From contig JAUWIJ010000005.1 of NCBI GenBank assembly GCA_030605415.1, forward strand, positions 2,375 to 66,374: 64,000 nucleotides of DNA, given 5' to 3'. The notes below the pieces were generated by a model that made no database searches, was not told the origin of the DNA, and saw only the letters and a list, made by a program, of their open reading frames with translations. Positions 1 through 64,000 of this stretch are shown here, piece by piece. Positions within the stretch are counted from its first letter, which is position 1. Each line of letters begins with the position of its first letter. The stretch is from an archaeon (GTDB taxonomy: Archaea > Nanobdellota > Nanobdellia > Pacearchaeales > GW2011-AR1). Made by a program: the position numbers and the translations under genes.

Positions 1-744
1 ACTGACTGGCAACCAGACAATCCAAGAACCGAGAATTGGAATCATTGATACAATGCATGCGATGAATGTTAAAGTTAGGGCGTTAGAAACTCCCAGAAAA
101 AATAGACACGCTCCGACCGCCAGACCTTGAACAATTCCAATGAAAACTTGTCCGAAAACTATTGCATTAGTTATTCCCCTGAATTCTTTAAGAATTTTTG
201 CTTCCGTAGCATCGGAAAACGGGGATAGTGTTGAAATATATTCCCGAAGTTCATTGGCGTCTCGTGTTGCAAAGTAAAATGTAAAAAAGAAAACTGCAAA
301 TTGAAGAAGTAATGACGGAAAATTTTTGACTAATATTTTGAATTGATCTAAAGATGTTGAGAAAAGTTTGCCTATAATATTATCAAGATTTATTGCTAAA
401 GTCGATGATATGTTGCTCTGAACAAAATTATTTATGTATTCTCCAAAATTGAAGTTTTGAAGCAGAACATATATTTCAAAGAGCTGGTTGACTAAAATTG
501 GAACCATATAAATTATTGGAATTGCGATTAGTATTATTAATCCGAAAAGAAGTATGAGAGCTGATAGGGTTTTTCTTTTGACTCGTGTTAGAATTTTTTT
601 ATAAACTGGATTAAAAATATAGGCAAAAAGAAGTCCGAATATTATCGGTATAATTATTTCTTTTAAAATAAAAAATGTCAGAACAAAAATACCGAGGATT
701 ATTGCACCGGCTATACCTCTCTTTATATCTTTATAATCTGCCAT
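1..744 (-). CDS. AI-2E family transporter (PerM/UPF0118-like permease), partial; C-terminus runs off the window
   Basis: Not in the ORF track because it is open at the window edge. My reverse-strand translation from ATG at 744 reads MADYKDIKRGIAGAIILGIFVLTFFILKEIIIPIIFGLLFAYIFNPVY... with no stop down to position 1. Multi-TM pattern and a MIPILGSW-type motif fit the family. Confidence 0.6.
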   Translation of the reverse strand, partial: MADYKDIKRGIAGAIILGIFVLTFFILKEIIIPIIFGLLFAYIFNPVYKKILTRVKRKTLSALILLFGLIILIAIPIIYMVPILVNQLFEIYVLLQNFNFGEYINNFVQSNISSTLAINLDNIIGKLFSTSLDQFKILVKNFPSLLLQFAVFFFTFYFATRDANELREYISTLSPFSDATEAKILKEFRGITNAIVFGQVFIGIVQGLAVGACLFFLGVSNALTLTFIACIVSMIPILGSWIVWLPVS

Positions 745-762
745 AATAATCTATGAATTGAC

Positions 763-854
763 AATTTATAAAGTTTCGGAAAACGGGCAGAAGAATTTAT
801 AAAGAGATTTCAGAGAAGTTTTATGAATAAATTTTCTACGGAAAATTTATAAAG
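763..854 (+). promoter_or_regulatory. three spaced TATA-box-like AATTTATAAAG motifs upstream of 872..1576
   Basis: AATTTATAAAG occurs at 763, 794 and 844. The same TTTATAAA(G) motif sits about 25-30 nt upstream of several other starts in this window. Confidence 0.4.
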
Positions 855-871
855 AGATTTTATGTTTTTGT

Positions 872-1576
872 GTGATGATTATGAAGAAGATTTTTGGTGG
901 TATTTTTGATAACGAGGTGCATGTGGCATTTTTGCGATTTGGTCGAGGGCAATATAAAAATAAATATTTGCTACATGGAAAAAGGCAGGCAAAGAATTGG
1001 GCAGTTAAAACGGGAGCGGAATATACAAATTTTTTGGTGAGAAGTTGTCTGGGAAAAATTGATGGATATGTTGCGATTAGGGGAGTTATTGTTTCGACTT
1101 TGGATTTGAAAAATGAGATTGAATTTGAAATTAAAAAAGTTAGTAATTTTCAGGGTGTTCGAAAATATATTATTGATATTGAAGTTGAGCCCTCGAAAAT
1201 TTTAGATTTGATGAATAAATATCCGAAGGGTTTTTTTGCTTTAAGTTTTAAGGGAGAGGGTTTTGTTTTGAAGATTAAAGCAAAGGCACCGAAAAATGGG
1301 AAGCCGGGAAAGGATGACAAGAAGCCGGTTGCTGATTTTTGTTCTCTGAAAACTGAGGATAGGGCAATTATTGATGAGTTGTTTTTCGGAGTTGGAGATT
1401 TTCAAGAGATTTCTATTAGCCATGAGATTGATGTAACCGATATTATTTATCCTGCAGATATAGAAAATTTGAAGCCGATTGAGATTAGAGAATTGGCGAA
1501 GAGAAAGGGTGTTATTAAAAGAGATATTGATGTGGACGGAATTATAAAAATGCGTGAAGTTGAATTTGTGGCGTAG
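872..1576 (+). CDS. hypothetical protein (start more likely ATG 875 or 881)
   Basis: Long ORF with a TATA-like motif about 30 nt upstream. I recognise no family. Confidence 0.5.
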   Translation: MMIMKKIFGGIFDNEVHVAFLRFGRGQYKNKYLLHGKRQAKNWAVKTGAEYTNFLVRSCLGKIDGYVAIRGVIVSTLDLKNEIEFEIKKVSNFQGVRKYIIDIEVEPSKILDLMNKYPKGFFALSFKGEGFVLKIKAKAPKNGKPGKDDKKPVADFCSLKTEDRAIIDELFFGVGDFQEISISHEIDVTDIIYPADIENLKPIEIRELAKRKGVIKRDIDVDGIIKMREVEFVA

Positions 1577-1610
1577 TAAGATTTAAATATAAGAAATTGT
1601 TTTAGATATC

Positions 1611-1982
1611 ATGAGGATTGATTGGGTTGCTGTTGTTGGAATTTTTGTTGCTTTGCTTTTGCTTGGTGGTATCCTTTGGGGAATTCCTAATTATAAGGTT
1701 TATGCTCGTGAGTTAAACGGGAAGGCACAATTGAGAGAGGCGGAATGGAATAGGCAGATTGCGGTTCAGGAAGCGGAGGCATTGAAGGAGTCGGCAAAAT
1801 TAAAAGCGGATGCTGAAGTTATTCGAGCGAAGGGAATTGCTGAGGCGAATGAAATTATTTCTGAAAGTTTAACTGAAAGATATATTCAATATAAGTTTGT
1901 CGAGGGGTTGAATGACGGAAATACCGAGGTGATATATGTACCGACTGAAGCGAATTTGCCAATTTTGGAAGCTAGGGGTTGA
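1611..1982 (+). CDS. N-terminally membrane-anchored SPFH/band-7 (prohibitin-like) short protein
   Basis: N-terminal TM helix followed by an Ala/Glu-rich coiled segment (AEALKESAKLKADAEVIRAKGIAEANEII) typical of SPFH C-terminal regions. Confidence 0.45.
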   Translation: MRIDWVAVVGIFVALLLLGGILWGIPNYKVYARELNGKAQLREAEWNRQIAVQEAEALKESAKLKADAEVIRAKGIAEANEIISESLTERYIQYKFVEGLNDGNTEVIYVPTEANLPILEARG

Positions 1983-2219
1983 TTAATCAAACCAGCCCAA
2001 CTTATCCCACTTATCCAATTTTTTAATTTGATATTCGGCTTTTTGTGCGTCAGATCTACTGGAACATTTTTTGGTTCGTAAAAGTTTTCTGAATTTTTTC
2101 TGGCGGACATATTTACTACCTTTGCCTTCGGCGTGAATTTTCATTCGTTTGTCGAGGTCGTTGGTAACGCCAGTATAAAAAGAACCATCTTGGCATTCGA
2201 GAATATAAACGAACCACAG
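1983..2219 (-). CDS. GIY-YIG nuclease domain protein (UPF0213/YhbQ-like); no canonical start at the domain boundary
   Basis: WFVYILECQDGSFYTGVTNDLDKRMKIHAEGKGSKYV matches the GIY-YIG core. The in-frame sequence upstream of 2219 is heptamer repeat, not protein-like. Confidence 0.65.
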   Translation of the reverse strand: MWFVYILECQDGSFYTGVTNDLDKRMKIHAEGKGSKYVRQKKFRKLLRTKKCSSRSDAQKAEYQIKKLDKWDKLGWFD

Positions 2220-2224
2220 TGCCT

Positions 2225-2410
2225 GGCACTGAGGTATTTGGTATTTGGGATTTGGGATTTGCAAGCGAGGGACACGAGCGAGGTATTTGGGATTTGGGAT
2301 TTGGGATTCGTGGGAGAGGGGAAGGGGAAACTGGTATTTGGGATTTGGGATTTGTGGGGACAGGGAACGGGGAAGCGAGGGACGAGACGAGGGATTTGGG
2401 ATTTGTGGAA
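2225..2410. repeat. mosaic repeat built from GGTATTT/GGGATTT heptamer arrays
   Basis: Runs of GGTATTT-GGGATTT-GGGATTT are separated by GAGGGACACGAGCGAGG-type linkers. Related copies lie at 54300-54480 and 60020-60095. Confidence 0.85.
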
Positions 2411-2476
2411 TGCTATGTGGTTTGTCAGTGCCGATTAGTCCAAGAAATGATTTTGGTTGCTTGGTTTTTATTTCCA

Positions 2477-3127
2477 TTATATATTGAGGTTTTTTTGTTT
2501 TGCACAGGATGAACAAATGAGGGCGGTATCTTTTAAGGACATATAATATCTGTTGCCTTGTTCAAGAATGTTGTTGAATTTCTCCCAGCCTTTTTCGATT
2601 GTTAGTTTGCCTGAAATAACTCTTTCTGGAACTTTTGATGCTTTTTCTAATAAATCGATTCGTTTCTTGAACATTTTGTAGTGATAGAGATTTGGCTTCG
2701 CGGATTTTGATATTTTTTTATTACAGCTGTAACAGTTTGTTTGTGTCATTAAAAGTTCCTGTTCGCGAATTGCCCACTGAAGTTGAAAGTCTGCGTCTTG
2801 TATTAGATGTTTGTAGTTTCCGATGCCACCGAGTCGATTAAATGTTAAAGTGATTGTTTCTTCTGCGGTATTTATATTGGAAATGATAATTTCGCCGATT
2901 TTTCGGGAGTATCTCCAGATTGGGTATTTCTTTTCTTTTCGCGGAGTTATGGTGAGTTTGCCTATCCGATAAGCTTTCGCACCTGCTTTGATTTTTCCAA
3001 TCATTAAATCTTTTTTTCTTCGAATAGCCCACTCTTTTTTTTCGGCAGACTTTTTCGCGATAGTTTTGTCTTTTTTAGAAATGTAACCTTTTTCGCCCGG
3101 GAGAATGTTCGGAGTTTTTATTGTCAT
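2477..3127 (-). CDS. hypothetical protein with CxxC...CxxC zinc-ribbon-like motifs
   Basis: 216-aa ORF containing CYSCNKK and CSSCAKQ pairs. No family recognised. Confidence 0.5.
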   Translation of the reverse strand: MTIKTPNILPGEKGYISKKDKTIAKKSAEKKEWAIRRKKDLMIGKIKAGAKAYRIGKLTITPRKEKKYPIWRYSRKIGEIIISNINTAEETITLTFNRLGGIGNYKHLIQDADFQLQWAIREQELLMTQTNCYSCNKKISKSAKPNLYHYKMFKKRIDLLEKASKVPERVISGKLTIEKGWEKFNNILEQGNRYYMSLKDTALICSSCAKQKNLNI

Positions 3128-3311
3128 AAAGGAAAAAGGGAAAGGAGGTTTTTAAGAGTTGTTGGTGGGGTAATTCGCTATAAATCGGAAATTAAAAATG
3201 TTTTATGAGCACAATAATTTATTTAAAGTCAAAATAGAAGTTAAATTTTTTCAACCTATTTATAAATCAGCTAAATAATCCTCTTTCTTAAATAATTAAA
3301 AATTGCAATAT

Positions 3312-3326
3312 AAAGTTTTATAAAGG
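3312..3326 (+). promoter_or_regulatory. TATA-box-like AAAGTTTTATAAAGG, candidate promoter of the L3 operon
   Basis: Motif and the following 20 nt resemble 54549-54585, which lies upstream of L21e. Confidence 0.4.
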
Positions 3327-3465
3327 CATTTTTCTGGTTATTTTTAAGGTTCCATCCAAAACTTAAATGTTTGGATGAAGAGAATTTTGTGATTGGTTGG
3401 TCACGATAAAACGCAAGTGCTATTGCTTAATTATCAGATAGTTAGAGCTATCAGGACATACAAGA

Positions 3466-4467
3466 ATGACAGATAACAATGGAATACGAAGTGGAAGTTT
3501 GCAGTTTTACCCGAGGGTGCGAGCTAAGAAAGTTGTGCCTAGTGTGAATTGGAAACCGGTTTCCAAAGACGGTGTTGGGCTTATGGGTTTTGTTGGGTAT
3601 AAGGTTGGGATGATTTCTGTTTGGGCAAAAGACGGGACTGAGCATTCTATGACAAAAGGTAAAAGGATTTCTATTCCGGCGACTGTTGTTGAGTGTCCTG
3701 TTATGAAAATTTATTCGGTTCGATTCTATAAAAATGGGAAAGTGAGTAAAGACGTTGTTGTTTCTAATGATAAAGATTTGAAAAAGAGTGTTAAACTTTC
3801 TAAGTCGGTTGGTGAATTTAAGGATGTCGTCGCACCCAAGGGTGTACCTCCTGCCCAGATGGCATCTGCTGACGCAGACAAGGTCGGCAATTTTGACGAC
3901 GTTAGGGTGATTATGTATTCTGGCGTGAGAAAAACTTGTGTTGACAAAAACAAGGCAGATATGATTGAGGTTGGGGTTTCGGGTTCTAACGACGAGAAAC
4001 TGGCTTTTATTAAAGAGAATATTGGAAAGGAAATTTTGGTTGGTGATGTTTTTAGTGAAGGGCTCGTTGATGTTCGGGGTGTTACAAAAGGTTATGGAAC
4101 ACAGGGTCCTATGAAAAGATTTGGCATTGCATTGAAATCGCATAAGTCTGAAAAGGGAAGGCGAAGACCTGGCTCTTTGGCACCGTGGCATCCGTCGAGA
4201 GTTACTTTCCGAGCACCTCAGGCTGGGCAAACTGGTTATCATAATAGAATTAGTTATAATAATTTGATTTTAGAAATTGGTAAAATTAAAGAAAAGGATA
4301 TTAACAAGAAAGGTGGGTTTGAACATTATGGGGTTATTAAGACTGATTATATAATTTTGAAGGGTTCGATTCCGGGACCGAAGAAAAGAGGACTTATGGT
4401 TACTACTGCTATTAGACCAACTAAATATCTTGCTAAGAAAAAATTTGAGGTAATTGAGTTACGATGA
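3466..4467 (+). CDS. rpl3: 50S ribosomal protein L3 (uL3), with an in-frame repeat insertion
   Basis: GYKVGM, TKGYGTQGPMKRFG and HKSEKGRRRPGSLAPWHPSRV motifs; first gene of an L3-L4-L23-L2 order. Confidence 0.95.
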   Translation: MTDNNGIRSGSLQFYPRVRAKKVVPSVNWKPVSKDGVGLMGFVGYKVGMISVWAKDGTEHSMTKGKRISIPATVVECPVMKIYSVRFYKNGKVSKDVVVSNDKDLKKSVKLSKSVGEFKDVVAPKGVPPAQMASADADKVGNFDDVRVIMYSGVRKTCVDKNKADMIEVGVSGSNDEKLAFIKENIGKEILVGDVFSEGLVDVRGVTKGYGTQGPMKRFGIALKSHKSEKGRRRPGSLAPWHPSRVTFRAPQAGQTGYHNRISYNNLILEIGKIKEKDINKKGGFEHYGVIKTDYIILKGSIPGPKKRGLMVTTAIRPTKYLAKKKFEVIELR

Positions 4468-4742
4468 AAACAAGAACACAAAACGATAACTCTTTATGTG
4501 GACAAAACTTGCAGTGTTTAAATTATAATAAAGAAGGTTGTTTGATGTATCATACTGGTGTTTGTGATGGTATTATTACATGGGATAATAATCAGCAAGT
4601 TTATTTTGCTGGAGGTGAAAAAAATGGGAGATGTTATTCTTCTGACATTTTAGTGGTGAGAGTATTGGGATTTAAAAGAGCAAGAAAACAAACTAAACTT
4701 CTTGAAAATATTGCAGATAAATTGGGGGCTGACTTTTTATAA
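4464..4742 (+). CDS. orphan small Cys-rich protein inserted between L3 and L4
   Basis: ATGA overlap with the L3 stop and TAATG overlap with the L4 start. Flanked by a direct repeat of ATGAAAACAA (4464 and 4742). No family recognised. Confidence 0.55.
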   Translation: MKTRTQNDNSLCGQNLQCLNYNKEGCLMYHTGVCDGIITWDNNQQVYFAGGEKNGRCYSSDILVVRVLGFKRARKQTKLLENIADKLGADFL

Positions 4743-5572
4743 TGAAAACAAAACTATTTGACAAAAACGGGAAAGCGAAAGGTGATGTAGCTTTGCCTAA
4801 GAATTTTTCGGTTAAGATTCGGGAAGATATTTTGGCTAAGGTGTTTGAAGCGCAGAAAGGTCTTTATGCTCAGGTCTATGGTGCGATGGAAGGTGCTGGT
4901 GCCCAGTATTCTGCTTCTGGTATTTCAAAGAAAAAACGGCATGATTGGAAGGCAACCTATGGTAAGGGAATTTCCAGAATTCCGAGAAAAATTATGTCGA
5001 GGCATGGTGCTTCGTTTAATTGGATTGGTGCAACCGTTGCAAGTACTCGAGGTGGACGAAGACCACATGCTCCAAGAAGTGCGAAGAATTTAATTAAGAA
5101 AATTAATAAGAAAGAACTTTTGATTGCTTTTGATTCTGCTTTAGCTGGAACGGTTGATGTGAAATCTTTGGAGAAAAAATATGGGGGGAAGGTAAATAGT
5201 GGTTTTGTTTTTGGCGCTGATATTTTAGAGATTAAAACAAAAGATTTTATTGCGGCTATGAAGAAAGTTTTTGGTGACGCTTTTGGTACTATTTTGAAAC
5301 ATAAGTCAATTCGGGCTGGTATCGGGAAGATGAGAGGTAGAAAATATAAGTCGAACGCTGGACTATTATTCGTTATCGGGAATGATGAGGGTATGAAAAG
5401 AAAAGGTGTAGAAGTTGTTCGGGTTGTTGATTTAACGATTAAGGATTTGTCGCCGAACGGAGAACCAGGGCGATTAGTTTGTTATAGTGAGAAGGCAATT
5501 AAAGATATTGAGGAAAGGTTTGGCAAAGCCAAATCATTTGCAAATGCAAACATTTCCAAGAGGTTTAAATAA
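4742..5572 (+). CDS. rpl4: 50S ribosomal protein L4 (uL4)
   Basis: KATYGKGISRIPR and GGRRPHAPR motifs plus operon position. Confidence 0.93.
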   Translation: MKTKLFDKNGKAKGDVALPKNFSVKIREDILAKVFEAQKGLYAQVYGAMEGAGAQYSASGISKKKRHDWKATYGKGISRIPRKIMSRHGASFNWIGATVASTRGGRRPHAPRSAKNLIKKINKKELLIAFDSALAGTVDVKSLEKKYGGKVNSGFVFGADILEIKTKDFIAAMKKVFGDAFGTILKHKSIRAGIGKMRGRKYKSNAGLLFVIGNDEGMKRKGVEVVRVVDLTIKDLSPNGEPGRLVCYSEKAIKDIEERFGKAKSFANANISKRFK

Positions 5573-5573
5573 A

Positions 5574-5963
5574 ATGTGGTGGAAAAAGAAGATTGTTGAA
5601 AGGAAGTTTGGGGACTTTAGGAAAGGAATAGAATATATGGATTATCTTGAAAGTATGGAAATATATCGCCGTAATGTAGTTAATATAAATAGTGATATAA
5701 AGACAAGAGTTCCTGTTAATTTAGAAGATCCAAAGGATATAGCTCAGGAACAAGAATGTATGGATGATTTTAAAAAAAGAGTTTTATTATTTGAAGATTG
5801 TTTTCAAAGTGCGTATAAAAAAGCACGAGATATAGAAGATGGATATGGATATGAATATAATAATAGAGGGAAATATGGATATAGGGGATTTGCTTGTGGA
5901 GCTGAAAGAGTATTAAAGGTTTTTGATGAAATTAAACAGGATACTTTGGAGAAACTTAAATAA
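5574..5963 (+). CDS. orphan protein inserted between L4 and L23
   Basis: ATG lies 1 nt after the L4 stop (internal Met of ORF-track 5487..5963). Flanked by a 12-nt direct repeat TTAAATAAAATG (5565 and 5956). Confidence 0.5.
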   Translation: MWWKKKIVERKFGDFRKGIEYMDYLESMEIYRRNVVNINSDIKTRVPVNLEDPKDIAQEQECMDDFKKRVLLFEDCFQSAYKKARDIEDGYGYEYNNRGKYGYRGFACGAERVLKVFDEIKQDTLEKLK

Positions 5964-5964
5964 A

Positions 5965-6222
5965 ATGGTAAAAACAATAATTTTAGAGAAGATTAAATCT
6001 ACGGAAAAACTTGTTCGGCAGATTGAGTCGGATAATATTTTGGCTTTTATAGTTGATAGAGCGATTAGCAAGAAGGAAGTTAGAGATGAAGTTGAGAATT
6101 TATTTGATGTTAAAGTTGCAAAAGTTCGAACACACACTTTGAAAAATAAGAAGATTGCTTATGTTAAATTAAAGGCGGATTATCCAGCGGTGGATGTTGC
6201 GACCAAGTTGGGGATGATGTAA
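5965..6222 (+). CDS. rpl23: 50S ribosomal protein L23 (uL23)
   Basis: MVKTIILEKIKSTEK...FIVDRAISKKEVRDEVENLFDVKVAKVRT is a typical L23. Start taken at the internal Met of ORF-track 5923..6222. Confidence 0.92.
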   Translation: MVKTIILEKIKSTEKLVRQIESDNILAFIVDRAISKKEVRDEVENLFDVKVAKVRTHTLKNKKIAYVKLKADYPAVDVATKLGMM

Positions 6223-6356
6223 ATGAAATCAAAGATTTCATTTACGGTGTTCGGAGTTCGGGTTGTCGGTGTTACCCTCACAAATATAAAGGAAAATCAG
6301 GTTGGGGCAGGCCCTCGGGGCTTGGGCAACTGTTGTTATGGGAGGTTATTGTTAAA
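6223..6356 (+). repeat. mosaic intercistronic element, copy E1 (hairpin + heptamers + core + tail)
   Basis: ATGAAATCAAAGATTTCAT hairpin directly after the L23 TAA; GGTGTTC-type words; core TACCCTCACAAATATAAAGGAAAATCAGGTTGGGGCAG at 6273-6310; GGGGCTTGGGCAACT tail; GGGAGG before the L2 ATG. Confidence 0.9.
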
Positions 6357-7055
6357 ATGGGAAAGAGAATAATTCAACAGCGACGCGGAAGGGGTGGACA
6401 TACTTATAAGACCAGAGAGAAAGCTGGGAAAATTAGGCCAGGTTATGCTTCTGGTTTGAAGGGTGAATTTGAGTGTGTGAAACTGATTGCGTCGGTTGGG
6501 CATTCTGTTCCAATTGCAAAGTTCATGAATAAGGGCGGTGAGATCTTCCATAATTTTTCGGTTGATTTATTATATGTTGGGCAGAAAATTGGCATTAATG
6601 GAAATAAGCCGGGTGATATTGCGAAGCTTGGGGATTTGAAGAATGGGACTGAGGTTTTTAATATTGAGTATAATCCTAAGGATGGAGGAAAGTTTGTCAG
6701 AACTGGTGGGAATTTTGGGACAATTATGGCGAAAGAGGGAGATGTTGTTAAGATTATGATGCCGTCGAAAAAGGTGAAGAAATTTAACGTGAATTGCAGG
6801 GCGACTGTTGGTCGGGCTGCGGGAGATGGTAGAATGGATAAGCCGATTTTGAAGGCGGGTAAGAAGTTTTATATAATGAAAACAAAATCTAAATTATGGC
6901 CGAGAACTTCTGCTGTTAAGATGAATGCTATTGACCATCCGTTTGGTAGTGGTCGGGGGAAAAGAATGAAAAGTAAAATTGCTAAGAGAAATGCGTCGCC
7001 GGGTAAGAAGGTTGGTTTAATTAGACCGAGAAGAACAGGGAGGAAGAAAAGATGA
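6357..7055 (+). CDS. rpl2: 50S ribosomal protein L2 (uL2)
   Basis: MGKRIIQQRRGRGG start, DHPFGSGRGK motif, operon position. Confidence 0.95.
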   Translation: MGKRIIQQRRGRGGHTYKTREKAGKIRPGYASGLKGEFECVKLIASVGHSVPIAKFMNKGGEIFHNFSVDLLYVGQKIGINGNKPGDIAKLGDLKNGTEVFNIEYNPKDGGKFVRTGGNFGTIMAKEGDVVKIMMPSKKVKKFNVNCRATVGRAAGDGRMDKPILKAGKKFYIMKTKSKLWPRTSAVKMNAIDHPFGSGRGKRMKSKIAKRNASPGKKVGLIRPRRTGRKKR

Positions 7056-7154
7056 AATCTTCGATTGCATCTTTTCGGGTGGTCGGTGGTTCGGACGCTT
7101 CGCTGGTCGGTGTTCGGGGCTTGAGCAACTTGACATGGAGGGGGATGAAATAAA
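7052..7154 (+). repeat. mosaic intercistronic element, copy E2 (core-less)
   Basis: ATGAAATC overlaps the L2 TGA; degenerate hairpin; GGTCGGTGGTTCGGACGCTTCGCTGGTCGGTGTTCGGGGCTTGAGCAACT; GGAGGGGG before the next ATG. Confidence 0.9.
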
Positions 7155-7466
7155 ATGGCAATTTTAATGGATGGCATGGAAAGAGAAAGGGCATGTGTTT
7201 CTTATTTGGAATCTCTTGGGGTACTTGATAGTGAAAGTTTATGTCTTGCTGGGCATAAATATATACTTCGTGTAGATGATGAAGATTCTTTTTATCAAAT
7301 AGCAGAAGCTACTGGAGTTGATAGAATTATAAATTATGATGGTGATGGTTTGGATTTTGAGATACAAATTCCATCAAAACCGCGTAACGATACATGGTTT
7401 GTGTTTTTGAGTTATTGCAAAAGTGACGCTTTTTTAAATAAATATAATATAGGGGGAACACAATAA
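7155..7466 (+). CDS. orphan protein inserted between L2 and S19
   Basis: 103-aa ORF preceded by element E2 and followed 2 nt later by the S19 ATG. No family recognised. Confidence 0.5.
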   Translation: MAILMDGMERERACVSYLESLGVLDSESLCLAGHKYILRVDDEDSFYQIAEATGVDRIINYDGDGLDFEIQIPSKPRNDTWFVFLSYCKSDAFLNKYNIGGTQ

Positions 7467-7468
7467 TA

Positions 7469-7867
7469 ATGGTAGAAACAATACAAAAGAGAGATAAAAG
7501 CAAATTTTATCGGGGGAAGAAAACTGAAGAATTAAAATCGGTTGATACCCGGGAGTTTGCGAAGTTGGTTAAGGCTCGAGAGAGAAGAACGATTTTGAGA
7601 AACTATGATGTTATCGAGGCTTTTGTTGCGAAGTGTGAGAAAAACACTCTGAAAAATAAACCAATAAAAACCCATGATAGAAGTTTGGTTATTGTTCCAA
7701 AAATGGTCGGTAAAACTATTGGGGTTCATAATGGAAAGGAGTTTAGTAAGGTTGTCATTGTTGAAGAAATGTTGGGACATAGATTGGGTGAATTTTCTAT
7801 GACGAGAAAAATTGCAAAACATACATCCGTTGGAGGCGGAGCTAAAAAGAAGGTGGTAGATAAATAA
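7469..7867 (+). CDS. rps19: 30S ribosomal protein S19 (uS19)
   Basis: GKTIGVHNGKEF and GHRLGEFSMTRK motifs. Confidence 0.95.
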   Translation: MVETIQKRDKSKFYRGKKTEELKSVDTREFAKLVKARERRTILRNYDVIEAFVAKCEKNTLKNKPIKTHDRSLVIVPKMVGKTIGVHNGKEFSKVVIVEEMLGHRLGEFSMTRKIAKHTSVGGGAKKKVVDK

Positions 7868-7868
7868 A

Positions 7869-8501
7869 ATGGCAGCACCGAGTGTACCCTTGAAGGGCAA
7901 AGAAATAAAAGAAACTGCACCCAAGGGTGTACCTCCTGCCCGGATGGCATCCGATAAATCGGACAAGGTCGGCAAAGAAAAATCAAAAGTAGACGAGACT
8001 CCAAAAATGAAAACAGATGTTGAAAAAGTGGAAAATATTAAAGCCGAGAAAGGCAAGAAAAAAAAGATTGTTAAACAAAAGGAGATTTCTAAAAAGGATG
8101 TTGCGGTTGCTAATGGTTTTTCGTTGAAGATTTCGCCTAAGCAATCTAAATATATTATGAGAATTATTCGAGGCAAGAGTCCTGACAATGCCGTTGTAAG
8201 ATTGCAGGATGTTATTAGCGAGAAAAGAGTTGTTCCTATGGCTGGTTTGGAAGTTGGACATAAGAAAGGAAAAGGACTTGCTGGTGGTAAATTTCCGAAA
8301 AATGCGTGTAAGGCGATTATTGAGATTGTGAAGCAGGTTAAAGCTAATTCCATTATTGCTGGAATTGAGAATTCTGTGATTAGTATTGCCAGATCTGATA
8401 GGGCTTCGGCCCCGTATAGAAAGGCCGGGCGAAAAGCCAAGAGGACTCATATTCATATTGAGATTCGAGATAGAACTAAATCGATTGGGAAAGCAAAATA
8501 A
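7869..8501 (+). CDS. rpl22: 50S ribosomal protein L22 (uL22) with a long Lys-rich N-terminal extension
   Basis: C-terminal two thirds (ISPKQSKYIMRIIRGKS...HIHIEI) is L22. The N-terminus contains the 59-nt repeat shared with L3. Confidence 0.9.
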   Translation: MAAPSVPLKGKEIKETAPKGVPPARMASDKSDKVGKEKSKVDETPKMKTDVEKVENIKAEKGKKKKIVKQKEISKKDVAVANGFSLKISPKQSKYIMRIIRGKSPDNAVVRLQDVISEKRVVPMAGLEVGHKKGKGLAGGKFPKNACKAIIEIVKQVKANSIIAGIENSVISIARSDRASAPYRKAGRKAKRTHIHIEIRDRTKSIGKAK

Positions 8502-9193
8502 TGGAAGAAAAGAAATTTGTTGGAGTAAGAAAGGACGAGTATAATATTAAACAGTTTGTAAAGCGAATGTTTGGCAAGGGAAAGGTTTCAAAAGTTCGGA
8601 TTGAGTATACTCCCGTCGGAGAGAGAATTGTTGTTTCGACGCATAAGCCGGGTTGGATAATTGGTAAGCGAGGTGAGAAGATTAATGAGCTGACTGAAAT
8701 TTTAAAGAAACGATTTAAGATGGAGAATCCCCACGTTGATATTGAGGAGATTATGCATCCTGAGTTTGATGCGCAGTTGGTTGCCGACGATATTGCTTTG
8801 ACTCTTGAGAGATTCGGTGCGATGAAATATAAAGCGGCAAGTTATAGAGCTCTTGGAAAAATTAAAAATTCTGGTGCATTGGGTGCTGAGCTGAGGTTAT
8901 CAGGTAAATTGCCAAGTGATAGGGCGAGGGTTTGGAGATTTCATTTTGGTTATTTGAAGAAAACTGGGGACGCTGCGAAAGTTGTAGATAGGGCTGAGTC
9001 TATTGCTCAGACGAAACAAGGTATTGTTGGAATTAAAGTTGCGATTTTGGCTCCGGGTATTAAGATGTGTGACCAAATTACTATTGATGAAGATTTTATG
9101 AATAAAGTTAGGAGTAATGCTGCTTTTGAAATTGTTGAAGAGGTTAAAGTTAAAAAGAAACGGAAGGTGGTGAGGAAAAATAATGGTAAATAA
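8501..9193 (+). CDS. rps3: 30S ribosomal protein S3 (uS3)
   Basis: KH-domain pattern GWIIGKRGEKINELTEILKKRF and operon position. Confidence 0.93.
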   Translation: MEEKKFVGVRKDEYNIKQFVKRMFGKGKVSKVRIEYTPVGERIVVSTHKPGWIIGKRGEKINELTEILKKRFKMENPHVDIEEIMHPEFDAQLVADDIALTLERFGAMKYKAASYRALGKIKNSGALGAELRLSGKLPSDRARVWRFHFGYLKKTGDAAKVVDRAESIAQTKQGIVGIKVAILAPGIKMCDQITIDEDFMNKVRSNAAFEIVEEVKVKKKRKVVRKNNGK

Positions 9194-9431
9194 AAAAATT
9201 ATGACAGCGAAGGAAATGAAGAGAAAAATTATTGATTTGAAGATTGAGTTATTGAAAAATGTAACGAAAAGAAAAAGCATTAAAAAGGAAATTGCGCGGT
9301 TATTAACTATGGCAAGAAGCTCTGCTTCTCGGGGTGTCGGTGTTCGGGGTGTCGGGGTGTCGGATGCTGAAACAACTGGGAACAAGAAGGGAAAGAAAAG
9401 TAATACTAAATCGGATGGAGGGAGCAAGTAA
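9183..9431 (+). CDS. rpl29: 50S ribosomal protein L29 (uL29) with a repeat-derived C-terminal extension
   Basis: The KEMKRKIIDLKIELLK...IKKEIARLLT core is L29. The tail SSASRGVGVRGVGVSDA is encoded by GGTGTTC/GGGTGTC words. Confidence 0.85.
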   Translation: MVNKKIMTAKEMKRKIIDLKIELLKNVTKRKSIKKEIARLLTMARSSASRGVGVRGVGVSDAETTGNKKGKKSNTKSDGGSK

Positions 9432-9732
9432 AGTGGAAATTTGTCCGAAGTGTGGATTGCCTATGCCGGCGTGTGTTTGTGGCGAGATTGCCAAGACGCA
9501 ACAGCAAATTACTGTGAAAACGGAGACAAGGCGTTTCGGAAAAGTTAATACTATAATAAGTGGATTCGACGACGGTGTTAATATTAAAGACCTCGCAAAA
9601 AAGCTCAAAATGAAAAGGGCTTGTGGCGGAACGGTTAAAAATAAAATTATCGAATTGCAAGGAAATCACAAGAGCTTCATAAAACCTATTTTGGTTTCAG
9701 AAGGTTTTAGCGAGGACCAAATAAATGATTAA
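9415..9732 (+). CDS. translation initiation factor SUI1/aIF1
   Basis: N-terminal zinc knuckle CPKCGLPMPACVCG followed by the SUI1 fold pattern ITVKTETRRFGKVNTIISGF...LAKKLKMKRACGGTV. Start could also be GTG 9433. Confidence 0.85.
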   Translation: MEGASKVEICPKCGLPMPACVCGEIAKTQQQITVKTETRRFGKVNTIISGFDDGVNIKDLAKKLKMKRACGGTVKNKIIELQGNHKSFIKPILVSEGFSEDQIND

Positions 9733-10090
9733 AATGGTAAAGAAAAAAATTGATAAGAAAATTGAGAAGATTGAAGATGTCGAATGTAAGGATAGACTTT
9801 GTCCTAAGCATGGAGATAGAAAATTGAAGATGCGAGGTCGGACTTTTGAGGGTGTTGTGATTAGAAAGCGAAATACTCGGGTTACAATTCAGTTTGAGAG
9901 AATGTTGAAACTGCCGAAGTATGAGAGATATGAAAAAAGGAAAACGAAGATTCACGCGAGACTGCCTGACTGTATGAAAAATGATGTTGCGATTGGAGAC
10001 TTGATTCAGATTACAGAAACTCGACCAATTAGCAAGATGATTCACTTTGTTGTTGTTAAAGTTGTTAAAAAAGTGGAGGCTAAAATATGA
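9725..10090 (+). CDS. rps17: 30S ribosomal protein S17 (uS17)
   Basis: CPKHG, RGRTFEGVVI and GDLIQITETRPISK motifs. Confidence 0.92.
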   Translation: MIKMVKKKIDKKIEKIEDVECKDRLCPKHGDRKLKMRGRTFEGVVIRKRNTRVTIQFERMLKLPKYERYEKRKTKIHARLPDCMKNDVAIGDLIQITETRPISKMIHFVVVKVVKKVEAKI

Positions 10091-10217
10091 AATCAAAGAT
10101 TTCATATTTGCGGTGGTCGGTGGTCGGACGCTACCCTCACAGATATAAAGGAGAAACAGGTTGGGGCACACTGTTCGCTGGTCGGGGTTCGGGGCTTGAG
10201 CAACTGGAGGTACTGAA
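10087..10217 (+). repeat. mosaic intercistronic element, copy E3 (core-bearing)
   Basis: ATGAAATCAAAGATTTCAT overlaps the S17 TGA. The 42-nt core (10132-10173) interrupts GGACGC^TTCGCTGG. GGGGCTTGAGCAACT tail, then GGAGGT. Confidence 0.9.
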
Positions 10218-10577
10218 ATGAAAGGTAGAATAGAAACACAAAAGGCATTTAATAAAGAATCTTTAATTAATAACAAATGGTACAGGATAAATATTGGCTG
10301 TATTTATACAGAAGCAATGTGGGCTAATAACCTCCCTTTTGAAAAAGAGTGCTTTATTAGATTAAACACTGCAGATTATCAAAAAGGAATGGAAGGAAGG
10401 GATATAGAATGTTGGAATGGAGAGATAATTGGATTTTCAAGGGAAGGGAGTGTTCTAATTAATCCCAAAGAATATGGATTAGAATTTATTTACCCAAGAG
10501 ACCCACAATATAATTCTTTACTAGAACAAATGACAAAAACAAAGGAATTTAGAAAATTATTGGAGGTAAAGAAATGA
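10218..10577 (+). CDS. orphan protein inserted between S17 and L14
   Basis: 119-aa ORF with an ATGA overlap at the L14 start. Flanked by a 16-nt imperfect direct repeat, GGAGGTACTGAAATGA at 10206 and GGAGGTAAAGAAATGA at 10562. Confidence 0.5.
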   Translation: MKGRIETQKAFNKESLINNKWYRINIGCIYTEAMWANNLPFEKECFIRLNTADYQKGMEGRDIECWNGEIIGFSREGSVLINPKEYGLEFIYPRDPQYNSLLEQMTKTKEFRKLLEVKK

Positions 10578-10975
10578 GAGCAATAAGTGGAAGAGCGACG
10601 AGGAGTTTGAATATTGGGAGTTTGTTGGAGGCTTGTGATAATAGCGGGGCACGGATTTGTCGGATTGTTTCGATTAAGCATGGGAAAACTTCTAAGGGTC
10701 GGCAGGGTTATGCGAAAATTGCGGACTGGGTTAAGGTTTCAGTTAGAAAGGGCGACCCGAAAATGAAAGGAGAGGTTTTCGACGCTGTTCTTGTCAGGCA
10801 GAGAAAACCATGGAGAAGAAATACTGGAGAGCGAGTCTGTTTCAGCGATAATGCGGTTGCGCTTTTAAAAGACGAAAAAGGGAATCCAAAAGGAACACAG
10901 GTTAAAGGAGTTGTTGCTCGAGAGATTCAGGAAAGATGGAAGGAGGTTGCTAAAATTGCGGGGGGGGTATATTAA
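10574..10975 (+). CDS. rpl14: 50S ribosomal protein L14 (uL14)
   Basis: CDNSGAR and FDAVLVRQRKPWRR motifs. Confidence 0.95.
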   Translation: MRAISGRATRSLNIGSLLEACDNSGARICRIVSIKHGKTSKGRQGYAKIADWVKVSVRKGDPKMKGEVFDAVLVRQRKPWRRNTGERVCFSDNAVALLKDEKGNPKGTQVKGVVAREIQERWKEVAKIAGGVY

Positions 10976-10976
10976 G

Positions 10977-11447
10977 ATGAAATCAAAATTTAGTAAATCG
11001 TGGAATTCGAGTAAGCAACCGAGGAAGCAGGTTAAGTTTAGGGTGAATGCGCCGAATCATATTAAGCGGACATTTATGGGAACCACTTTAGATAAGCCAT
11101 TGAGAGAGAAATATGGGAGACGAAATATTGAAGTTAGAAAGGGCGACGAGGTTAAAGTTATGCGAGGGAAGTTTAAAGGGAAGCAGGGGAAAGTTGGAAG
11201 TGTTGATGTTAAAAGGACAAGGATTCAGATTGAGGGAATTCAGAGAGTTAAAGCTGGTGGGGAAAAGTTGATTACGTGGTTCCATCCGTCAAATGTTAAG
11301 ATAATTATTTTAGACAATGAGGATGCTCGGAGATTGAAACGCGGGAAGAAGGTAGTTGGGGAAACGGTATCCGCTGACGTGGACAAGGTCGACAAAATTA
11401 AGAAGACTGTTAAGAAAACTAAAAAAATAACTAAGGAGAAAAAATAA
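10977..11447 (+). CDS. rpl24: 50S ribosomal protein L24 (uL24)
   Basis: SKQPRKQ and KGDEVKVMRGKFKGKQGKV (KOW) motifs. Start at the internal Met of ORF-track 10911..11447. Confidence 0.92.
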   Translation: MKSKFSKSWNSSKQPRKQVKFRVNAPNHIKRTFMGTTLDKPLREKYGRRNIEVRKGDEVKVMRGKFKGKQGKVGSVDVKRTRIQIEGIQRVKAGGEKLITWFHPSNVKIIILDNEDARRLKRGKKVVGETVSADVDKVDKIKKTVKKTKKITKEKK

Positions 11448-12106
11448 TGGCACATATTAAAAAAACTCAAATGTCCACTTTGTGGCCGGTTCCACGGAAG
11501 GGAAGAGGAAGGAGATTTGTAGCTGTGCCTAGTCATGCGACTTCAAAGGGTATTTCGATTTTGTTTTTACTTAGAGATGTTTTGAAAATTGTAAAGACGA
11601 GGAAGGAGGCTAGGCATATGACATTAAACGGAATGGTTAAGGTTAATAATCAAATCAGGAAGGATGAGAATTTCCCGGTACAGGTTTTCGACACGATTAA
11701 TCTTGAAAAGGCAAAGTTGAATTATAGACTGGAGATTGTTAATAAGAAATTTAGTCTGATTAAAATTTCGGTCAAGGATGCTGAGAATAAGATTGTTAAG
11801 ATTAGCGGGAAAAAGATTCTTGGAGTTAAAAAGATTCAGATGAATCTCGATGATGGGCAGAATATTATTATGAAAGAAAAGTTTTCGGTTGGGGATTCGG
11901 TTGTTTTGAATACTAAGGAAAAGAAAGTTGTGAAAATTTTGCCGTTGAAAGAGGGGGCCGATGTGGAAATTGTCGCAGGGAAGCATGCCGGGAAGAAAGG
12001 CAAGTTGATTGGCTTTGAAAGTTTGGTTCGAGGTAGAAGTTATCAAATTAAATTAAAAGATAGAACTGTGAGTTTGCCTTACAAGACTATTTTGGTGATT
12101 GGATAA
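11447..12106 (+). CDS. rps4e: 30S ribosomal protein S4e (eS4)
   Basis: WPVPRKGRGRRFVAVPSH motif and operon position after L24. Confidence 0.93.
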   Translation: MAHIKKTQMSTLWPVPRKGRGRRFVAVPSHATSKGISILFLLRDVLKIVKTRKEARHMTLNGMVKVNNQIRKDENFPVQVFDTINLEKAKLNYRLEIVNKKFSLIKISVKDAENKIVKISGKKILGVKKIQMNLDDGQNIIMKEKFSVGDSVVLNTKEKKVVKILPLKEGADVEIVAGKHAGKKGKLIGFESLVRGRSYQIKLKDRTVSLPYKTILVIG

Positions 12107-12636
12107 TGGCAAATAAAATGAGAGAAATTAAGTTGGATAAGGTCGTTTTGAATATTGGCGGAGTTGCTGATAAGTTGGATAAGGGAATTATTTTGCTTGA
12201 AACTATTAGCGGAAAGAAGGCGATTAAAGTTAAAGCTACTAAGAGAATTCCGACGTGGAGTGTTCGGCCTGGTTTGGAAGTTGGAACGAAGGTTACGTTA
12301 CGAGGCAAGGATGCTTTGAATATGGTTAAAAAATTGTTGCCGGCAATTGATAATACGTTGAAGGAGAAGCAGATTCAGGATAATTGTTTTTCGTTTGGGA
12401 TACATGAATATATTGAGATTCCGGGTGTTGAGTATATTAGAGAAGTTGGAATTATGGGATTTGAAGTTACGATTGTGTTTTCGAGGGCTGGCAAATCGGT
12501 CGAAAAGAAAAAGGTTAAAAGGGGAAAATCTCGTAGATTAATTGTTACGCGTAAAGAAATTGAAGATTATCTTGTAACTAAATTTAACACAGAAATTTTG
12601 CGGAAACAAAAGAAGATTATGGAGGACGAAGAATAA
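12106..12636 (+). CDS. rpl5: 50S ribosomal protein L5 (uL5)
   Basis: NCFSFGIHEYIEIPG and MGFEVTIV motifs. Confidence 0.93.
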   Translation: MANKMREIKLDKVVLNIGGVADKLDKGIILLETISGKKAIKVKATKRIPTWSVRPGLEVGTKVTLRGKDALNMVKKLLPAIDNTLKEKQIQDNCFSFGIHEYIEIPGVEYIREVGIMGFEVTIVFSRAGKSVEKKKVKRGKSRRLIVTRKEIEDYLVTKFNTEILRKQKKIMEDEE

Positions 12637-12637
12637 A

Positions 12638-12868
12638 ATGACAGCGAGTGATTGGAGAAAAATAACGAGACAGCTTCGGGGAAAGCCGGCTGTGCTTAAG
12701 AAGTTTTTGAAACATAATAAACCAAAAGCTAGAAAATTTGGCGTTGCTGCCTATAAATGTGAAGTCTGCGGACGACACGGTGCGCATATTTCATCTTATA
12801 ATCTAAATTTATGCCGACACTGTTTCAGAGAGTTGGCAGTTGAACTGGGGTTCAAAAAATACTCATGA
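12638..12868 (+). CDS. rps14: 30S ribosomal protein S14 (uS14, zinc type)
   Basis: CEVCGRHGAHISSYNLNLCRHCFRE zinc motif and operon position. Confidence 0.9.
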   Translation: MTASDWRKITRQLRGKPAVLKKFLKHNKPKARKFGVAAYKCEVCGRHGAHISSYNLNLCRHCFRELAVELGFKKYS

Positions 12869-12986
12869 TATTCGTATTTTCGGTGTTCGGTGTTACCCTC
12901 ACAAATATAAAGGAACATCAGGTTGGGGCAGGCCCTCGGATGGTCGGATGGTCGGGGCTTGAGCAACTAAAGATGGAGGTTTTGGA
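12865..12986 (+). repeat. mosaic intercistronic element, copy E4 (core-bearing, hairpin degenerate)
   Basis: ATGA overlap with the S14 stop; GGTGTTC words; core at 12894-12931; GGGGCTTGAGCAACT; GGAGGT before the S8 ATG. Confidence 0.9.
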
Positions 12987-13364
12987 ATGAGTCAAGATAT
13001 AGTAGCGGATGGGTTAAATCAGATAATGAACGCGAAGCAAATAGGGAAGATGGATATTGTTATTAAGCGGTGCTCTAAGGTCTTGTTGAATTTGTTTGAG
13101 ATAATGAAGGCGGAGGGTCATATTGATTATGAAGTTAATAAGGAAGAGAAAACGGTTAGTGTTAAGGTGATTAAACTGAATAAGTGCAGGGCGATTAAGC
13201 CGAGATATTATGTTGGCGTTGATGGTATTGATAAGTATATGAGGCGATTTTTGCCATCGAGGAATTTCGGCAGTTTGATTATCTCGACAAATATGGGATT
13301 ATTAAATCACAAAGATGCAATTAAAAATAAAGTAGGAGGAAGCGTTATCGCTTATTTTTACTGA
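12987..13364 (+). CDS. rps8: 30S ribosomal protein S8 (uS8)
   Basis: DIVADGLNQIMNA start and GGSVIAYFY end are typical of S8. Confidence 0.93.
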   Translation: MSQDIVADGLNQIMNAKQIGKMDIVIKRCSKVLLNLFEIMKAEGHIDYEVNKEEKTVSVKVIKLNKCRAIKPRYYVGVDGIDKYMRRFLPSRNFGSLIISTNMGLLNHKDAIKNKVGGSVIAYFY

Positions 13365-13552
13365 TGGTAGACGGAGTTGAGCGCTGTAATGATTGTATAT
13401 TTGAAGAAGGGGTCCTAAGAAATACGACCAAGAGCGTGGATGAAAGCTGTTATTGTATTCGTTTTGGGAAAACGAATTCAGATGGCGTAATAGGAGCTAA
13501 GGAATGTTCTATTAATCCTTATTATAAAACTAAGGGAGCCCAAAATGAATAA
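13364..13552 (+). CDS. orphan small Cys-rich protein inserted between S8 and L6
   Basis: TGATG overlap with the S8 stop and an 8-nt overlap (ATGAATAA) with the L6 start. 62 aa with 5 Cys. Confidence 0.45.
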   Translation: MVDGVERCNDCIFEEGVLRNTTKSVDESCYCIRFGKTNSDGVIGAKECSINPYYKTKGAQNE

Positions 13553-14087
13553 AGATTTAGAGAGAGTTGTCGAGATTCCTGAAGGAGTTGAAGTTATTAT
13601 TAGTGAGAATAATTTTGTTGTTAAGGGTGATGGTAATGAGTTAAGTAGAAGTTTTAATCTGGGAAAGATTGGCGCTGTGGTTAAGGATGATAAAGTTGTT
13701 TTGACGGCGAAGGGGGCAACTCGGCGAGAATCAAAAATGATTGGAACAGTTTGGGCGCATTTGAAGAATATGATTAAGGGAATAGGCGAGGAGTTTGTTT
13801 ATGAGCTTGAGGTTTGTAATGTGCATTTTCCTATGAATGTAAAAGTTGATGGAGATAGAATTGTTATCAAATCTTTTTTGGGTGAGACAATAGAGAGAGT
13901 TGCAAAGATTTTGCCAAATGTTAAGATAGATATTAAGGGAAATAAAATTACAGTTAGCTCAAACAATATTGAAGCGGCTGGACAGACTGCGGCAAATTTA
14001 GAAAAAGCGACTCGATTAACTGGGCGAGATAGGCGAATTTTTCAAGACGGAATTTTTATGACTAAAAAACCGTGGAGGGTTATTTGA
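13545..14087 (+). CDS. rpl6: 50S ribosomal protein L6 (uL6)
   Basis: Two-domain L6 pattern with a RIFQDGIF C-terminal motif; operon position. Confidence 0.92.
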   Translation: MNKDLERVVEIPEGVEVIISENNFVVKGDGNELSRSFNLGKIGAVVKDDKVVLTAKGATRRESKMIGTVWAHLKNMIKGIGEEFVYELEVCNVHFPMNVKVDGDRIVIKSFLGETIERVAKILPNVKIDIKGNKITVSSNNIEAAGQTAANLEKATRLTGRDRRIFQDGIFMTKKPWRVI

Positions 14088-14190
14088 TGAAATCAAAGAT
14101 TTCATCATCGGTGTTCGGTGGTTCGGACGCTTCGCTGGTCGGTATTCGGGGCTTGGGCAACTGGATGTTATATTGGAGTGTTAAAATAAA
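14087..14190 (+). repeat. mosaic intercistronic element, copy E5 (core-less)
   Basis: TGATGAAATCAAAGATTTCATCA hairpin on the L6 stop; GGTGTTCGGTGGTTCGGACGCTTCGCTGGTCGGTATTCGGGGCTTGGGCAACT. Confidence 0.9.
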
Positions 14191-14604
14191 ATGGTAGAAG
14201 AAAAGAAAACAGTGTCGAGAAAGAAGCCGAAGTTTTTGCGGACGGATTGGCATAAGAAGATTAGACTTGGGCGGGGCGTTAAGAAAAATCAGAAATGGCA
14301 TGGAGCGAAAGGAAGGCAAAATAAGTTAAGATTAAATAGAAAAGGGCGAGGACAGAGACCTAAAGTTGGTTGGGGAGCCCCAAAAGGAATTCGGGATTTG
14401 GTATTGGGAATTAGGTATGTTAGGGTTGAAAATATTAACGAACTTCTAAAAGTCAAAAAGGGATTTGGTATTATTATTGGGAAAGTTGGGGCGAAGAAAA
14501 GGGCTGATATTATTGTAAAGGCGAACGAAATGAAAATGAAAATTTTAAATAAATATAAAATGAAAGATGAGAAGCCAGTAGTTAAGCAGGGGGATAAGAA
14601 ATGA
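14191..14604 (+). CDS. rpl32e: 50S ribosomal protein L32e (eL32)
   Basis: KPKFLRTDWHKKIRLG...WHGAKGRQNK motif. Confidence 0.92.
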   Translation: MVEEKKTVSRKKPKFLRTDWHKKIRLGRGVKKNQKWHGAKGRQNKLRLNRKGRGQRPKVGWGAPKGIRDLVLGIRYVRVENINELLKVKKGFGIIIGKVGAKKRADIIVKANEMKMKILNKYKMKDEKPVVKQGDKK

Positions 14605-15002
14605 ATTTAGCAAAGAAGAAGAATTTGGCGGCGAAAGTTTTGAAGGTTGGAAGGAATCGGATTGTTTTTGTTAAGGAACATTTGTCTGAGATTAAGGAAG
14701 CGATTACGAGATTGGACATTTTGGATTTGAATAAAAGTGGGGCAATTCAGATTAAGGAAGTTAGCGGTAGGAAAAAAATTGTCAAAAGGAAGAATCGGAG
14801 AAGAGTTGGGAAGGTTAAAAATAAAGTTAATAACCGGAAGGCAGAGTATGTGATAATTACCAGGAAGTTGAGAAAATTTATTAGGGGACTTGTTAGAACT
14901 GGCGCGGTTGATAAAGAGAAAAATAGGGAAATTAGAAAACAGATTCGGGCGCGGAAGTTTAAAAGCAAAAGACATTTAAAAGAAAGTTTGGAGGAATTAT
15001 AA
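14601..15002 (+). CDS. rpl19e: 50S ribosomal protein L19e (eL19)
   Basis: LAAKVLKVGRNRI start and a basic repeat-rich body; operon position. Confidence 0.92.
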   Translation: MNLAKKKNLAAKVLKVGRNRIVFVKEHLSEIKEAITRLDILDLNKSGAIQIKEVSGRKKIVKRKNRRRVGKVKNKVNNRKAEYVIITRKLRKFIRGLVRTGAVDKEKNREIRKQIRARKFKSKRHLKESLEEL

Positions 15003-22223: not shown

Positions 22224-23105
22224 ATGATAGAACTGTTTATGAAACCAAAAAAGGCTGAGAGGCGGCCGTGGGAAATGTTTTTTGTAGGTTTAATTTGGGC
22301 GTCGATTTCTTTGCTGTTCGTAACATTTGTTTTCGGGAAGGATTCAATTTTGAAAGAAGGATCGGGACTATTGGTCGTGATTTTTACTGTGATGAGTTGT
22401 TTGCCGTTTATGTATTATATTATCAAGTTAGAGGAAGGGAAAGATATTGAGATTAATGATTCGGGTAAATTAATTAAGGAACACTCGAAGGCAATTCATG
22501 CTATGATGTGGATGTTTCTCGGGTTTGTTATTGCTTTTTCGTTTTGGTATCTTGTTCCTTCTTTTCAGGTTGGACCTTTTGCTTTTGATATAGATCATGG
22601 GCAAACTTTTAATTTTCAGATAAAAACTTTTTGTGCGATTAATAGTCCGTCCAATTATGATTACTGTATTGAGCAACACGGGATTCCTGCTGGAACTGGG
22701 GCGGTCACCAAGAGTAGTAGCACTTTGAGAATTTTTGCCAACAATATTTACGTTTTAATTTTTACCATTTTATTTTCGTTGGTGTTTGGGGCGGGGGCGA
22801 TTTTCATTTTGGTCTGGAATGCGTCGGTGATTGCGGCGGCGATTGGTATTTTTGCCAAAGGAAGTCTGGCTAGTTTGCCTATGGGAGTTTTGCGATATAT
22901 GATTCATGGAATTCCCGAGATTTCAGCGTATTTTGTCGGGGCATTGGCTGGTGGGATTGTTTCGGTGGCTGTGATTAGAAAGGATTTAAGAGGGGAGGGA
23001 ACATGGAAAATACTACAGGATTCGTTACTGATGGTTATTATTGCGATTGGGATTTTGGTTGTGGCGGCATTGATGGAAGTGTATTTGACTCCGCTTCTTT
23101 TTTAG
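22224..23105 (+). CDS. SpoIIM/DUF95-family integral membrane protein
   Basis: Multi-TM protein with LRYMIHGIPEISAYFVGALAGG, characteristic of the stage II sporulation M-like family. Confidence 0.55.
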   Translation: MIELFMKPKKAERRPWEMFFVGLIWASISLLFVTFVFGKDSILKEGSGLLVVIFTVMSCLPFMYYIIKLEEGKDIEINDSGKLIKEHSKAIHAMMWMFLGFVIAFSFWYLVPSFQVGPFAFDIDHGQTFNFQIKTFCAINSPSNYDYCIEQHGIPAGTGAVTKSSSTLRIFANNIYVLIFTILFSLVFGAGAIFILVWNASVIAAAIGIFAKGSLASLPMGVLRYMIHGIPEISAYFVGALAGGIVSVAVIRKDLRGEGTWKILQDSLLMVIIAIGILVVAALMEVYLTPLLF

Positions 23106-23176
23106 ATACCATGTTGGATATGGCACAAGAACCTGTAAACAGGTATATTTTTAAGTTGTGATTTGTAAAGTAGGTT

Positions 23177-24172
23177 ATGGAATATTTGCTTGTGATTTCG
23201 GTGTTGGTTAGTTTTTTATTAACCGTGTTGCTTTTGCCTAAATGGATTAAGACTTGTCGGAAGATTGGTTTGGTTTGGGAGGATATGAATAAGTTTGGGC
23301 ATCCTAAAAATGTTGCGGCGTCTGGCGGAATTGTGGTCATTATGGCTTTTGTGTTCGGTGTTTTGACTTATGTTGCTTTGAAAACTTTTGTTTTTGGCGG
23401 AACGGTCAGGGCACTGGAAATTTTTGCTTTACTTAGTGTTATTTTGATTTTGGGAATTGTTGGTTTGACTGATGATTTACTTGGATGGAGAAACAAGGGA
23501 TTGTCTGTGAGGATTAGATTGTTGTTGGCGACGACTGCATCGATACCTTTGGTTGTAATTAATGCCGGAACTCATTTGATGGTTTTGCCGTTTATTGGCT
23601 CGGTTAATTTTGGAATATTGTATCCGCTGATTTTGATTCCGCTGGGAATTGTCGGGGCTGGAACAACTTATAATTTTTTAGCTGGATTTAATGGACTTGA
23701 GTCTGGACAGGGAATTTTAATTTTGAGTTTTTTGTCTTTTGTGGCTTACGTTACGGGTTCACCATGGTTGGCAGCTGTCGGACTTTGTATGGTAGCGTCG
23801 CTGATTGGGTTTTATTATTTTAATAAAGTTCCTGCGAAAGTTTTCCCCGGAGATATTGTGACTTATTCTATTGGAGCTTTGATTGCGGGAATGGCTATTC
23901 TTGGAAATTTCGAGAAAATTGCGTTCGTTGTTTTTATCCCTTATATTTTCGAGGTTGTTTTGAAATTGCGTGGTGGGCTGGAAAAACATTCGTTTGGGGT
24001 TCCTGATAAAAATGGGAATTTAAGTTTGCCTTATGATAAGAGAATTTACGGGCTTACGCATTTGGCAATTAAAATTTTGAATAAGTTTGGCAAGGCGACG
24101 GAAAGGAAGGTGACTTACTTGATTCACGCGTTCCAGATATTGTTTATTTTGATTGCGTTTGTGATGCTTTGA
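23177..24172 (+). CDS. glycosyltransferase family 4 (UDP-HexNAc:dolichyl-phosphate HexNAc-1-P transferase, AglH/WecA/MraY-like)
   Basis: GLTDDLLGW and NFLAGFNGLESGQG motifs; about 10 TM segments. Confidence 0.8.
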   Translation: MEYLLVISVLVSFLLTVLLLPKWIKTCRKIGLVWEDMNKFGHPKNVAASGGIVVIMAFVFGVLTYVALKTFVFGGTVRALEIFALLSVILILGIVGLTDDLLGWRNKGLSVRIRLLLATTASIPLVVINAGTHLMVLPFIGSVNFGILYPLILIPLGIVGAGTTYNFLAGFNGLESGQGILILSFLSFVAYVTGSPWLAAVGLCMVASLIGFYYFNKVPAKVFPGDIVTYSIGALIAGMAILGNFEKIAFVVFIPYIFEVVLKLRGGLEKHSFGVPDKNGNLSLPYDKRIYGLTHLAIKILNKFGKATERKVTYLIHAFQILFILIAFVML

Positions 24173-24177
24173 ATTTT

Positions 24178-24258
24178 AAGAACTGGAAATTCAAAGCAGA
24201 ACTCAGGTCGTTTCACTCTTAGAGCTGAGAACTTAGAGGGAGAGGGGAATTCTGGGGA
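24178..24258. repeat. mosaic repeat (GAGAACT-type words, degenerate CGCTTCGCT motif)
   Basis: CAGAACTCAGGTCGTTTCACTCTTAGAGCTGAGAACTTAGAGGGAGAGGGG parallels 43095-43125. Confidence 0.7.
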
Positions 24259-24262
24259 AAAC

Positions 24263-24355
24263 CTTGTTTGCACAATCTGTCATATACGCTTTTCCATCAG
24301 ATGATTTCATTTTCAGTTGTACGATATTATCGTACAACTGAGAACCTTCTTTCAT
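24263..24355 (-). pseudogene. fragment of a DinD/Bro-N-like gene (paralog of 39499..40326)
   Basis: My translation MKEGSQLYDNIVQLKMKSSDGKAYMTDCANK aligns with KEGSQLVTNCNQLKLKAPDGKYYLTDVGTTK of the intact gene. It runs into the repeat and stops. Confidence 0.65.
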
Positions 24356-24471
24356 AAGTTTCTAATAATGCTTCTTGGTTTAAATAGATATCTCGTTTGG
24401 TGAGTTTAGTTTTGGAAATGAAGAATATTGATGGCAACAAGTTTTTTAAAGAAGAATCAATATAGGATTTT

Positions 24472-27180
24472 ATGGAATATAGTGAAGTGAAAAAAATTGG
24501 TTTGGATATTGTATCTAATAAAAAATATCAATGGATTGCGACTTTTGCTGTTTTGTTTATTGTGTTGATGATGAGTTCTTCGATTCGACTTTCTAATTGG
24601 GATTTGTTGACTGATTCGACGACGGGTGAGAAAATTCCTTTGGCTTTGGATCCATTTTATTTTTTAAGAGTTGCTGAAACAATTGTTGAAACTGATGGGG
24701 CGATGCCCGAGTTTGATGAGATGCGATATGTTGCGGGGAGTGATACTCCGTGGCATCCCGAGATTATGCCACAAGTTGTAGTTGGTATGTGGAAGATTGC
24801 GAATGTTTTTGGGAATTATACATTGAGGGAAGTTAATGTTTTTTCTCCGGTTTTGTTTTATGGGATTGGTTTGATTTTGTTTTTTATTCTGGTTTATGTT
24901 TTAACTAATAGTAAATTCGCTGGAGTTTTGGCTTCGACGTTTTTGGCTTTTACTCCGGCTTATCTTTATAGGACAATGGCTGGGTTTTCGGATCATGAGG
25001 CGATTGGTATGGTTGCGTTTTTTGGTGCGATAATTGTCTTCTCTGTTGCTTTGATATGGATTGAAAAGAAAAGGTGTGGATTGTGGTGTGCTGGAATTTC
25101 CGGGATTGCTGTTTCTTTAGTTACACTTTTTACTTACGCATCCTGGTCTGGAGTTACCTCTTTTTTGTTTATTATTATTCCTGTGAGTTTTTTCTTGTTT
25201 TGGATATTTAAGACTCAGGGTGGTGAGGATATAAAAAAATTTGCGTGGAAGGGGGTCTTGTTTTATATTTGTTGGATTGTTTTTAGTTTGCTACTTGCTC
25301 CTTTATTTAATAGAACTATTGGAAATGTTTGGAGTTTATTTTTGGGATCTACTAATATTATGTCGCTTGCTATTCTCGGGTTTATTGTTATAGATTTTGC
25401 TATAATTTTTATGAAACCTGATTTTATTAAAAAGAATTTTAGAATTTTGTATGGCTTGGGTGTTTCTGCTGTTATTGGGTTTATTGGTTTGTTTGCTATG
25501 GGAAGGAATCCTTTTTCTTTAATTTTTGGTATGATTGCTCGTTTAATTAGACCTTTTGGGTCTGGTAGATTTGGAACTACTGTCGCTGAGAATGCTCAGC
25601 CTTTTTTACAAGATTGGATTGGCACTGTTGGCTCTCAGATATTTTGGTTGTTTTTGTTTGGATCGATTTTTTTTGGAGTTTATTTAGCTCGAAAGATTAA
25701 GAATGTTAAACGGTCTATTATTCTTGGAGCTTTGTATGTGTTTATGATTATTGGGATTGTGTTTTCTAAATATTCTGCTTCTAGTGTTTTTAATGGCACT
25801 AATTTTATTAGTCAGGCGTTTTATATTATCTCGCTTTTTGCTTTTTGGGGTTATCTCTTTTATGTTTATTCACATGAGAAGTTTGAGTGGAATGCTAGAG
25901 ATGTTGTGATTTTTGGTATTTTGTTTTATACTATTGTTGCGGGTCGTGCGGCGGTTAGGGTGTTTTTTGCGATTACTCCGTTTGTTTGTTTTTTTGCTGC
26001 TTATTTTGTTATAAAAATGTATTCTGAGTGGCGAAATTCTAAGGAAGAAATATTAAAGATTGTTTTAGGAATTTTGCTTATTATTAGTTTAATTGCTTCT
26101 TGTTTCACTATTTATTCTTCTTATGAGGTTAGTACTTCTACTGCCGAAAGAACTGGTCCTTCAGCGAATGCTCAGTGGCAGGGTGCGATGAGTTGGGTTA
26201 GGAATAATACCAGTGAGACTTCAGTTTTTGCTCATTGGTGGGATTATGGATATTGGGTTCAAACGCTTGGAGAGAGAGCTACGATAGCTGATGGTGGGCA
26301 CTTCCAGGGTGCTGAGGACGGAAATCACAAAATTGGTAGATATGTTTTGACTACTACTAATCCAGAAAGTGCACTTTCTTACTTTAAGAGTATGGGAGTT
26401 AGTCATTTGTTGATTTATCAGACTGATTTGGGAAAATATCCTGCTTACTCAAAGATTGGTGGAGGCGAGGGAGAAAGTGAGTTTGATAGATATTCTGCGA
26501 TTCCCGTTATGTTAGCTGACGATAAACAAACCCGAGAAACTGCAAACGGGACAATGATTGTTTTTAGTGGTGGCTCTTATTTGTTCGAGGATATTATTTA
26601 TAATGATAATGGCAAAGATGTGTTTTTGCCTGCAGGGAAGGCGGCGGTCGTTGGAATTATTGTTAATTTGGTCCTCAACGGACATGACTCTGGTGAGCCC
26701 GAAGGAGTGATAATTAAGCAGCCCGAGGCGGTTTATATCTATAATAATATTCAGACACGAATTCCTGTCAGGTATATTTACATCAACGGCGAACTTGTCG
26801 ATTTTAAGAGTGGGCTGGATGTGATTATTGATATTATTCCTGCCTTCAGCGGAAGTTCAATGAATCAGGTGGGTGCGGCGATTTATTTGTCTCAGAAGGT
26901 ATCTAAGAGCTTGTTTGCACGGTTGTTTTTGTTGGATGATGTGTTTGGCGAATACGAGACTCTTGAACTTGTACACAGTGAGGATAGTCCTGTTGTTGCG
27001 AGCTTGAAAGGTCAGAGTGCTATGGTCGGTGACTTTGTTTATTATCAGGGATTTAGGGGTCCGATAAAAATTTGGGATGTCTCAGAAATTCCTGAGGAAA
27101 TTAAAGTTGTGCCTGAGTTTAGGGATAAAAACTATATAGCTAGAAATGGGTTTGGAAGTTTGGATGGGTTGTTTGGATAA
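24472..27180 (+). CDS. aglB: oligosaccharyltransferase AglB (STT3 family)
   Basis: 13-TM N-terminal domain, WWDYGYW motif (HWWDYGYWVQT), 902 aa. Confidence 0.92.
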   Translation: MEYSEVKKIGLDIVSNKKYQWIATFAVLFIVLMMSSSIRLSNWDLLTDSTTGEKIPLALDPFYFLRVAETIVETDGAMPEFDEMRYVAGSDTPWHPEIMPQVVVGMWKIANVFGNYTLREVNVFSPVLFYGIGLILFFILVYVLTNSKFAGVLASTFLAFTPAYLYRTMAGFSDHEAIGMVAFFGAIIVFSVALIWIEKKRCGLWCAGISGIAVSLVTLFTYASWSGVTSFLFIIIPVSFFLFWIFKTQGGEDIKKFAWKGVLFYICWIVFSLLLAPLFNRTIGNVWSLFLGSTNIMSLAILGFIVIDFAIIFMKPDFIKKNFRILYGLGVSAVIGFIGLFAMGRNPFSLIFGMIARLIRPFGSGRFGTTVAENAQPFLQDWIGTVGSQIFWLFLFGSIFFGVYLARKIKNVKRSIILGALYVFMIIGIVFSKYSASSVFNGTNFISQAFYIISLFAFWGYLFYVYSHEKFEWNARDVVIFGILFYTIVAGRAAVRVFFAITPFVCFFAAYFVIKMYSEWRNSKEEILKIVLGILLIISLIASCFTIYSSYEVSTSTAERTGPSANAQWQGAMSWVRNNTSETSVFAHWWDYGYWVQTLGERATIADGGHFQGAEDGNHKIGRYVLTTTNPESALSYFKSMGVSHLLIYQTDLGKYPAYSKIGGGEGESEFDRYSAIPVMLADDKQTRETANGTMIVFSGGSYLFEDIIYNDNGKDVFLPAGKAAVVGIIVNLVLNGHDSGEPEGVIIKQPEAVYIYNNIQTRIPVRYIYINGELVDFKSGLDVIIDIIPAFSGSSMNQVGAAIYLSQKVSKSLFARLFLLDDVFGEYETLELVHSEDSPVVASLKGQSAMVGDFVYYQGFRGPIKIWDVSEIPEEIKVVPEFRDKNYIARNGFGSLDGLFG

Positions 27181-27182
27181 AG

Positions 27183-28205
27183 TTATTTTTTAGAAATTTT
27201 ATTTAGAAATTTAATTAACTCTTTTTGTTTATTTTTTATACACGTTTTGTTGTTATCTGTAAACCAGTTTCTTAATAAAAATTCTTTGTATTTTTCATCA
27301 TCTTTATCTAATTGGATTATTTTTTTTATCATTTTGAAGTAACTTTTTCCGCAATCTTCATAATTAATGAAGGACTTCGTGTTGAAATATTTTAATATGT
27401 TCGGGGCGCCTCTATAGATTGGAATTGAATTTGCTAACATTGTGTTTGGAAGTTTTTCTGTAATATACTCTTCTTCAAAAGAATTTTCGAAGTTTATGAC
27501 AAATTTGTACCGGGAGAGGAATTTCGGATTTTCCGTCCAGCATTTTGGAAGTAGAGAATTGTCTGAATTCGTTAGGGATGTTTTTCCGAAACAGTCTACT
27601 TTTTTGTATTTTGATAGTTGTTTGAAGAAGTCAATTCTTTCGAAAGAAGATTCGTTAGATATTATTATACAGCAAAACTTTCTCTTTTTGTTCATGTCTA
27701 TGATTTTCTTTTTCTCTAATTTATTTAGGTTGTCGGTTATTTGTTTGACTTGTAGGAAAAAGGGAAGATTTAGAATATTTTTTCCTTTTATATTATTGGT
27801 TATTATGGCATATTCTCCCTTTGAGGAATTGTTGGCTATTTCTTTTATGTAGTTGTAATATTGTTTTCTTATTAGCCCTAGTTTTATATTTAGGAATTTT
27901 CTGGGGAGTGTTTTATTTAGTATGTTGAATTTTATGGAAGTTTTTTTTGTTAGATATTCTATAGCTTTGAAGATGTTGATTTTGTAGTTTAAGTTTTCTC
28001 CTGCGACTAGGATTTTTTTTGGGGAGACCTTAAATTCTTTTGTTAAGGGGGTTGGTTCTACTAGACCAATTGTTATGTCTGGATTTGTTTTAACTTTTTT
28101 TAGGTTGTGGGTTTTTGAAAGGATGTTTGTTAGGAAGTAATCTTTTAGTTTCCAGTGAAATTCGGCTCTAACTTTAATTTCTTTTTTCATATCTAAATGT
28201 AGCAA
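27183..28205 (-). CDS. glycosyltransferase family 10 (alpha-1,3/4-fucosyltransferase-like)
   Basis: KFCCIIISNESSFERIDFF, YKFVINFENSFEEEYITEKL and IPIYRG motifs. Confidence 0.75.
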   Translation of the reverse strand: MLHLDMKKEIKVRAEFHWKLKDYFLTNILSKTHNLKKVKTNPDITIGLVEPTPLTKEFKVSPKKILVAGENLNYKINIFKAIEYLTKKTSIKFNILNKTLPRKFLNIKLGLIRKQYYNYIKEIANNSSKGEYAIITNNIKGKNILNLPFFLQVKQITDNLNKLEKKKIIDMNKKRKFCCIIISNESSFERIDFFKQLSKYKKVDCFGKTSLTNSDNSLLPKCWTENPKFLSRYKFVINFENSFEEEYITEKLPNTMLANSIPIYRGAPNILKYFNTKSFINYEDCGKSYFKMIKKIIQLDKDDEKYKEFLLRNWFTDNNKTCIKNKQKELIKFLNKISKK

Positions 28206-28300
28206 TATTGGTTTAAATTATTTTAGGAATGATTTTAACCACTGGGTTACTTAAAAAATAAGGTACAAATAATTATAAACTGGATTTTATAGATTGAAAC

Positions 28301-29325
28301 ATGAACATAGTTACAAAAGTTATAGGAAAACTTTATAAAAATTTCAATGTCCTTATATATTCCTTGTTTATAAGTACTCAGACAAAGGTTAATGCTTCTA
28401 AGTCTTTTTTCATATGGCATAGGGCCATAGCAATTTCATGTGGAGTTTATCCAATATATTTTCCAAAAAGAAGAGAGATTACTGATACCTTCTTGGGTAA
28501 CATGTTTTTGTTAACGCGGTTTTTTGTGTGGATGAGTTATAGGAATATTAATGAAAAATTAAGAAAAAACAATTCTGTCTATGTTAGCTTAACTGAAATG
28601 GAAACTTTTACAAGAAGGGTTCTTCCCAAGATAAAAATTCCATTTGTTTTGGTGACTGGTGATTCGGATTATTCAACATCTAAATTTAAAGAAATTTTGA
28701 ATAATAAATATCTGCTTCATTGGTTTGCCCAAAATAATGATATTGATAGCGACAAGACTACTGCTCTTCCAATAGGTTTAGATTTGCAATCTTTAGTTAC
28801 ACAACCTTGGACTGGAGAGAAAATGAAAAGTGCTTTTGTTCAAGAAAATATACTCAATGATATTATTCAAAAGGATTCTAAAAAGAGACTTAAGATTTTT
28901 TCTAATTTCCAGTTAAGCAATACAAACCCTCGGAGAAAAGAATTATATAACCTGCTAAAAAACAATTCAATATATATTTTCAAAAAACTAGAATGCCCAG
29001 AACTAAAATGTGGAAGATTCAGGAGAAATTTGCTTTTAATCTTTCTCCTATTGGAAATGGATCAGATTGTATTAGGACTTGGGAATCTTTGTTGCTAAAA
29101 CAAATACCAATAGTAGAAAAAATAAATATTCCGATGGATAATCTACACCGACAGTTTCCTGTTGTGATTATTAATGATGTTTCTGAGATTAATGAAAAAA
29201 ATTTAAAAAGGTGGCATGAGAAGTATTCTAAAATGTTCACTTCAGAGATAAGGAAGAAATTGACTAATGAATATTGGATTAGTTTGATAAAAGAAAAACA
29301 AAGTATGTTTAATCTTTCAAATTAA
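28301..29325 (+). pseudogene. glycosyltransferase-like gene split by a frameshift near 28985-29000
   Basis: ORFs 28301..29098 and 28993..29325 overlap in different frames. The second continues a plausible single protein (KFAFNLSPIGNGSDCIRTWESLLLKQIPIV). An A-run lies at 28982-28987. Confidence 0.5.
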
Positions 29326-29370
29326 ATATATTATGATAATCTTTATAATACCTAAAGAACTGTTTTTTCT

Positions 29371-30555
29371 ATGAATAAAATAAAACTCATTAAATCTACT
29401 TTCTTAAGAGAACAGGATACAAAGGAGCGTCTATGTAATTTTATAAAGGATGCCTGTGTTTTAAGTATGGGTTCAGAATGTCGTAAGTTTGAAGAGAAAT
29501 TTTCATTAAAACAGGGAGTAAAATACTCTGTTTTTGTTACTAATGGAAGTTGTGCGAACCTCTTATTGATTCAAGTTATGTTAAACATGGGCAAATTAAA
29601 AAAAGATGACAAAGTTTTTATTTCCGGATTAACATGGGCAACAAATATAATGCCTATAATTCAACTAGGATTAGTACCTATTTTAATAGATGTTGAGAAA
29701 GAAACTTTTAATGTGTCTTCCAATATATTAAAAAAAAGTTATGAAAATAACAAAGATATAAAATGCCTTTTTCTAACAAATGCTTTGGGATTTTGTTCAG
29801 ACATTGATAATATAAAAAAATTTTGTGAAGAAAAAGATATCTTATTTTTAGAAGATAATTGTGAATCTTTGGGATCTGAATACAAACAGATTAAACTCGG
29901 TAATTTTGGTCTTGCTTCTACTTTCTCTTTTTTTGTTGGACATCATATATCAACCATAGAAGGTGGAATGATTTGCACAAATGACGAAGATTTATATGAA
30001 AATTTGAAACTTGCAAGAGCTCATGGATGGACTCGTAATAATTCGAACAAATTTAAAGAAAATATGAAATCTAAGTTTAGTATTAATAATTTCTATAATA
30101 CCTATGCTTTTTATGATCTAGCGTACAATTTTAGACCAACAGAAATTAATGGCTTCATTGGGAACCTACAAATAAATTATTGGGATGAAATTGTCAACAA
30201 GAGGGAATGTAATTTTAATAAATTTAATGAGGCGGCTTTAACAAATGACGATATTTTAAAATTGAAAATAGATAACTTAAATATTGTTTCTAATTTTGGC
30301 TTCCCTTTGTTATTTAGGGATAAAATAAAGTTCGAAAAATATAGAGATTTATTTATAAAAAACGAAATAGAAATTCGGCCTATAATTGGCGGAGATATTT
30401 CAAAGCAACCATTTTTTAGAAAATGGGTTGATTCTATTGAAGATTTTCCTAATATTAGTGACATACATGTAAATGGATTTTACTTTGGCAATAATCCTGA
30501 GATGAACGATGAGGAAATTGGAAGGATTGTAAAATTATTAAAGGTTACACAATGA
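29371..30555 (+). CDS. colD: PLP-dependent sugar 3-dehydratase of the DegT/ColD/E1 type (GDP-4-keto-6-deoxy-D-mannose 3-dehydratase-like)
   Basis: LEDNCESLGS and FFVGHHISTIEGGMICTNDEDLYENLKLARAHGWTRN. His-His replaces the usual Schiff-base Lys as in ColD/E1. EIRPIIGG also present. Confidence 0.7.
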   Translation: MNKIKLIKSTFLREQDTKERLCNFIKDACVLSMGSECRKFEEKFSLKQGVKYSVFVTNGSCANLLLIQVMLNMGKLKKDDKVFISGLTWATNIMPIIQLGLVPILIDVEKETFNVSSNILKKSYENNKDIKCLFLTNALGFCSDIDNIKKFCEEKDILFLEDNCESLGSEYKQIKLGNFGLASTFSFFVGHHISTIEGGMICTNDEDLYENLKLARAHGWTRNNSNKFKENMKSKFSINNFYNTYAFYDLAYNFRPTEINGFIGNLQINYWDEIVNKRECNFNKFNEAALTNDDILKLKIDNLNIVSNFGFPLLFRDKIKFEKYRDLFIKNEIEIRPIIGGDISKQPFFRKWVDSIEDFPNISDIHVNGFYFGNNPEMNDEEIGRIVKLLKVTQ

Positions 30556-31814
30556 AATCCAAAATGATTGGAATTACTGGCGCTAACGGTATCTTGGGAA
30601 AATTAGTCATAAAAAGATTAAAGAGAAATAATTTAGAATATCGAAGTTTTAATGGAGATATTCGTTCTAAGAACGACATACGCGGATGGCTTAGTGAAAA
30701 TAGTTTTAATTTTATAATACATCTGGCAGCTATTGTTCCTACAGCAAAGGTAAAAGATAATCCCGAAAAGGCTTATGCTGTTAATGTTATTGGTACTAAA
30801 AATTTAGTTGAAGAGATAAAGCTCTCGAGACAAAACCCTTGGCTGTTTTACGCGAGTACTTCTCATGTTTACAGGAGTAAAGATTCTCCTATTAATGAGG
30901 ATGATAAAATTTATCCTGTTTCGGAATATGGTAAGACAAAATATGAAGCAGAGAATATGATTATTGAGCATTGTGATAATTTTTGTATCGGTAGGATTTT
31001 TAGTTTTTATCATGAGAGTCAAAAGAAACCCTTTTTGTATCCTAACATCAAGGAAAGATTGGAAAAAGAGGATTTGAATAAACCTTTTGAATTGTATGGT
31101 GACAAGATAAAATATATTCGAAGGGAAAAGGATTTTGGTCCTCATTTTTGTTGGTTAGAAGGGATACTTAATGCTGATGCTGAATTTGTTCATTTGCAGT
31201 TTGATGATGATTGGATTGATAAGAAGTTTATTGCGAAGTGCATGAAGTTGATGAGGGATGATGTTGGAGTTGTTATTGCGGATGCTTATGGGATGTTTAA
31301 ATTTAAGAAGATATTTGGTAAGACTGGGGTTTTTCTTCGGAAAACATTAGAGAAGAGATTGCTTAAGGGAGCGATGTATTCTCCTAGTGCTAGTTTCTTT
31401 AGGAAGAAGGATTTGATTGATGCGTTATATCAGGGAGAATTGCCTGTTTCAAAATATAAGGGTTATCATGGAGTTGGTCCGGATTCTTTTATGACACTAC
31501 TTGCTGTTTTGAGATATAAAAAAGTTGGAATAATTACAGATCATTTAGTATTTTTCCGAGAACACAAAGGATCAATAACTTGTGATGCTCATAGCGATCC
31601 TAAGAAATATATGCAGTTAAGGAATGCTTATGAAAATGTTTCTAGTTATTATATGTTTTTGAAGTGGTATTGGTTGTTTGATAAGTTTAAGTATTTTAGT
31701 TTTGGATTTTGGATTAGGGGATTTAAGCGAGTGGTGAGAATTGTATTGAAGAGGCTTGGATTGTTTGAATCTGCTAAAAAACTTATTGGGAAGATTAAAA
31801 GAGTGCTAAAATAA
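30552..31814 (+). CDS. NAD-dependent epimerase/dehydratase (SDR) domain fused to an uncharacterised C-terminal domain
   Basis: N-terminal GITGANGILG Rossmann motif and YGKTK catalytic motif. The C-terminal ~230 aa (HLQFDDDWID...) are unrelated to SDRs. Confidence 0.6.
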   Translation: MKSKMIGITGANGILGKLVIKRLKRNNLEYRSFNGDIRSKNDIRGWLSENSFNFIIHLAAIVPTAKVKDNPEKAYAVNVIGTKNLVEEIKLSRQNPWLFYASTSHVYRSKDSPINEDDKIYPVSEYGKTKYEAENMIIEHCDNFCIGRIFSFYHESQKKPFLYPNIKERLEKEDLNKPFELYGDKIKYIRREKDFGPHFCWLEGILNADAEFVHLQFDDDWIDKKFIAKCMKLMRDDVGVVIADAYGMFKFKKIFGKTGVFLRKTLEKRLLKGAMYSPSASFFRKKDLIDALYQGELPVSKYKGYHGVGPDSFMTLLAVLRYKKVGIITDHLVFFREHKGSITCDAHSDPKKYMQLRNAYENVSSYYMFLKWYWLFDKFKYFSFGFWIRGFKRVVRIVLKRLGLFESAKKLIGKIKRVLK

Positions 31815-31845
31815 TTAATATTATTAAGCCAAGGATTAAAATAAA

Positions 31846-32655
31846 ATGAGAACAATAAAAAATATTCATAACATGATAAAACATTATTCTAACCAAATTG
31901 TTTTTAGAGCTTACTATCTCTTTTATTGTTTAAATCATAAAAAACCAAAAGTCGCTATTGCCCAAATGCCTAAACTTAAAGAAAAGATATATTGTATTGG
32001 GGATAGCCATGTGGTTCTTTTTTCTAAAAGGGATAAATTATTGCCGATATGGGATTTTAATAACCGTTGTTATAGAGAGAATGAAAACTTTATAGTTTAT
32101 CAAATCGGTCCGGCATTAGCTTACAACTTAATGAGACAAGACACAAAAACAAAATCTAAAGAAAAAATAGAGTGTATTTTGAGAGAAATACCAAAAGGGA
32201 GCAAAATAATTTTAAGTTTTGGCGAGATTGACTGTAGAGTTCATCTGTCAAAAAGAATATTGAAAGAACCGAGTAAAGAAAAACAACAACAAATTATTTA
32301 TAGTTGTGCAGAAAGATATATGGAGTTTATCAAAAGTCTAAAAAAAGATTACAACCCAATCGTGTTTGGTGTCCCTCCAAGTAATAATTTCCCGTTTAAA
32401 GATAGACAGTACCCTCATCTTGGTTCTGGTATTTTTAGAAACAAAATCACTAAGGAATTCAACGAGTATCTTGAGAGAAATTTGTCAAAGTTTAATGTTC
32501 CCGTGGTATCTCTGTATGATTATTTAGTAGATAAAAAGGGGCAAACCCTTGTGCATTATCAAATCGATGGTGTACATCTTTCTCAAAGAGCTGTACCTTT
32601 TTTGATAAAAGAGTTAGAAAAAATGGGTTTATTTAGAGAATGTTGTAATGGCTAA
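31846..32655 (+). CDS. SGNH/GDSL-like hydrolase or acyl-esterase
   Basis: IGDSHV block I and DGVHLS block V motifs. Confidence 0.55.
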   Translation: MRTIKNIHNMIKHYSNQIVFRAYYLFYCLNHKKPKVAIAQMPKLKEKIYCIGDSHVVLFSKRDKLLPIWDFNNRCYRENENFIVYQIGPALAYNLMRQDTKTKSKEKIECILREIPKGSKIILSFGEIDCRVHLSKRILKEPSKEKQQQIIYSCAERYMEFIKSLKKDYNPIVFGVPPSNNFPFKDRQYPHLGSGIFRNKITKEFNEYLERNLSKFNVPVVSLYDYLVDKKGQTLVHYQIDGVHLSQRAVPFLIKELEKMGLFRECCNG

Positions 32656-33480
32656 TATTTTTTTAGGGACCATTAATACAATTCTTTTAATGAAATCTAA
32701 TTTATTTTTAGAACAAGCTTTTTGATATATAATTTTTTCTCTGATTGTCCTATTGTTTGCTCTTGCGTGAATAACTATTTGTGGATAATCATCAGGCCAT
32801 AATTGAGTCTCTTTTTGTCCATATTGACAGTGGTGTCTAAATGGCCTTAGATTGTTTTTTTTATATAATAAACTAAAGATACTCTGGTCATGTCGATTCT
32901 GCACAAATCCTGAATAATTTTTACCCAACTGACTTGGAATATCTGTTATGATTCTTTCGTCTTGAGCATAATTTAGATAATCCTTAATAAAGCTAATAGA
33001 CTTTGGGCTTTTTTTAAAAAGCATGCTACCCGCACCTCTTTGAGGAGTGTTATAATATTTTTTGGAATCAGTATTCATTAAAATAAAAGCATCTCTTTTT
33101 GTCCATACTTTTTCTAGATGTCCCTTTTTATTTGAAAATCCCATTATATCTTGATTATATTTTTTAGATAAATCAATCAAATAATCTATCTTGTTAATGA
33201 AATAAGAACCCGAATCTGCATAAAAAATAAAATCTCCATGCTTAATATCTTTTCTCATTAAGGTCTTTAATATTATATAAGGTTTCCAAAGCCAGTAACC
33301 TCCGCCTCTTAGTTGCTTCAGGATGTGTTTGTTTTTTTTGTAGAATTTTTCATCTATGTCTTTTGGTGAATATTCTATTACTCGATCGAAGTTTCCGACT
33401 TCCATCCCGGTTTTTGAGTTTAGTTTTTGAGACTTTTTGTAGGCATCGTTTGTGTAGTTGATTAAAATCTTTTTTGCCAT
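32629..33480 (-). CDS. putative glycosyltransferase (family not determined)
   Basis: 283-aa ORF in a glycan cluster with a GGGYWLWKPYII motif. Family assignment is not secure. Confidence 0.35.
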   Translation of the reverse strand: MAKKILINYTNDAYKKSQKLNSKTGMEVGNFDRVIEYSPKDIDEKFYKKNKHILKQLRGGGYWLWKPYIILKTLMRKDIKHGDFIFYADSGSYFINKIDYLIDLSKKYNQDIMGFSNKKGHLEKVWTKRDAFILMNTDSKKYYNTPQRGAGSMLFKKSPKSISFIKDYLNYAQDERIITDIPSQLGKNYSGFVQNRHDQSIFSLLYKKNNLRPFRHHCQYGQKETQLWPDDYPQIVIHARANNRTIREKIIYQKACSKNKLDFIKRIVLMVPKKILAITTFSK

Positions 33481-34445
33481 TACCAGTAGGAATTCCCATC
33501 TTTTATTTCTTTTAGCTTTTTCGGAGTATCTTCAAGAAGTGGATAAATCCAATTTTTTGGAAAATTTATTTTTTCCACTTCTTCCCATCTTCTACCTTTA
33601 ATTCCGAATAATAATTGTAATGTGCCTCCTATATGGATTGCCTGCTTTCCAATTTTTTTAACATGTGCTGCTAATGGAAATCCGTAGGCACCGCAACCGA
33701 TTAAGGCAATATCGAAATTGTTTTTATTTTTGTTTATTTGTTTTTTTATATATTCCAATGCTTCAAACCAATCTTTGAATTTTATTTTTTCTCCTCTTGA
33801 ACTTTGCACGGCTTGAATTACTTTTAGACTTTTAAAGTTGGGAATTATTTTAATTTGTTTTTTGTTTTTATATTGATATTCGATAGTCTTTTTGAAAGGG
33901 TGAATGATTAAAACTCTTTTTCCTACTAATGACTGTGTCCAATTATTTTTATAAGTATTTAGAGATTCTAAGCTAATCAAAGCGTTAATATTGGGTAGTG
34001 ATACTATAACTTCTTTTTTTTTATTAAAATAATATTTGTAAAGCCATATTGCTAATACATCTACTTGCCTTGCGGATTCTGCATATATTTTTTTAAACTT
34101 TGGGAGCAATTGTTTGTCTTTTGGAAAAAATCCAGAGAGTCTATTTAATTCCTCTATTGCATCGTCTTCGTTTTTTAATTTAAATAATGTTGAAAACTCT
34201 GTGCCCCCATATCTCCCTATCATAAAAGGTTTTTCGGAATTAATCATTTTTTTTATTAAATCGTTTGCTGTTTTATCCGATAGTAATTTTAAACGTTTTT
34301 TGCCATTGTTGATTCCAAGTATTTTTACGATATATGTCAAGAAAGAGAATTTTATTTTTTTGATTAAATTATAAGGGATTCTAAATATTTTTTCTAATGC
34401 TTTGTTTTTTTTTATGAGATTTCTTAATTGCTTATTCATTTTCAT
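33480..34445 (-). CDS. putative GT-D-fold glycosyltransferase (DUF1792-like)
   Basis: MIGRYGGTEF and ALIGCGAYGFPLAAHVKKIGKQAIHIGG motifs. Confidence 0.5.
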   Translation of the reverse strand: MKMNKQLRNLIKKNKALEKIFRIPYNLIKKIKFSFLTYIVKILGINNGKKRLKLLSDKTANDLIKKMINSEKPFMIGRYGGTEFSTLFKLKNEDDAIEELNRLSGFFPKDKQLLPKFKKIYAESARQVDVLAIWLYKYYFNKKKEVIVSLPNINALISLESLNTYKNNWTQSLVGKRVLIIHPFKKTIEYQYKNKKQIKIIPNFKSLKVIQAVQSSRGEKIKFKDWFEALEYIKKQINKNKNNFDIALIGCGAYGFPLAAHVKKIGKQAIHIGGTLQLLFGIKGRRWEEVEKINFPKNWIYPLLEDTPKKLKEIKDGNSYW

Positions 34446-35176
34446 GGAATCACTCGCCTGAGGATTCTCTTGATTTTTTGTGGAATTATGGAAGAAATTT
34501 GATGATATCTTTGTGCCTTTGGGGAAAATAACTTCGGGTGAACTATATTTAATGGAACTTTCCCGTTTTTACTGAATATCTTTTTTAACTTAGGCTCCTT
34601 TTCCAATCGGCTTCTCTTTACAAATAGAAACATGTTTTGAGCAAACCAAAAACTTACGTCGTCATTGTTCCAAAGTTTATTTCTAAAACAATCTATTGGA
34701 ACATATCCATAATTTTTGAATATATTTACCCAATAAGTTTGCCATTGCTCGTTTATGTGATTAACTCCTCCCTGTAAGGGTATCGCTGCGGAAAAAAGTA
34801 CCATGTCTGATTCGCTAGTTATGTTTTTAATAAATTGCCTTGCTGTCCCTTTTGACAAATGCTCTGCCACTTCTAGCGATATTGCTAAATTAAAATTTTT
34901 TCCCGTAGGTACAAATTTTTCTAGGTTTTCTTCTAAGAATTCTTTTTCAGAAATTAAAAGCTGTTCTTTTTTAATCCATGGCCCATCAACTCCTAGGACG
35001 TCTTTCACACTATTATCCTTAAACACTTTGAGAAAGCTTCCGTTGCCACACCCAATGTCAATAACACTTCGTGGGTTGATTAAGTCTATTACTATTGGAA
35101 CTATTACTTTTGCAGATTTTAGAGATGCCGTACGGTTATTATAAAAATCTTTTGAGTATTCCATTTTATTTTTCAT
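34442..35176 (-). CDS. class I SAM-dependent methyltransferase
   Basis: VIDIGCGNGSF motif I and a LEVAEHL motif. Confidence 0.8.
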   Translation of the reverse strand: MKNKMEYSKDFYNNRTASLKSAKVIVPIVIDLINPRSVIDIGCGNGSFLKVFKDNSVKDVLGVDGPWIKKEQLLISEKEFLEENLEKFVPTGKNFNLAISLEVAEHLSKGTARQFIKNITSESDMVLFSAAIPLQGGVNHINEQWQTYWVNIFKNYGYVPIDCFRNKLWNNDDVSFWFAQNMFLFVKRSRLEKEPKLKKIFSKNGKVPLNIVHPKLFSPKAQRYHQISSIIPQKIKRILRRVIP

Positions 35177-35976
35177 CTTCTTATAATTTTCCTATAATTT
35201 TTTCTTAAAAAATCGTATAGACCTATCTTCTTAAGTGTTGTTAGAATAAGCCATTTTCTTTTCAGGGCTACAGCTTGTTTCTGATATATTAGATTGTATT
35301 TTAGTAAAACTCCTAGTCTTTCCTTGATATGTTGTCTTGCAATTTTATAAGTAGTACTCATTCCATTTAAATCAAAAACCGAAACAATAACTGGTAGATA
35401 TTTCACTTTAACTCTGCCTTTAACAATTGTCTTTATCCAGAATTCATAATCACTAACAATTTTATATTTCTCATCATATCCCCCAAATTTCTTGAATAAA
35501 TTTTTTTTAATAAAGGTTGCCTGATGGGAAATTGTTTTGTTAATAAAAAATTTCTTGCTTAGTTTTGCTTCACCGTAATCTACAACTTCTTCGTTATCAT
35601 AAACTAAATCTCCGTAATATATCTCATTTTTCTTTTTATCTTTTTGAATGAAATCAGAGACTTTTCGTAAAACATTTTTATCCTTTAGGTAATCTCCTCC
35701 GTTGAGAAATAGAAGATATTCTCCTTTTGATTTTAATATTCCTTTGTTCATTGCATTATAGATTCCTGTATCTTTTTCGGAGGTAATTGAGGTTGTATAT
35801 TTTTTATATTCTTTTATTATAGAGAGAGTTTTATCTGTTGATTTCCCGTCAATTATTATCCATTCAAAATCTTTGTAAGTTTGTTTGGCGATACTTTCGC
35901 AGGTTGCCTTTATCTTTTTTTCTTCGTTGTAGCAGACTGTTATTATTGAAATTATAGACCTTGTCATTCTACCCAA
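35173..35976 (-). CDS. glycosyltransferase family 2
   Basis: ISIITVCYNEE...IIIDGKSTDKT and FLNGGD motifs. Confidence 0.85.
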   Translation of the reverse strand: MGRMTRSIISIITVCYNEEKKIKATCESIAKQTYKDFEWIIIDGKSTDKTLSIIKEYKKYTTSITSEKDTGIYNAMNKGILKSKGEYLLFLNGGDYLKDKNVLRKVSDFIQKDKKKNEIYYGDLVYDNEEVVDYGEAKLSKKFFINKTISHQATFIKKNLFKKFGGYDEKYKIVSDYEFWIKTIVKGRVKVKYLPVIVSVFDLNGMSTTYKIARQHIKERLGVLLKYNLIYQKQAVALKRKWLILTTLKKIGLYDFLRKNYRKIIRR

Positions 35977-36008
35977 AGCAATAAAAAGTATTTAAGGCTA
36001 TTTGTTGT

Positions 36009-37028
36009 ATGAATAAAATTCTTGCCGTGTCTGTTATTATGCCTGTTTATAATTCTAGGAAATATTTGGAAAAAGCTATTAGTTCGGTTTTAAATCAGAG
36101 CCTGAAAGATGTGGAAATTATTTGTGTGGATGACTGTTCGAGTGATGGTTCATTGGAGGTTCTTCGGAAACTTGAGAGGAGTGATAGAAGAGTTAGGGTC
36201 TTTAGAAATAAGAAAAATGTTGGGCCTGGTTTGTCTCGGAATGTTGGAATAAAAAAGGCTCGTGGTGAGTATGTTTGTTTTCTTGATTCGGATGATTGGT
36301 TGGAGGGGGATGCTTTGGAGAGATTGCATAAGAAGGGGAAGAGTGAGAATTTGGATGTTGTTTACATTTGGCCGAAGTTGGTTTTTGCTGACAGGGTTGT
36401 TTTGGATAAGAGGTTACTTAGTTTGGAGGATGTTGAGGATAAGGATGTTATTTTTAGAAAGAATCTTATGAGGAAGGTTGCTTGGGCACCGTGGTCGAAA
36501 TTTATTAAGAGAGAATTATTGATTAAGAATAGGATTAATTTTCCTGATATTTATATTGCGGAGGATATGAATTTTTCTGCTAAGGTTATTTATTATGCTA
36601 AGAAAATTAGTTTTGTGGATGAGTATTTTTACAACTACAATCTTCGTGAGGGATCGTTGATGTCTTATACTAAACCTAAAAGAAGAATTGAAAATTATTT
36701 TGAGAGTATTCGGCTAATGGAGGGGCTTTTGAAAGAGAAAAGAATTTTAGAGAAATATCAAAGAGAATTTCTTTATTTTAAGCTTTATAATTATTTGGCT
36801 ATTTATGGCGTGATGTTTTATGCCAGTGAAGAACTCGATGAGATATTGCACAAGAAGAAGATTTGGAATGATGAGGATTTTAAAATTATAAATATTTTAA
36901 AAGTTGGAATTTTTGATTCTGTTATGGTTGGATCTTTTTTGATTAAGATTGGTTTATTCAGCCCAGTTTTTAAAATTAGAGAATTTTTTAGGATTTTATT
37001 TAGGAAATGGGGGAAAAGAAATAGTTAG
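36009..37028 (+). CDS. glycosyltransferase family 2
   Basis: VSVIMPVYNSRKYL, VDDCSSDGS and FLDSDDW motifs. Confidence 0.85.
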   Translation: MNKILAVSVIMPVYNSRKYLEKAISSVLNQSLKDVEIICVDDCSSDGSLEVLRKLERSDRRVRVFRNKKNVGPGLSRNVGIKKARGEYVCFLDSDDWLEGDALERLHKKGKSENLDVVYIWPKLVFADRVVLDKRLLSLEDVEDKDVIFRKNLMRKVAWAPWSKFIKRELLIKNRINFPDIYIAEDMNFSAKVIYYAKKISFVDEYFYNYNLREGSLMSYTKPKRRIENYFESIRLMEGLLKEKRILEKYQREFLYFKLYNYLAIYGVMFYASEELDEILHKKKIWNDEDFKIINILKVGIFDSVMVGSFLIKIGLFSPVFKIREFFRILFRKWGKRNS

Positions 37029-37030
37029 TT

Positions 37031-38389
37031 TCAATTTAATTTTCTTGATATTACTAATCCCGCCAAATAAACATATCTTGAAATAATTGTCGCTATACAT
37101 GCTCCCATAACTGCGTGAAACATTGAATAGTGTAGTCCAATATTAATGAATGCGTAATTTAGAATTATATTTAATATTGTTGAGATGATTAATAAAACTG
37201 AAATAATTTTTGTTCTTTTTTGAGATGTGTAGTATGTTGTGTATAAACTAATCATTGGAAAGCTGATTAAAAGAAGCGATAGTACTTTTAGATAACTAAT
37301 TGCCGTTAGATATTCTGCGCCATAAATAAATTGAATAAGTAGTGGGGCTACGATAAATGTAAATATTGCTGCCGCGATTGAAATTAGAAGTGTAATGTTT
37401 CTGGTTTTTTTGAATCCCTGCTCAAGCTTCTTCCCTTTAAGTCTGGCGAATATTGGAAAGGTGGCGGCGGCAGAAAACGCAATTATAACTGAAGCTGAGG
37501 CTACTAGATTGAAAGCCGCCTGATAAAATCCGAGGAATTGGCCTTCGACATAATGTCCGAGCATAATTTGATCAATATAGCCAAAAAATATTCCGGAGAG
37601 AGCTGTGATAGATAGTGGAAGGATGAATTTTATTAATTCGCTTTTTTCTTTGGAATTTAATTTTTGCGCTTTTGTTTTTCTGAATGGATGTTTTAGTTTT
37701 GCTGTTATAAAGAGATAGGCGCCTCCAAGAAAATTGCAGAGAGAGAGGGCTATAAAAATCCACAGCAAATAAAATTCTACTGAGGAGACTTTGGCTAAAA
37801 AATAAATTATGAAAAGTGGGACTATTGTTAATCTGGATAGCTGGACAATTATTTCTTTTGTGAATTGGGGACGGAAGTCGTTTTTAGCGGTGAAAATTGG
37901 TCCTAAATATCCTGAGAAAATTACTATTGGAAGATAGATTGCACCTGCGAGTAGGGCATAATAAATTGGTTTATTGTAGTATGAATTAGCAAGCCATCCT
38001 GCCGAGGCCAAAAGTATTATGGATGATAGTGCAATTAATAAAATTTTATATTTTGTCAGAAGATAGAGATACCCTTTAGCTTTGGCGGGATTTTTGTCTA
38101 TTGTTTTTGACATGAATGTCATCAGCGCCGAACTTATTCCAAAATCACTAAAAACTCCCATAAGTAAAATAGTTGAGAGAGCCAGACCATATAGTCCATA
38201 AATTTCTGGCAGCATTAGTCTCGCTATAATGATAGTAAAGAGAAGTGAGCCTATTTTTGCGACCAAGGTTGTTGCAATTTGCCAAGTTGAATTTTTTATA
38301 GCTCGTCCCTCGTTTCCCGAAAAATCCCTCCGCTTAAATCTGCCTAAAATTTCTTTGGCTTCGCCTGTTTCTTTTTTTATTATATTCAT
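37031..38389 (-). CDS. polysaccharide/oligosaccharide flippase (Wzx, MOP superfamily)
   Basis: 452 aa, about 12-14 TM segments, position in a glycan cluster. Confidence 0.75.
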   Translation of the reverse strand: MNIIKKETGEAKEILGRFKRRDFSGNEGRAIKNSTWQIATTLVAKIGSLLFTIIIARLMLPEIYGLYGLALSTILLMGVFSDFGISSALMTFMSKTIDKNPAKAKGYLYLLTKYKILLIALSSIILLASAGWLANSYYNKPIYYALLAGAIYLPIVIFSGYLGPIFTAKNDFRPQFTKEIIVQLSRLTIVPLFIIYFLAKVSSVEFYLLWIFIALSLCNFLGGAYLFITAKLKHPFRKTKAQKLNSKEKSELIKFILPLSITALSGIFFGYIDQIMLGHYVEGQFLGFYQAAFNLVASASVIIAFSAAATFPIFARLKGKKLEQGFKKTRNITLLISIAAAIFTFIVAPLLIQFIYGAEYLTAISYLKVLSLLLISFPMISLYTTYYTSQKRTKIISVLLIISTILNIILNYAFINIGLHYSMFHAVMGACIATIISRYVYLAGLVISRKLN

Positions 38390-38856
38390 AGTTTTTTGAA
38401 TTTTCCTCTTATATTATCTACCTCTTCAGCTTTTAAATTGTTTACAGTAATCTTTATTTTTAAATTGAATTTTTGACATAGTCTCATTGTTTCGATCAAA
38501 TCGTCTTTTGTTGCATTGGTCTCGTGATAATATTGCTTATCTATTCTATCCAGTTTAATATTTGTAGCTATATCGCAAAGTTCCTTATCGTTAAATAATT
38601 CCTTAATTAGTTCTATCGAGGCATTATGGTTTTCTGATTTTATACCACAGAAAAATAATAATGCTAGAATTGAATTATAAATTGAATAGTAAAAATCACT
38701 AGTAGATGATTCATAAAAGTTATTATTAAATAAAAGTTTGGCACTCTGAAAGAATTTGATGGAAGTTAAAAAATAATTTTGAGTTAGGTTTTTATTCGGT
38801 TTGACCAGCTGTATTATATCCTTCTTTTTTAAAAATTTATAATTTACTTTAACCAT
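38386..38856 (-). CDS. HEPN-domain protein (toxin-like partner of the upstream nucleotidyltransferase)
   Basis: Helical 156-aa protein overlapping the MNT gene by 13 nt; genomic pairing is typical of HEPN-MNT modules. Confidence 0.5.
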   Translation of the reverse strand: MVKVNYKFLKKKDIIQLVKPNKNLTQNYFLTSIKFFQSAKLLFNNNFYESSTSDFYYSIYNSILALLFFCGIKSENHNASIELIKELFNDKELCDIATNIKLDRIDKQYYHETNATKDDLIETMRLCQKFNLKIKITVNNLKAEEVDNIRGKFKKL

Positions 38857-39440
38857 TTTAATTTATAAAATAACTCCGAATTTAATATGGGAATTCCTGT
38901 CAAAACTTCCACGGTAAGCGGATGATTTATTTGTTTAATAAACTCTTTCTTGTTTAATACTTTAATGTTTATATCAATTCCATAATTCTCAGAAACTCTA
39001 CGGGTTATAGGATTGAGTTTTTCTTTTTTTAGATTTGTGATAAAAAACAGGTCCACGTCCGACTTTTTGTTATTTGACCCAGTCGAATAGCTTCCGAATA
39101 AAATCATACAATCAATATTAAAAATTTCTTTGTTTATTTCCAACATTAGTTCTTCAATAACTATTTTTAGTTTTGGATTTTTTACTATAATTTCTATTAG
39201 TTTTTGTTTGGATAACGCTACCAAATATTGCTTTGCTACAAAATTTTTATTGATAAAATAAACTATGCTTTTTCCAAACTTTTTCTTTTCTAATACACCC
39301 TGCTGATAAAAAAAATTTAAAATTTTTGTTATCTGAGCGTGAGAAATATTTATCTTCCTAGAGATTCTTCTGCTGTGATTTTCTCCAATTTCTAATACTC
39401 TTAAAACTTGATAATAGCTATTGGTAACTTTTGTTTCCAT
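38844..39440 (-). CDS. wHTH + minimal nucleotidyltransferase (MNT) protein
   Basis: ILFGSYSTGSNNKKSDVDLFFI (GS...DxD) motif and an N-terminal HTH-like region. Confidence 0.7.
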   Translation of the reverse strand: METKVTNSYYQVLRVLEIGENHSRRISRKINISHAQITKILNFFYQQGVLEKKKFGKSIVYFINKNFVAKQYLVALSKQKLIEIIVKNPKLKIVIEELMLEINKEIFNIDCMILFGSYSTGSNNKKSDVDLFFITNLKKEKLNPITRRVSENYGIDINIKVLNKKEFIKQINHPLTVEVLTGIPILNSELFYKLKWLK

Positions 39441-39498
39441 GTGTAATTTAAATATTACAATACTATTTAAACTTTTGGTTAAACTTTATAGTTCTTTT

Positions 39499-40326
39499 TT
39501 ATTTTAGGATTTTTGTAGGATTTTTCTCAATGAAATTATTTATAGAGACGACTCTTTTGCCGGTTTTCTTTTCAATTTCTTTTTTCGCGTTTCCTGCGAT
39601 AGTGCCTCCTTCTTTTGCGATAACTTTGCTTTCTTCAAACCCCTTTGGTAATTTGTTTTTAGAAATCTCCGCCGTTGTAGCTTCGGCTAACATATTCAAA
39701 ACTAACTCTATATTACTCATATTGTCCCTTAATCCTTCTTTTTTTAAATTTTTGAAATTCTTATATTCTTTTGTAGTCATTTCTGACCATGCTTTAGAAA
39801 TTTCGTCTGTTAGAATTGCGAACTCCTTTCCTTTCTGAACACCTCTCTTTTCCCATTCGTTAGTCAAATCTTTTCTAATTTCAATAGATTTCAATCTTTG
39901 GTTAATCCATTCTTTTGAATAGCCCTTTTCTAGATAAGTCTTAAGCGCTCGATTAATTGCAAGTTCGGGGTCAGCCGTTTCGTTAATTCTCTCATTTCCA
40001 ACATTTGCAAGCCATAATTTAAATGGTTCGGCTTTCTTTGATGGAATAGACTGAACTAATCTCAAAATTTGCTTAGTTGTTCCAACGTCTGTTAAATAAT
40101 ATTTTCCATCAGGGGCTTTCAATTTCAGTTGGTTACAATTTGTAACCAACTGACTTCCTTCTTTTTTAAGCCTATATTTGAGAACCTTCCAATAATTTCG
40201 TGGATTGGGGCTATCTGTTAAAATGTCAATAATGTCCACAATACTAAACAACCATTCTTCGTCCTCGCTAATCCATGCATGACGGATTTCTTTTCCTTTG
40301 AATATAAGTTTTTTTGGCTTAATCAT
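39499..40326 (-). CDS. DinD/Bro-N-like DNA-damage-inducible-type protein
   Basis: Overall architecture and motifs (N-terminal Bro-N-like region, C-terminal NIELVLNMLAEATTAEI...GGTIAGNAKKEIE) resemble E. coli DinD-type proteins. Confidence 0.55.
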   Translation of the reverse strand: MIKPKKLIFKGKEIRHAWISEDEEWLFSIVDIIDILTDSPNPRNYWKVLKYRLKKEGSQLVTNCNQLKLKAPDGKYYLTDVGTTKQILRLVQSIPSKKAEPFKLWLANVGNERINETADPELAINRALKTYLEKGYSKEWINQRLKSIEIRKDLTNEWEKRGVQKGKEFAILTDEISKAWSEMTTKEYKNFKNLKKEGLRDNMSNIELVLNMLAEATTAEISKNKLPKGFEESKVIAKEGGTIAGNAKKEIEKKTGKRVVSINNFIEKNPTKILK

Positions 40327-40541
40327 TTAATCTATAAAACTCCTTATTTATTAAAGATATGCCTTAAAATTTTGTATGGGTAATCCGGATTTTCGAAAAA
40401 ATTAGAAATAAATCCTGCTCCAAAGAATAAAATTAAAGAACTCTATTTTAGAATTTTCTTTTTTTAATTTTTAATTTTTTGTAATCCCAAAATTTCTGTT
40501 TCATAATAATCGGAAAGTTCTATTCCCCCTTTTTCATAAAC

Positions 40542-41003
40542 TTATAAATCTTTCAAGCTCCTCTTGCCCTCATTTCTTCCCATAATATAAAGTGGGAAAA
40601 TTTTATTATATAGTGGTTCGCCTCTCATAGTCAGGTCGATCCAGTCTGCAACCATATGAATTGCGACACCAATTAAAATCCAAAAGAATAAGTTATAAAC
40701 AAGTGATAGTGACGCTATAATTGCCCAGAATAGAATTCCGTGAAAGATAAATACTCCTTGTTTGAATTTTTCCCTTTCTTGTAAAGACAAACTGTGCCAT
40801 TTTGGAATTGATTTTATGTACCATTTTATTGCACGAATTGGATTCCAATTTTTCATTTCAAAGCCATACCAAAGATAGTGGTCAAAGTCAATTATCCATG
40901 AGGCGAGAAATATAATTAAACCCGCTGAGAATGAGAGGTTGAAAAGTTGGACTAAAGCAAGAGACGTTACGAGACCGATGAGAAGGTGATATTTGAATTT
41001 CAT
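40542..41003 (-). CDS. hypothetical integral membrane protein
   Basis: 153 aa with 4-5 predicted TM helices. No family recognised. Confidence 0.45.
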   Translation of the reverse strand: MKFKYHLLIGLVTSLALVQLFNLSFSAGLIIFLASWIIDFDHYLWYGFEMKNWNPIRAIKWYIKSIPKWHSLSLQEREKFKQGVFIFHGILFWAIIASLSLVYNLFFWILIGVAIHMVADWIDLTMRGEPLYNKIFPLYIMGRNEGKRSLKDL

Positions 41004-41057
41004 TTTGTTTATTTTAAATGTAGAAACCTATAAAAAGCTAATGTCTTTTTCTTGATA

Positions 41058-42113
41058 ATGAAGAAGGCATTGATTACTGGCATCACTGGACAGGATGGTT
41101 CTTACTTGGCAGAACTTCTTTTGGAAAAGGGATATGAAGTTCATGGGCTAGTTCGTAGGATTAGTTCTATTGGCACGTGGAGGATTGACCACTTGTATAA
41201 AGATAAAGAAATTCGTGATAAAAAATTATTTTTACATTATGGGGATATGACTGATGCGATTTCTATGACTAATCTTATTACAAAAATAAAGCCTGACGAA
41301 ATTTATAATTTGGCGGCTCAGAGTCATGTTAAGATTTCATTTGAGATTCCTGAAATAACTGCGAATATTGATGCGCTTGGAACTTTAAAATTGTTGGAGG
41401 TGGTGAAAAATCTTGGACTGAGAAATAAAATCAGGATATATCAGGCTTCGACTTCGGAATTATATGGGAAAGTTGTAGAGACACCACAGAGTGAAAAAAC
41501 TCCTTTTTATCCAAGAAGTCCGTATGCAGTCGCAAAATTATATGCATTTTGGATTATAAAAAATTATCGTGAAGCATATAATATGTTTGCGTGTAATGGG
41601 ATTCTATTTAATCATGAAAGTGAGAGGAGGGGTTTTAATTTTGTCACGAGAAAAATAGCTATTGCTTTATCTAAAATTAAATTGGGAAAGCGGGAGGTTC
41701 TCGAATTGGGAAATCTTGATTCCAAAAGAGATTGGGGCTATGCGAAAGAATATGTCGAGGCGATGTGGTTAATGTTGCAGCAGGATAAGCCTGAAGATTT
41801 TGTTATTGCTACAGGAGAGACTCATTCTGTTCGGGAATTTATTGAGGCATGTTGTGAAGAATTGGATATTAAATTGAAATGGGAGGGCGAGGGGACTGAT
41901 GAGGTTGGGATTGATGAGAATAGTGGGAAAATTATAATTAAAATTAATTCTAAATATTTTAGACCAACTGAGGTTGATGTTTTATTAGGAAACCCTACAA
42001 AGGCTAAAGAAAAATTAGGGTGGGAAGCTAAAATTAAATTCAGTGAATTGGCAAGATTGATGGTTAAAAGTGATTATGACCTGATTTCTCGAGGGGAAAA
42101 AGTTCTTTATTAA
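41058..42113 (+). CDS. gmd: GDP-mannose 4,6-dehydratase
   Basis: [39 protein letters not shown] and [10 protein letters not shown] motifs. Confidence 0.92.
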
Positions 42114-42114
42114 A

Positions 42115-43056
42115 ATGAAAAGAATTTCTAAAATCGTTATTTTTGGAGGAAATGGCTTATTAGGTAGTGCGGTAAAAAGAGTGTTGGTTGAAAAAAATTT
42201 TGAAAATATAAAATCTCCGCGGAGTTCTGAGGTTAATTTATTGGAAAAGGATGGTTTGGAGAATTATCTTGAAGTGGAGCAACCAGAATATATTTTTATG
42301 ATAGCAGGATTAGTTGGCGGAATTCTGGGAAATAAAACTAGACCTGCAGATTTTCTTTATCAGAATTCAATGATGATATTAAATTTATTGGAAGGTGTTA
42401 GAAAGTTTTCGCCAAAAAGTAAGATTTTGTATACTGGCTCAACTTGTATTTATCCGAAGGATAATCCTCAACCGATTAATGAGAATAGATTTATGTGTGG
42501 GAAATTAGAAGAAACAAATAGGGGATATGCTGTTGCGAAGGGAATGGGTATTGTTGCTTGTCAGTTGTATCGGCAACAGTATGGCCTCGATACGATTTGT
42601 GTTATGCCTACTAATATATACGGATTAAATGATAATTACGATTTAGAAAATGGACATATGATTCCTAGTTTGATTAAGAAATTTTTGGTTGCAAAAAAAG
42701 ATGGTGGTAGTGTAACTTTGTGGGGCTCTGGCACTCCCCGACGAGAAACTATGTACAGTGAAGATTGTGCAGATGCAATTGTCTATTTAATGGAAAATTA
42801 TTCTTCTGAAAAAATTGTTAATATTGGAACTGGATTTGATTACTCTGTTAAAGAGATTGCTGACACAATAAAAGAGGAGGTTGGCGGGGAATATAAAATT
42901 GAATGGGATAACTCGAAACCAGACGGAACTTTTGAAAAAAGGACTGATATTTCTAAACTGAAAAATATTTATCCTGAATTTAATCCTCGAAGTTTGTCGA
43001 AAGGTGTTCGTGAAATTTTAGACAACAAGAAAGAAGTTGAAAGAATTCTTGGTTAG
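42115..43056 (+). CDS. fcl: GDP-4-keto-6-deoxy-D-mannose epimerase/reductase family (GDP-L-fucose synthase Fcl or GDP-L-colitose synthase ColC)
   Basis: SDR fold; GSTCIYPK and YAVAKGMG motifs; immediately after gmd. Confidence 0.8.
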   Translation: MKRISKIVIFGGNGLLGSAVKRVLVEKNFENIKSPRSSEVNLLEKDGLENYLEVEQPEYIFMIAGLVGGILGNKTRPADFLYQNSMMILNLLEGVRKFSPKSKILYTGSTCIYPKDNPQPINENRFMCGKLEETNRGYAVAKGMGIVACQLYRQQYGLDTICVMPTNIYGLNDNYDLENGHMIPSLIKKFLVAKKDGGSVTLWGSGTPRRETMYSEDCADAIVYLMENYSSEKIVNIGTGFDYSVKEIADTIKEEVGGEYKIEWDNSKPDGTFEKRTDISKLKNIYPEFNPRSLSKGVREILDNKKEVERILG

Positions 43057-43067
43057 TTATTAAGAAA

Positions 43068-43325
43068 TTAGGTCGCTTCGCTCCCAAATCTCAGAACTGA
43101 GGTCGTTTCACTCTGAGAACTTAGACCGCTTCGCTCTTTGCTTTAGAACTGAGACCGCTCATTTCATTCGCTCTTAGAACTGAGTACCCTCACCTATATA
43201 AAAGAAAAATAGGTTGGGGCAGACTCACCGCTTCGCTCTGAGAACTGCCCCCCGCTTCCCCTCTAAGTTCTCAGTTCTGAGTTCTTGCCAAAGATAGATA
43301 AATAGTTGTTAAAGGTTATGGATTA
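43068..43325. repeat. large composite mosaic element (CGCTTCGCT x3, AGAACT words, one core, conserved 3' tail)
   Basis: Core at 43185-43221. Left AGAACTGAG/GAGAACTTAGA words are mirrored on the right by CTCTAAGTTCTCAGTTCTGAG. Near-duplicate at 63285-63590. Confidence 0.9.
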
Positions 43326-43329
43326 AATT

Positions 43330-44892
43330 TTATTCTGCAAGTTGGCGTGCGATGTCGGCGAAAGCTGGTCGTGAAATTAAAACGCCTGTTGTGATTCCTA
43401 TCAATGTCGTTACTGCGAAACCTTTTAGAAGCCCTGCCGACGCTGCCCCAATACCCATAAAGCTCAAGAACCCTGTCAGCGGAATCATCGCTACGCATGT
43501 TGTTGCGAAAGCTGTTATGATAATGAAAAGTGCTTTTTTAATTCGTTGAACAATTGATTCAAATTTAGAACGCGCCTCGTCGAGAATAATTAGTTGGGAA
43601 TCTATACCTGTCCCGACTGCGGCGATGATTCCTGCGATTGAAGGCAGGTCTAGATTCCATCCTACCAGTGTCGCGACTCCGAGAATAATTAAGACTTCTG
43701 ACAGTGAGACTGTTACCAATGCCAACGAGACTTTGATTTTTCTGTATCTAACAAAGACGACGATTGAAACTGCGAGGATTGCGAAGAGTCCTGCCAGCAT
43801 AATCTGTTTTGTAAATTCTTCTCCCAGATTTGGAGAAATTTTATCGATTTTTACGATTTCTAATTTGAATGGTAGTGAGCCGGTGATAAGGATTGTTTGG
43901 AGTTTTTTCATTTCGAGTTTTGCTGCGTCGATTGCTTCGTCCCGTGTTGTTCCTGAGCCAGAGCCTGAAATTGCGATTTGTGTTGTTACCGAGCCCTTAA
44001 GCCCCGAACCTATATTGAGAGATGATGTTAATTTTTCGTCTATAAAAAAATCTAATTTCTTACTTAGGTATGAGCCGTTGATTGTTAGTTTGTCCGTTAT
44101 GTCTGCGTGTCTTTGTGCGGCTTCCTCACTTAGAAAAATTGTGAACTGGAAATTACAGTATTCTCCGCCGTCTTGAGACTGGTGACATTCTGTTATAAGT
44201 GCGTCCTGCCCCGTTCTGCCAACGTGCGTTATGTCTTTATCTCCTCCAATGAAAACTGTATCGTTTCCGATTTTTGCTTCGAACTTTCCCTGTTTTGCAA
44301 TTAGTTCCTCCAGGTCATCTGGCGATGTTCCGGCTATTTCGATTCCCATTAAGTTGTCTCCGGAAGATGTTAAGACTTTGAAAAATTTGACGTCGGAAAA
44401 TCCGTAGACATTTAGTCGTTGCTCGGAAACTGCGATTAGGTCATTCAGCTGGGCATCATTTAGTGGGATGTCTGCTTTGATAAATGCCCGCGCGCCGCCT
44501 CGTAAATCTAAGCCTGTTTTGATTCTTGAGATTGGAATTTCTTCTGCTGAAATGTCGTCGATGATTTGTTTGGTAAATAAATTTATAATTTCAAGTCCTT
44601 CTGTTTGAATGGTTAATTTTTGCGTTTCGTTTTCGTCTAAGTTGCTGAATGACTTAAGTGATATTTTGTAATCTTCTATGGATTCGATTATTTGTCCGTT
44701 TATTGATAGGATTGTCATTCCTTCCCGAAGTCCATGTTCAAAAATTGTTGAGTTTTGTTTGACTGATGTTACAACTACTCCGTCTCTGAGAATCATTGGG
44801 GGTATTGAAAAAATAGAAATTAAAGAAAGTGTGACTACCACTATTAATACCCATATTTTAAAGGTTATTTTCATTGTTTCTCGACGTGCCAT
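43330..44892 (-). CDS. secD: protein-export membrane protein SecD (alternative start 44874)
   Basis: Large periplasmic-type domain plus a C-terminal 6-TM domain with GWNLDLPSIAGIIAAVGTGIDSQLII; adjacent secF. Confidence 0.9.
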   Translation of the reverse strand: MARRETMKITFKIWVLIVVVTLSLISIFSIPPMILRDGVVVTSVKQNSTIFEHGLREGMTILSINGQIIESIEDYKISLKSFSNLDENETQKLTIQTEGLEIINLFTKQIIDDISAEEIPISRIKTGLDLRGGARAFIKADIPLNDAQLNDLIAVSEQRLNVYGFSDVKFFKVLTSSGDNLMGIEIAGTSPDDLEELIAKQGKFEAKIGNDTVFIGGDKDITHVGRTGQDALITECHQSQDGGEYCNFQFTIFLSEEAAQRHADITDKLTINGSYLSKKLDFFIDEKLTSSLNIGSGLKGSVTTQIAISGSGSGTTRDEAIDAAKLEMKKLQTILITGSLPFKLEIVKIDKISPNLGEEFTKQIMLAGLFAILAVSIVVFVRYRKIKVSLALVTVSLSEVLIILGVATLVGWNLDLPSIAGIIAAVGTGIDSQLIILDEARSKFESIVQRIKKALFIIITAFATTCVAMIPLTGFLSFMGIGAASAGLLKGFAVTTLIGITTGVLISRPAFADIARQLAE

Positions 44893-45881
44893 TTAATTAT
44901 TGAAGCGTTTGTTATCCATGTGTTGAAAAGATCGAAGCCGAGGCCGATTAATAGGATTGTGAAAATTTGATTAAGGACGGATGCGAAAGAGTAAACGGTG
45001 ATTAGTGCTACGGTGATTGCGATGATAGATGTGACTGTCATTGTTGTTCCGGTTTTGAACGCCCCGAAAAGTGCTTTGTTCACGCTCTCTTTTCTTTTTA
45101 GAAGTCGTGTCGTTAGAAGAATATCTGTGTCTACGGAGTAACCTATAAGCATAAGGAACGCGACTATCCCCGCAGTTGATATTTTTATTCCAATGATGTC
45201 AACAATTGTGAGTGTCATAATAATACTCGAAAAGGCGCAAAGCATTACTGCGAAAGCGGGGACTGAGTTTTTGATATATATTCTGATAAGCGTTATCGCA
45301 AACGCAAGAAAAATAATTGCTGAAATAATTGGATTAATTGTTAAGAAAAATTTTCCCAGAAAAAATCCAAATAATATATTTAGAACAATTATCCAAAATT
45401 TTGTTTTATTGCCTTTGGAGAAAATTAGAAAAACGACTGCCGCCATCCAGAAGAATGCGAGTATAACCGCAACAATTAGTTGTTTGTAAAAGTCTGCGGA
45501 AAGTGAAGCGCTTGTTGTCTCTTTCGATGAATTTTCGGAAGTTAGGTTATAGCCGAGAAAATCTTCCAGAAGTATTTCGAGGGTTTCTGTATTTGATTCT
45601 CCGACAGTGACCATTAATTGTATTTGGTTTCCTGCGTTGTCTGAAATTGTTTTGATTTCAAAATCGGAGATATTTTTTGAAATTGTATTTTCTATTTCTT
45701 GTGATGAAATTTCGGTTTGGATTGTAATCGTGGTTCCGCCGGTCAGGGATACGTCTTTGTTAATTATGTCGCCGGTTTGCATGTAAAAAAATCCTAGATA
45801 TAATATAGATAGCGTTAATACGACGGCTGGAATAATTAGAAGTGTTTTGTGATTTTTGTTGTACCACTGTTCGAATTCCAT
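44871..45881 (-). CDS. secF: protein-export membrane protein SecF
   Basis: N-terminal TM, extracytoplasmic domain, C-terminal TM bundle (GYSVDTDILLTTR). Confidence 0.88.
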   Translation of the reverse strand: MEFEQWYNKNHKTLLIIPAVVLTLSILYLGFFYMQTGDIINKDVSLTGGTTITIQTEISSQEIENTISKNISDFEIKTISDNAGNQIQLMVTVGESNTETLEILLEDFLGYNLTSENSSKETTSASLSADFYKQLIVAVILAFFWMAAVVFLIFSKGNKTKFWIIVLNILFGFFLGKFFLTINPIISAIIFLAFAITLIRIYIKNSVPAFAVMLCAFSSIIMTLTIVDIIGIKISTAGIVAFLMLIGYSVDTDILLTTRLLKRKESVNKALFGAFKTGTTMTVTSIIAITVALITVYSFASVLNQIFTILLIGLGFDLFNTWITNASIIKWHVEKQ

Positions 45882-45969
45882 AATATATTTAGAAAATGTC
45901 GGGTTTTAAATGTTTGTTGGGAAGAGTGTGGTATACAAACTTTTATAAAGGTTAGTATCCTATAATTTC

Positions 45970-46302
45970 ATGCCATATAAAGATCATGAAAAAAGAAAAG
46001 CTTTTCGCAGAGAATGGTATGCCAAGAATAAAAATTCTGAAAAAGCTCATATAAAGAGAAGGAAATTAGAAATTAGAAAATGGTTTTGGGAATATAAGTC
46101 TAAGCTTAAATGTTTAAAATGTGGGGAGAGGCATGTCTCAACAATTGATTTTCATCATAGAATTGGAAGCAAAGAAAAAGGTGTTTCAATAATGGTAGCG
46201 GATGGATATTCTATTAAAAGAATCAAAGAGGAGCTCGAAAAGTGTGATGCACTTTGTGCTAATTGTCATAGAAAGCTTCATTTCAAAAACAATAAAGTTT
46301 AA
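45970..46302 (+). CDS. HNH endonuclease-domain protein
   Basis: CLKCGE...DFHHR...CANCHRKLH zinc-finger/HNH pattern. Confidence 0.7.
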   Translation: MPYKDHEKRKAFRREWYAKNKNSEKAHIKRRKLEIRKWFWEYKSKLKCLKCGERHVSTIDFHHRIGSKEKGVSIMVADGYSIKRIKEELEKCDALCANCHRKLHFKNNKV

Positions 46303-46328
46303 AACGTTAAATTAGGTATTTGTTTTAT

Positions 46329-46414
46329 GCGTGGATAGTTTAGAGGAAGAATAATTGGCTTCCATAATCTTTTGAAGAGACCAATTGACCGGGGTTCGAG
46401 TCCCCGTCCGCGCA
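46329..46414 (+). tRNA. tRNA, anticodon most likely UCC (Gly), with a 15-nt intron after position 37
   Basis: Hand fold: acceptor GCGTGGA/TCCGCGC; D arm GTTT..GAAT; anticodon stem ATTGG/CCAAT; loop CT-TCC-A then intron TAATCTTTTGAAGAG (46365-46379); T arm CGGGG-TTCGAGT-CCCCG; discriminator A. Confidence 0.7.
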
Positions 46415-46556
46415 TTGAGGGAATGCCTCTGTTGTTCGTAAAATACATTTCGCAAAAATATTTTTGAATTTTGTTTTGCTCAAAGTGTTTCACTCAGTCA
46501 AACGCCCGCTTGCCCACTCCAAATATTTTTATACTCTGATTTTTGTATTTTATAAT

Positions 46557-46639
46557 GAGAGAATGCCGGAGTGGTCAAACGGGGCAGACTCAAAATCTGT
46601 TGGCTTATGCCTACGGGGGTTCGAATCCTCCTTCTCTCA
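46557..46639 (+). tRNA. tRNA-Leu (CAA)
   Basis: Acceptor GAGAGAA/TTCTCTC, anticodon loop CTCAAAA, long variable arm TGGCTTATGCCTAC, T loop TTCGAAT. Confidence 0.85.
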
Positions 46640-46644
46640 TTTAT

Positions 46645-46726
46645 TCGAATCCTGTGTTTCGATTCCTTGCTTGTGAGATTTATCGAGTCAAGCAGCGAGG
46701 ATTTTTAATCTGACGCCCTTCTCTCA
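46645..46726 (+). other. second copy of the 19-nt tRNA-Leu 3' end, split by a 63-nt insert
   Basis: TCGAATCCT (46645-46653) plus CCTTCTCTCA (46717-46726) concatenate to exactly TCGAATCCTCCTTCTCTCA, which is 46621-46639. Confidence 0.75.
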
Positions 46727-46762
46727 TTAACTTTTTATATTAAGTATTTTTCAATTAATTAT

Positions 46763-46837
46763 GCCCTTGTAGCTCAGTTGGATTAGAGTGCTTCCCTCCT
46801 AAGGAAGATGTCGCAGGTTCAAGTCCTGCCAAGGGCG
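46763..46837 (+). tRNA. tRNA-Arg (CCU)
   Basis: GCCCTTG/CAAGGGC acceptor, AGCTCAGTTGGATTAGAG D arm, anticodon stem CTTCC/GGAAG with loop CTCCTAA, T loop TTCAAGT. Confidence 0.85.
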
Positions 46838-46896
46838 TATTGAAATATATTTTTAACTATAACAATTCTTAAAAAGTTGTTTTTATGATATAAAAT

Positions 46897-47238
46897 ATGG
46901 GAAATTATAACATAGCCAAGGAAAGTTTTAGGAAGTTAGACAAAAGGGATATTGTAGAATATATAGCAGATAAAATTCCTTTTGTAGGATTACGCTTGAA
47001 GATGGAAAGATTGAAAGAGAAAAGGCAGGTTATTTTGTGTGATTTGGAAAAAGAAATATTTAGTGGCTCAAGAGATATTAATATGGTGGATATTGTCATG
47101 GTGGATAAAATAATGGTTGCACATAATCAAGAAAATATTAATAATGTACAAGGTAATCATTATTTATTTGGAGCGTTTTGTGGCGTCAGTGGACTGATTG
47201 GCATAGGATATGCTCTTGGAAATTATTTTGCCAATTAG
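46897..47238 (+). CDS. hypothetical protein with a C-terminal TM helix
   Basis: 113-aa ORF; C-terminal YLFGAFCGVSGLIGIGYALGNYF. Confidence 0.4.
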   Translation: MGNYNIAKESFRKLDKRDIVEYIADKIPFVGLRLKMERLKEKRQVILCDLEKEIFSGSRDINMVDIVMVDKIMVAHNQENINNVQGNHYLFGAFCGVSGLIGIGYALGNYFAN

Positions 47239-47288
47239 TTATTTTTCACAATCGGCAGTTTTATAAACGAAGATTTTCTATCAAAATT

Positions 47289-47395
47289 AGACGGCCATAG
47301 TAATTTGGTTACACCTGATCCCATCCCGAACTCAGAAGTTAAGCTTATTACGTTCGTGTTTGTACTGTCTTTGATGGGAACACACGGAGCTGTCT
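47289..47395 (+). rRNA. rrf: 5S ribosomal RNA (short, about 107 nt)
   Basis: CCCATCCCGAACTCAGAAGTTAAGC loop B/C signature; terminal helix AGACGGC/GCTGTCT; followed by a T-run. Confidence 0.85.
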
Positions 47396-47439
47396 GTTTA
47401 TTTTTTTAAATAAAGATAGATAACTATTTATATAAATCT

Positions 47440-47637
47440 TTAAAATTTCTTAAATTTATTAACTAATTCTAAAGTATCTGTTTGTCCTAGAATCTGCGCT
47501 CGGCAACAATATCTTTTGATTCCTAATTTATCTAACGCCTCTTTTTGAGACATGTCATCTTCTACCATTTTTTTATATTTTGGATACAGGTGTGCTATTG
47601 GCTTCCCGCAACTAAAACATCTTATCGGAATTATCAT
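47440..47637 (-). CDS. rpoN: DNA-directed RNA polymerase subunit N (Rpo10)
   Basis: MIIPIRCFSCGKPIA...YCCRAQIL. Start at the internal Met of ORF-track 47440..47679. Confidence 0.9.
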   Translation of the reverse strand: MIIPIRCFSCGKPIAHLYPKYKKMVEDDMSQKEALDKLGIKRYCCRAQILGQTDTLELVNKFKKF

Positions 47638-47664
47638 AATTGAGTAGCGAAAAATTAGTTTATA

Positions 47665-47803
47665 AAACTTACGTTGCAAGTTTTATAAATAATATTTAAT
47701 AGTTTGCCCAGTAGGCGCTTCTGGTGAAGCGTAAAACTTACGTTGCAAGTTTTATAAATAATTGTACTTTCTATTCACCCAGTAGGTATCTCTGGTGAGA
47801 TAA
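47665..47803 (+). promoter_or_regulatory. tandemly duplicated (about 68-71 nt) divergent-promoter/leader unit with covarying hairpins
   Basis: AAAACTTACGTTGCAAGTTTTATAAATAAT at 47665 and 47733. CCCAGTAGG + CGCTTC-TGGT-GAAGCG at 47707 and CCCAGTAGG + TATCTC-TGGT-GAGATA at 47778. Confidence 0.6.
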
Positions 47804-47846
47804 ATCTTATGGCTAAATTTATATATGTGGATTGTTTATTGATGTT

Positions 47847-48620
47847 ATGGAAAGAGGGAGGGAGATAATTAGATTGCGAGATGTTTCGAGGCATTACCCG
47901 ATGGGGGATTCTGTTGTGAAAGCTCTTAGTCATTTGGAGTTTAAGGTTTTTAAAGGGGAGTTTGTGGCGATTATGGGACCGAGTGGTTCTGGAAAATCCA
48001 CAATGATGAATCTTGTCGGGAGTTTGGATATGCCTACTTATGGTGCGATTTATTTGGATGGCGGTGATATTTCGGAACTGGACGAATCTGACTTGGCGCA
48101 AATTAGGGGGAAGAAGATTGGGTTTATTTTTCAGTCGTTTAATTTGATTCCTAATTTGACGGTGAAGGAAAATGTGATGTTGCCGATGATGTTTCAGGGG
48201 ACAGATATTGATGATAGGATGGATAGGGCAGAGGAACTTTTAGGACTAGTTGATTTGGAGGATAGGATGGACCATTACCCCGGAGAAATTTCTGGTGGCG
48301 AAATGCAGAGGGTTGCGATTGCGCGGAGTTTGGCGAATGACCCTGAAGTTATTTTGGCTGATGAGCCGACTGGGAATCTGGACACTAAGACCGGGACGAT
48401 TGTTATGGAATTTTTGGAAAAGTTAAACAAACAGGGGAAGACTGTTATTATGGTTACTCACGATTCTGATTTAGCTGAAGAGTATGCCGATGTTGTTTAT
48501 TGGCTTTTGGATGGGAAACTTGATAAGGTTACTAAGAGAGTTGGGAAAAGATTTGTTGATGTTACGAAGAAGAAAAAGAAGGAAGATAGGGAAACTACTA
48601 AGAAAAAGAGGAGAAAATAA
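47847..48620 (+). CDS. ABC transporter ATP-binding protein (MacB/LolD-type)
   Basis: Walker A GPSGSGKST, signature ISGGEMQRVAIARSL, Walker B ILADEPTGNLD. Confidence 0.92.
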   Translation: MERGREIIRLRDVSRHYPMGDSVVKALSHLEFKVFKGEFVAIMGPSGSGKSTMMNLVGSLDMPTYGAIYLDGGDISELDESDLAQIRGKKIGFIFQSFNLIPNLTVKENVMLPMMFQGTDIDDRMDRAEELLGLVDLEDRMDHYPGEISGGEMQRVAIARSLANDPEVILADEPTGNLDTKTGTIVMEFLEKLNKQGKTVIMVTHDSDLAEEYADVVYWLLDGKLDKVTKRVGKRFVDVTKKKKKEDRETTKKKRRK

Positions 48621-49840
48621 TGAGGCTTGATCATTTAATTCTGGCGTTGAAGAATTTGAGGCATCGTGGAATTCGTTCTTGGTTGACTTTGCTTGGGATT
48701 TTTATTGGCGTGACCGCTGTTGTTTCTTTGATGAGTTTGGGTGCTGGGTTGCAGGCGGCGGTTGGCGCTCAATTTGGAATCAGTTCTACAGAAGTTATAA
48801 CTGTTCAGGCAGGGGGGGTTAATGCTTTTGGCGCACCTGGAAGCGGGGCTGTTGATCGTCTGACAAATGCCGATGTTCGAGCCATTGAAAGTTTGTCTAG
48901 TGTAGATTTAGCCATCGGAAGAAATATCGAGACATTTAAAGTAGAATATAATGACCGGGTTGTATTTAATATGGGGGCGGGATTTCATGAGGGAGAAAAA
49001 GGGAAATGGGATTATGAGATGCAAGATATCGAAGCGGAAAAAGGACGGCTTCTGCAGGCGGGAGATAGAAAAAAGGTTATCTTGGGGTATAACTATATGT
49101 TTGAGGATAAAAATGGTTTTGATAAAGCGGTGCAAGTAGGCGATAAGATAAATTTGAATGATGTTTCTTTTAGAGTTGTTGGGATAATGAGCAAAAAGGG
49201 TAGTCTTATTATTGATAATATTATTGGGATTACAATTGATGATTTGGACGACCTTGTAGATAATGAAGATTATGTCGACGTTGTTTCTGTTAAGGTTAAA
49301 CGAAGTGATTTAATGGATAAGGCAGTAGGGGATATTACTAAGTTATTGAGGGACAGGAGAGATGTCGACGAGGGAGAAGAGGATTTTGAAGTTTCTACTC
49401 CGGAGGCAATGATGGAAACTGTTAATAGTATTCTTGGGGGCGTTCAGGCTTTTATTATAATTATTGCATCGATTTCAATTTTGGTCGGGGCGCTTGGAAT
49501 TGTTAATACGATGACGGCTTCTGTTTTGGAAAGGAGAAAAGAGATTGGAATTATGAAAGCGATTGGCGCTACAAATTTTCAGGTTTTTTTGCAGTTCTTT
49601 TTTGAGTCTGGGATGTTGGGTTTTATTGGTGGCTTGATTGGTGTGATTTTTGGGACTTTGATTGGTGTTGCGGGAATTATGGGAATTAATAGTTATCTTG
49701 GGGCGGAACTTTCTTTTGTGATTGATTTTGTGTTGATTGCGGGAGCTTTGATTGGAAGTTTTGTGGTTGGAGCCGTTGCGGGGATTGTTCCGGCGATGAG
49801 TGCAGCTAAACAAAATCCGGTGGAGGCGCTACGAGGATGA
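48620..49840 (+). CDS. ABC transporter permease (MacB-like periplasmic domain + FtsX domain)
   Basis: N-terminal TM, large extracytoplasmic domain, C-terminal FtsX TM bundle (ERRKEIGIMKAIGAT). Confidence 0.88.
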   Translation: MRLDHLILALKNLRHRGIRSWLTLLGIFIGVTAVVSLMSLGAGLQAAVGAQFGISSTEVITVQAGGVNAFGAPGSGAVDRLTNADVRAIESLSSVDLAIGRNIETFKVEYNDRVVFNMGAGFHEGEKGKWDYEMQDIEAEKGRLLQAGDRKKVILGYNYMFEDKNGFDKAVQVGDKINLNDVSFRVVGIMSKKGSLIIDNIIGITIDDLDDLVDNEDYVDVVSVKVKRSDLMDKAVGDITKLLRDRRDVDEGEEDFEVSTPEAMMETVNSILGGVQAFIIIIASISILVGALGIVNTMTASVLERRKEIGIMKAIGATNFQVFLQFFFESGMLGFIGGLIGVIFGTLIGVAGIMGINSYLGAELSFVIDFVLIAGALIGSFVVGAVAGIVPAMSAAKQNPVEALRG

Positions 49841-49924
49841 AATTAAAATCAAAGATTTTAATTTCGGTGTTCGGTGTTCGGTGTTCGGTGTTCGGTGACT
49901 TGGGCAACTTAAGGAGGTTCGGGA
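49837..49924 (+). repeat. mosaic intercistronic element, copy E8 (core-less, four GGTGTTC heptamers)
   Basis: ATGA overlap with the permease stop; 12-bp hairpin GAAATTAAAATC-AAA-GATTTTAATTTC; (GGTGTTC)x4; CTTGGGCAACT tail; AGGAGG. Confidence 0.9.
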
Positions 49925-51136
49925 ATGGTGATTAGTAAAGAGAGTGTGAAATATTCTTTGAATAATATTAAGAAAAGCAAGGCGAGAAGTGTGCTTACGA
50001 TTTTATCTATTTTTGTTGGGATTGCTACGATTTTTATTTTTGTTAGTTTTGGGTGGGGACTTTATGATTATATTGATGAGTTTACTTCGTCGTCGTCGGC
50101 AGATAAGTTGATGATTATGCCCAAGGGTGGTCTTATTCCTGGTCTGGATACGACGTTTAAACTTTTGGATGATGACGTGGAGGCGATTAAAAAAACGGCA
50201 GGGGTTTATGAGGCGACGGGAGTGCATATGGGTGTAGCTGAGGTGATACAAGGCGATTCGAAAAAATATGTATTTGTTGCAAGTTACGATCCTGACTTAC
50301 CGATGATAATGGAACTTTCTGACGTTGAGGTAGTTGAGGGACGGGCTCTTCGGGATGGCGATTCTGGGAAGGTTACTTTGGGATATAATTATATGATTAA
50401 GAATAAAATTTTCCCTAAAGCGTATTCTTTGAATAGTAAAATTAATGTGCAGGGGCAGGATCTTCGGGTCGTCGGGTTTTACGAGAAAATTGGGAACCCG
50501 CAGGATGATTCTAATATTTATGTGACGAATGATTTTGTGTCTGAGCTTTATCCGGATAAAATTATTTCTTATGGTATGATAATTGCGCGGGCGGATAAGG
50601 ATAATGTTGATGAGGTCGGTGAAAGGGTTGAGAAGAAGCTGGGGCAGTTTAGAGATTTGGACGAAGGGAAAGAGGATTTTACCGTCGAGTCTTACGCCGG
50701 CTTGTTGGAATCTTATATGATTGTTTTGGATATTATTGTCGGGTTTATTATTTTGATTGCTTTAATTTCCGTACTTGTGTCGGCGGTTAATACTGCGAAT
50801 ACTATGATTACTTCGGTGCTTGAGAGATTTAAGGAGATTGGGGTTTTGAAATCTATTGGCGCCCGGAATAGTGAAATTTTTAAGATATTTTTATTTGAGT
50901 CTGGGTTTCTTGGATTTGTCGCTGGGGTGATTGGAGTTTTGGCTGGATGGGGAATGACGATTTTTGCGGCGAATGCTTTGGATAGTTTTGGATATGGGTT
51001 TTTGAGTCCGCATTATTCCTGGGTTTTGTTTAGCGGGCTGGTTTTATTTGCAACTTTAACTGGTGCGATTTCTGGGATGATTCCAGCTTGGAGAGCGAGT
51101 AAGATTAATGCTGTTGATGCGCTTCGCTACGAGTAA
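49925..51136 (+). CDS. ABC transporter permease (second MacB/FtsX-type subunit)
   Basis: Same architecture as 48620..49840 (ERFKEIGVLKSIGAR). Confidence 0.88.
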   Translation: MVISKESVKYSLNNIKKSKARSVLTILSIFVGIATIFIFVSFGWGLYDYIDEFTSSSSADKLMIMPKGGLIPGLDTTFKLLDDDVEAIKKTAGVYEATGVHMGVAEVIQGDSKKYVFVASYDPDLPMIMELSDVEVVEGRALRDGDSGKVTLGYNYMIKNKIFPKAYSLNSKINVQGQDLRVVGFYEKIGNPQDDSNIYVTNDFVSELYPDKIISYGMIIARADKDNVDEVGERVEKKLGQFRDLDEGKEDFTVESYAGLLESYMIVLDIIVGFIILIALISVLVSAVNTANTMITSVLERFKEIGVLKSIGARNSEIFKIFLFESGFLGFVAGVIGVLAGWGMTIFAANALDSFGYGFLSPHYSWVLFSGLVLFATLTGAISGMIPAWRASKINAVDALRYE

Positions 51137-51138
51137 TC

Positions 51139-51296
51139 GACGGAACCTAAGGTTCCCTACAAGTAGCCTCCTCATATTGCGATAATCAAAATTTATTTTC
51201 TATGGAAAATAAATTTTATCTTATCGTATTTAATGCAAATTAAAATTTTTTAACGGTTCCGTCCAGAGGACACCTGAACCTAAAATTTTAATTTGC
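51139..51296 (+). other. densely structured intergenic segment (interleaved inverted repeats); candidate structured RNA or miniature element
   Basis: GACGGAACC (51139) pairs with GGTTCCGTC (51255). GCAAATTAAAATTTT (51235) pairs with AAAATTTTAATTTGC (51282). A 13-bp hairpin spans 51188-51217. Confidence 0.4.
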
Positions 51297-51454
51297 GGAC
51301 TTGTTCGGCTTGGATGGATGGATGGAGTGAGGTGTAGCAAGAAGTAAAGTGATGCAGAGTTTTAATTTTTATTTTCAGGTTGAGGGAGGGCGGTGGGACG
51401 ACCAATGTATTAGAGAGATAAGCCTACTTTTTGTTTCTGTTTTCTAAAAGAAGA

Positions 51455-52138
51455 TTATTTTCCAATTTTTAATAAAAATTCTTCTCTTGTTATTTCTTTG
51501 AGAGTTTTCAAATCAAGATAATAATTCTTTGGTTCAACTTCAACTTGCATTGATAAAGAATTTATTCTACCACAATCACATTCTATAACATAAAAATTGG
51601 ATGTGTCTGAAGTATAACTCATCAAATTACCTTCACATTTAAGAGAACATATTTCCTTTGATTCTAAATCTGTAAGAACATTTACTTTAGGATAATCTCT
51701 CTGATTAGCCAATTCTATAAATGAATTTTCTTCCTTAATAGTTTGAGAGTTTTCAGTAATGCTATTAATTTTGTTTGGAATTGAAGGATAAAATTGTAAA
51801 AATAAAACTACCAAAATTAATAATGTTATAATTAATAACCAAAAGAAACCTTTTCTATTCTGTTTTTTATATTTGTTTTTATGATAATTATCTTGGGATA
51901 AAGATTTAATAGCCCAATAAATTTTTTTGCTCTTAAAGATAAATACCAATAAAATAACCGGAATTGATATAATTAAAGCGATAGTAGAGTTATGATTAAA
52001 TCCTAATGTTCGGATGTAATTGTAAGCTAAATACAATAAAAATATTAAAGCTCCTACAACAAAGAGATAAACAATCATCTTATATTTTTCTTCTTGCTCT
52101 TCTTTTGTTATAACCCTAACCTTAAGAGATTTTGCCAT
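51455..52138 (-). CDS. hypothetical membrane protein
   Basis: Start taken at MAKSLKVRV. Three TM helices, then a Cys-containing extracytoplasmic domain. Confidence 0.45.
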   Translation of the reverse strand: MAKSLKVRVITKEEQEEKYKMIVYLFVVGALIFLLYLAYNYIRTLGFNHNSTIALIISIPVILLVFIFKSKKIYWAIKSLSQDNYHKNKYKKQNRKGFFWLLIITLLILVVLFLQFYPSIPNKINSITENSQTIKEENSFIELANQRDYPKVNVLTDLESKEICSLKCEGNLMSYTSDTSNFYVIECDCGRINSLSMQVEVEPKNYYLDLKTLKEITREEFLLKIGK

Positions 52139-52436
52139 AAAGAATAAATTAAAAAGAGGTTTATAATCATTTCGGCAAAACCGACAAATTATCCGAAAGA
52201 TTAGGAATTCCCCTATCAATGAAAAATTTGGGGGAGAAAGGCGAACCTTTTATCCTTGGTTATGCGAAATTTTAATTTCGTTGTTTTTGATTTTGTGGTC
52301 GGATAAAAGAAGTTTTTCTCTTTTGTCGAAGACAAAAGCTATTTGCTTGAAGAGCTATGGACAATCTCTCACTATCTTGAGTGAGCAAAACAATCGCCCC
52401 TAAAATAATATATGTTGCTAAAGAGTTAATTAAATA

Positions 52437-52757
52437 TTAATTTATTTCAATCCCAGTTTTGAGTGCTTCGCTTACAATGTTTAATCCGTTTTTTCTTTCC
52501 TCAAATTCCTCAGGAGTATAGCATAATAATTCTAAAGCAAAATCATTTTTCCAAAGTCGATAGCTAAGTAAAACTCTATTGCCCTGTTTTAAATTTTCAA
52601 ATTTTTTAGAGACTACGATTAAATCAAAATCGCTATCATTATGGAAATTGCCTTTCGCTCGGCTTCCAAAAAAAATAACTCTTTCAGCATTGATTTTTTT
52701 CAATTTCTTAAAATAATTTTTTATAATTTTTAAATTTTTAGCTGTTGTTTGCACCAT
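52437..52757 (-). CDS. minimal nucleotidyltransferase (MNT) of a HEPN-MNT pair
   Basis: IFFGSRAKGNFHNDSDFDLIVV motif. Confidence 0.75.
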   Translation of the reverse strand: MVQTTAKNLKIIKNYFKKLKKINAERVIFFGSRAKGNFHNDSDFDLIVVSKKFENLKQGNRVLLSYRLWKNDFALELLCYTPEEFEERKNGLNIVSEALKTGIEIN

Positions 52758-53122
52758 TTTAATATCTCCTGTGAATATTTCAAGGCGTCAATAGAACTTT
52801 CCTTGTCAAAAATCTCATTGTTTTTATCAGGATATCTTGAAAAACTTTCATATGGATTTAATAAAATTCCTTTTTCTTGAATATTTTTTGGAGCGTTTAT
52901 TCTTCTAGATAAAGAACCAAGTTCGTGCGTTTTAATAAGTCCTAATCCTTTATAGATGTGAACTGCTTTAAGTCCTTTCTCGGCAGTTTGCTGTGAGTAA
53001 AATAAGGCACCATCATACTCTCCAGCTTGAAAAAGTATTCTTGCTTTTCTTAAATCACTTTCGGCTTTTTTAATCCAAGCCACAGATTCAATTTTCCCGA
53101 TATCTCCCTTTTTGTTTTCCAT
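52730..53122 (-). CDS. HEPN-domain protein
   Basis: Helical 130-aa protein with QQTAEKGLKAVHI...HELGSL (Rx4-6H-like context); overlaps the MNT gene. Confidence 0.65.
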   Translation of the reverse strand: MENKKGDIGKIESVAWIKKAESDLRKARILFQAGEYDGALFYSQQTAEKGLKAVHIYKGLGLIKTHELGSLSRRINAPKNIQEKGILLNPYESFSRYPDKNNEIFDKESSIDALKYSQEILKWCKQQLKI

Positions 53123-53191
53123 TTTATTATGTTATTATCACTATAGATAAAATAGTATTTAATTGTTTTGGAAGTTTTTTATTGCAAAAAA

Positions 53192-54028
53192 TTATTTCTT
53201 TTTCTTCTTCGTAATTTTTTTGTAGCCGAAATAAATTATTAGCAGAACAACTAATCCTAAAAAGAAATATGTCGTTATGGAGGCTGTTGACTGGTCGGCT
53301 ATTCTGTCTGTGAAATATGAGGAGTCGAATGTGAGTGTTTTTTCGATTGTTCTTCTTGTATTTATTGCATCTGAGTAAGTTAATATTACTTTAAATTCTC
53401 CGTCGGTTGGAATTGCTTCAAATTCGGCCGAGGTGTATTCGTTTGAGTCGAGGTCTCCGACGATTATTTGGCTTGCTCCTTTAATTGTGATACCGTCTTG
53501 TTTTGGAATTTTTATACTCAGTGCCTCGACGTCTGAGGATTCGATATTTAAAATTTCTATTATTAATTCGTGAGTTTGGTAATCATAGTTTTGGACTCTG
53601 ACTTCAAAGTCGGCCCGGACGTCGTCCACTTCTATGTCGAATGTTTTTAAAATTGGTGCGTCGTAATTGTTTTGTATTCTAACTTCAATTGGGTTCGCAC
53701 CGTTCAGTGCGTCTTTGTTTATTCTGACTTTGTATGGAATTAGCAGGTTCGATTCGTAATCTTTTAGATAGTCTACTTTTTTGAAAGTTCTTAATCCCGA
53801 TTCCCCTGGGTCAAATTCTATTGGGTAGTCTGATAATAAATTGAATGTTATGTCGTCGCAGTATGGGTTATCGGTTCCTTCAATTTGGAAAACCAGTTTT
53901 ACGTAATCGCCCGGGACAGCTGGGTAGGGGTCTTGATTTAATAGTGTAACGTCGAGGTCGCATGCCGTTTCTGCCGTCGCCATTGCAATTGATAAAACCA
54001 GTAATAACATCATCACGCTTTTTTTCAT
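53192..54028 (-). CDS. secreted, C-terminally anchored cell-surface protein (S-layer-domain/CARDB-like)
   Basis: Signal peptide MKKSVMMLLLVLSIAMATA, beta-rich body, C-terminal TM followed by KKITKKKKK. Confidence 0.55.
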   Translation of the reverse strand: MKKSVMMLLLVLSIAMATAETACDLDVTLLNQDPYPAVPGDYVKLVFQIEGTDNPYCDDITFNLLSDYPIEFDPGESGLRTFKKVDYLKDYESNLLIPYKVRINKDALNGANPIEVRIQNNYDAPILKTFDIEVDDVRADFEVRVQNYDYQTHELIIEILNIESSDVEALSIKIPKQDGITIKGASQIIVGDLDSNEYTSAEFEAIPTDGEFKVILTYSDAINTRRTIEKTLTFDSSYFTDRIADQSTASITTYFFLGLVVLLIIYFGYKKITKKKKK

Positions 54029-54179
54029 AGTATATATTATATTCTTTTATTTTTAAATACTTCTAATTTTAAAAACCGGTGATTGTTTAAATTATCTCAG
54101 AAAAATTTAAAAAGGAAACTTGGCAGAAATGTGAGATGGTTCTCAAAGAGTACCATAAATAAAAAAGGTGATTAATTAA

Positions 54180-54341
54180 ATGGCAAAAAAATGTATTTAT
54201 TGTTCTGTGGAAATTGATTCTGGTTCGGTTGTTGACATATGCCAGCGTTGTATGTATCAGGTTTGGGGTGAGAAGATGACGAAGGCGATTGTCGAGGGAA
54301 TGGAGAAAGAGAGGGACACGAGCGAGGCATTTGGGACATAA
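54180..54341 (+). CDS. small zinc-ribbon protein (53 aa) whose C-terminus and stop lie in the heptamer repeat
   Basis: My translation is [53 protein letters not shown]. Below the ORF-track size cutoff. Confidence 0.45.
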
Positions 54342-54480
54342 GCGAGGGATTTGGTATTTGGGATTTGGGATTCGTGGGGAACGGGAGCGGGGACAGGGGA
54401 GCGAGGTATTTGGCATTTGGGATTTGGAATTCGTGGGAACGGGGAAACTGAGGAAGGGGGAAGTTGGTAGTGGGGTTGAT
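54300..54480. repeat. mosaic repeat with GGTATTT/GGGATTT heptamers
   Basis: GAGGGACACGAGCGAGGCATTTGGGA and GGTATTTGGGATTTGGGATTCGTGGGG parallel 2255-2320. Confidence 0.85.
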
Positions 54481-54548
54481 TCTGAGAACATTGTTGATTG
54501 TTCTGAAGTTGGAGATGCAGAGAAATTTTGCGTATAAATTTCGGCGAA

Positions 54549-54563
54549 AAAGTTTATAAAGGG
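54549..54563 (+). promoter_or_regulatory. TATA-box-like AAAGTTTATAAAGGG, candidate promoter of the L21e cluster
   Basis: Motif and downstream T-rich segment resemble 3312-3345. Confidence 0.4.
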
Positions 54564-54734
54564 AATTTTTCTTGATTTGTTAGGATAATTATTGTCCGAG
54601 TTGTTTGCAGCGCAAGTAGTTCTGTAATCATTTGGTATAGCGAGAAAACGGGGGAGTTTCGTTTATATTAATAAAAGTTAAAATAGTAACTACAAGGGTC
54701 ACGAGAACCTTTTTTAAAAATCTCGAATTAGAAA

Positions 54735-54986
54735 ATGGCAAGACGAGGAAAGCGAGTTAGGGAAAAGGGAAAGTTGAAACTTAGTTCTTACTTTAAAAAA
54801 ATTGATGATGATGCGGATGTTGCTCTGGTAACTGATGCTGGGATTCGGGCTTCGTTTCCCAAGAGACTGAAGGGAATGAGTGGGAAAGTTTGCGGAAGTC
54901 GGGGAAAATTTAAGTTAGTAAAAATTAAAGATGGGGACAAGTTGAAGACATTTATAATTCATCCTGTTCACCTGAGAAAGTTATAA
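54735..54986 (+). CDS. rpl21e: 50S ribosomal protein L21e (eL21)
   Basis: RRGKRVREKGK start, SH3-like body, conserved L21e-RpoF-DUF655 neighbourhood. Confidence 0.88.
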   Translation: MARRGKRVREKGKLKLSSYFKKIDDDADVALVTDAGIRASFPKRLKGMSGKVCGSRGKFKLVKIKDGDKLKTFIIHPVHLRKL

Positions 54987-54987
54987 A

Positions 54988-55290
54988 ATGACGATAAAAG
55001 AAAAAACACCTATTACTATGGCAGAAGTCGTTGTCTTGGCTGAAGGCTCAGACAAAGGCAAAGCGATTAAGGATTTTATTAAGAATTTTGATACGGTGAA
55101 TATTAAGAAGGCGAGAGAGATGAAAGAAGAGTTAAAGGGTCTTGATTTGATTAAGTTGAAAGACGAGAATATTGTGAAAATTGTAGATTTTATTCCGACT
55201 GATGTTTCCGAATTAAATAAAATTCTTGTTGGAGTTTCTCTTGATCAGGACGAAGTAAATAAAATTTTAGATGTTACTAAAAAATATTAA
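54988..55290 (+). CDS. rpoF: DNA-directed RNA polymerase subunit F (Rpo4)
   Basis: 100-aa helical protein in the conserved position after L21e. Confidence 0.7.
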   Translation: MTIKEKTPITMAEVVVLAEGSDKGKAIKDFIKNFDTVNIKKAREMKEELKGLDLIKLKDENIVKIVDFIPTDVSELNKILVGVSLDQDEVNKILDVTKKY

Positions 55291-55292
55291 CT

Positions 55293-55402
55293 ATGGCTAA
55301 AGTAATATTTTCAATATTTCATAAATCCATTTTTAGGAGATTGAAAAATGGCTAAAGTAACATTAGAAATGTTTCATGAATCCATTTTTAGGAGATTGAA
55401 AA
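55293..55402 (+). repeat. two tandem 55-nt copies of the DUF655 gene's leader plus start codon, each an upstream mini-ORF
   Basis: The units ATGGCTAAAGTAAT...TAGGAGATTGAAAA (55293) and ATGGCTAAAGTAAC...TAGGAGATTGAAAA (55348) differ at 6 of 55 positions. The gene itself starts ATGGCTAAAGAAG at 55403. Confidence 0.85.
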
Positions 55403-55939
55403 ATGGCTAAAGAAGAGAATGCGGTTATATTGGATTTTTTGCCTTATGGCTATCCGTTGGAAAATAAAAGAATGCCTATGGCTCAAGCTATCGGAACTAT
55501 CGGACTTACTTTGCTTCAACTTGTTCCTCGACGAGGAGAAAGGTTTGAAGTTGGAGAGGTTGTTTATATTGGTGATGGGAAGCGAGAGAAGGTTCAATAT
55601 ATTCTTGGACGATGTCCGAGGGAAAAGTTAACTGAGGCGGCGAAGCGTGAGATGGAAGAGTTTGTTAAGAATGCGGTCGAAAAAGATGAGCAAAAATTTG
55701 TTAAGTTTTTTAATGAGGCGCAAGCTATAAATACTCGACTTCATCAATTTGAATTGTTGCCTGGACTTGGAAAGAAACATACGAGAGCGATTCTTGCGGC
55801 GAGAAAAGAAAAGGATTTCGAGTCATTTGATGATATCAAAAAGCGAATTCCCAATATACCCTCTCCGGAGAAGCTTATTGAAAAAAGAATTATGGAAGAG
55901 TTGACAGAAATACAGAGACATAATTTGTTTATTTTGTAA
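55403..55939 (+). CDS. DUF655-family nucleic-acid-binding protein (OB + helix-hairpin-helix)
   Basis: AVILDFLPYGYP start, LHQFELLPGLGKKHTRAIL HhH motif, conserved neighbourhood with rpoF. Confidence 0.75.
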   Translation: MAKEENAVILDFLPYGYPLENKRMPMAQAIGTIGLTLLQLVPRRGERFEVGEVVYIGDGKREKVQYILGRCPREKLTEAAKREMEEFVKNAVEKDEQKFVKFFNEAQAINTRLHQFELLPGLGKKHTRAILAARKEKDFESFDDIKKRIPNIPSPEKLIEKRIMEELTEIQRHNLFIL

Positions 55940-55946
55940 TATTAAA

Positions 55947-56423
55947 ATGGAAAAAATAAAGAAAAAATACAACAAGGAAGAACAAAACGACGTTACATTA
56001 GTGAGGGTGTTGGGAAAGGATATCCGAGGAGATACTAAGGTTGGTCAAGCACTTACTAAGATTAGCGGAATTTCCTGGACATTTGCTAATGCTATTTGTA
56101 AAATTTTGAAACTTGATAAGCAACAAAGAATTCAAGACGTGAACAAGGAAGAGATGGTGGTGATTGAAGAATTTATTAAGAATCCTGAGGTTCCTGGGTT
56201 TTTGAAAAATAGACAAAAAGATTTTGAGGATGGTGAGGATAAACATATTGGCGGAATGGATTTGAAGCTGAGGAAGGAGTTTGATATTAAGAGGTTGAAA
56301 AAAATCAGGTCGTATAAGGGTGTTCGACATGCGGCCAATTTACCTGTGAGGGGACAAAAAACTAAAGCAAATTTCAGGCGTAATAGGAAAAAATCTGTTG
56401 CGGCTGCTAAGAAAACGAAATAA
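55947..56423 (+). CDS. rps13: 30S ribosomal protein S13 (uS13)
   Basis: VRVLGKDIRGDTKVGQALTKISGI and YKGVRHAANLPVRGQKTK motifs. Confidence 0.93.
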   Translation: MEKIKKKYNKEEQNDVTLVRVLGKDIRGDTKVGQALTKISGISWTFANAICKILKLDKQQRIQDVNKEEMVVIEEFIKNPEVPGFLKNRQKDFEDGEDKHIGGMDLKLRKEFDIKRLKKIRSYKGVRHAANLPVRGQKTKANFRRNRKKSVAAAKKTK

Positions 56424-56424
56424 A

Positions 56425-56967
56425 ATGGGAGGCATTAAAAGAAAACGAAAATTGTTTAGTCGACCTAAAAAATTATTTGATCGGGTTAGAATGGACGAGG
56501 AGAATGTTTTGGTTAAGCGATATGGTTTGAAAAATAAGCGGGAAATATGGAAAGCAAAAACTACTGTTTCAAAACTGAGACGAAGAGCCAAGACTTTAAT
56601 TGGTAAAGATATGACTGAACAGCAAATATTTTTTGATAGGTTAAATAAAATTGGTATGAACATTACGGATGTTTCTGATGTGTTGGCTTTGACCGAGGAA
56701 AATATTTTTGAGAGGCGACTACAAACTTTCCTTTTTAAAAAGAAGTTAGCTAATACAATAAAGCAGGCGCGACAATTAATTATTCATAAGAATGTTTTGG
56801 TTGATGGCTCTGTTGTTAATATCCCTTCGTTTATTGTAACCAAAGAATTGGAAGATAAGATTGTCCTGAAAGAAAAGAGGGTTAAGAAAAAAGCTCCTGT
56901 GGAAAAGGTAATGGATGAAGAAAATAAGGAAGTAAAGGAGGAAGTTATTGAAGATGGTAAAGTATGA
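56425..56967 (+). CDS. rps4: 30S ribosomal protein S4 (uS4)
   Basis: KRYGLKNKREIWK and an S4 RNA-binding domain (QARQLIIHKNVLVDG). Start at an internal Met of the ORF track. Confidence 0.92.
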   Translation: MGGIKRKRKLFSRPKKLFDRVRMDEENVLVKRYGLKNKREIWKAKTTVSKLRRRAKTLIGKDMTEQQIFFDRLNKIGMNITDVSDVLALTEENIFERRLQTFLFKKKLANTIKQARQLIIHKNVLVDGSVVNIPSFIVTKELEDKIVLKEKRVKKKAPVEKVMDEENKEVKEEVIEDGKV

Positions 56968-57015
56968 TTCAAGAATCGTTCATGAACTATTTTATTTAAA
57001 GATAGGTTTAAAAAA

Positions 57016-57402
57016 ATGGTAAAGAATGAAGATAATGTTGGGGTTTTGAATATTTATGCGAGTTTTAATAATACGATTGCGACCGTGACTGATTTGGCTG
57101 GGAATACTATTGGGCGGATTTCTGGTGGGCAGATTACGAAGCATGACCGGATGAGGGCGAATCCTACGATTGCTATGTTTATTGCGAAGAAGGTGCATGA
57201 CGCGTGTAGGGATTATAGGATTAAAACGCTTTATGTCAGGATGAAGGGGCAAACTGGGGCGACTGGAATCGGACCTGGGGCGCATGCGATTGTTCGGACT
57301 TTGACTAAAGAGGGATTTAAAATTTTAAGTATAGTTGAGACGACTGCTGTTGCTCGTGGTGGTCCAAAAAAGAAGGGCGGAAGAAGGGGGCGGAGAGTAT
57401 GA
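57016..57402 (+). CDS. rps11: 30S ribosomal protein S11 (uS11)
   Basis: ASFNNTIATVTDLAGNTI and GPGAHAIVRTLTKEGFKI motifs. Confidence 0.95.
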   Translation: MVKNEDNVGVLNIYASFNNTIATVTDLAGNTIGRISGGQITKHDRMRANPTIAMFIAKKVHDACRDYRIKTLYVRMKGQTGATGIGPGAHAIVRTLTKEGFKILSIVETTAVARGGPKKKGGRRGRRV

Positions 57403-57508
57403 TGAAATCAGAGATTTCATCATCGGTGTTCGGACGCTTCGCTGTTCGGTGTTCGGACGCTTCGCTGTTCGGGGCTTGGCGGTTAAGTAAAGTTGGGGGA
57501 ATGAAATA
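57399..57508 (+). repeat. mosaic intercistronic element, copy E7 (core-less, two GGACGCTTCGCTGTTCGG units)
   Basis: ATGATGAAATCAGAGATTTCATCA hairpin on the S11 stop. GGTGTTCGGACGCTTCGCTGTTCGG occurs twice. GGGGCTTGGCGG tail variant. Confidence 0.88.
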
Positions 57509-57814
57509 ATGGGAGAAGAACATGTTGCGCCTTATAGTGAGAAAGTTGCTCGAGCTAATGTGAGGGAGGGAAATTTTAGAGATTATGATGGGAATGAGAT
57601 TGGGACTGTAGAAAATTTAGTTGCAGAGTTTACTGATGCTTTTTATCAAATTAATATGTGGGTAAGTGGCAGGATGGCTGGCACAAGAATCAAAGATACT
57701 GTGAATAATTATAAAGCCATAAGATACTGCTATAATCATGATACGCATGGAATGGATGATAAAATAAATGAAGAATTGAGGCATTATTCTTGCACTTTTG
57801 GTGTTAAGATATAA
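57509..57814 (+). CDS. orphan protein inserted between S11 and RpoD
   Basis: 101-aa ORF whose start overlaps the stop (TAATG) of the element-spanning frame. No family recognised. Confidence 0.45.
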   Translation: MGEEHVAPYSEKVARANVREGNFRDYDGNEIGTVENLVAEFTDAFYQINMWVSGRMAGTRIKDTVNNYKAIRYCYNHDTHGMDDKINEELRHYSCTFGVKI

Positions 57815-57844
57815 ACTTATAAACTAAAAACTGAATAAAATAAA

Positions 57845-58552
57845 ATGGAAATGATTATAAAAACGCCGGAAGAGATTAGTTTTGTTAGTGAGATGAATGT
57901 TAGTTTGGCTAATGCGATTCGAAAAAGTGTTGGGGAGGTTCCGATTTTGGCGATTGTCGAGGCTGATATTTATAAAAATGACTCTGCTCTTTACGATGAA
58001 GTTATTGCGCATAGACTTGGACTTATACCTTTGAAGAATCAAAAAATGAAGGCCAACCAGAGTGTTGAAATGAAATTAAAGGTTAAGGGGAAAGGCGAGG
58101 TGACTGAGGTTTTTGCTGGCGAACTTGGTGGTGATGTTATTTATCCTGAAGCTCCGATTGTTTTGCTTAGTGATGGACAGGAAATTGAGTTGGTTGCTCG
58201 GGCTAAAATTGGAAAAGGGATTGAACACGCGAGGTTTATGCCCGGACTTGCTTTCTATAAACATTTACCCAAGATTAAAATTTCTGGCGAGGGTGAAAAG
58301 CAGAGTGAGTTGGCTGAAATTTATCCTGAAGTTTTTGAAATGTTCGGCGAGAAGTTGAAGGTTAAAAATGCCGTGGCTTGTGATTTGGATCAGGACGACA
58401 TGGTCGACTATCCTGGCATTAGTGTTGAATTTGATAATCATTTGGTTTTCACAATTGAATCGTGGGGGCAGATTGAAGCTAAAGAAATTTTTACCGAAGC
58501 GTGTAAGGCTTTGAAGGGAAATCTTTCGGAAGTCTCTAAGGCAATTAAATAA
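57845..58552 (+). CDS. rpoD: DNA-directed RNA polymerase subunit D (Rpo3)
   Basis: ANAIRKSVGEVPILAI and DEVIAHRLGLIPLK motifs; position after S11. Confidence 0.9.
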   Translation: MEMIIKTPEEISFVSEMNVSLANAIRKSVGEVPILAIVEADIYKNDSALYDEVIAHRLGLIPLKNQKMKANQSVEMKLKVKGKGEVTEVFAGELGGDVIYPEAPIVLLSDGQEIELVARAKIGKGIEHARFMPGLAFYKHLPKIKISGEGEKQSELAEIYPEVFEMFGEKLKVKNAVACDLDQDDMVDYPGISVEFDNHLVFTIESWGQIEAKEIFTEACKALKGNLSEVSKAIK

Positions 58553-58608
58553 TTAACTAAAAGTTCTTGAGGAATTTTTAGGGAATATATTATTCCCAGT
58601 ATGAGAAA

Positions 58609-58971
58609 ATGGATATAAAAATAAGCAAAACAAAAATAGAGAAAAGAATGAAACACAAGATGAATGTTTCTTTAGTCGAGGTTATCGTAAAATTGAAAAA
58701 GACTAATCCTATTGTTGCGAAAGAGTTAGCTCGACCGAAGCGAAGATGGCCTGCGATTAATTTGAAAGATATCGATATGATTAAGGGCGATGTTTTGATT
58801 GCGGGGAAAGTTTTGAGTGCTGGTGATTTGAGTGGGGCGAAGAAAATTGTTGCGTGGTCTGCGTCGGGTAGGGCGGCTGAAAAAATTAAGGGCGCGAAGG
58901 GAACATTTATTTCGATTATTGATGAAATGAAGAAAAATCCTGAACTAAATGGTTATGATATTTTGCGATGA
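58609..58971 (+). CDS. rpl18e: 50S ribosomal protein L18e (eL18)
   Basis: Position between rpoD and L13; ARPKRRWPAINL and GKVLSAGDL motifs. Confidence 0.85.
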   Translation: MDIKISKTKIEKRMKHKMNVSLVEVIVKLKKTNPIVAKELARPKRRWPAINLKDIDMIKGDVLIAGKVLSAGDLSGAKKIVAWSASGRAAEKIKGAKGTFISIIDEMKKNPELNGYDILR

Positions 58972-59210
58972 ATCCACTTAACGATAAAGAATATTGCGGA
59001 ATAATCGTTCATGAGAATTCTGGAACTACTGAGGTTAATTTATATGGAGCCAACAGAAAATATATGTATGGTAATGTGTTGTCTAGTCAAGTGGCCCTTT
59101 TGGAGGGAAAATCTTGCCTTGCCGGAGGGAAAATGAGTCATTTTTGGACGGACACTCCTTCTGTATTTGAAGAATTGATTAGGAATGCGAAGGAGTTGAA
59201 AAATGAGTAA
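58968..59210 (+). CDS. orphan protein inserted between L18e and L13
   Basis: ATGA overlap with the L18e stop and an 8-nt overlap (ATGAGTAA) with the L13 start. No family recognised. Confidence 0.45.
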   Translation: MNPLNDKEYCGIIVHENSGTTEVNLYGANRKYMYGNVLSSQVALLEGKSCLAGGKMSHFWTDTPSVFEELIRNAKELKNE

Positions 59211-59616
59211 ATTAATTTATGACGGCGAGGGGACAATTTTTGGCAGGTTGGCGAGTGTTGTTGCTAAGAATTTATTGAAAGGTAATTCTGTTGAACTTAT
59301 TAATTGTGAGGAGATAATTGTTTCAGGGGATAAGAAACTTTTTGTGGCGAAGATTTTAGCTAAGAGAGAAATGGGAGCAGGCAGTTCGCTGAAGGGTCCG
59401 AAATATCCGAGAGTTGCAGACAGACTGGTCAAGCGGATGATTCGGGGAATGTTGCCGAGGGATAGAATGAAGGGACAAGATGCGTTTAGGAGATTGAAGT
59501 GTTATGTTGGGAATGGTAGGTTGGGAGCAGATGAGATGAAAGATGTCGTAAAATTAAATCATAAGAAGCCTATGAGATATTCGTCAATTAAAGAAATTGT
59601 GAGGTTGTTGAAGTAA
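59203..59616 (+). CDS. rpl13: 50S ribosomal protein L13 (uL13)
   Basis: DGEGTIFGRLASVVAK and RMIRGMLP motifs. Confidence 0.93.
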   Translation: MSKLIYDGEGTIFGRLASVVAKNLLKGNSVELINCEEIIVSGDKKLFVAKILAKREMGAGSSLKGPKYPRVADRLVKRMIRGMLPRDRMKGQDAFRRLKCYVGNGRLGADEMKDVVKLNHKKPMRYSSIKEIVRLLK

Positions 59617-59617
59617 T

Positions 59618-60019
59618 ATGAATAAAATAGTTGTTTCGGGAAAAAGAAAAACTGCGGTTGCCAAGGCGACAATTGAAGACGGTAGTGGAGTCGTGACTTT
59701 CAACAAGAGGCCGTTAAGTTTTTTGAGTAATTTGCAACAGTTAGAGATTAATGAGCCATTGGTTATTGCGAAGGATGTTTTGGGTAAATTGAATTTTAAT
59801 ATTGCTTTGAATATTAAGGGTGGCGGAACTGCTTGTCAGGTTGAAGCTGGTCGATTGGCGATTGCAAGAGCGATTGTTAAATTCACGAAGAATAAAGATT
59901 TGAAAAATGCGTTTTTGATGTATGATAGAAATATGTTGATTGCTGATACTCGGAGAAAAGAAGCTTGTAAGCCGGGTGACTCTAAGGCTCGGGCGATGAG
60001 ACAGACTTCATTCCGTTAA
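59618..60019 (+). CDS. rps9: 30S ribosomal protein S9 (uS9)
   Basis: SGKRKTAVAKA start; GGGTACQVEAGRLAIARA; C-terminal KARAMRQTSFR. Confidence 0.95.
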   Translation: MNKIVVSGKRKTAVAKATIEDGSGVVTFNKRPLSFLSNLQQLEINEPLVIAKDVLGKLNFNIALNIKGGGTACQVEAGRLAIARAIVKFTKNKDLKNAFLMYDRNMLIADTRRKEACKPGDSKARAMRQTSFR

Positions 60020-60095
60020 ACGGAATGAGGCATTTGGGATTTGGTCGCTTCGCTTTTTGGGATTTGTGGGGAAAGGGAATTGAGGGGGAAGGATG
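60020..60095. repeat. short mosaic repeat (GGGATTT words around GGTCGCTTCGCT)
   Basis: GGCATTTGGGATTTGGTCGCTTCGCTTTTTGGGATTTGTGGGGAAAGGG. Confidence 0.8.
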
Positions 60096-60623
60096 TTAAT
60101 AATATTTATTTTTTCTTGTTATTCCCGTGAACAACATACCTCTTTCATTATCCACAAATATTAAATCACAAATTGAATAAATTGTTTTTGTTCCTACGCC
60201 AAATCCTACATTTCTTATGTTTATAATATGTTTTTCTGGATGATGTTTTCTCGCTTCCCAATGTTGTTTGACATCTTTCTTGGTAAAATATAAGCCTCCG
60301 TCGCAAAAAGAATAAGTTATTCCAACAGGTGTTAAAAACGTGCCAAATTCGAGAGCGATAGATTTTCCATTACCACCATGATAGTGAGCATTTTTCAAGG
60401 CTTCGTTTGGTATCGTATAGTGGTTTGGAAAATCGCATATAGAATTATCTATTCCGTGATATTGGCGAATCTTTTTCATGGTGCTATAAACAAGATGACT
60501 TCTAATATCGTTCCAGTTAAATTTTTTGTCAAATTGTTTAATATCTATTAGGCATTCTTCTAATGAAAAATCTGAGACTTTTAAAAAATCTGAAACGGGT
60601 TTTGGTAAATCACATATGTCCAT
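60096..60623 (-). CDS. hypothetical protein, possibly a GHKL-type ATP-binding fold
   Basis: EALKNAHYHGGNG (N-box-like), CDGGLY and GFGVGTK (G-box-like). Weak motif-only call. Confidence 0.3.
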   Translation of the reverse strand: MDICDLPKPVSDFLKVSDFSLEECLIDIKQFDKKFNWNDIRSHLVYSTMKKIRQYHGIDNSICDFPNHYTIPNEALKNAHYHGGNGKSIALEFGTFLTPVGITYSFCDGGLYFTKKDVKQHWEARKHHPEKHIINIRNVGFGVGTKTIYSICDLIFVDNERGMLFTGITRKNKYY

Positions 60624-60647
60624 CTTAATTATAATGATTTATGTCAT

Positions 60648-61187
60648 TTAAGTTTTGTGTTTCCGAGGTCTCAAATATGTTTTTAGTTTTCTTTGAACTG
60701 CGTAAAATATTTCTGGGTTGATTATTGGTTGGTGGTCGCCTTTGTGAATTTTGCCGTCGAATTTTATTTCTCCGAGATATGTTCTATTTGTCAGAATTTT
60801 TTTTAGACCGTTGACTGAAAGAGAGAAATTTTTTGCAAGAGAATTTAGGGAGTAGTTTCGATTTAAGAATGTTCGGAATAGTGAGTGGACTCTGACTGCG
60901 TCTTCATTTGGTATTAAATTGCCGTTGACAACGTCGTATCCGAGGGGGGCTCGTGTGACAAGTCGTCCGATGCTCGCCATTTTTTCCATTCCTTGTTTTT
61001 GTTTTTTGCCCGGAAATTGTTTGTATTTTCTAAAGGTATCAAGAATTTTCCAGTCAATTTTTTCGGCAATATAATTTTGGAAGTCGTGAATTTTATCTGG
61101 AGCAAATGTAGTACAAATCGGACATAAAGGACTTCCGAAAATTACCTTTTCTTTTTTATCTGAGTAGCCACATTTTTTACATGTCAT
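60648..61187 (-). CDS. zinc-ribbon + 'recombinase' domain protein lacking a resolvase catalytic domain
   Basis: RAPLGYDVVNGNLIPNEDAVRVHSLFRTFL...LKKILTNRTYLGEIKF...HQPIINPEIFYAVQ matches the middle domain of large serine recombinases. The N-terminus is CxxC...CxxC instead of a Ser-catalytic domain. Confidence 0.6.
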   Translation of the reverse strand: MTCKKCGYSDKKEKVIFGSPLCPICTTFAPDKIHDFQNYIAEKIDWKILDTFRKYKQFPGKKQKQGMEKMASIGRLVTRAPLGYDVVNGNLIPNEDAVRVHSLFRTFLNRNYSLNSLAKNFSLSVNGLKKILTNRTYLGEIKFDGKIHKGDHQPIINPEIFYAVQRKLKTYLRPRKHKT

Positions 61188-61237
61188 GTAGATTAGTGTT
61201 CAGAAGAATTTATAAAATGTGTTGTTGCTATATTTTG

Positions 61238-61666
61238 ATGGGGAAGAGAGGCGGTGCGTTATTAATTATTGGAATTGTGATTTTAGTTTTGTTAATCGGG
61301 GTTATTGGAGCAGGAGTTTATTTTTATAATTTTTATGTTTTTAAGACGGTGCGGGTTTGTGTTGGTGATGCGATTGATACTACGATGCCTTGTGGTGTAA
61401 CTCAGGATTGTGTTGATATTGATAGGATTGCCGAATTTGGTATCGATTTAAATAATGTTCCGGATTTTGTTCGGGATAATTTTCAGAAGATTCTTAATGA
61501 GGTTGTTTATTGTGACGGAAGTTGTTTTGTTAAAAATATTCGGGGTGTGAATTGGGAAACGCAGGAGTTGGAAATGTTAGATAATTGTAAAGATGAAGAG
61601 GTTGAGTTTTTAATTGAGATTCGTGGGAAGGAAGTTTTGGCAATTTGGAAATGGATTGAGGGTTAG
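61238..61666 (+). CDS. N-terminally anchored Cys-rich extracytoplasmic protein
   Basis: Start at MGKRGGALLIIG, about 27 nt downstream of GAATTTATAAAA (61206-61217), suggesting a leaderless mRNA. Confidence 0.45.
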   Translation: MGKRGGALLIIGIVILVLLIGVIGAGVYFYNFYVFKTVRVCVGDAIDTTMPCGVTQDCVDIDRIAEFGIDLNNVPDFVRDNFQKILNEVVYCDGSCFVKNIRGVNWETQELEMLDNCKDEEVEFLIEIRGKEVLAIWKWIEG

Positions 61667-61770
61667 TGAGTAGTGAGTAGTTGGTAGCTCAACATCAAAG
61701 ATGTTGAAGTTGGTAGTTGGTAGTTGGTAGTGGGGAAGGGAACTACAAACTAAAGACTACAAACTGAGTA
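61665..61770. repeat. mosaic repeat with TAGTGAG and AGTTGGT heptamers and an ATCAAAGAT-apex hairpin
   Basis: TAGTGAG-TAGTGAG-TAGTTGG, hairpin TCAACATC-AAA-GATGTTGA, then AGTTGGT x3. Confidence 0.8.
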
Positions 61771-61821
61771 ACGGGGATGGGTTTTTATAGTTGAATTACT
61801 TGTTGGTTTTGGAGATGTGGT

Positions 61822-62058
61822 ATGTTAAAAGATACTTATGTTTTGGATAAGTGGACGATTGCTTTAGGTAAAGTTGGCACTATGGTTTTTGTGATTATTA
61901 TCTTGAAGATTTGGGGTGGTGCGATGAACTGGGTTCACAACACAAATATTTGGTGGTTTGTTGGAGCTTTTGTGATTATTATTATAAAGATTGGAATGAG
62001 TCATGGATGTTGCCAGTGCAGTGTTCCAGATAAAGTTGCGAAGAAAAAGAAAAAATAG
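61822..62058 (+). CDS. small hypothetical membrane protein
   Basis: 78 aa, two TM helices, C-terminal CCQC and KKKKK. Confidence 0.35.
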   Translation: MLKDTYVLDKWTIALGKVGTMVFVIIILKIWGGAMNWVHNTNIWWFVGAFVIIIIKIGMSHGCCQCSVPDKVAKKKKK

Positions 62059-62065
62059 TTTAATT

Positions 62066-62890
62066 TTATAAGTTATCTATTGGGGATTTTATTTTTTTTA
62101 TTTGTTCTGTTGAGACGTGAGTGTATATTTGTGTCGTCGATAAATCGGCGTGTCCGAGTAGTTCCTGAATGTGCCTTATATCGATTCCGCTTTCTAATAG
62201 GTGAGTTGCGAATGAGTGTCTGAGCGTGTGACAATGGACGCCTTTTAGTCCGGCTCGGTTGGCGGCCGATGAAACTATTTTTTGGATGTTTCTCGTGGAG
62301 AGTTTTCCGTTTCGCCCCGTGAATAGATATTCTTTTCCTTTTTGTTTTTCCGTCTGATATTGAAGTTCGTCGGTTAAAAATTCTGGGATGTTAAAAATTC
62401 TGTCTTTGTTTCCCTTTGCCTGACGAATGTAACCAATTTTTTCTGGGAAATTTAGGTTTGCAATTTTTAAATTTACTAATTCAGAAACTCGGAACCCACA
62501 GGCATACATTAGACTGACTATTAGTTTTGATTTTTCGGTTTTGAGTTCTTCGAGTAATTTTTTAATTTCGTCTTTTGATAAAATTGTCGGGAGTTGTTGT
62601 TCTTTTTTTGGTCGTTTGATTGAGGCGGTGATATCGTTGTTGAAGATTGAGAGGTAGGCATATTTGATTGCGGAGAGAAAAAGTATGATTGACATTGCGG
62701 CCTTGTCGGTTAGGTTTTCGGCGATGAAAAGTTTGACATCTTCTGTTGTGATTTTATCTGGAGATTTATTTATGAAGTTTAATAATTTTTTATTTGATTT
62801 GACGTAATTACGAATAGTGTGGCTTGAGTTTTTTGATATTTTTAGCTCTACCTCTATTTTTTTTAGAAATTCGTCTGAGTTCATTTTCAC
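62066..62890 (-). CDS. xerA: tyrosine recombinase, XerA/XerC/D-like
   Basis: GFRVSEL, HTLRHSFATHLL and LLGHADLSTTQIYTHV catalytic motifs. Confidence 0.88.
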   Translation of the reverse strand: MKMNSDEFLKKIEVELKISKNSSHTIRNYVKSNKKLLNFINKSPDKITTEDVKLFIAENLTDKAAMSIILFLSAIKYAYLSIFNNDITASIKRPKKEQQLPTILSKDEIKKLLEELKTEKSKLIVSLMYACGFRVSELVNLKIANLNFPEKIGYIRQAKGNKDRIFNIPEFLTDELQYQTEKQKGKEYLFTGRNGKLSTRNIQKIVSSAANRAGLKGVHCHTLRHSFATHLLESGIDIRHIQELLGHADLSTTQIYTHVSTEQIKKIKSPIDNL

Positions 62891-62964
62891 CTAATATATT
62901 GTGCGAACTTTAGTTTATAATTTTTTGGGGGGAAGGTTTTTATAGGGTGATTCTGTGTAATTTT

Positions 62965-63219
62965 ATGGATAGAGAAAAATTTAAGGCGGTTTGTGCTGAT
63001 TGTGGCAAGGAATGTGAGGTTCCGTTTAAGCCGACCGAGGGGCGACCGGTTAAGTGCAATGATTGTTTTAGAAAAGGGCGACCTCAACGAAGTTTTAATA
63101 AGCGGAGAGATGTTGATGTGGTTTGTGCTGAGTGTGGCAAAGCGACGACTGTTCCGTTTAAGCCCGTATCTGGGAGACCTGTTCTTTGCAGGGATTGTTT
63201 TAGGAAGAGTAAAAATTAG
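62965..63219 (+). CDS. tandem zinc-ribbon protein (2 x CxxCG...PFKP..GRPV.C..CF)
   Basis: CADCGKECEVPFKPTEGRPVKCNDCFRK and CAECGKATTVPFKPVSGRPVLCRDCFRK. Confidence 0.6.
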   Translation: MDREKFKAVCADCGKECEVPFKPTEGRPVKCNDCFRKGRPQRSFNKRRDVDVVCAECGKATTVPFKPVSGRPVLCRDCFRKSKN

Positions 63220-63284
63220 GTATTTTGATTTTCGTCTAACCGAATAACTATTATTTTGTTTGATGTGGTTGGTTTATATGATTA

Positions 63285-63590
63285 GGTCGCTTCGCTCCCC
63301 ATAGAACTTAGAATTGAGTACCCTCACTTATATAAAAGAAAAATAGGTTGGGGCAGACTCACCGCTTCGCTCTTTGCTTTAGAATTGAGACCGCTCATTT
63401 CATTCGCTCTTAGAACTGAGTACCCTACCATATATAAAAGATAAATATGTTGGGGCAGACCCACCGCTTCGCTCTGAGAACTGTCCCCCGCTTTCCCCTC
63501 TGAGTTCTGAGATCTGAGTTCTGGAAAAACATAATGTTTTTCCTACAGTTCTTGCCAGAGATAGATGAATAGTCGTTAAAGGTTATATAT
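63285..63590. repeat. large composite mosaic element with two cores; paralog of 43068-43325
   Basis: Cores at 63319-63355 and 63421-63458. Shares CGCTTCGCT units, AGAACT/AGAATT words and the tail GTTCTTGCCAGAGATAGATGAATAGTCGTTAAAGGTTAT with 43068-43325. Confidence 0.9.
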
Positions 63591-63663
63591 TAGAATTTAC
63601 CGTGCATCTCTCACATTTCTGCTAAGAAACAATATTTTTAACTCTCATTATTTTATGTTTCTC

Positions 63664-63780
63664 TAATTTTGGGGCATCTTTTTCTGGAAAAAGATGAGAG
63701 TTAACTCGCGCCACCTGGCGTACCCCAATACCCAATACTTTGGGGCAACTTTTTCTGGAAAAAGATGAGAGTTAACTCTC
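63664..63780. repeat. two about 40-nt direct repeats, each with a 9-bp hairpin, separated by about 31 nt
   Basis: TTTGGGGCA(TC/AC)TTTTTCTGGAAAAAGATGAGAGTTAACTC at about 63666 and about 63738. Confidence 0.7.
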
Positions 63781-64000
63781 ACTTTTTCGCTTAAAAATTG
63801 GTTGTTTTTAATAATTTTGAGAAGGCGACAGAGATAATGTAAAAAACGGTGATTTTGTGCTTTAAGGGGTGTTTGTGCGTGTTTTTGATAGAAGTTGATG
63901 GTTTTATTGTTTATAATGTTAAAATTCAATAGAGATATGTTAAAATTTGAAAAATGGTCTATAAAATTGGGGTATTATCCGTGGAATTTGAGCTTTTCGT

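Follow-up and report, generated by a model that had tools for sequence, protein, structure and literature searches.

How can a stretch of coding sequence change its nucleotides, and the amino acids they encode, and still read as a perfect inverted repeat? The question is raised by two sites in the window (the whole 64-kb stretch of DNA analysed here), each of which holds a perfect palindrome within sequence derived from a Bro-N gene. Inverted repeats rarely overlap coding sequence, and the one described here is kept despite amino-acid changes, in a superfamily (DinD/Bro-N) that extends through thousands of genomes and metagenome assemblies of bacteria, archaea and phages. A literature search returned no paper on an intragenic palindrome in dinD or Bro-N genes.

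Two palindromes and the genes that hold them

A preliminary description of this DNA had reported two perfect 27-nt palindromes at homologous codons of two related coding sequences, and their coordinates, their symmetry and the encoded peptides were all confirmed from the window sequence (Table 1). It had also stated that the inner seven positions of each arm differ while both sites stay palindromic; the palindromy stands, with six rather than all seven of these positions being different. Both palindromes gain one further T/A pair (24313-24341 and 40125-40153, 29 nt), and the arms of palindrome 1 reach 17 nt with one mismatch (24310-24344). Read on the minus strand and aligned to codons, palindrome 1 is CAG TTG TAC GAT AAT ATC GTA CAA CTG, encoding QLYDNIVQL, and palindrome 2 is CAG TTG GTT ACA AAT TGT AAC CAA CTG, encoding QLVTNCNQL. 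Mirror codons are reverse complements of each other in both (GTT/AAC, ACA/TGT, TAC/GTA, GAT/ATC), and palindrome 2 lies within an intact open reading frame with both arms translated, codon onto codon.

Table 1. Positions in the window of the two palindromes and of the gene and gene remnant that contain them.
Feature	Position	Strand	Description
Palindrome 1	24314-24340	(-)	Perfect 13+1+13, 27 nt; CAGTTGTACGATA-T-TATCGTACAACTG; YDNIV class
Palindrome 2	40126-40152	(-)	Perfect 13+1+13, 27 nt; CAGTTGGTTACAA-T-TTGTAACCAACTG; codons 59-67 of the intact gene
Gene remnant	24265-24360	(-)	About 96 nt of a second Bro-N/PDC-S13 gene, palindrome at the centre
Intact gene	39499-40326	(-)	275 aa, N-terminal Bro-N domain, DinD-like helical C-terminal half

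Scanning the whole window for perfect arms of at least 13 nt separated by a spacer of at most 3 nt gave three sites, namely these two and an intergenic one at 16650-16678, as opposed to none in 200 block-wise shuffles of the window. A chance origin of the window palindromes is excluded. Each of the two coding sites is predicted to fold into a 13-bp stem with a 3-nt loop, at about -12.8 kcal/mol as DNA and about -18.2 kcal/mol as RNA, with z values of -5.6 to -7.

The 275-aa protein matches the Pfam Bro-N domain PF02498 over residues 13-108 (35.3 bits against a cut-off of 25.6, E 1.8e-8), the phage family phrog_15286 (E 1.6e-124) and, over its full length, the PADLOC PDC-S13 HMM (residues 7-270 of 275, E 3.1e-129), which represents a candidate single-gene phage-defence family that is predicted computationally and for which the literature search gave no paper. 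Against the NCBIfam DinD equivalog NF008573 it scores 21 bits, where the cut-off is 242, and does so over residues 121-223 only. Judged by these scores the intact window gene is DinD-like, not DinD, and when the PDC-S13 and DinD families were compared by hhalign, the C-terminal halves alone aligned (probability 75%).

In an AlphaFold model of the protein (pLDDT 83.8), the palindrome-encoded residues 59-67 form a loop leading from helix 42-55 to strand 65-70, which is the first strand of a β-hairpin in the N-terminal domain. No sequence-level match of the protein to the PDB was found, and the only significant PDB matches returned by Foldseek are DdrC dimers of Deinococcus radiodurans (probability 1.0, E 8e-5 to 2e-4), covering about 255 columns at TM 0.31-0.48. 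DdrC is induced by DNA damage and, as a dimer, binds nicks and breaks (PMC11347143; PMC9303277). According to the model, the 275-aa protein resembles DdrC in overall fold, dimerisation and break binding being known for DdrC only; such a fold would tie DinD/Bro-N proteins to a break-binding protein that has been called unique or Deinococcus-specific in the papers characterising it.

The gene remnant sits in the gap between a GT4 glycosyltransferase gene and aglB/STT3. It was recovered by tblastn as residues 50-92 with one TAG and by nhmmer as model positions 155-250 (E 5e-10), with no homology to the gene outside about this span. Its flanks are approximately 70-85% identical to homologues, and its 27-nt palindrome is identical to that of intact genes from Flavobacterium and phage contigs (L054, L093, L097). 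At 24228-24248 the remnant adjoins a motif that also lies next to another remnant and that proved to be an intergenic repeat recurring genome-wide. Elsewhere in the 888-kb genome to which the window belongs, and which looks archaeal by its STT3/AglB-type gene, there are one more full copy of the gene and one truncated copy, as well as an orphan 30-nt mini-copy in intergenic DNA (G000:C5:124724-124756); when this genome was searched for extra motif copies that could serve as binding sites, only the Bro-N genes, their remnants and this one mini-copy were found.

Near-identical copies of the gene (96-99%) occur in unrelated contexts, the similarity running from the ribosome-binding site to just past the stop codon. 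These limits indicate that the gene moves as a cassette of approximately 0.85-1 kb. The homologues L088 and L120 share 99% identity outside a patch of about 70 nt that takes in helix 42-57 and the palindrome and that, going by the sequences, looks like a conversion tract ending in the right arm.

Conservation of the palindrome in the DinD/Bro-N superfamily

According to the preliminary description, the palindrome is conserved by compensatory changes, which would imply selection on a DNA or RNA hairpin or a dimeric binding site, a claim to be tested by covariation among homologues and contradicted by homologues lacking a palindrome at this position. The PDC-S13-type family is very large, with all 8000 of 8000 scored candidates passing at about 70% identity, and is distributed over bacteria, archaea and CPR lineages. 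We fetched 160 loci from species genomes and IMG/VR, and defined the block as the 27 nt preceding the invariant Lys68. The same nine-codon block is seen in 164 Bro-N/PDC-S13 loci from bacteria, archaea and phage contigs, and the palindrome is kept in nearly all of them. The block occurs as 96 different 27-mers, in nearly all of which 10-13 of 13 possible pairs are formed; codon-aligned 27-mers taken from elsewhere in these genes served as a control and have about 3 of 13 positions paired, and never more than 9. Of stem pairs 2-11, 93% are Watson-Crick. Palindrome classes among the homologues include CAACTGGTGACAAATTGTCACCAGTTG, GAGTTGACTACAAATTGTAGTCAACTG and GAACTGTCCGAAAAAATCGGACAGTTG, as well as GAAAGCGTTACAAATTGTAACGCTTTC, GAGTTGTCGACATTTTGTCGACAACTG and TACATAGGGACAAATTGTCCCCAGGTA.

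The arms covary strongly, at synonymous sites as well. At Leu2 and Gln8 the combination TTG/CAA was found 53 times and CTG/CAG 24 times, with a single discordant case, the third base of codon 1 is concordant with the first base of codon 9 in 100% of cases, and a synonymous change from GTT to GTG accompanies an Asn to His replacement (AAC to CAC) in the opposite arm. Because switches that are synonymous only, leaving Leu and Gln unchanged, covary too, the covariation does not come from the protein, and a protein-level explanation of the palindrome is ruled out. Palindrome turnover is strictly Watson-Crick, many changes being synonymous on one arm and amino-acid-changing on the other. On a tree built without the palindrome block, pairs 3, 8 and 9 have undergone 29, 32 and 47 parsimony changes, on both sides each time, with the unpaired state present in none of 142 genes. 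For 90 distinct sequences, 88% of positions are paired compared to 64% in shuffles, and the covariation score is 0.62 compared to 0.19, none of 500 shuffles being as high in either test; controls with slid partners pair at 24-42%, and 12 of the 13 pairs have changed on both sides. The claim of compensatory maintenance is thereby upheld. A scan of all column pairs over the 825-nt gene gave no second conserved helix, ruling out a larger structured RNA, and synonymous substitution rates dip over codons 60-68.

True DinD genes, as seen in a Pfam-based survey, have a 30-nt codon-aligned even palindrome, GAY CAT TTT NNN GAN|GTC N'N'N' AAA ATG RTC, in the same loop-coding segment as the 27-nt form of the Bro-N/PDC-S13 genes with its odd centre. 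DinD-type loci match PF02498 at 40-50 bits. Metagenome and viral loci of this family gave 104 different blocks, in most of which 12-15 of 15 positions pair; the palindrome is present in about 95% of them and again covaries at synonymous sites. Covarying combinations are GTT/AAC, GCT/AGC, CGT/ACG, CCT/AGG and CCC/GGG, and GAT..ATC as opposed to GAC..GTC. The dinD gene of E. coli K-12 carries TGACCATTTCGAGGAGATCCTCGATATGGTCA at nt 174-205 of its coding sequence, with 14 of 15 pairs and a T.T mismatch. Among 5426 complete E. coli genomes, 1898 contain dinD, and the gene hardly varies between them, so that population variation in this species is uninformative as a test of the palindrome.

Bro-N proteins with other C-termini show a palindrome at the same spot, including Chondrinema BRO and a Treponema Fic fusion (11/12 pairs each) and a Bacteroidota Bro-N family of 294-304 aa. 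Among canonical prophage Bro-N genes, some show a weaker palindrome at the corresponding place and most show none, and a few members of the Bro-N/PDC-S13 and DinD families have lost it (L166, L167, L187, L188, L278, L377). The 27-nt and 30-nt forms occupy a shared loop-coding segment, and in each of them codons are mapped onto codons, which is what a difference of a single central codon would produce. As to whether the two forms correspond codon for codon, no alignment of the N-terminal domains was obtained with hhalign, and alignment on a conserved K-M dipeptide would place the palindromes about three codons apart. These comparisons show that the window palindromes are copies of an inverted repeat which is old, aligned to codons and a hallmark of the DinD/Bro-N superfamily, and we regard it as virtually certain that this is a real and ancient element at the nucleotide level.

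DNA, mRNA or protein as the level of constraint

The preliminary description had taken paired substitutions to imply selection. Constraint on the nucleic acid is borne out by the above; selection does not follow from paired substitutions by themselves, since homogenisation of the arms by template switching can produce and keep them without any function (PMC6649704; PMC8794818), a case in point perhaps being the pseudogene L392. The block of this pseudogene, TAACTGTCGACAACTTGTCGACAGTTA, pairs a nonsense TAA with a synonymous TTG to TTA change and has 13/13 pairs; in its relatives the codons are GAA...TTG and this pair is a G.G mismatch. The frameshifted locus L386 also has 13/13 pairs, and the window remnant is likewise perfect. 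The paired nonsense change and the perfect dead copies indicate that the palindrome is independent of protein function.

Mismatches in the stems bear on the choice between DNA and RNA. Distinct blocks of PDC-S13 contain 841 Watson-Crick pairs, 8 G.T, 18 A.C and 33 other mismatches, and those of DinD contain 1115, 15, 28 and 30, respectively, corresponding across both families to 0.9-1.3% G.T, 2.0-2.4% A.C and 2.5-3.7% other mismatches. The G.U-tolerant covariation of a structured cis-regulatory RNA was not seen in either family, where sense-strand G.U is rarer than A.C and rarer than other mismatches. A sense-RNA stem should tolerate G.U better, and the lack of a G.U excess over A.C therefore points to DNA rather than sense mRNA, in a comparison that is suggestive only, as the counts represent few independent events shaped by codon constraints. 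The centre of the palindrome argues for the same level: the central Asn63 is encoded by AAT in 94 of 99 genes, where 65.7 would be expected from their own codon usage (P < 5e-6, simulation), and Thr62 by ACA in 100 of 104, where 32.6 would be expected, so that the symmetry passes through a centre that is unpairable in a hairpin.

Several familiar signals were considered and rejected. An intrinsic terminator would have a U-tract, of which there is none, the sense strand continuing after the stem with AAAATGAAA and the antisense strand with ACTTCCTTC. For an internal start site (GAAGGA, hairpin, AUG), about one quarter of the genes have TTA, CTT, TTT or ATT in place of the start codon. A possible -1 frameshift site upstream of the window copy (A AAA AAG) is not conserved in homologues, and for a LexA box or promoter hexamers neither spacing nor sequence is conserved. 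Rfam searches over the whole gene (E up to 10) returned noise only, none better than E 5. From all this we infer that the constraint acts on the DNA, whose inverted repeat could adopt a hairpin or cruciform form; the protein is not what is constrained, and the sense mRNA probably is not either.

Possible reasons for the retention of the palindrome

We tentatively suggest that the palindrome is a selected hairpin- or cruciform-forming DNA element, the arms of which change together by template switching and which is retained as a cis element borne on the cassette, a scenario that we consider possible while stopping short of calling it probable. A switch of template from one arm to the other during replication would be the easiest way of making both changes of a pair at once, and the paired changes would then be retained because an intact stem is needed. 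The cis element would be self-contained and would travel with the horizontally mobile single-gene cassette, most likely as a supercoiling-dependent cruciform or hairpin that either impedes transcription through the gene or is bound by the gene's own DdrC-like dimer. Expression could thereby be coupled to DNA breakage or relaxation without a host-specific regulator. The role as transcription block or dimer site is the weakest step of this proposal. Were the element functional, dinD, a classic SOS gene, and a candidate phage-defence family would each contain a cis element that has gone unrecognised.

A host-independent DNA-topology switch within the coding sequence, in which an extruded cruciform or bound dimer blocks transcription on intact, negatively supercoiled DNA and breakage or relaxation turns the gene on, appears to us quite doubtful. 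If true, a single mobile gene, including E. coli dinD, could detect DNA injury whichever bacterium, archaeon or phage it resides in, and damage or phage attack would collapse the cruciform with no need for a dedicated regulator. Cruciform-forming inverted repeats of the ColE1 type have 13-bp arms and a short loop, lie at intergenic plasmid sites and have been studied mainly in vitro. The palindrome is like these in its length of 27-32 bp, its loop of 3-5 nt, its need for perfect arms and, in the Bro-N branch, its A/T-rich centre. It counts against the cruciform reading that arms of 13-15 bp extrude poorly in cells and that the centre in DinD (GACGTC, GAGGTC) is not A/T-rich. We know of no conserved intragenic cruciform with an established regulatory role in prokaryotes.

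Among the rival explanations, the features that favour DNA are predicted equally well by a neutral, self-perpetuating coding palindrome, derived from one inverted duplication made by template switching in a loop that the protein tolerates, with arms homogenised ever since by template switching or hairpin-templated repair, devoid of function and dragging amino acids along. Watson-Crick-only pairing with no G.U excess, symmetry through the centre, the stop codon created by the paired change in L392, the perfect state of dead copies (the window remnant, L386) and the extension of arms (18/20 in L414, 15/15 in L392, 17 nt in the window remnant) would all be expected of it, and precedents exist in the coding palindromes of Nematomorpha (PMC6649704) and in the maintenance of hairpins by template switching (PMC8794818; PMC13100816). 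However, the paired nonsense change in L392 and the extended arms in L414 and the window remnant stand alongside long-lived mismatch classes, which homogenisation should erase quickly, both resolutions being viable proteins elsewhere. The ETVTNC[NH]QL class has a 2x2 internal loop and occurs in archaea, CPR bacteria and Firmicutes, and its ACG/CAG pair persists though both corrected forms, CTG/CAG and ACG/CGT, are found elsewhere; GCT/AGT has never been corrected to the synonymous AGC (0/7), and a T.C mismatch is conserved in one family of 10 genes. Imperfect classes this old and widespread point to selection rather than conversion alone and disfavour a fast, function-free homogenisation. Pseudogenes have a mean of about 10.8 pairs compared to 11.2 in intact genes and, apart from L392, are too young to discriminate decay. 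Retention at about 95% across two very divergent families and the lack of a general accumulation of such palindromes (one other in 64 kb, intergenic) also speak against neutrality, leaving it a somewhat unlikely explanation. It would nevertheless have consequences of its own, as the clearest prokaryotic case so far of a palindrome perpetuating itself in a gene by concerted evolution of its arms, and would affect the interpretation of compensatory substitutions in any search for conserved structure. A hairpin of 12-13 bp with a 3-5-nt loop in the sense mRNA could instead limit or time the expression of a potentially toxic mobile gene, by ribosome pausing, altered mRNA decay or processing, or protein binding. 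In its favour, a stable stem of -18 kcal/mol (z about -6) is predicted for the RNA, a fixed structure under free sequence change is what RNA elements classically show, pairing in DinD loosens at the last central positions (GAG|GTC being common), the internal position lets the hairpin travel with the cassette, and the conserved purine-rich GAAGGA upstream and the AAA-AUG just downstream recall hairpin-bridged starts. The mRNAs of hok-type toxins and of the IS10 transposase have fold-back structures that use G.U freely, are strand-specific and lie near translation starts or mRNA ends; the palindrome is like them a hairpin conserved in structure and variable in sequence, within the coding sequence of a mobile or potentially toxic gene, but differs in not favouring G.U, in its symmetry through the centre and in its site 175 nt into the gene. 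The scarcity of G.U relative to A.C and transversion mismatches, the bias of the central codon to symmetry, the paired nonsense change in L392, the perfect non-coding remnants, the absence of a U-tract (hence no terminator), the quarter of genes with no start codon after the stem and the lack of an Rfam match all weigh against an mRNA hairpin, and we know of no dsRNA nuclease common to archaea, bacteria and phages; we therefore regard it as unlikely.

Two further roles had been put forward for the palindrome, a dimeric binding site and a recombination or nicking site. As a sequence-specific operator for the gene's own dimer it would be read by helix 42-55, encoded next to it, in a linked specificity module for autoregulation. 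The DdrC-like fold is dimeric, the dyad symmetry includes the centre, and helix variants track the palindrome classes (YWKVLK.RL with VTNC[NH], YWSVLKTRL with [AT]TNCS, YWSDLK.KL with Y[ED]NIV or SE.IG); the L088/L120 patch swaps helix and palindrome together in genes otherwise almost identical. This correlation may, however, reflect phylogeny and adjacency. Every stem position covaries, including those of a would-be spacer, operators are rarely perfect over 27-30 bp, and the 96 and 104 variants of the two families face a rather conserved helix, with self-complementarity alone being kept and no half-site conserved. Promoters have no extra site, the motif being confined in the window's genome to Bro-N genes and remnants. 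A palindromic site bound by a dimeric protein within that protein's own coding sequence is known from parS inside parB/spo0J; parS is conserved in sequence across bacteria, unlike the DinD/Bro-N palindrome, which conserves self-complementarity only. The sequence thus varies too freely for an ordinary sequence-specific binding site, and an operator is very improbable. As for a recombination, integration or nicking site (att core, origin or fragile site) serving the cassette or other elements, the gene does behave like a single-gene cassette that is mobile, the right arm contains the end of one conversion tract, the truncations of L394 and L395 start within the palindrome, and many Bacteroidota genomes contain N-terminal gene fragments, several of which end at residues 57-75. 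Yet the cassette is bounded by the ribosome-binding site and a point just past the stop codon, with neither end at the palindrome, and the window remnant spans both arms where an att site would be split. An att site flanking the island between 24.3 and 40.1 kb was also rejected, because the remnant is unsplit and the two palindromes differ at 6/7 inner positions. Pfam, PADLOC and Foldseek matches of the gene include no recombinase, relaxase or HUH (His-hydrophobic-His) nuclease domain. A scan for recombination breakpoints gave few events, not independent of one another, and breakpoint enrichment is modest with imprecise alignment ends. Fragment ends at the palindrome fit palindrome fragility, which would be a side effect of having a palindrome and not a reason for keeping one. 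A recombination site is hardly probable at all.

The template switching that we invoke for the selected DNA element has been described as creating and maintaining hairpins (Monttinen and Loytynoja 2022, PMC8794818) and for inverted repeats in yeast promoters (PMC13100816). One-step compensatory changes and the homogenisation and extension of arms would be shared with such hairpins, and fit L392, L414 and the near absence of intermediate mismatches. These hairpins were described in rRNA, other RNA genes and promoters, not as a conserved site in a protein-coding gene, and template switching accounts for the joint change of pairs in the DinD/Bro-N block but not for the retention of the site. Perfect inverted repeats within functional coding sequence are known from the mitochondrial DNA of Nematomorpha, where degeneracy of the code keeps the pairing, one pairing phase is reported to be favoured in coding regions, and repeat conversion by template switching and a possible parasitic nature have been discussed (2019, PMC6649704). 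The DinD/Bro-N palindrome is similarly embedded in coding sequence with both arms coding. The Nematomorpha repeats are up to 284 bp long, scattered, and gained or lost between species in the mitochondrial DNA of one animal lineage, whereas the repeat described here is short and found in bacteria, archaea and phages at one structural position, with paired turnover and stable imperfect variants. Dynamic gain and loss at scattered positions was not observed for it, the position being fixed and retention about 95%. Rickettsia palindromic elements (cited in PMC6649704) are selfish insertions of approximately 100-150 bp that have spread to many genes and lose their repeat identity with time. They share with the DinD/Bro-N palindrome the presence of palindromic DNA in-frame in protein-coding genes, and differ from it in that the latter is a native segment of 27-30 nt in one domain and is kept paired.

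Fold of the Bro-N protein and occurrence of dinD

The Bro-N/DinD-like protein encoded in the window (model m5a8e3f61a68c) has the same fold as DdrC, the DNA-damage-induced dimer of Deinococcus that binds DNA nicks and breaks, a protein that the papers characterising it call unique or Deinococcus-specific. This likeness, seen in a structural model, suggests that DinD, PDC-S13 and DdrC belong to a single superfamily of DNA binders linked to DNA damage. Within Escherichia coli, dinD is an accessory gene, since a 60-nt probe found matches in only 1898 of the 5426 complete genomes; these matches were all chromosomal and nearly invariant. Immediately downstream of the Bro-N gene, and within a low-GC island, lies a pair of genes for a HEPN protein and a minimal nucleotidyltransferase (MNT).

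Positions of the features discussed (window coordinates unless a contig or locus is named)
Feature	Position	Sequence
Bro-N/DinD-like gene	39499-40326 (-)	
HEPN/MNT pair	38386-39440	
Intergenic repeats in the window	24228-24248; 43251-43271	
280-aa ORF	15816-16658	
Third perfect palindrome	16650-16678	CAAATATGAAATC-TTT-GATTTCATATTTG
Orphan 30-nt Bro-N palindrome block, window's genome	G000:C5:124724-124756 (locus L424:592-624)	GAGTCGGTTACAAACTGTAACCAGTTGAAA
Perfect 16+1+16 palindrome, Bacteroidota locus	L398:155-187	TGCAATTGCGTCCGCAGTGCGGACGCAATTGCA
dinD of E. coli K-12	L223:7761-8585	
YENIV and TTNCS palindrome blocks, one locus	L079, at 3145 and 3436	

Unusual members of the family

Partial internal duplications of about 80 aa occur in some family members (P0010 and P0020; loci L077 and L079). 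Two differing palindrome blocks, one of the YENIV and one of the TTNCS class, are separated by 291 nt in L079, which suggests mosaic or tandem-fused copies. An identical nonsense mutation (CGA CAG to CGA TAG), placed within the right arm of the palindrome, is found in two loci (L388 and L393) from different Bacteroidota genomes (G610 and G614), as though one of the pseudogene lineages had itself spread.

Intergenic repeats, further palindromes and base composition

A family of intergenic repeats extends throughout the window's genome (contigs C1-C22) and adjoins both of its Bro-N remnants. The repeats consist of short units of the type AGAACT[TC]AGAG followed by GGGGAAGGGG-like runs, frequently with the extra modules ggttctaagagcgaatgaaatgagcggtctgag and taccctcacaaatat..caggttggggcac; their core motif is present in 20 copies, as opposed to one for the control.

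The intergenic orphan block came from a pattern search, so that its discovery is biased by the search mode, and its surroundings displayed no further gene homology. The third perfect palindrome of the window overlaps the stop codon of the 280-aa ORF, which seems to encode a ribosomal protein. This palindrome is a probable 3'-end hairpin, with one intergenic repeat module located downstream. The palindrome upstream of a Bacteroidota family member bears no relation to the coding palindrome.

GC skew, (G-C)/(G+C), on the + strand is very strongly positive across the window (1-64000), reaching 0.3-0.47 in most 2-kb bins with peaks at 1-28000 and 48000-60000, and falls to about zero only in low-GC island bins (approximately 32-40 kb and 52-54 kb).

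Follow-up and report, generated by a model that had tools for sequence, protein, structure and literature searches.

Several kinds of short repeat and small mobile element come close to the DNA described here. Elhai and colleagues reportedly described very small nested mobile repeats of cyanobacteria in 2008. IS200/IS605-derived PATEs and single-strand or rolling-circle elements have asymmetric ends, a short target that is not duplicated and a strict orientation, with possible carry-along of flanking DNA, and Rickettsia palindromic elements occur in frame inside protein genes. The intergenic heptamer arrays of heterocystous cyanobacteria and of Xanthomonas, which include STRR arrays and G-rich heptamer repeats, vary strongly between close relatives, according to the account of Mazel et al. 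(1990; PMC208921) as relayed in PMC4692102. Heptameric repeats are over-represented in prokaryotes, an excess that has been attributed to polymerase slippage (PMC4692102). The BrickBuilt MITE of Porphyromonas gingivalis consists of a leader, a tandem 23-nt minisatellite and a tail; it is always intergenic, is present in about 19 copies, and has small inverted-repeat ends and promoter activity (PMC4596501). Among archaea, some DPANN genomes have high densities of MITEs according to a census (PMC11602168).

The window analysed here is a 64,000-nt stretch of the source genome G000, a small-genome archaeon whose assembly comprises 888 kb in 22 contigs (C1, C5, C7 and so on), with 35% G+C and 89% completeness; G024 is a relative in the same genus. 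The gene for a GDP-L-fucose synthase-like epimerase (fcl) and secD converge in G000 on a stop-to-stop spacer of 273 nt, which contains the element that we call copy A; its sister copy is copy B. The top scores of the G000 SecD and SecF proteins were to families PRK08343 and PRK08578, which we take to be the archaeal SecD/SecF models. Both gene ends at the junction are intact, and the C-terminus of fcl was not altered by the insertion (ERILG* in G000, ERILS* in G024). The features, in positions of the window, are:

42115-43056, plus strand: fcl, the left flanking gene, with its stop codon at 43054-43056
43057-43067, no strand assigned: host spacer TTATTAAGAAA, in which the TTATTAA common to the 17-nt spacer of G024 is still visible ahead of the element
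43068-43084, plus strand: left terminus T1 (17 nt), TTAGGTCGCTTCGCTCC, found in about 15 good copies across the genome, each with unique, A/T-rich DNA ahead of it
43085-43184, plus strand: unit arm, in which four forward (N)AGAACT words alternate with three motif variants
43102-43113, plus strand: unit-arm motif GTCGTTTCACTC
43125-43136, plus strand: unit-arm motif ACCGCTTCGCTC
43155-43173, plus strand: long unit-arm variant CCGCTCATTTCATTCGCTC
43185-43226, plus strand: nested core insert of 42 nt, TACCCTCAC-N19-GGTTGGGGCA-GACTC, without target duplication
43227-43246, plus strand: last unit of the arm, ACCGCTTCGCTC and the word TGAGAACT
43247-43261, plus strand: short C-rich centre, GCCCCCCGCTTCCCC
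43262-43285, plus strand: inverted word array TCTAAGT TCTCAGT TCTGAGT TCT, period 7, mirroring the left-hand words
43286-43325, plus strand: right tail T2, TGCCAAAGATAGATAAATAGTTGTTAAAGGTTATGGAT, 91% identical in copy B, with variants at about five more element ends
43330-44892, minus strand: secD, the right flanking gene, with its stop codon at 43330-43332
44871-45881: secF, following secD
63282-63596, plus strand: copy B, with T1, units, a nested core in the same place, centre, inverted words and T2

The original prediction had placed three CGCTTCGCTC motifs, AGAACT-type words and one core (43185-43221) between the convergent 3' ends of fcl and secD, and all of these were found there. The CGCTTCGCTC motifs begin at 43074, 43127 and 43229; the whole window holds six, against 0.02 expected from shuffles, and the remaining three are inside copy B (63288-63474). 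Copy A contains five forward AGAACT words (43093-43246) and three inverted AGTTCT words (43266-43285), and according to Tandem Repeats Finder the left arm has periods of 23 and 29 nt and the right arm one of 7 nt. The predicted mirroring of left-hand words on the right is exact, with CTGAGAACTTAGA matching TCTAAGTTCTCAG over 13 of 13 nt and CTCAGAACTGAG matching CTCAGTTCTGAG over 12 of 12, the latter pair being close to self-palindromic and given its direction only by the central AA or TT. The idea that these words form terminal-inverted-repeat-like ends had to be abandoned: the inverted words are subterminal, the right end of copy A offers no inverted counterpart of T1, and the right tail T2 (TGCCAAAGATAGATAAATAGTTGTTAAAGGTTAT) is unrelated to T1. 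The first TTA of T1 is probably target sequence, with the element proper beginning at GGTCGC, and the outer part of T2 may be element or else carried-along flank.

The sequence of the element matches about 80 places in G000. By module marking we recognised 65 composites, which together occupy 12.4 kb or 1.4% of the genome, and 61 clusters have at least three AGAACT words. The family follows a common grammar, in which the terminus T1 (TTAGGTCGCTTYGCTCC in its general form) leads into units of 23-31 nt each, built from (N)AGAACT words and (G/A)CCGCTTCGCTC or the longer variant CCGCTCATTTCATTCGCTC; these are followed by a C-rich centre, which is either short as in copy A or about 90 nt long with a GGGGGCGTGCCCCC palindrome, then by heptamer words in the opposite orientation, and finally by a variable right end, which is a T2 tail, a hairpin of the GGAAAAAC..GTTTTTCC type or nothing but words. 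The opposite strand of CCGCTTCGCTC contains GCGAAGC, which is a stable DNA mini-hairpin. Module number varies, and the composites are not fully colinear from copy to copy. The bases just before T1 read (T)TTA in about 10 of 13 outer copies, a small sample from A/T-rich flanks, and ATTTA is already present in G024 at two orthologous empty sites where T1 would abut (n = 2, likewise in A/T-rich flanks). The forward-then-inverted word order is independent of gene context, occurring in ++, --, +- and -+ arrangements, which rules out the inverted words as halves of two convergent 3' UTRs. Among 18 cases with neighbouring genes in tandem, crude ORF calls make the G-rich strand the sense strand in 14.

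Individual members of the family add further detail. At C5:56128-56272, a composite of about 185 nt lies in frame directly after the first four to five codons of a gene, which begins MKFDYKKIG in G024 and MKSDK...(insert)...YDYKKVG in G000, and is flanked by an imperfect 9-nt duplication, CGACAAGAA and CGACTATAA. The long-centre copy at C1:54891-55300 has T1-like termini at both ends, inverted to each other, and lies between the two copies of a 21-nt direct repeat, CTAAAAAATAGTTAGYTTAAAA; G024 yielded no ortholog of this site. Small A/T palindromes, GGAAAAAC-N5-GTTTTTCC or GGATTTTT..AAAAATCC, often cap the word arm (window 63536-63556; C5:36033-36053; C13:7103-7125), and, with T-runs on both strands, are candidate bidirectional archaeal termination signals.

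Set beside the known systems, the G000 family has several features in common with STRR and the very small repeats: intergenic tandem heptamers in several alphabets per genome, strong variation between close relatives, and small discrete inserts that lie within the arrays and leave no duplicated target. It differs from STRR systems in its host, an archaeon with a genome below 1 Mb, and in that its arrays are parts of a larger, polar composite, where 23-31-nt units follow a defined terminus and the words change orientation at a C-rich centre. As in enterobacterial BIME/REP sequences, we observed mosaic intergenic clusters in high copy number, with motifs of alternating orientation, at gene 3' ends and without target duplication; however, BIME/REP motifs are imperfect palindromes of 20-40 nt, whereas those of G000 are heptamer words and a GCGAAGC-containing unit, and no Y1_Tnp/RAYT gene was found in G000. 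The layout of leader, 23-nt repeat and tail, the intergenic position and a repeat number that varies by copy all recall BrickBuilt, although the ends of the G000 element are unrelated to each other and its words flip orientation at the C-rich centre. Resemblance to IS200/IS605 PATEs lies in asymmetric ends, a left end abutting a TTTA-like target (about 13 copies and two empty sites), orientation specificity and a poorly defined far end, but G000 has no TnpA or TnpB match (nor one to Y2, for which the search was uninformative). Some members lie in frame in genes, as Rickettsia palindromic elements do (for example C5:56128-56272), yet copy A is strictly intergenic and a mosaic rather than one palindromic unit. 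The likeness to a MITE that the original prediction drew stands in part: the element is small, discrete, non-coding and multi-copy, with recognisable ends and presence or absence between relatives, including an empty site in G024, but it has no terminal inverted repeats, no fixed or consistent target duplication, and no related transposase was found in the 89% complete assembly.

A genome search recovered further copies with conserved ends, as had been anticipated: copy B, and C7:48753-49006, in which both end types (T1 and a variant of T2) enclose a long centre. Although 20 kb separate them, copies A and B are 91% identical and colinear from T1 to T2, and their cores occupy the same position with five substitutions; relative to copy A, copy B has one 23-nt unit fewer, one core more and an additional GGAAAAAC..GTTTTTCC hairpin. 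Copy B also lies between convergent genes, and its site in G024 is without the element. The unit arm of copy A is colinear with those of copy B and of C1:55107-55253, which has the same arm and no core. Because A and B agree in the position of a nested core and have both end modules in common, the composite was copied as a whole unit; the copies show that it propagates whole and then changes module by module.

The core itself, from which the original prediction thought the element to be built, is absent from many family members and is a separate guest insert, not the heart of the element. In copy A, exactly 42 nt (43185-43226) split CTTAGAACTGAG from ACCGCTTCGCTC with no bases duplicated, and at the paralogous core-free site in C1 the sequence runs unbroken from CATTCGCTCTTAGAACTGAG into ACCGCTTCGCTCTGAGAACT, so that the nested insertion is precise. 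There are about 30 full-length core copies by BLAST and 98 pattern matches genome-wide, and the insert interrupts other heptamer alphabets elsewhere in G000. Next to AGAACT words, the core takes their orientation in 26 of 26 cases.

Comparison with G024 revealed an empty orthologous site at the junction. G024 is the closest of the 49 genomes in the genus (SecD 94% and Fcl 86% identical), and among 30 retrieved loci it alone keeps the convergent fcl/secD arrangement. Since its spacer there is only 17 nt long (TTATTAATTTTAAAGAT), against 273 nt in G000, about 265 nt are extra DNA in G000. Joined flanks of a further 28 composites served as queries against G024, where both flanks were found together for 17; at 11 of these 17 sites the G024 spacer is no longer than 90 nt, compared with 146-472 nt in G000. 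Four-fold-degenerate sites differ between the two genomes by 30% in secD and 26% in fcl, whereas copies A and B differ by 9%, which places the duplication that produced A and B after the split of the two species, provided that the copies have not been made alike by gene conversion. It is on this argument from copy age that gain versus loss at fcl/secD rests, because no outgroup keeps the synteny. A search for target-site duplications in filled and empty pairs at 12 loci turned up nothing consistent: there was a 7-nt duplication once (TAAATCT/TAAATTT, C6:25248-25659) and one of 4-9 nt once, and the remaining loci, fcl/secD included, had no target duplication or a replaced spacer.

Four junctions hold repeats in both genomes with different module content (C7:48753-49006, C3:6866-7118, C4:5631-6008 and C19:23534-23721 in G000, against L080, L079, L084 and L074 in G024). 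At three of them, other alphabets in G024 (ACTACCA, TAGTCGG, CAAATCC) stand opposite AGAACT composites in G000, and at C19:23534-23721 AGAACT words are present in both genomes, in different modules. Such junctions look like hot spots of fast turnover.

Across the 49 genomes of the genus, the distribution of AGAACTNAGAACT is that of a lineage-specific burst, with 100 occurrences in G000, 13 in G024, 10 in G004 and at most five in each of the other 46; the reversed pattern, as a control, occurs 0 times in G000. The triple word was absent from all 400 other genomes sampled across the phylum, and no copies of the element were detected on IMG/VR viral contigs. One composite with the same grammar is present on a public MAG contig, which we took to be from G024 by the architecture of the element. 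Two JGI metagenome contigs matched the terminus (L095 1001-1021 and L096 1112-1132) through the exact 21-mer TTAGGTCGCTTCGCTCCCAGA and otherwise bear no resemblance; both are high-GC contigs of unrelated organisms in which the 21-mer lies within what appears to be a repeat of their own, and the matches are probably due to chance.

Searches of the 89% complete G000 assembly for a mobilising enzyme gave no match to Y1_Tnp/RAYT (PF01797), for which the control was positive in 6 of 14 genomes, and none to the TnpB zinc ribbon, DDE_Tnp_1, rve or IS110, for which the controls worked. Y2_Tnp had no match in G000 either, a result that is uninformative since its control was positive in no genome. Since contigs often end at repeats and completeness is 89%, these results do not prove that a transposase is absent. 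A weak resolvase match beside an element end on C12 turned out to be a TrmB-type regulator. G000 has two reverse transcriptases, both of retroelement type. One (L091, C11:1-3608; gene at 1149-2309, minus strand) is accompanied by 130-nt direct repeats at 865-994 and 2556-2685 that are 89% identical, one of them at the 3' end of a 263-aa ORF, a template and variable repeat layout that, judged by sequence, is typical of a diversity-generating retroelement. The other (L090, C9:41829-45416; gene at 1294-2298, minus strand) is group-II-intron- or retron-like by NCBIfam and adjoins a giant ORF of about 10.6 kb (C9:32324-42985), and no repeat pair was found within 3.6 kb. There are also two XerA-like tyrosine recombinases of about 273 aa with near-equal scores, at window 62108-62581 (minus strand) and C7:35063-35542; the former lies about 700 nt from copy B, and neither is tied to the element by any evidence found.

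We lean towards the view that copy A is a lineage-specific, non-autonomous mosaic repeat, a kind of selfish DNA similar to a MITE or BIME, and that it came into the fcl/secD spacer once G000 and G024 had split, with the caveats that variable module content is also expected from local slippage and gene conversion, and that A and B could look younger than their true age through gene conversion. Taken further, these same processes would give an account without any transposition, in which heptamers and 23-31-nt units grow in place by slippage at permissive intergenic sites and the copies come to resemble one another by ectopic recombination or gene conversion. Module number does differ between otherwise colinear copies, target duplication is inconsistent, spacers are often replaced, the same junctions hold different word alphabets in G000 and G024, no transposase was found, and the prokaryotic excess of heptameric repeats has been put down to polymerase slippage (PMC4692102). 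We nevertheless regard growth in place as unlikely, because slippage is unable to make a terminus, C-rich centre and flipped words of about 250 nt where the relative has 17 nt, and because the terminus adjoins the same TTTA-like sequence at most copies. The position of the nested core and both end modules shared by A and B across 20 kb also require that a whole unit was copied into a site without prior homology. Descent from a DDE insertion sequence by deletion, as in a classical MITE, whose terminal inverted repeats are bound by the transposase of the parent and whose target duplication is of fixed length, is the least probable of the readings that we considered. The element is small, non-coding, multi-copy and intergenic, empty sites exist, and the opposed short words in its two arms resemble the subterminal transposase-binding repeats of some transposons. 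The MITE densities reported in some DPANN genomes (PMC11602168) would also agree with such an origin. Its two termini are unrelated, however, the copies are not colinear over their full length, no target duplication is of fixed length, and the assembly holds no DDE, rve or IS110 transposase.

A function at the junction, whether as a terminator or insulator acting in both directions, as a small-RNA gene or structured 3' UTR, or as an array to which a DNA-binding protein attaches, would fit the placing of copies A and B exactly between convergent 3' ends and the bias of the G-rich strand towards the sense strand. The GGAAAAAC..GTTTTTCC hairpins with T-runs in related copies resemble archaeal termination signals, and promoter activity is known for BrickBuilt, a similar element of bacteria (PMC4596501). 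Copy A itself, though, has no T-run longer than three on either strand, and the folding check that the original prediction proposed gave it no help, as the predicted RNA folds of both strands are not beyond those of shuffles (z = -1.4 and -0.9). Nor do the arms of one element pair better than those of different elements: local alignment of the left arm with the reverse complement of right arms gave a mean score of 25 within the same element and 34 between different elements (mean percentile 0.31), so arm pairing is not maintained. Together, the fold scores and this lower own-arm complementarity rule out a selected long hairpin or a fold-back origin. Rfam had no match to copy A at gathering score, and the sole sub-threshold match overlapping the element, to the ylbH leader, is noise (18.6 bits against a gathering score of 50, E = 0.14). 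Since members of the family are also found in every one of the four gene contexts, as well as in frame within genes, and since the orthologous G024 junction lacks the element and 11 of 17 sites are short there, we consider a function highly improbable. The effect of the element on fcl and secD is probably neutral, and copy A looks like selfish DNA without a recognisable transposase rather than a regulatory device.

If copy A is indeed such a selfish mosaic repeat, its history would run as follows. A composite with a fixed polar grammar, from a left terminus abutting a TTTA-like target through the arm of 23-31-nt units, the C-rich centre and the opposite heptamers to a variable tail, would be copied whole into new intergenic sites by sequence-targeted insertion without target duplication. 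Later change would consist of the gain or loss of whole modules (units, heptamers and small hairpins), and a separate 42-nt mini-element would enter copies in the orientation of the surrounding words. A trans-acting enzyme, either unrecognised or absent from the assembly, would probably be responsible, and the element at fcl/secD would have no function beyond its own persistence. A more specific proposal, which we think quite improbable, is that the AGAACT composites are non-autonomous partners of an undescribed archaeal system. In such a system one end, the left terminus, would be joined on the 3' side of TTTA by way of an intermediate that is single-stranded or resembles a rolling circle, and the target would not be duplicated. 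The enzyme, which would be unrelated to known HUH or DDE types or come from a host cell or virus, would find its subterminal binding sites in the opposed AGAACT words, and the GCGAAGC mini-hairpins would mark the strand.

What is new here is the grammar of the AGAACT subfamily, together with the T1 terminus and the TTTA-like sequence beside it. The empty sites at orthologous loci, the evidence that the composite was copied whole and the negative arm-pairing test are also new. Genomes below 1 Mb are expected to shed selfish DNA. G000, which is in this size range, gives about 1.4% of its length to one mosaic-repeat subfamily, which expanded after the split from its sister species and reached the neighbourhoods of essential genes. 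The filled and empty pairs, together with sister copies that carry nested inserts, provide material on movement without a known transposase. The same material bears on the rate at which intergenic DNA turns over in DPANN archaea and on the number of contig breaks that these repeats cause in such metagenome-assembled genomes.
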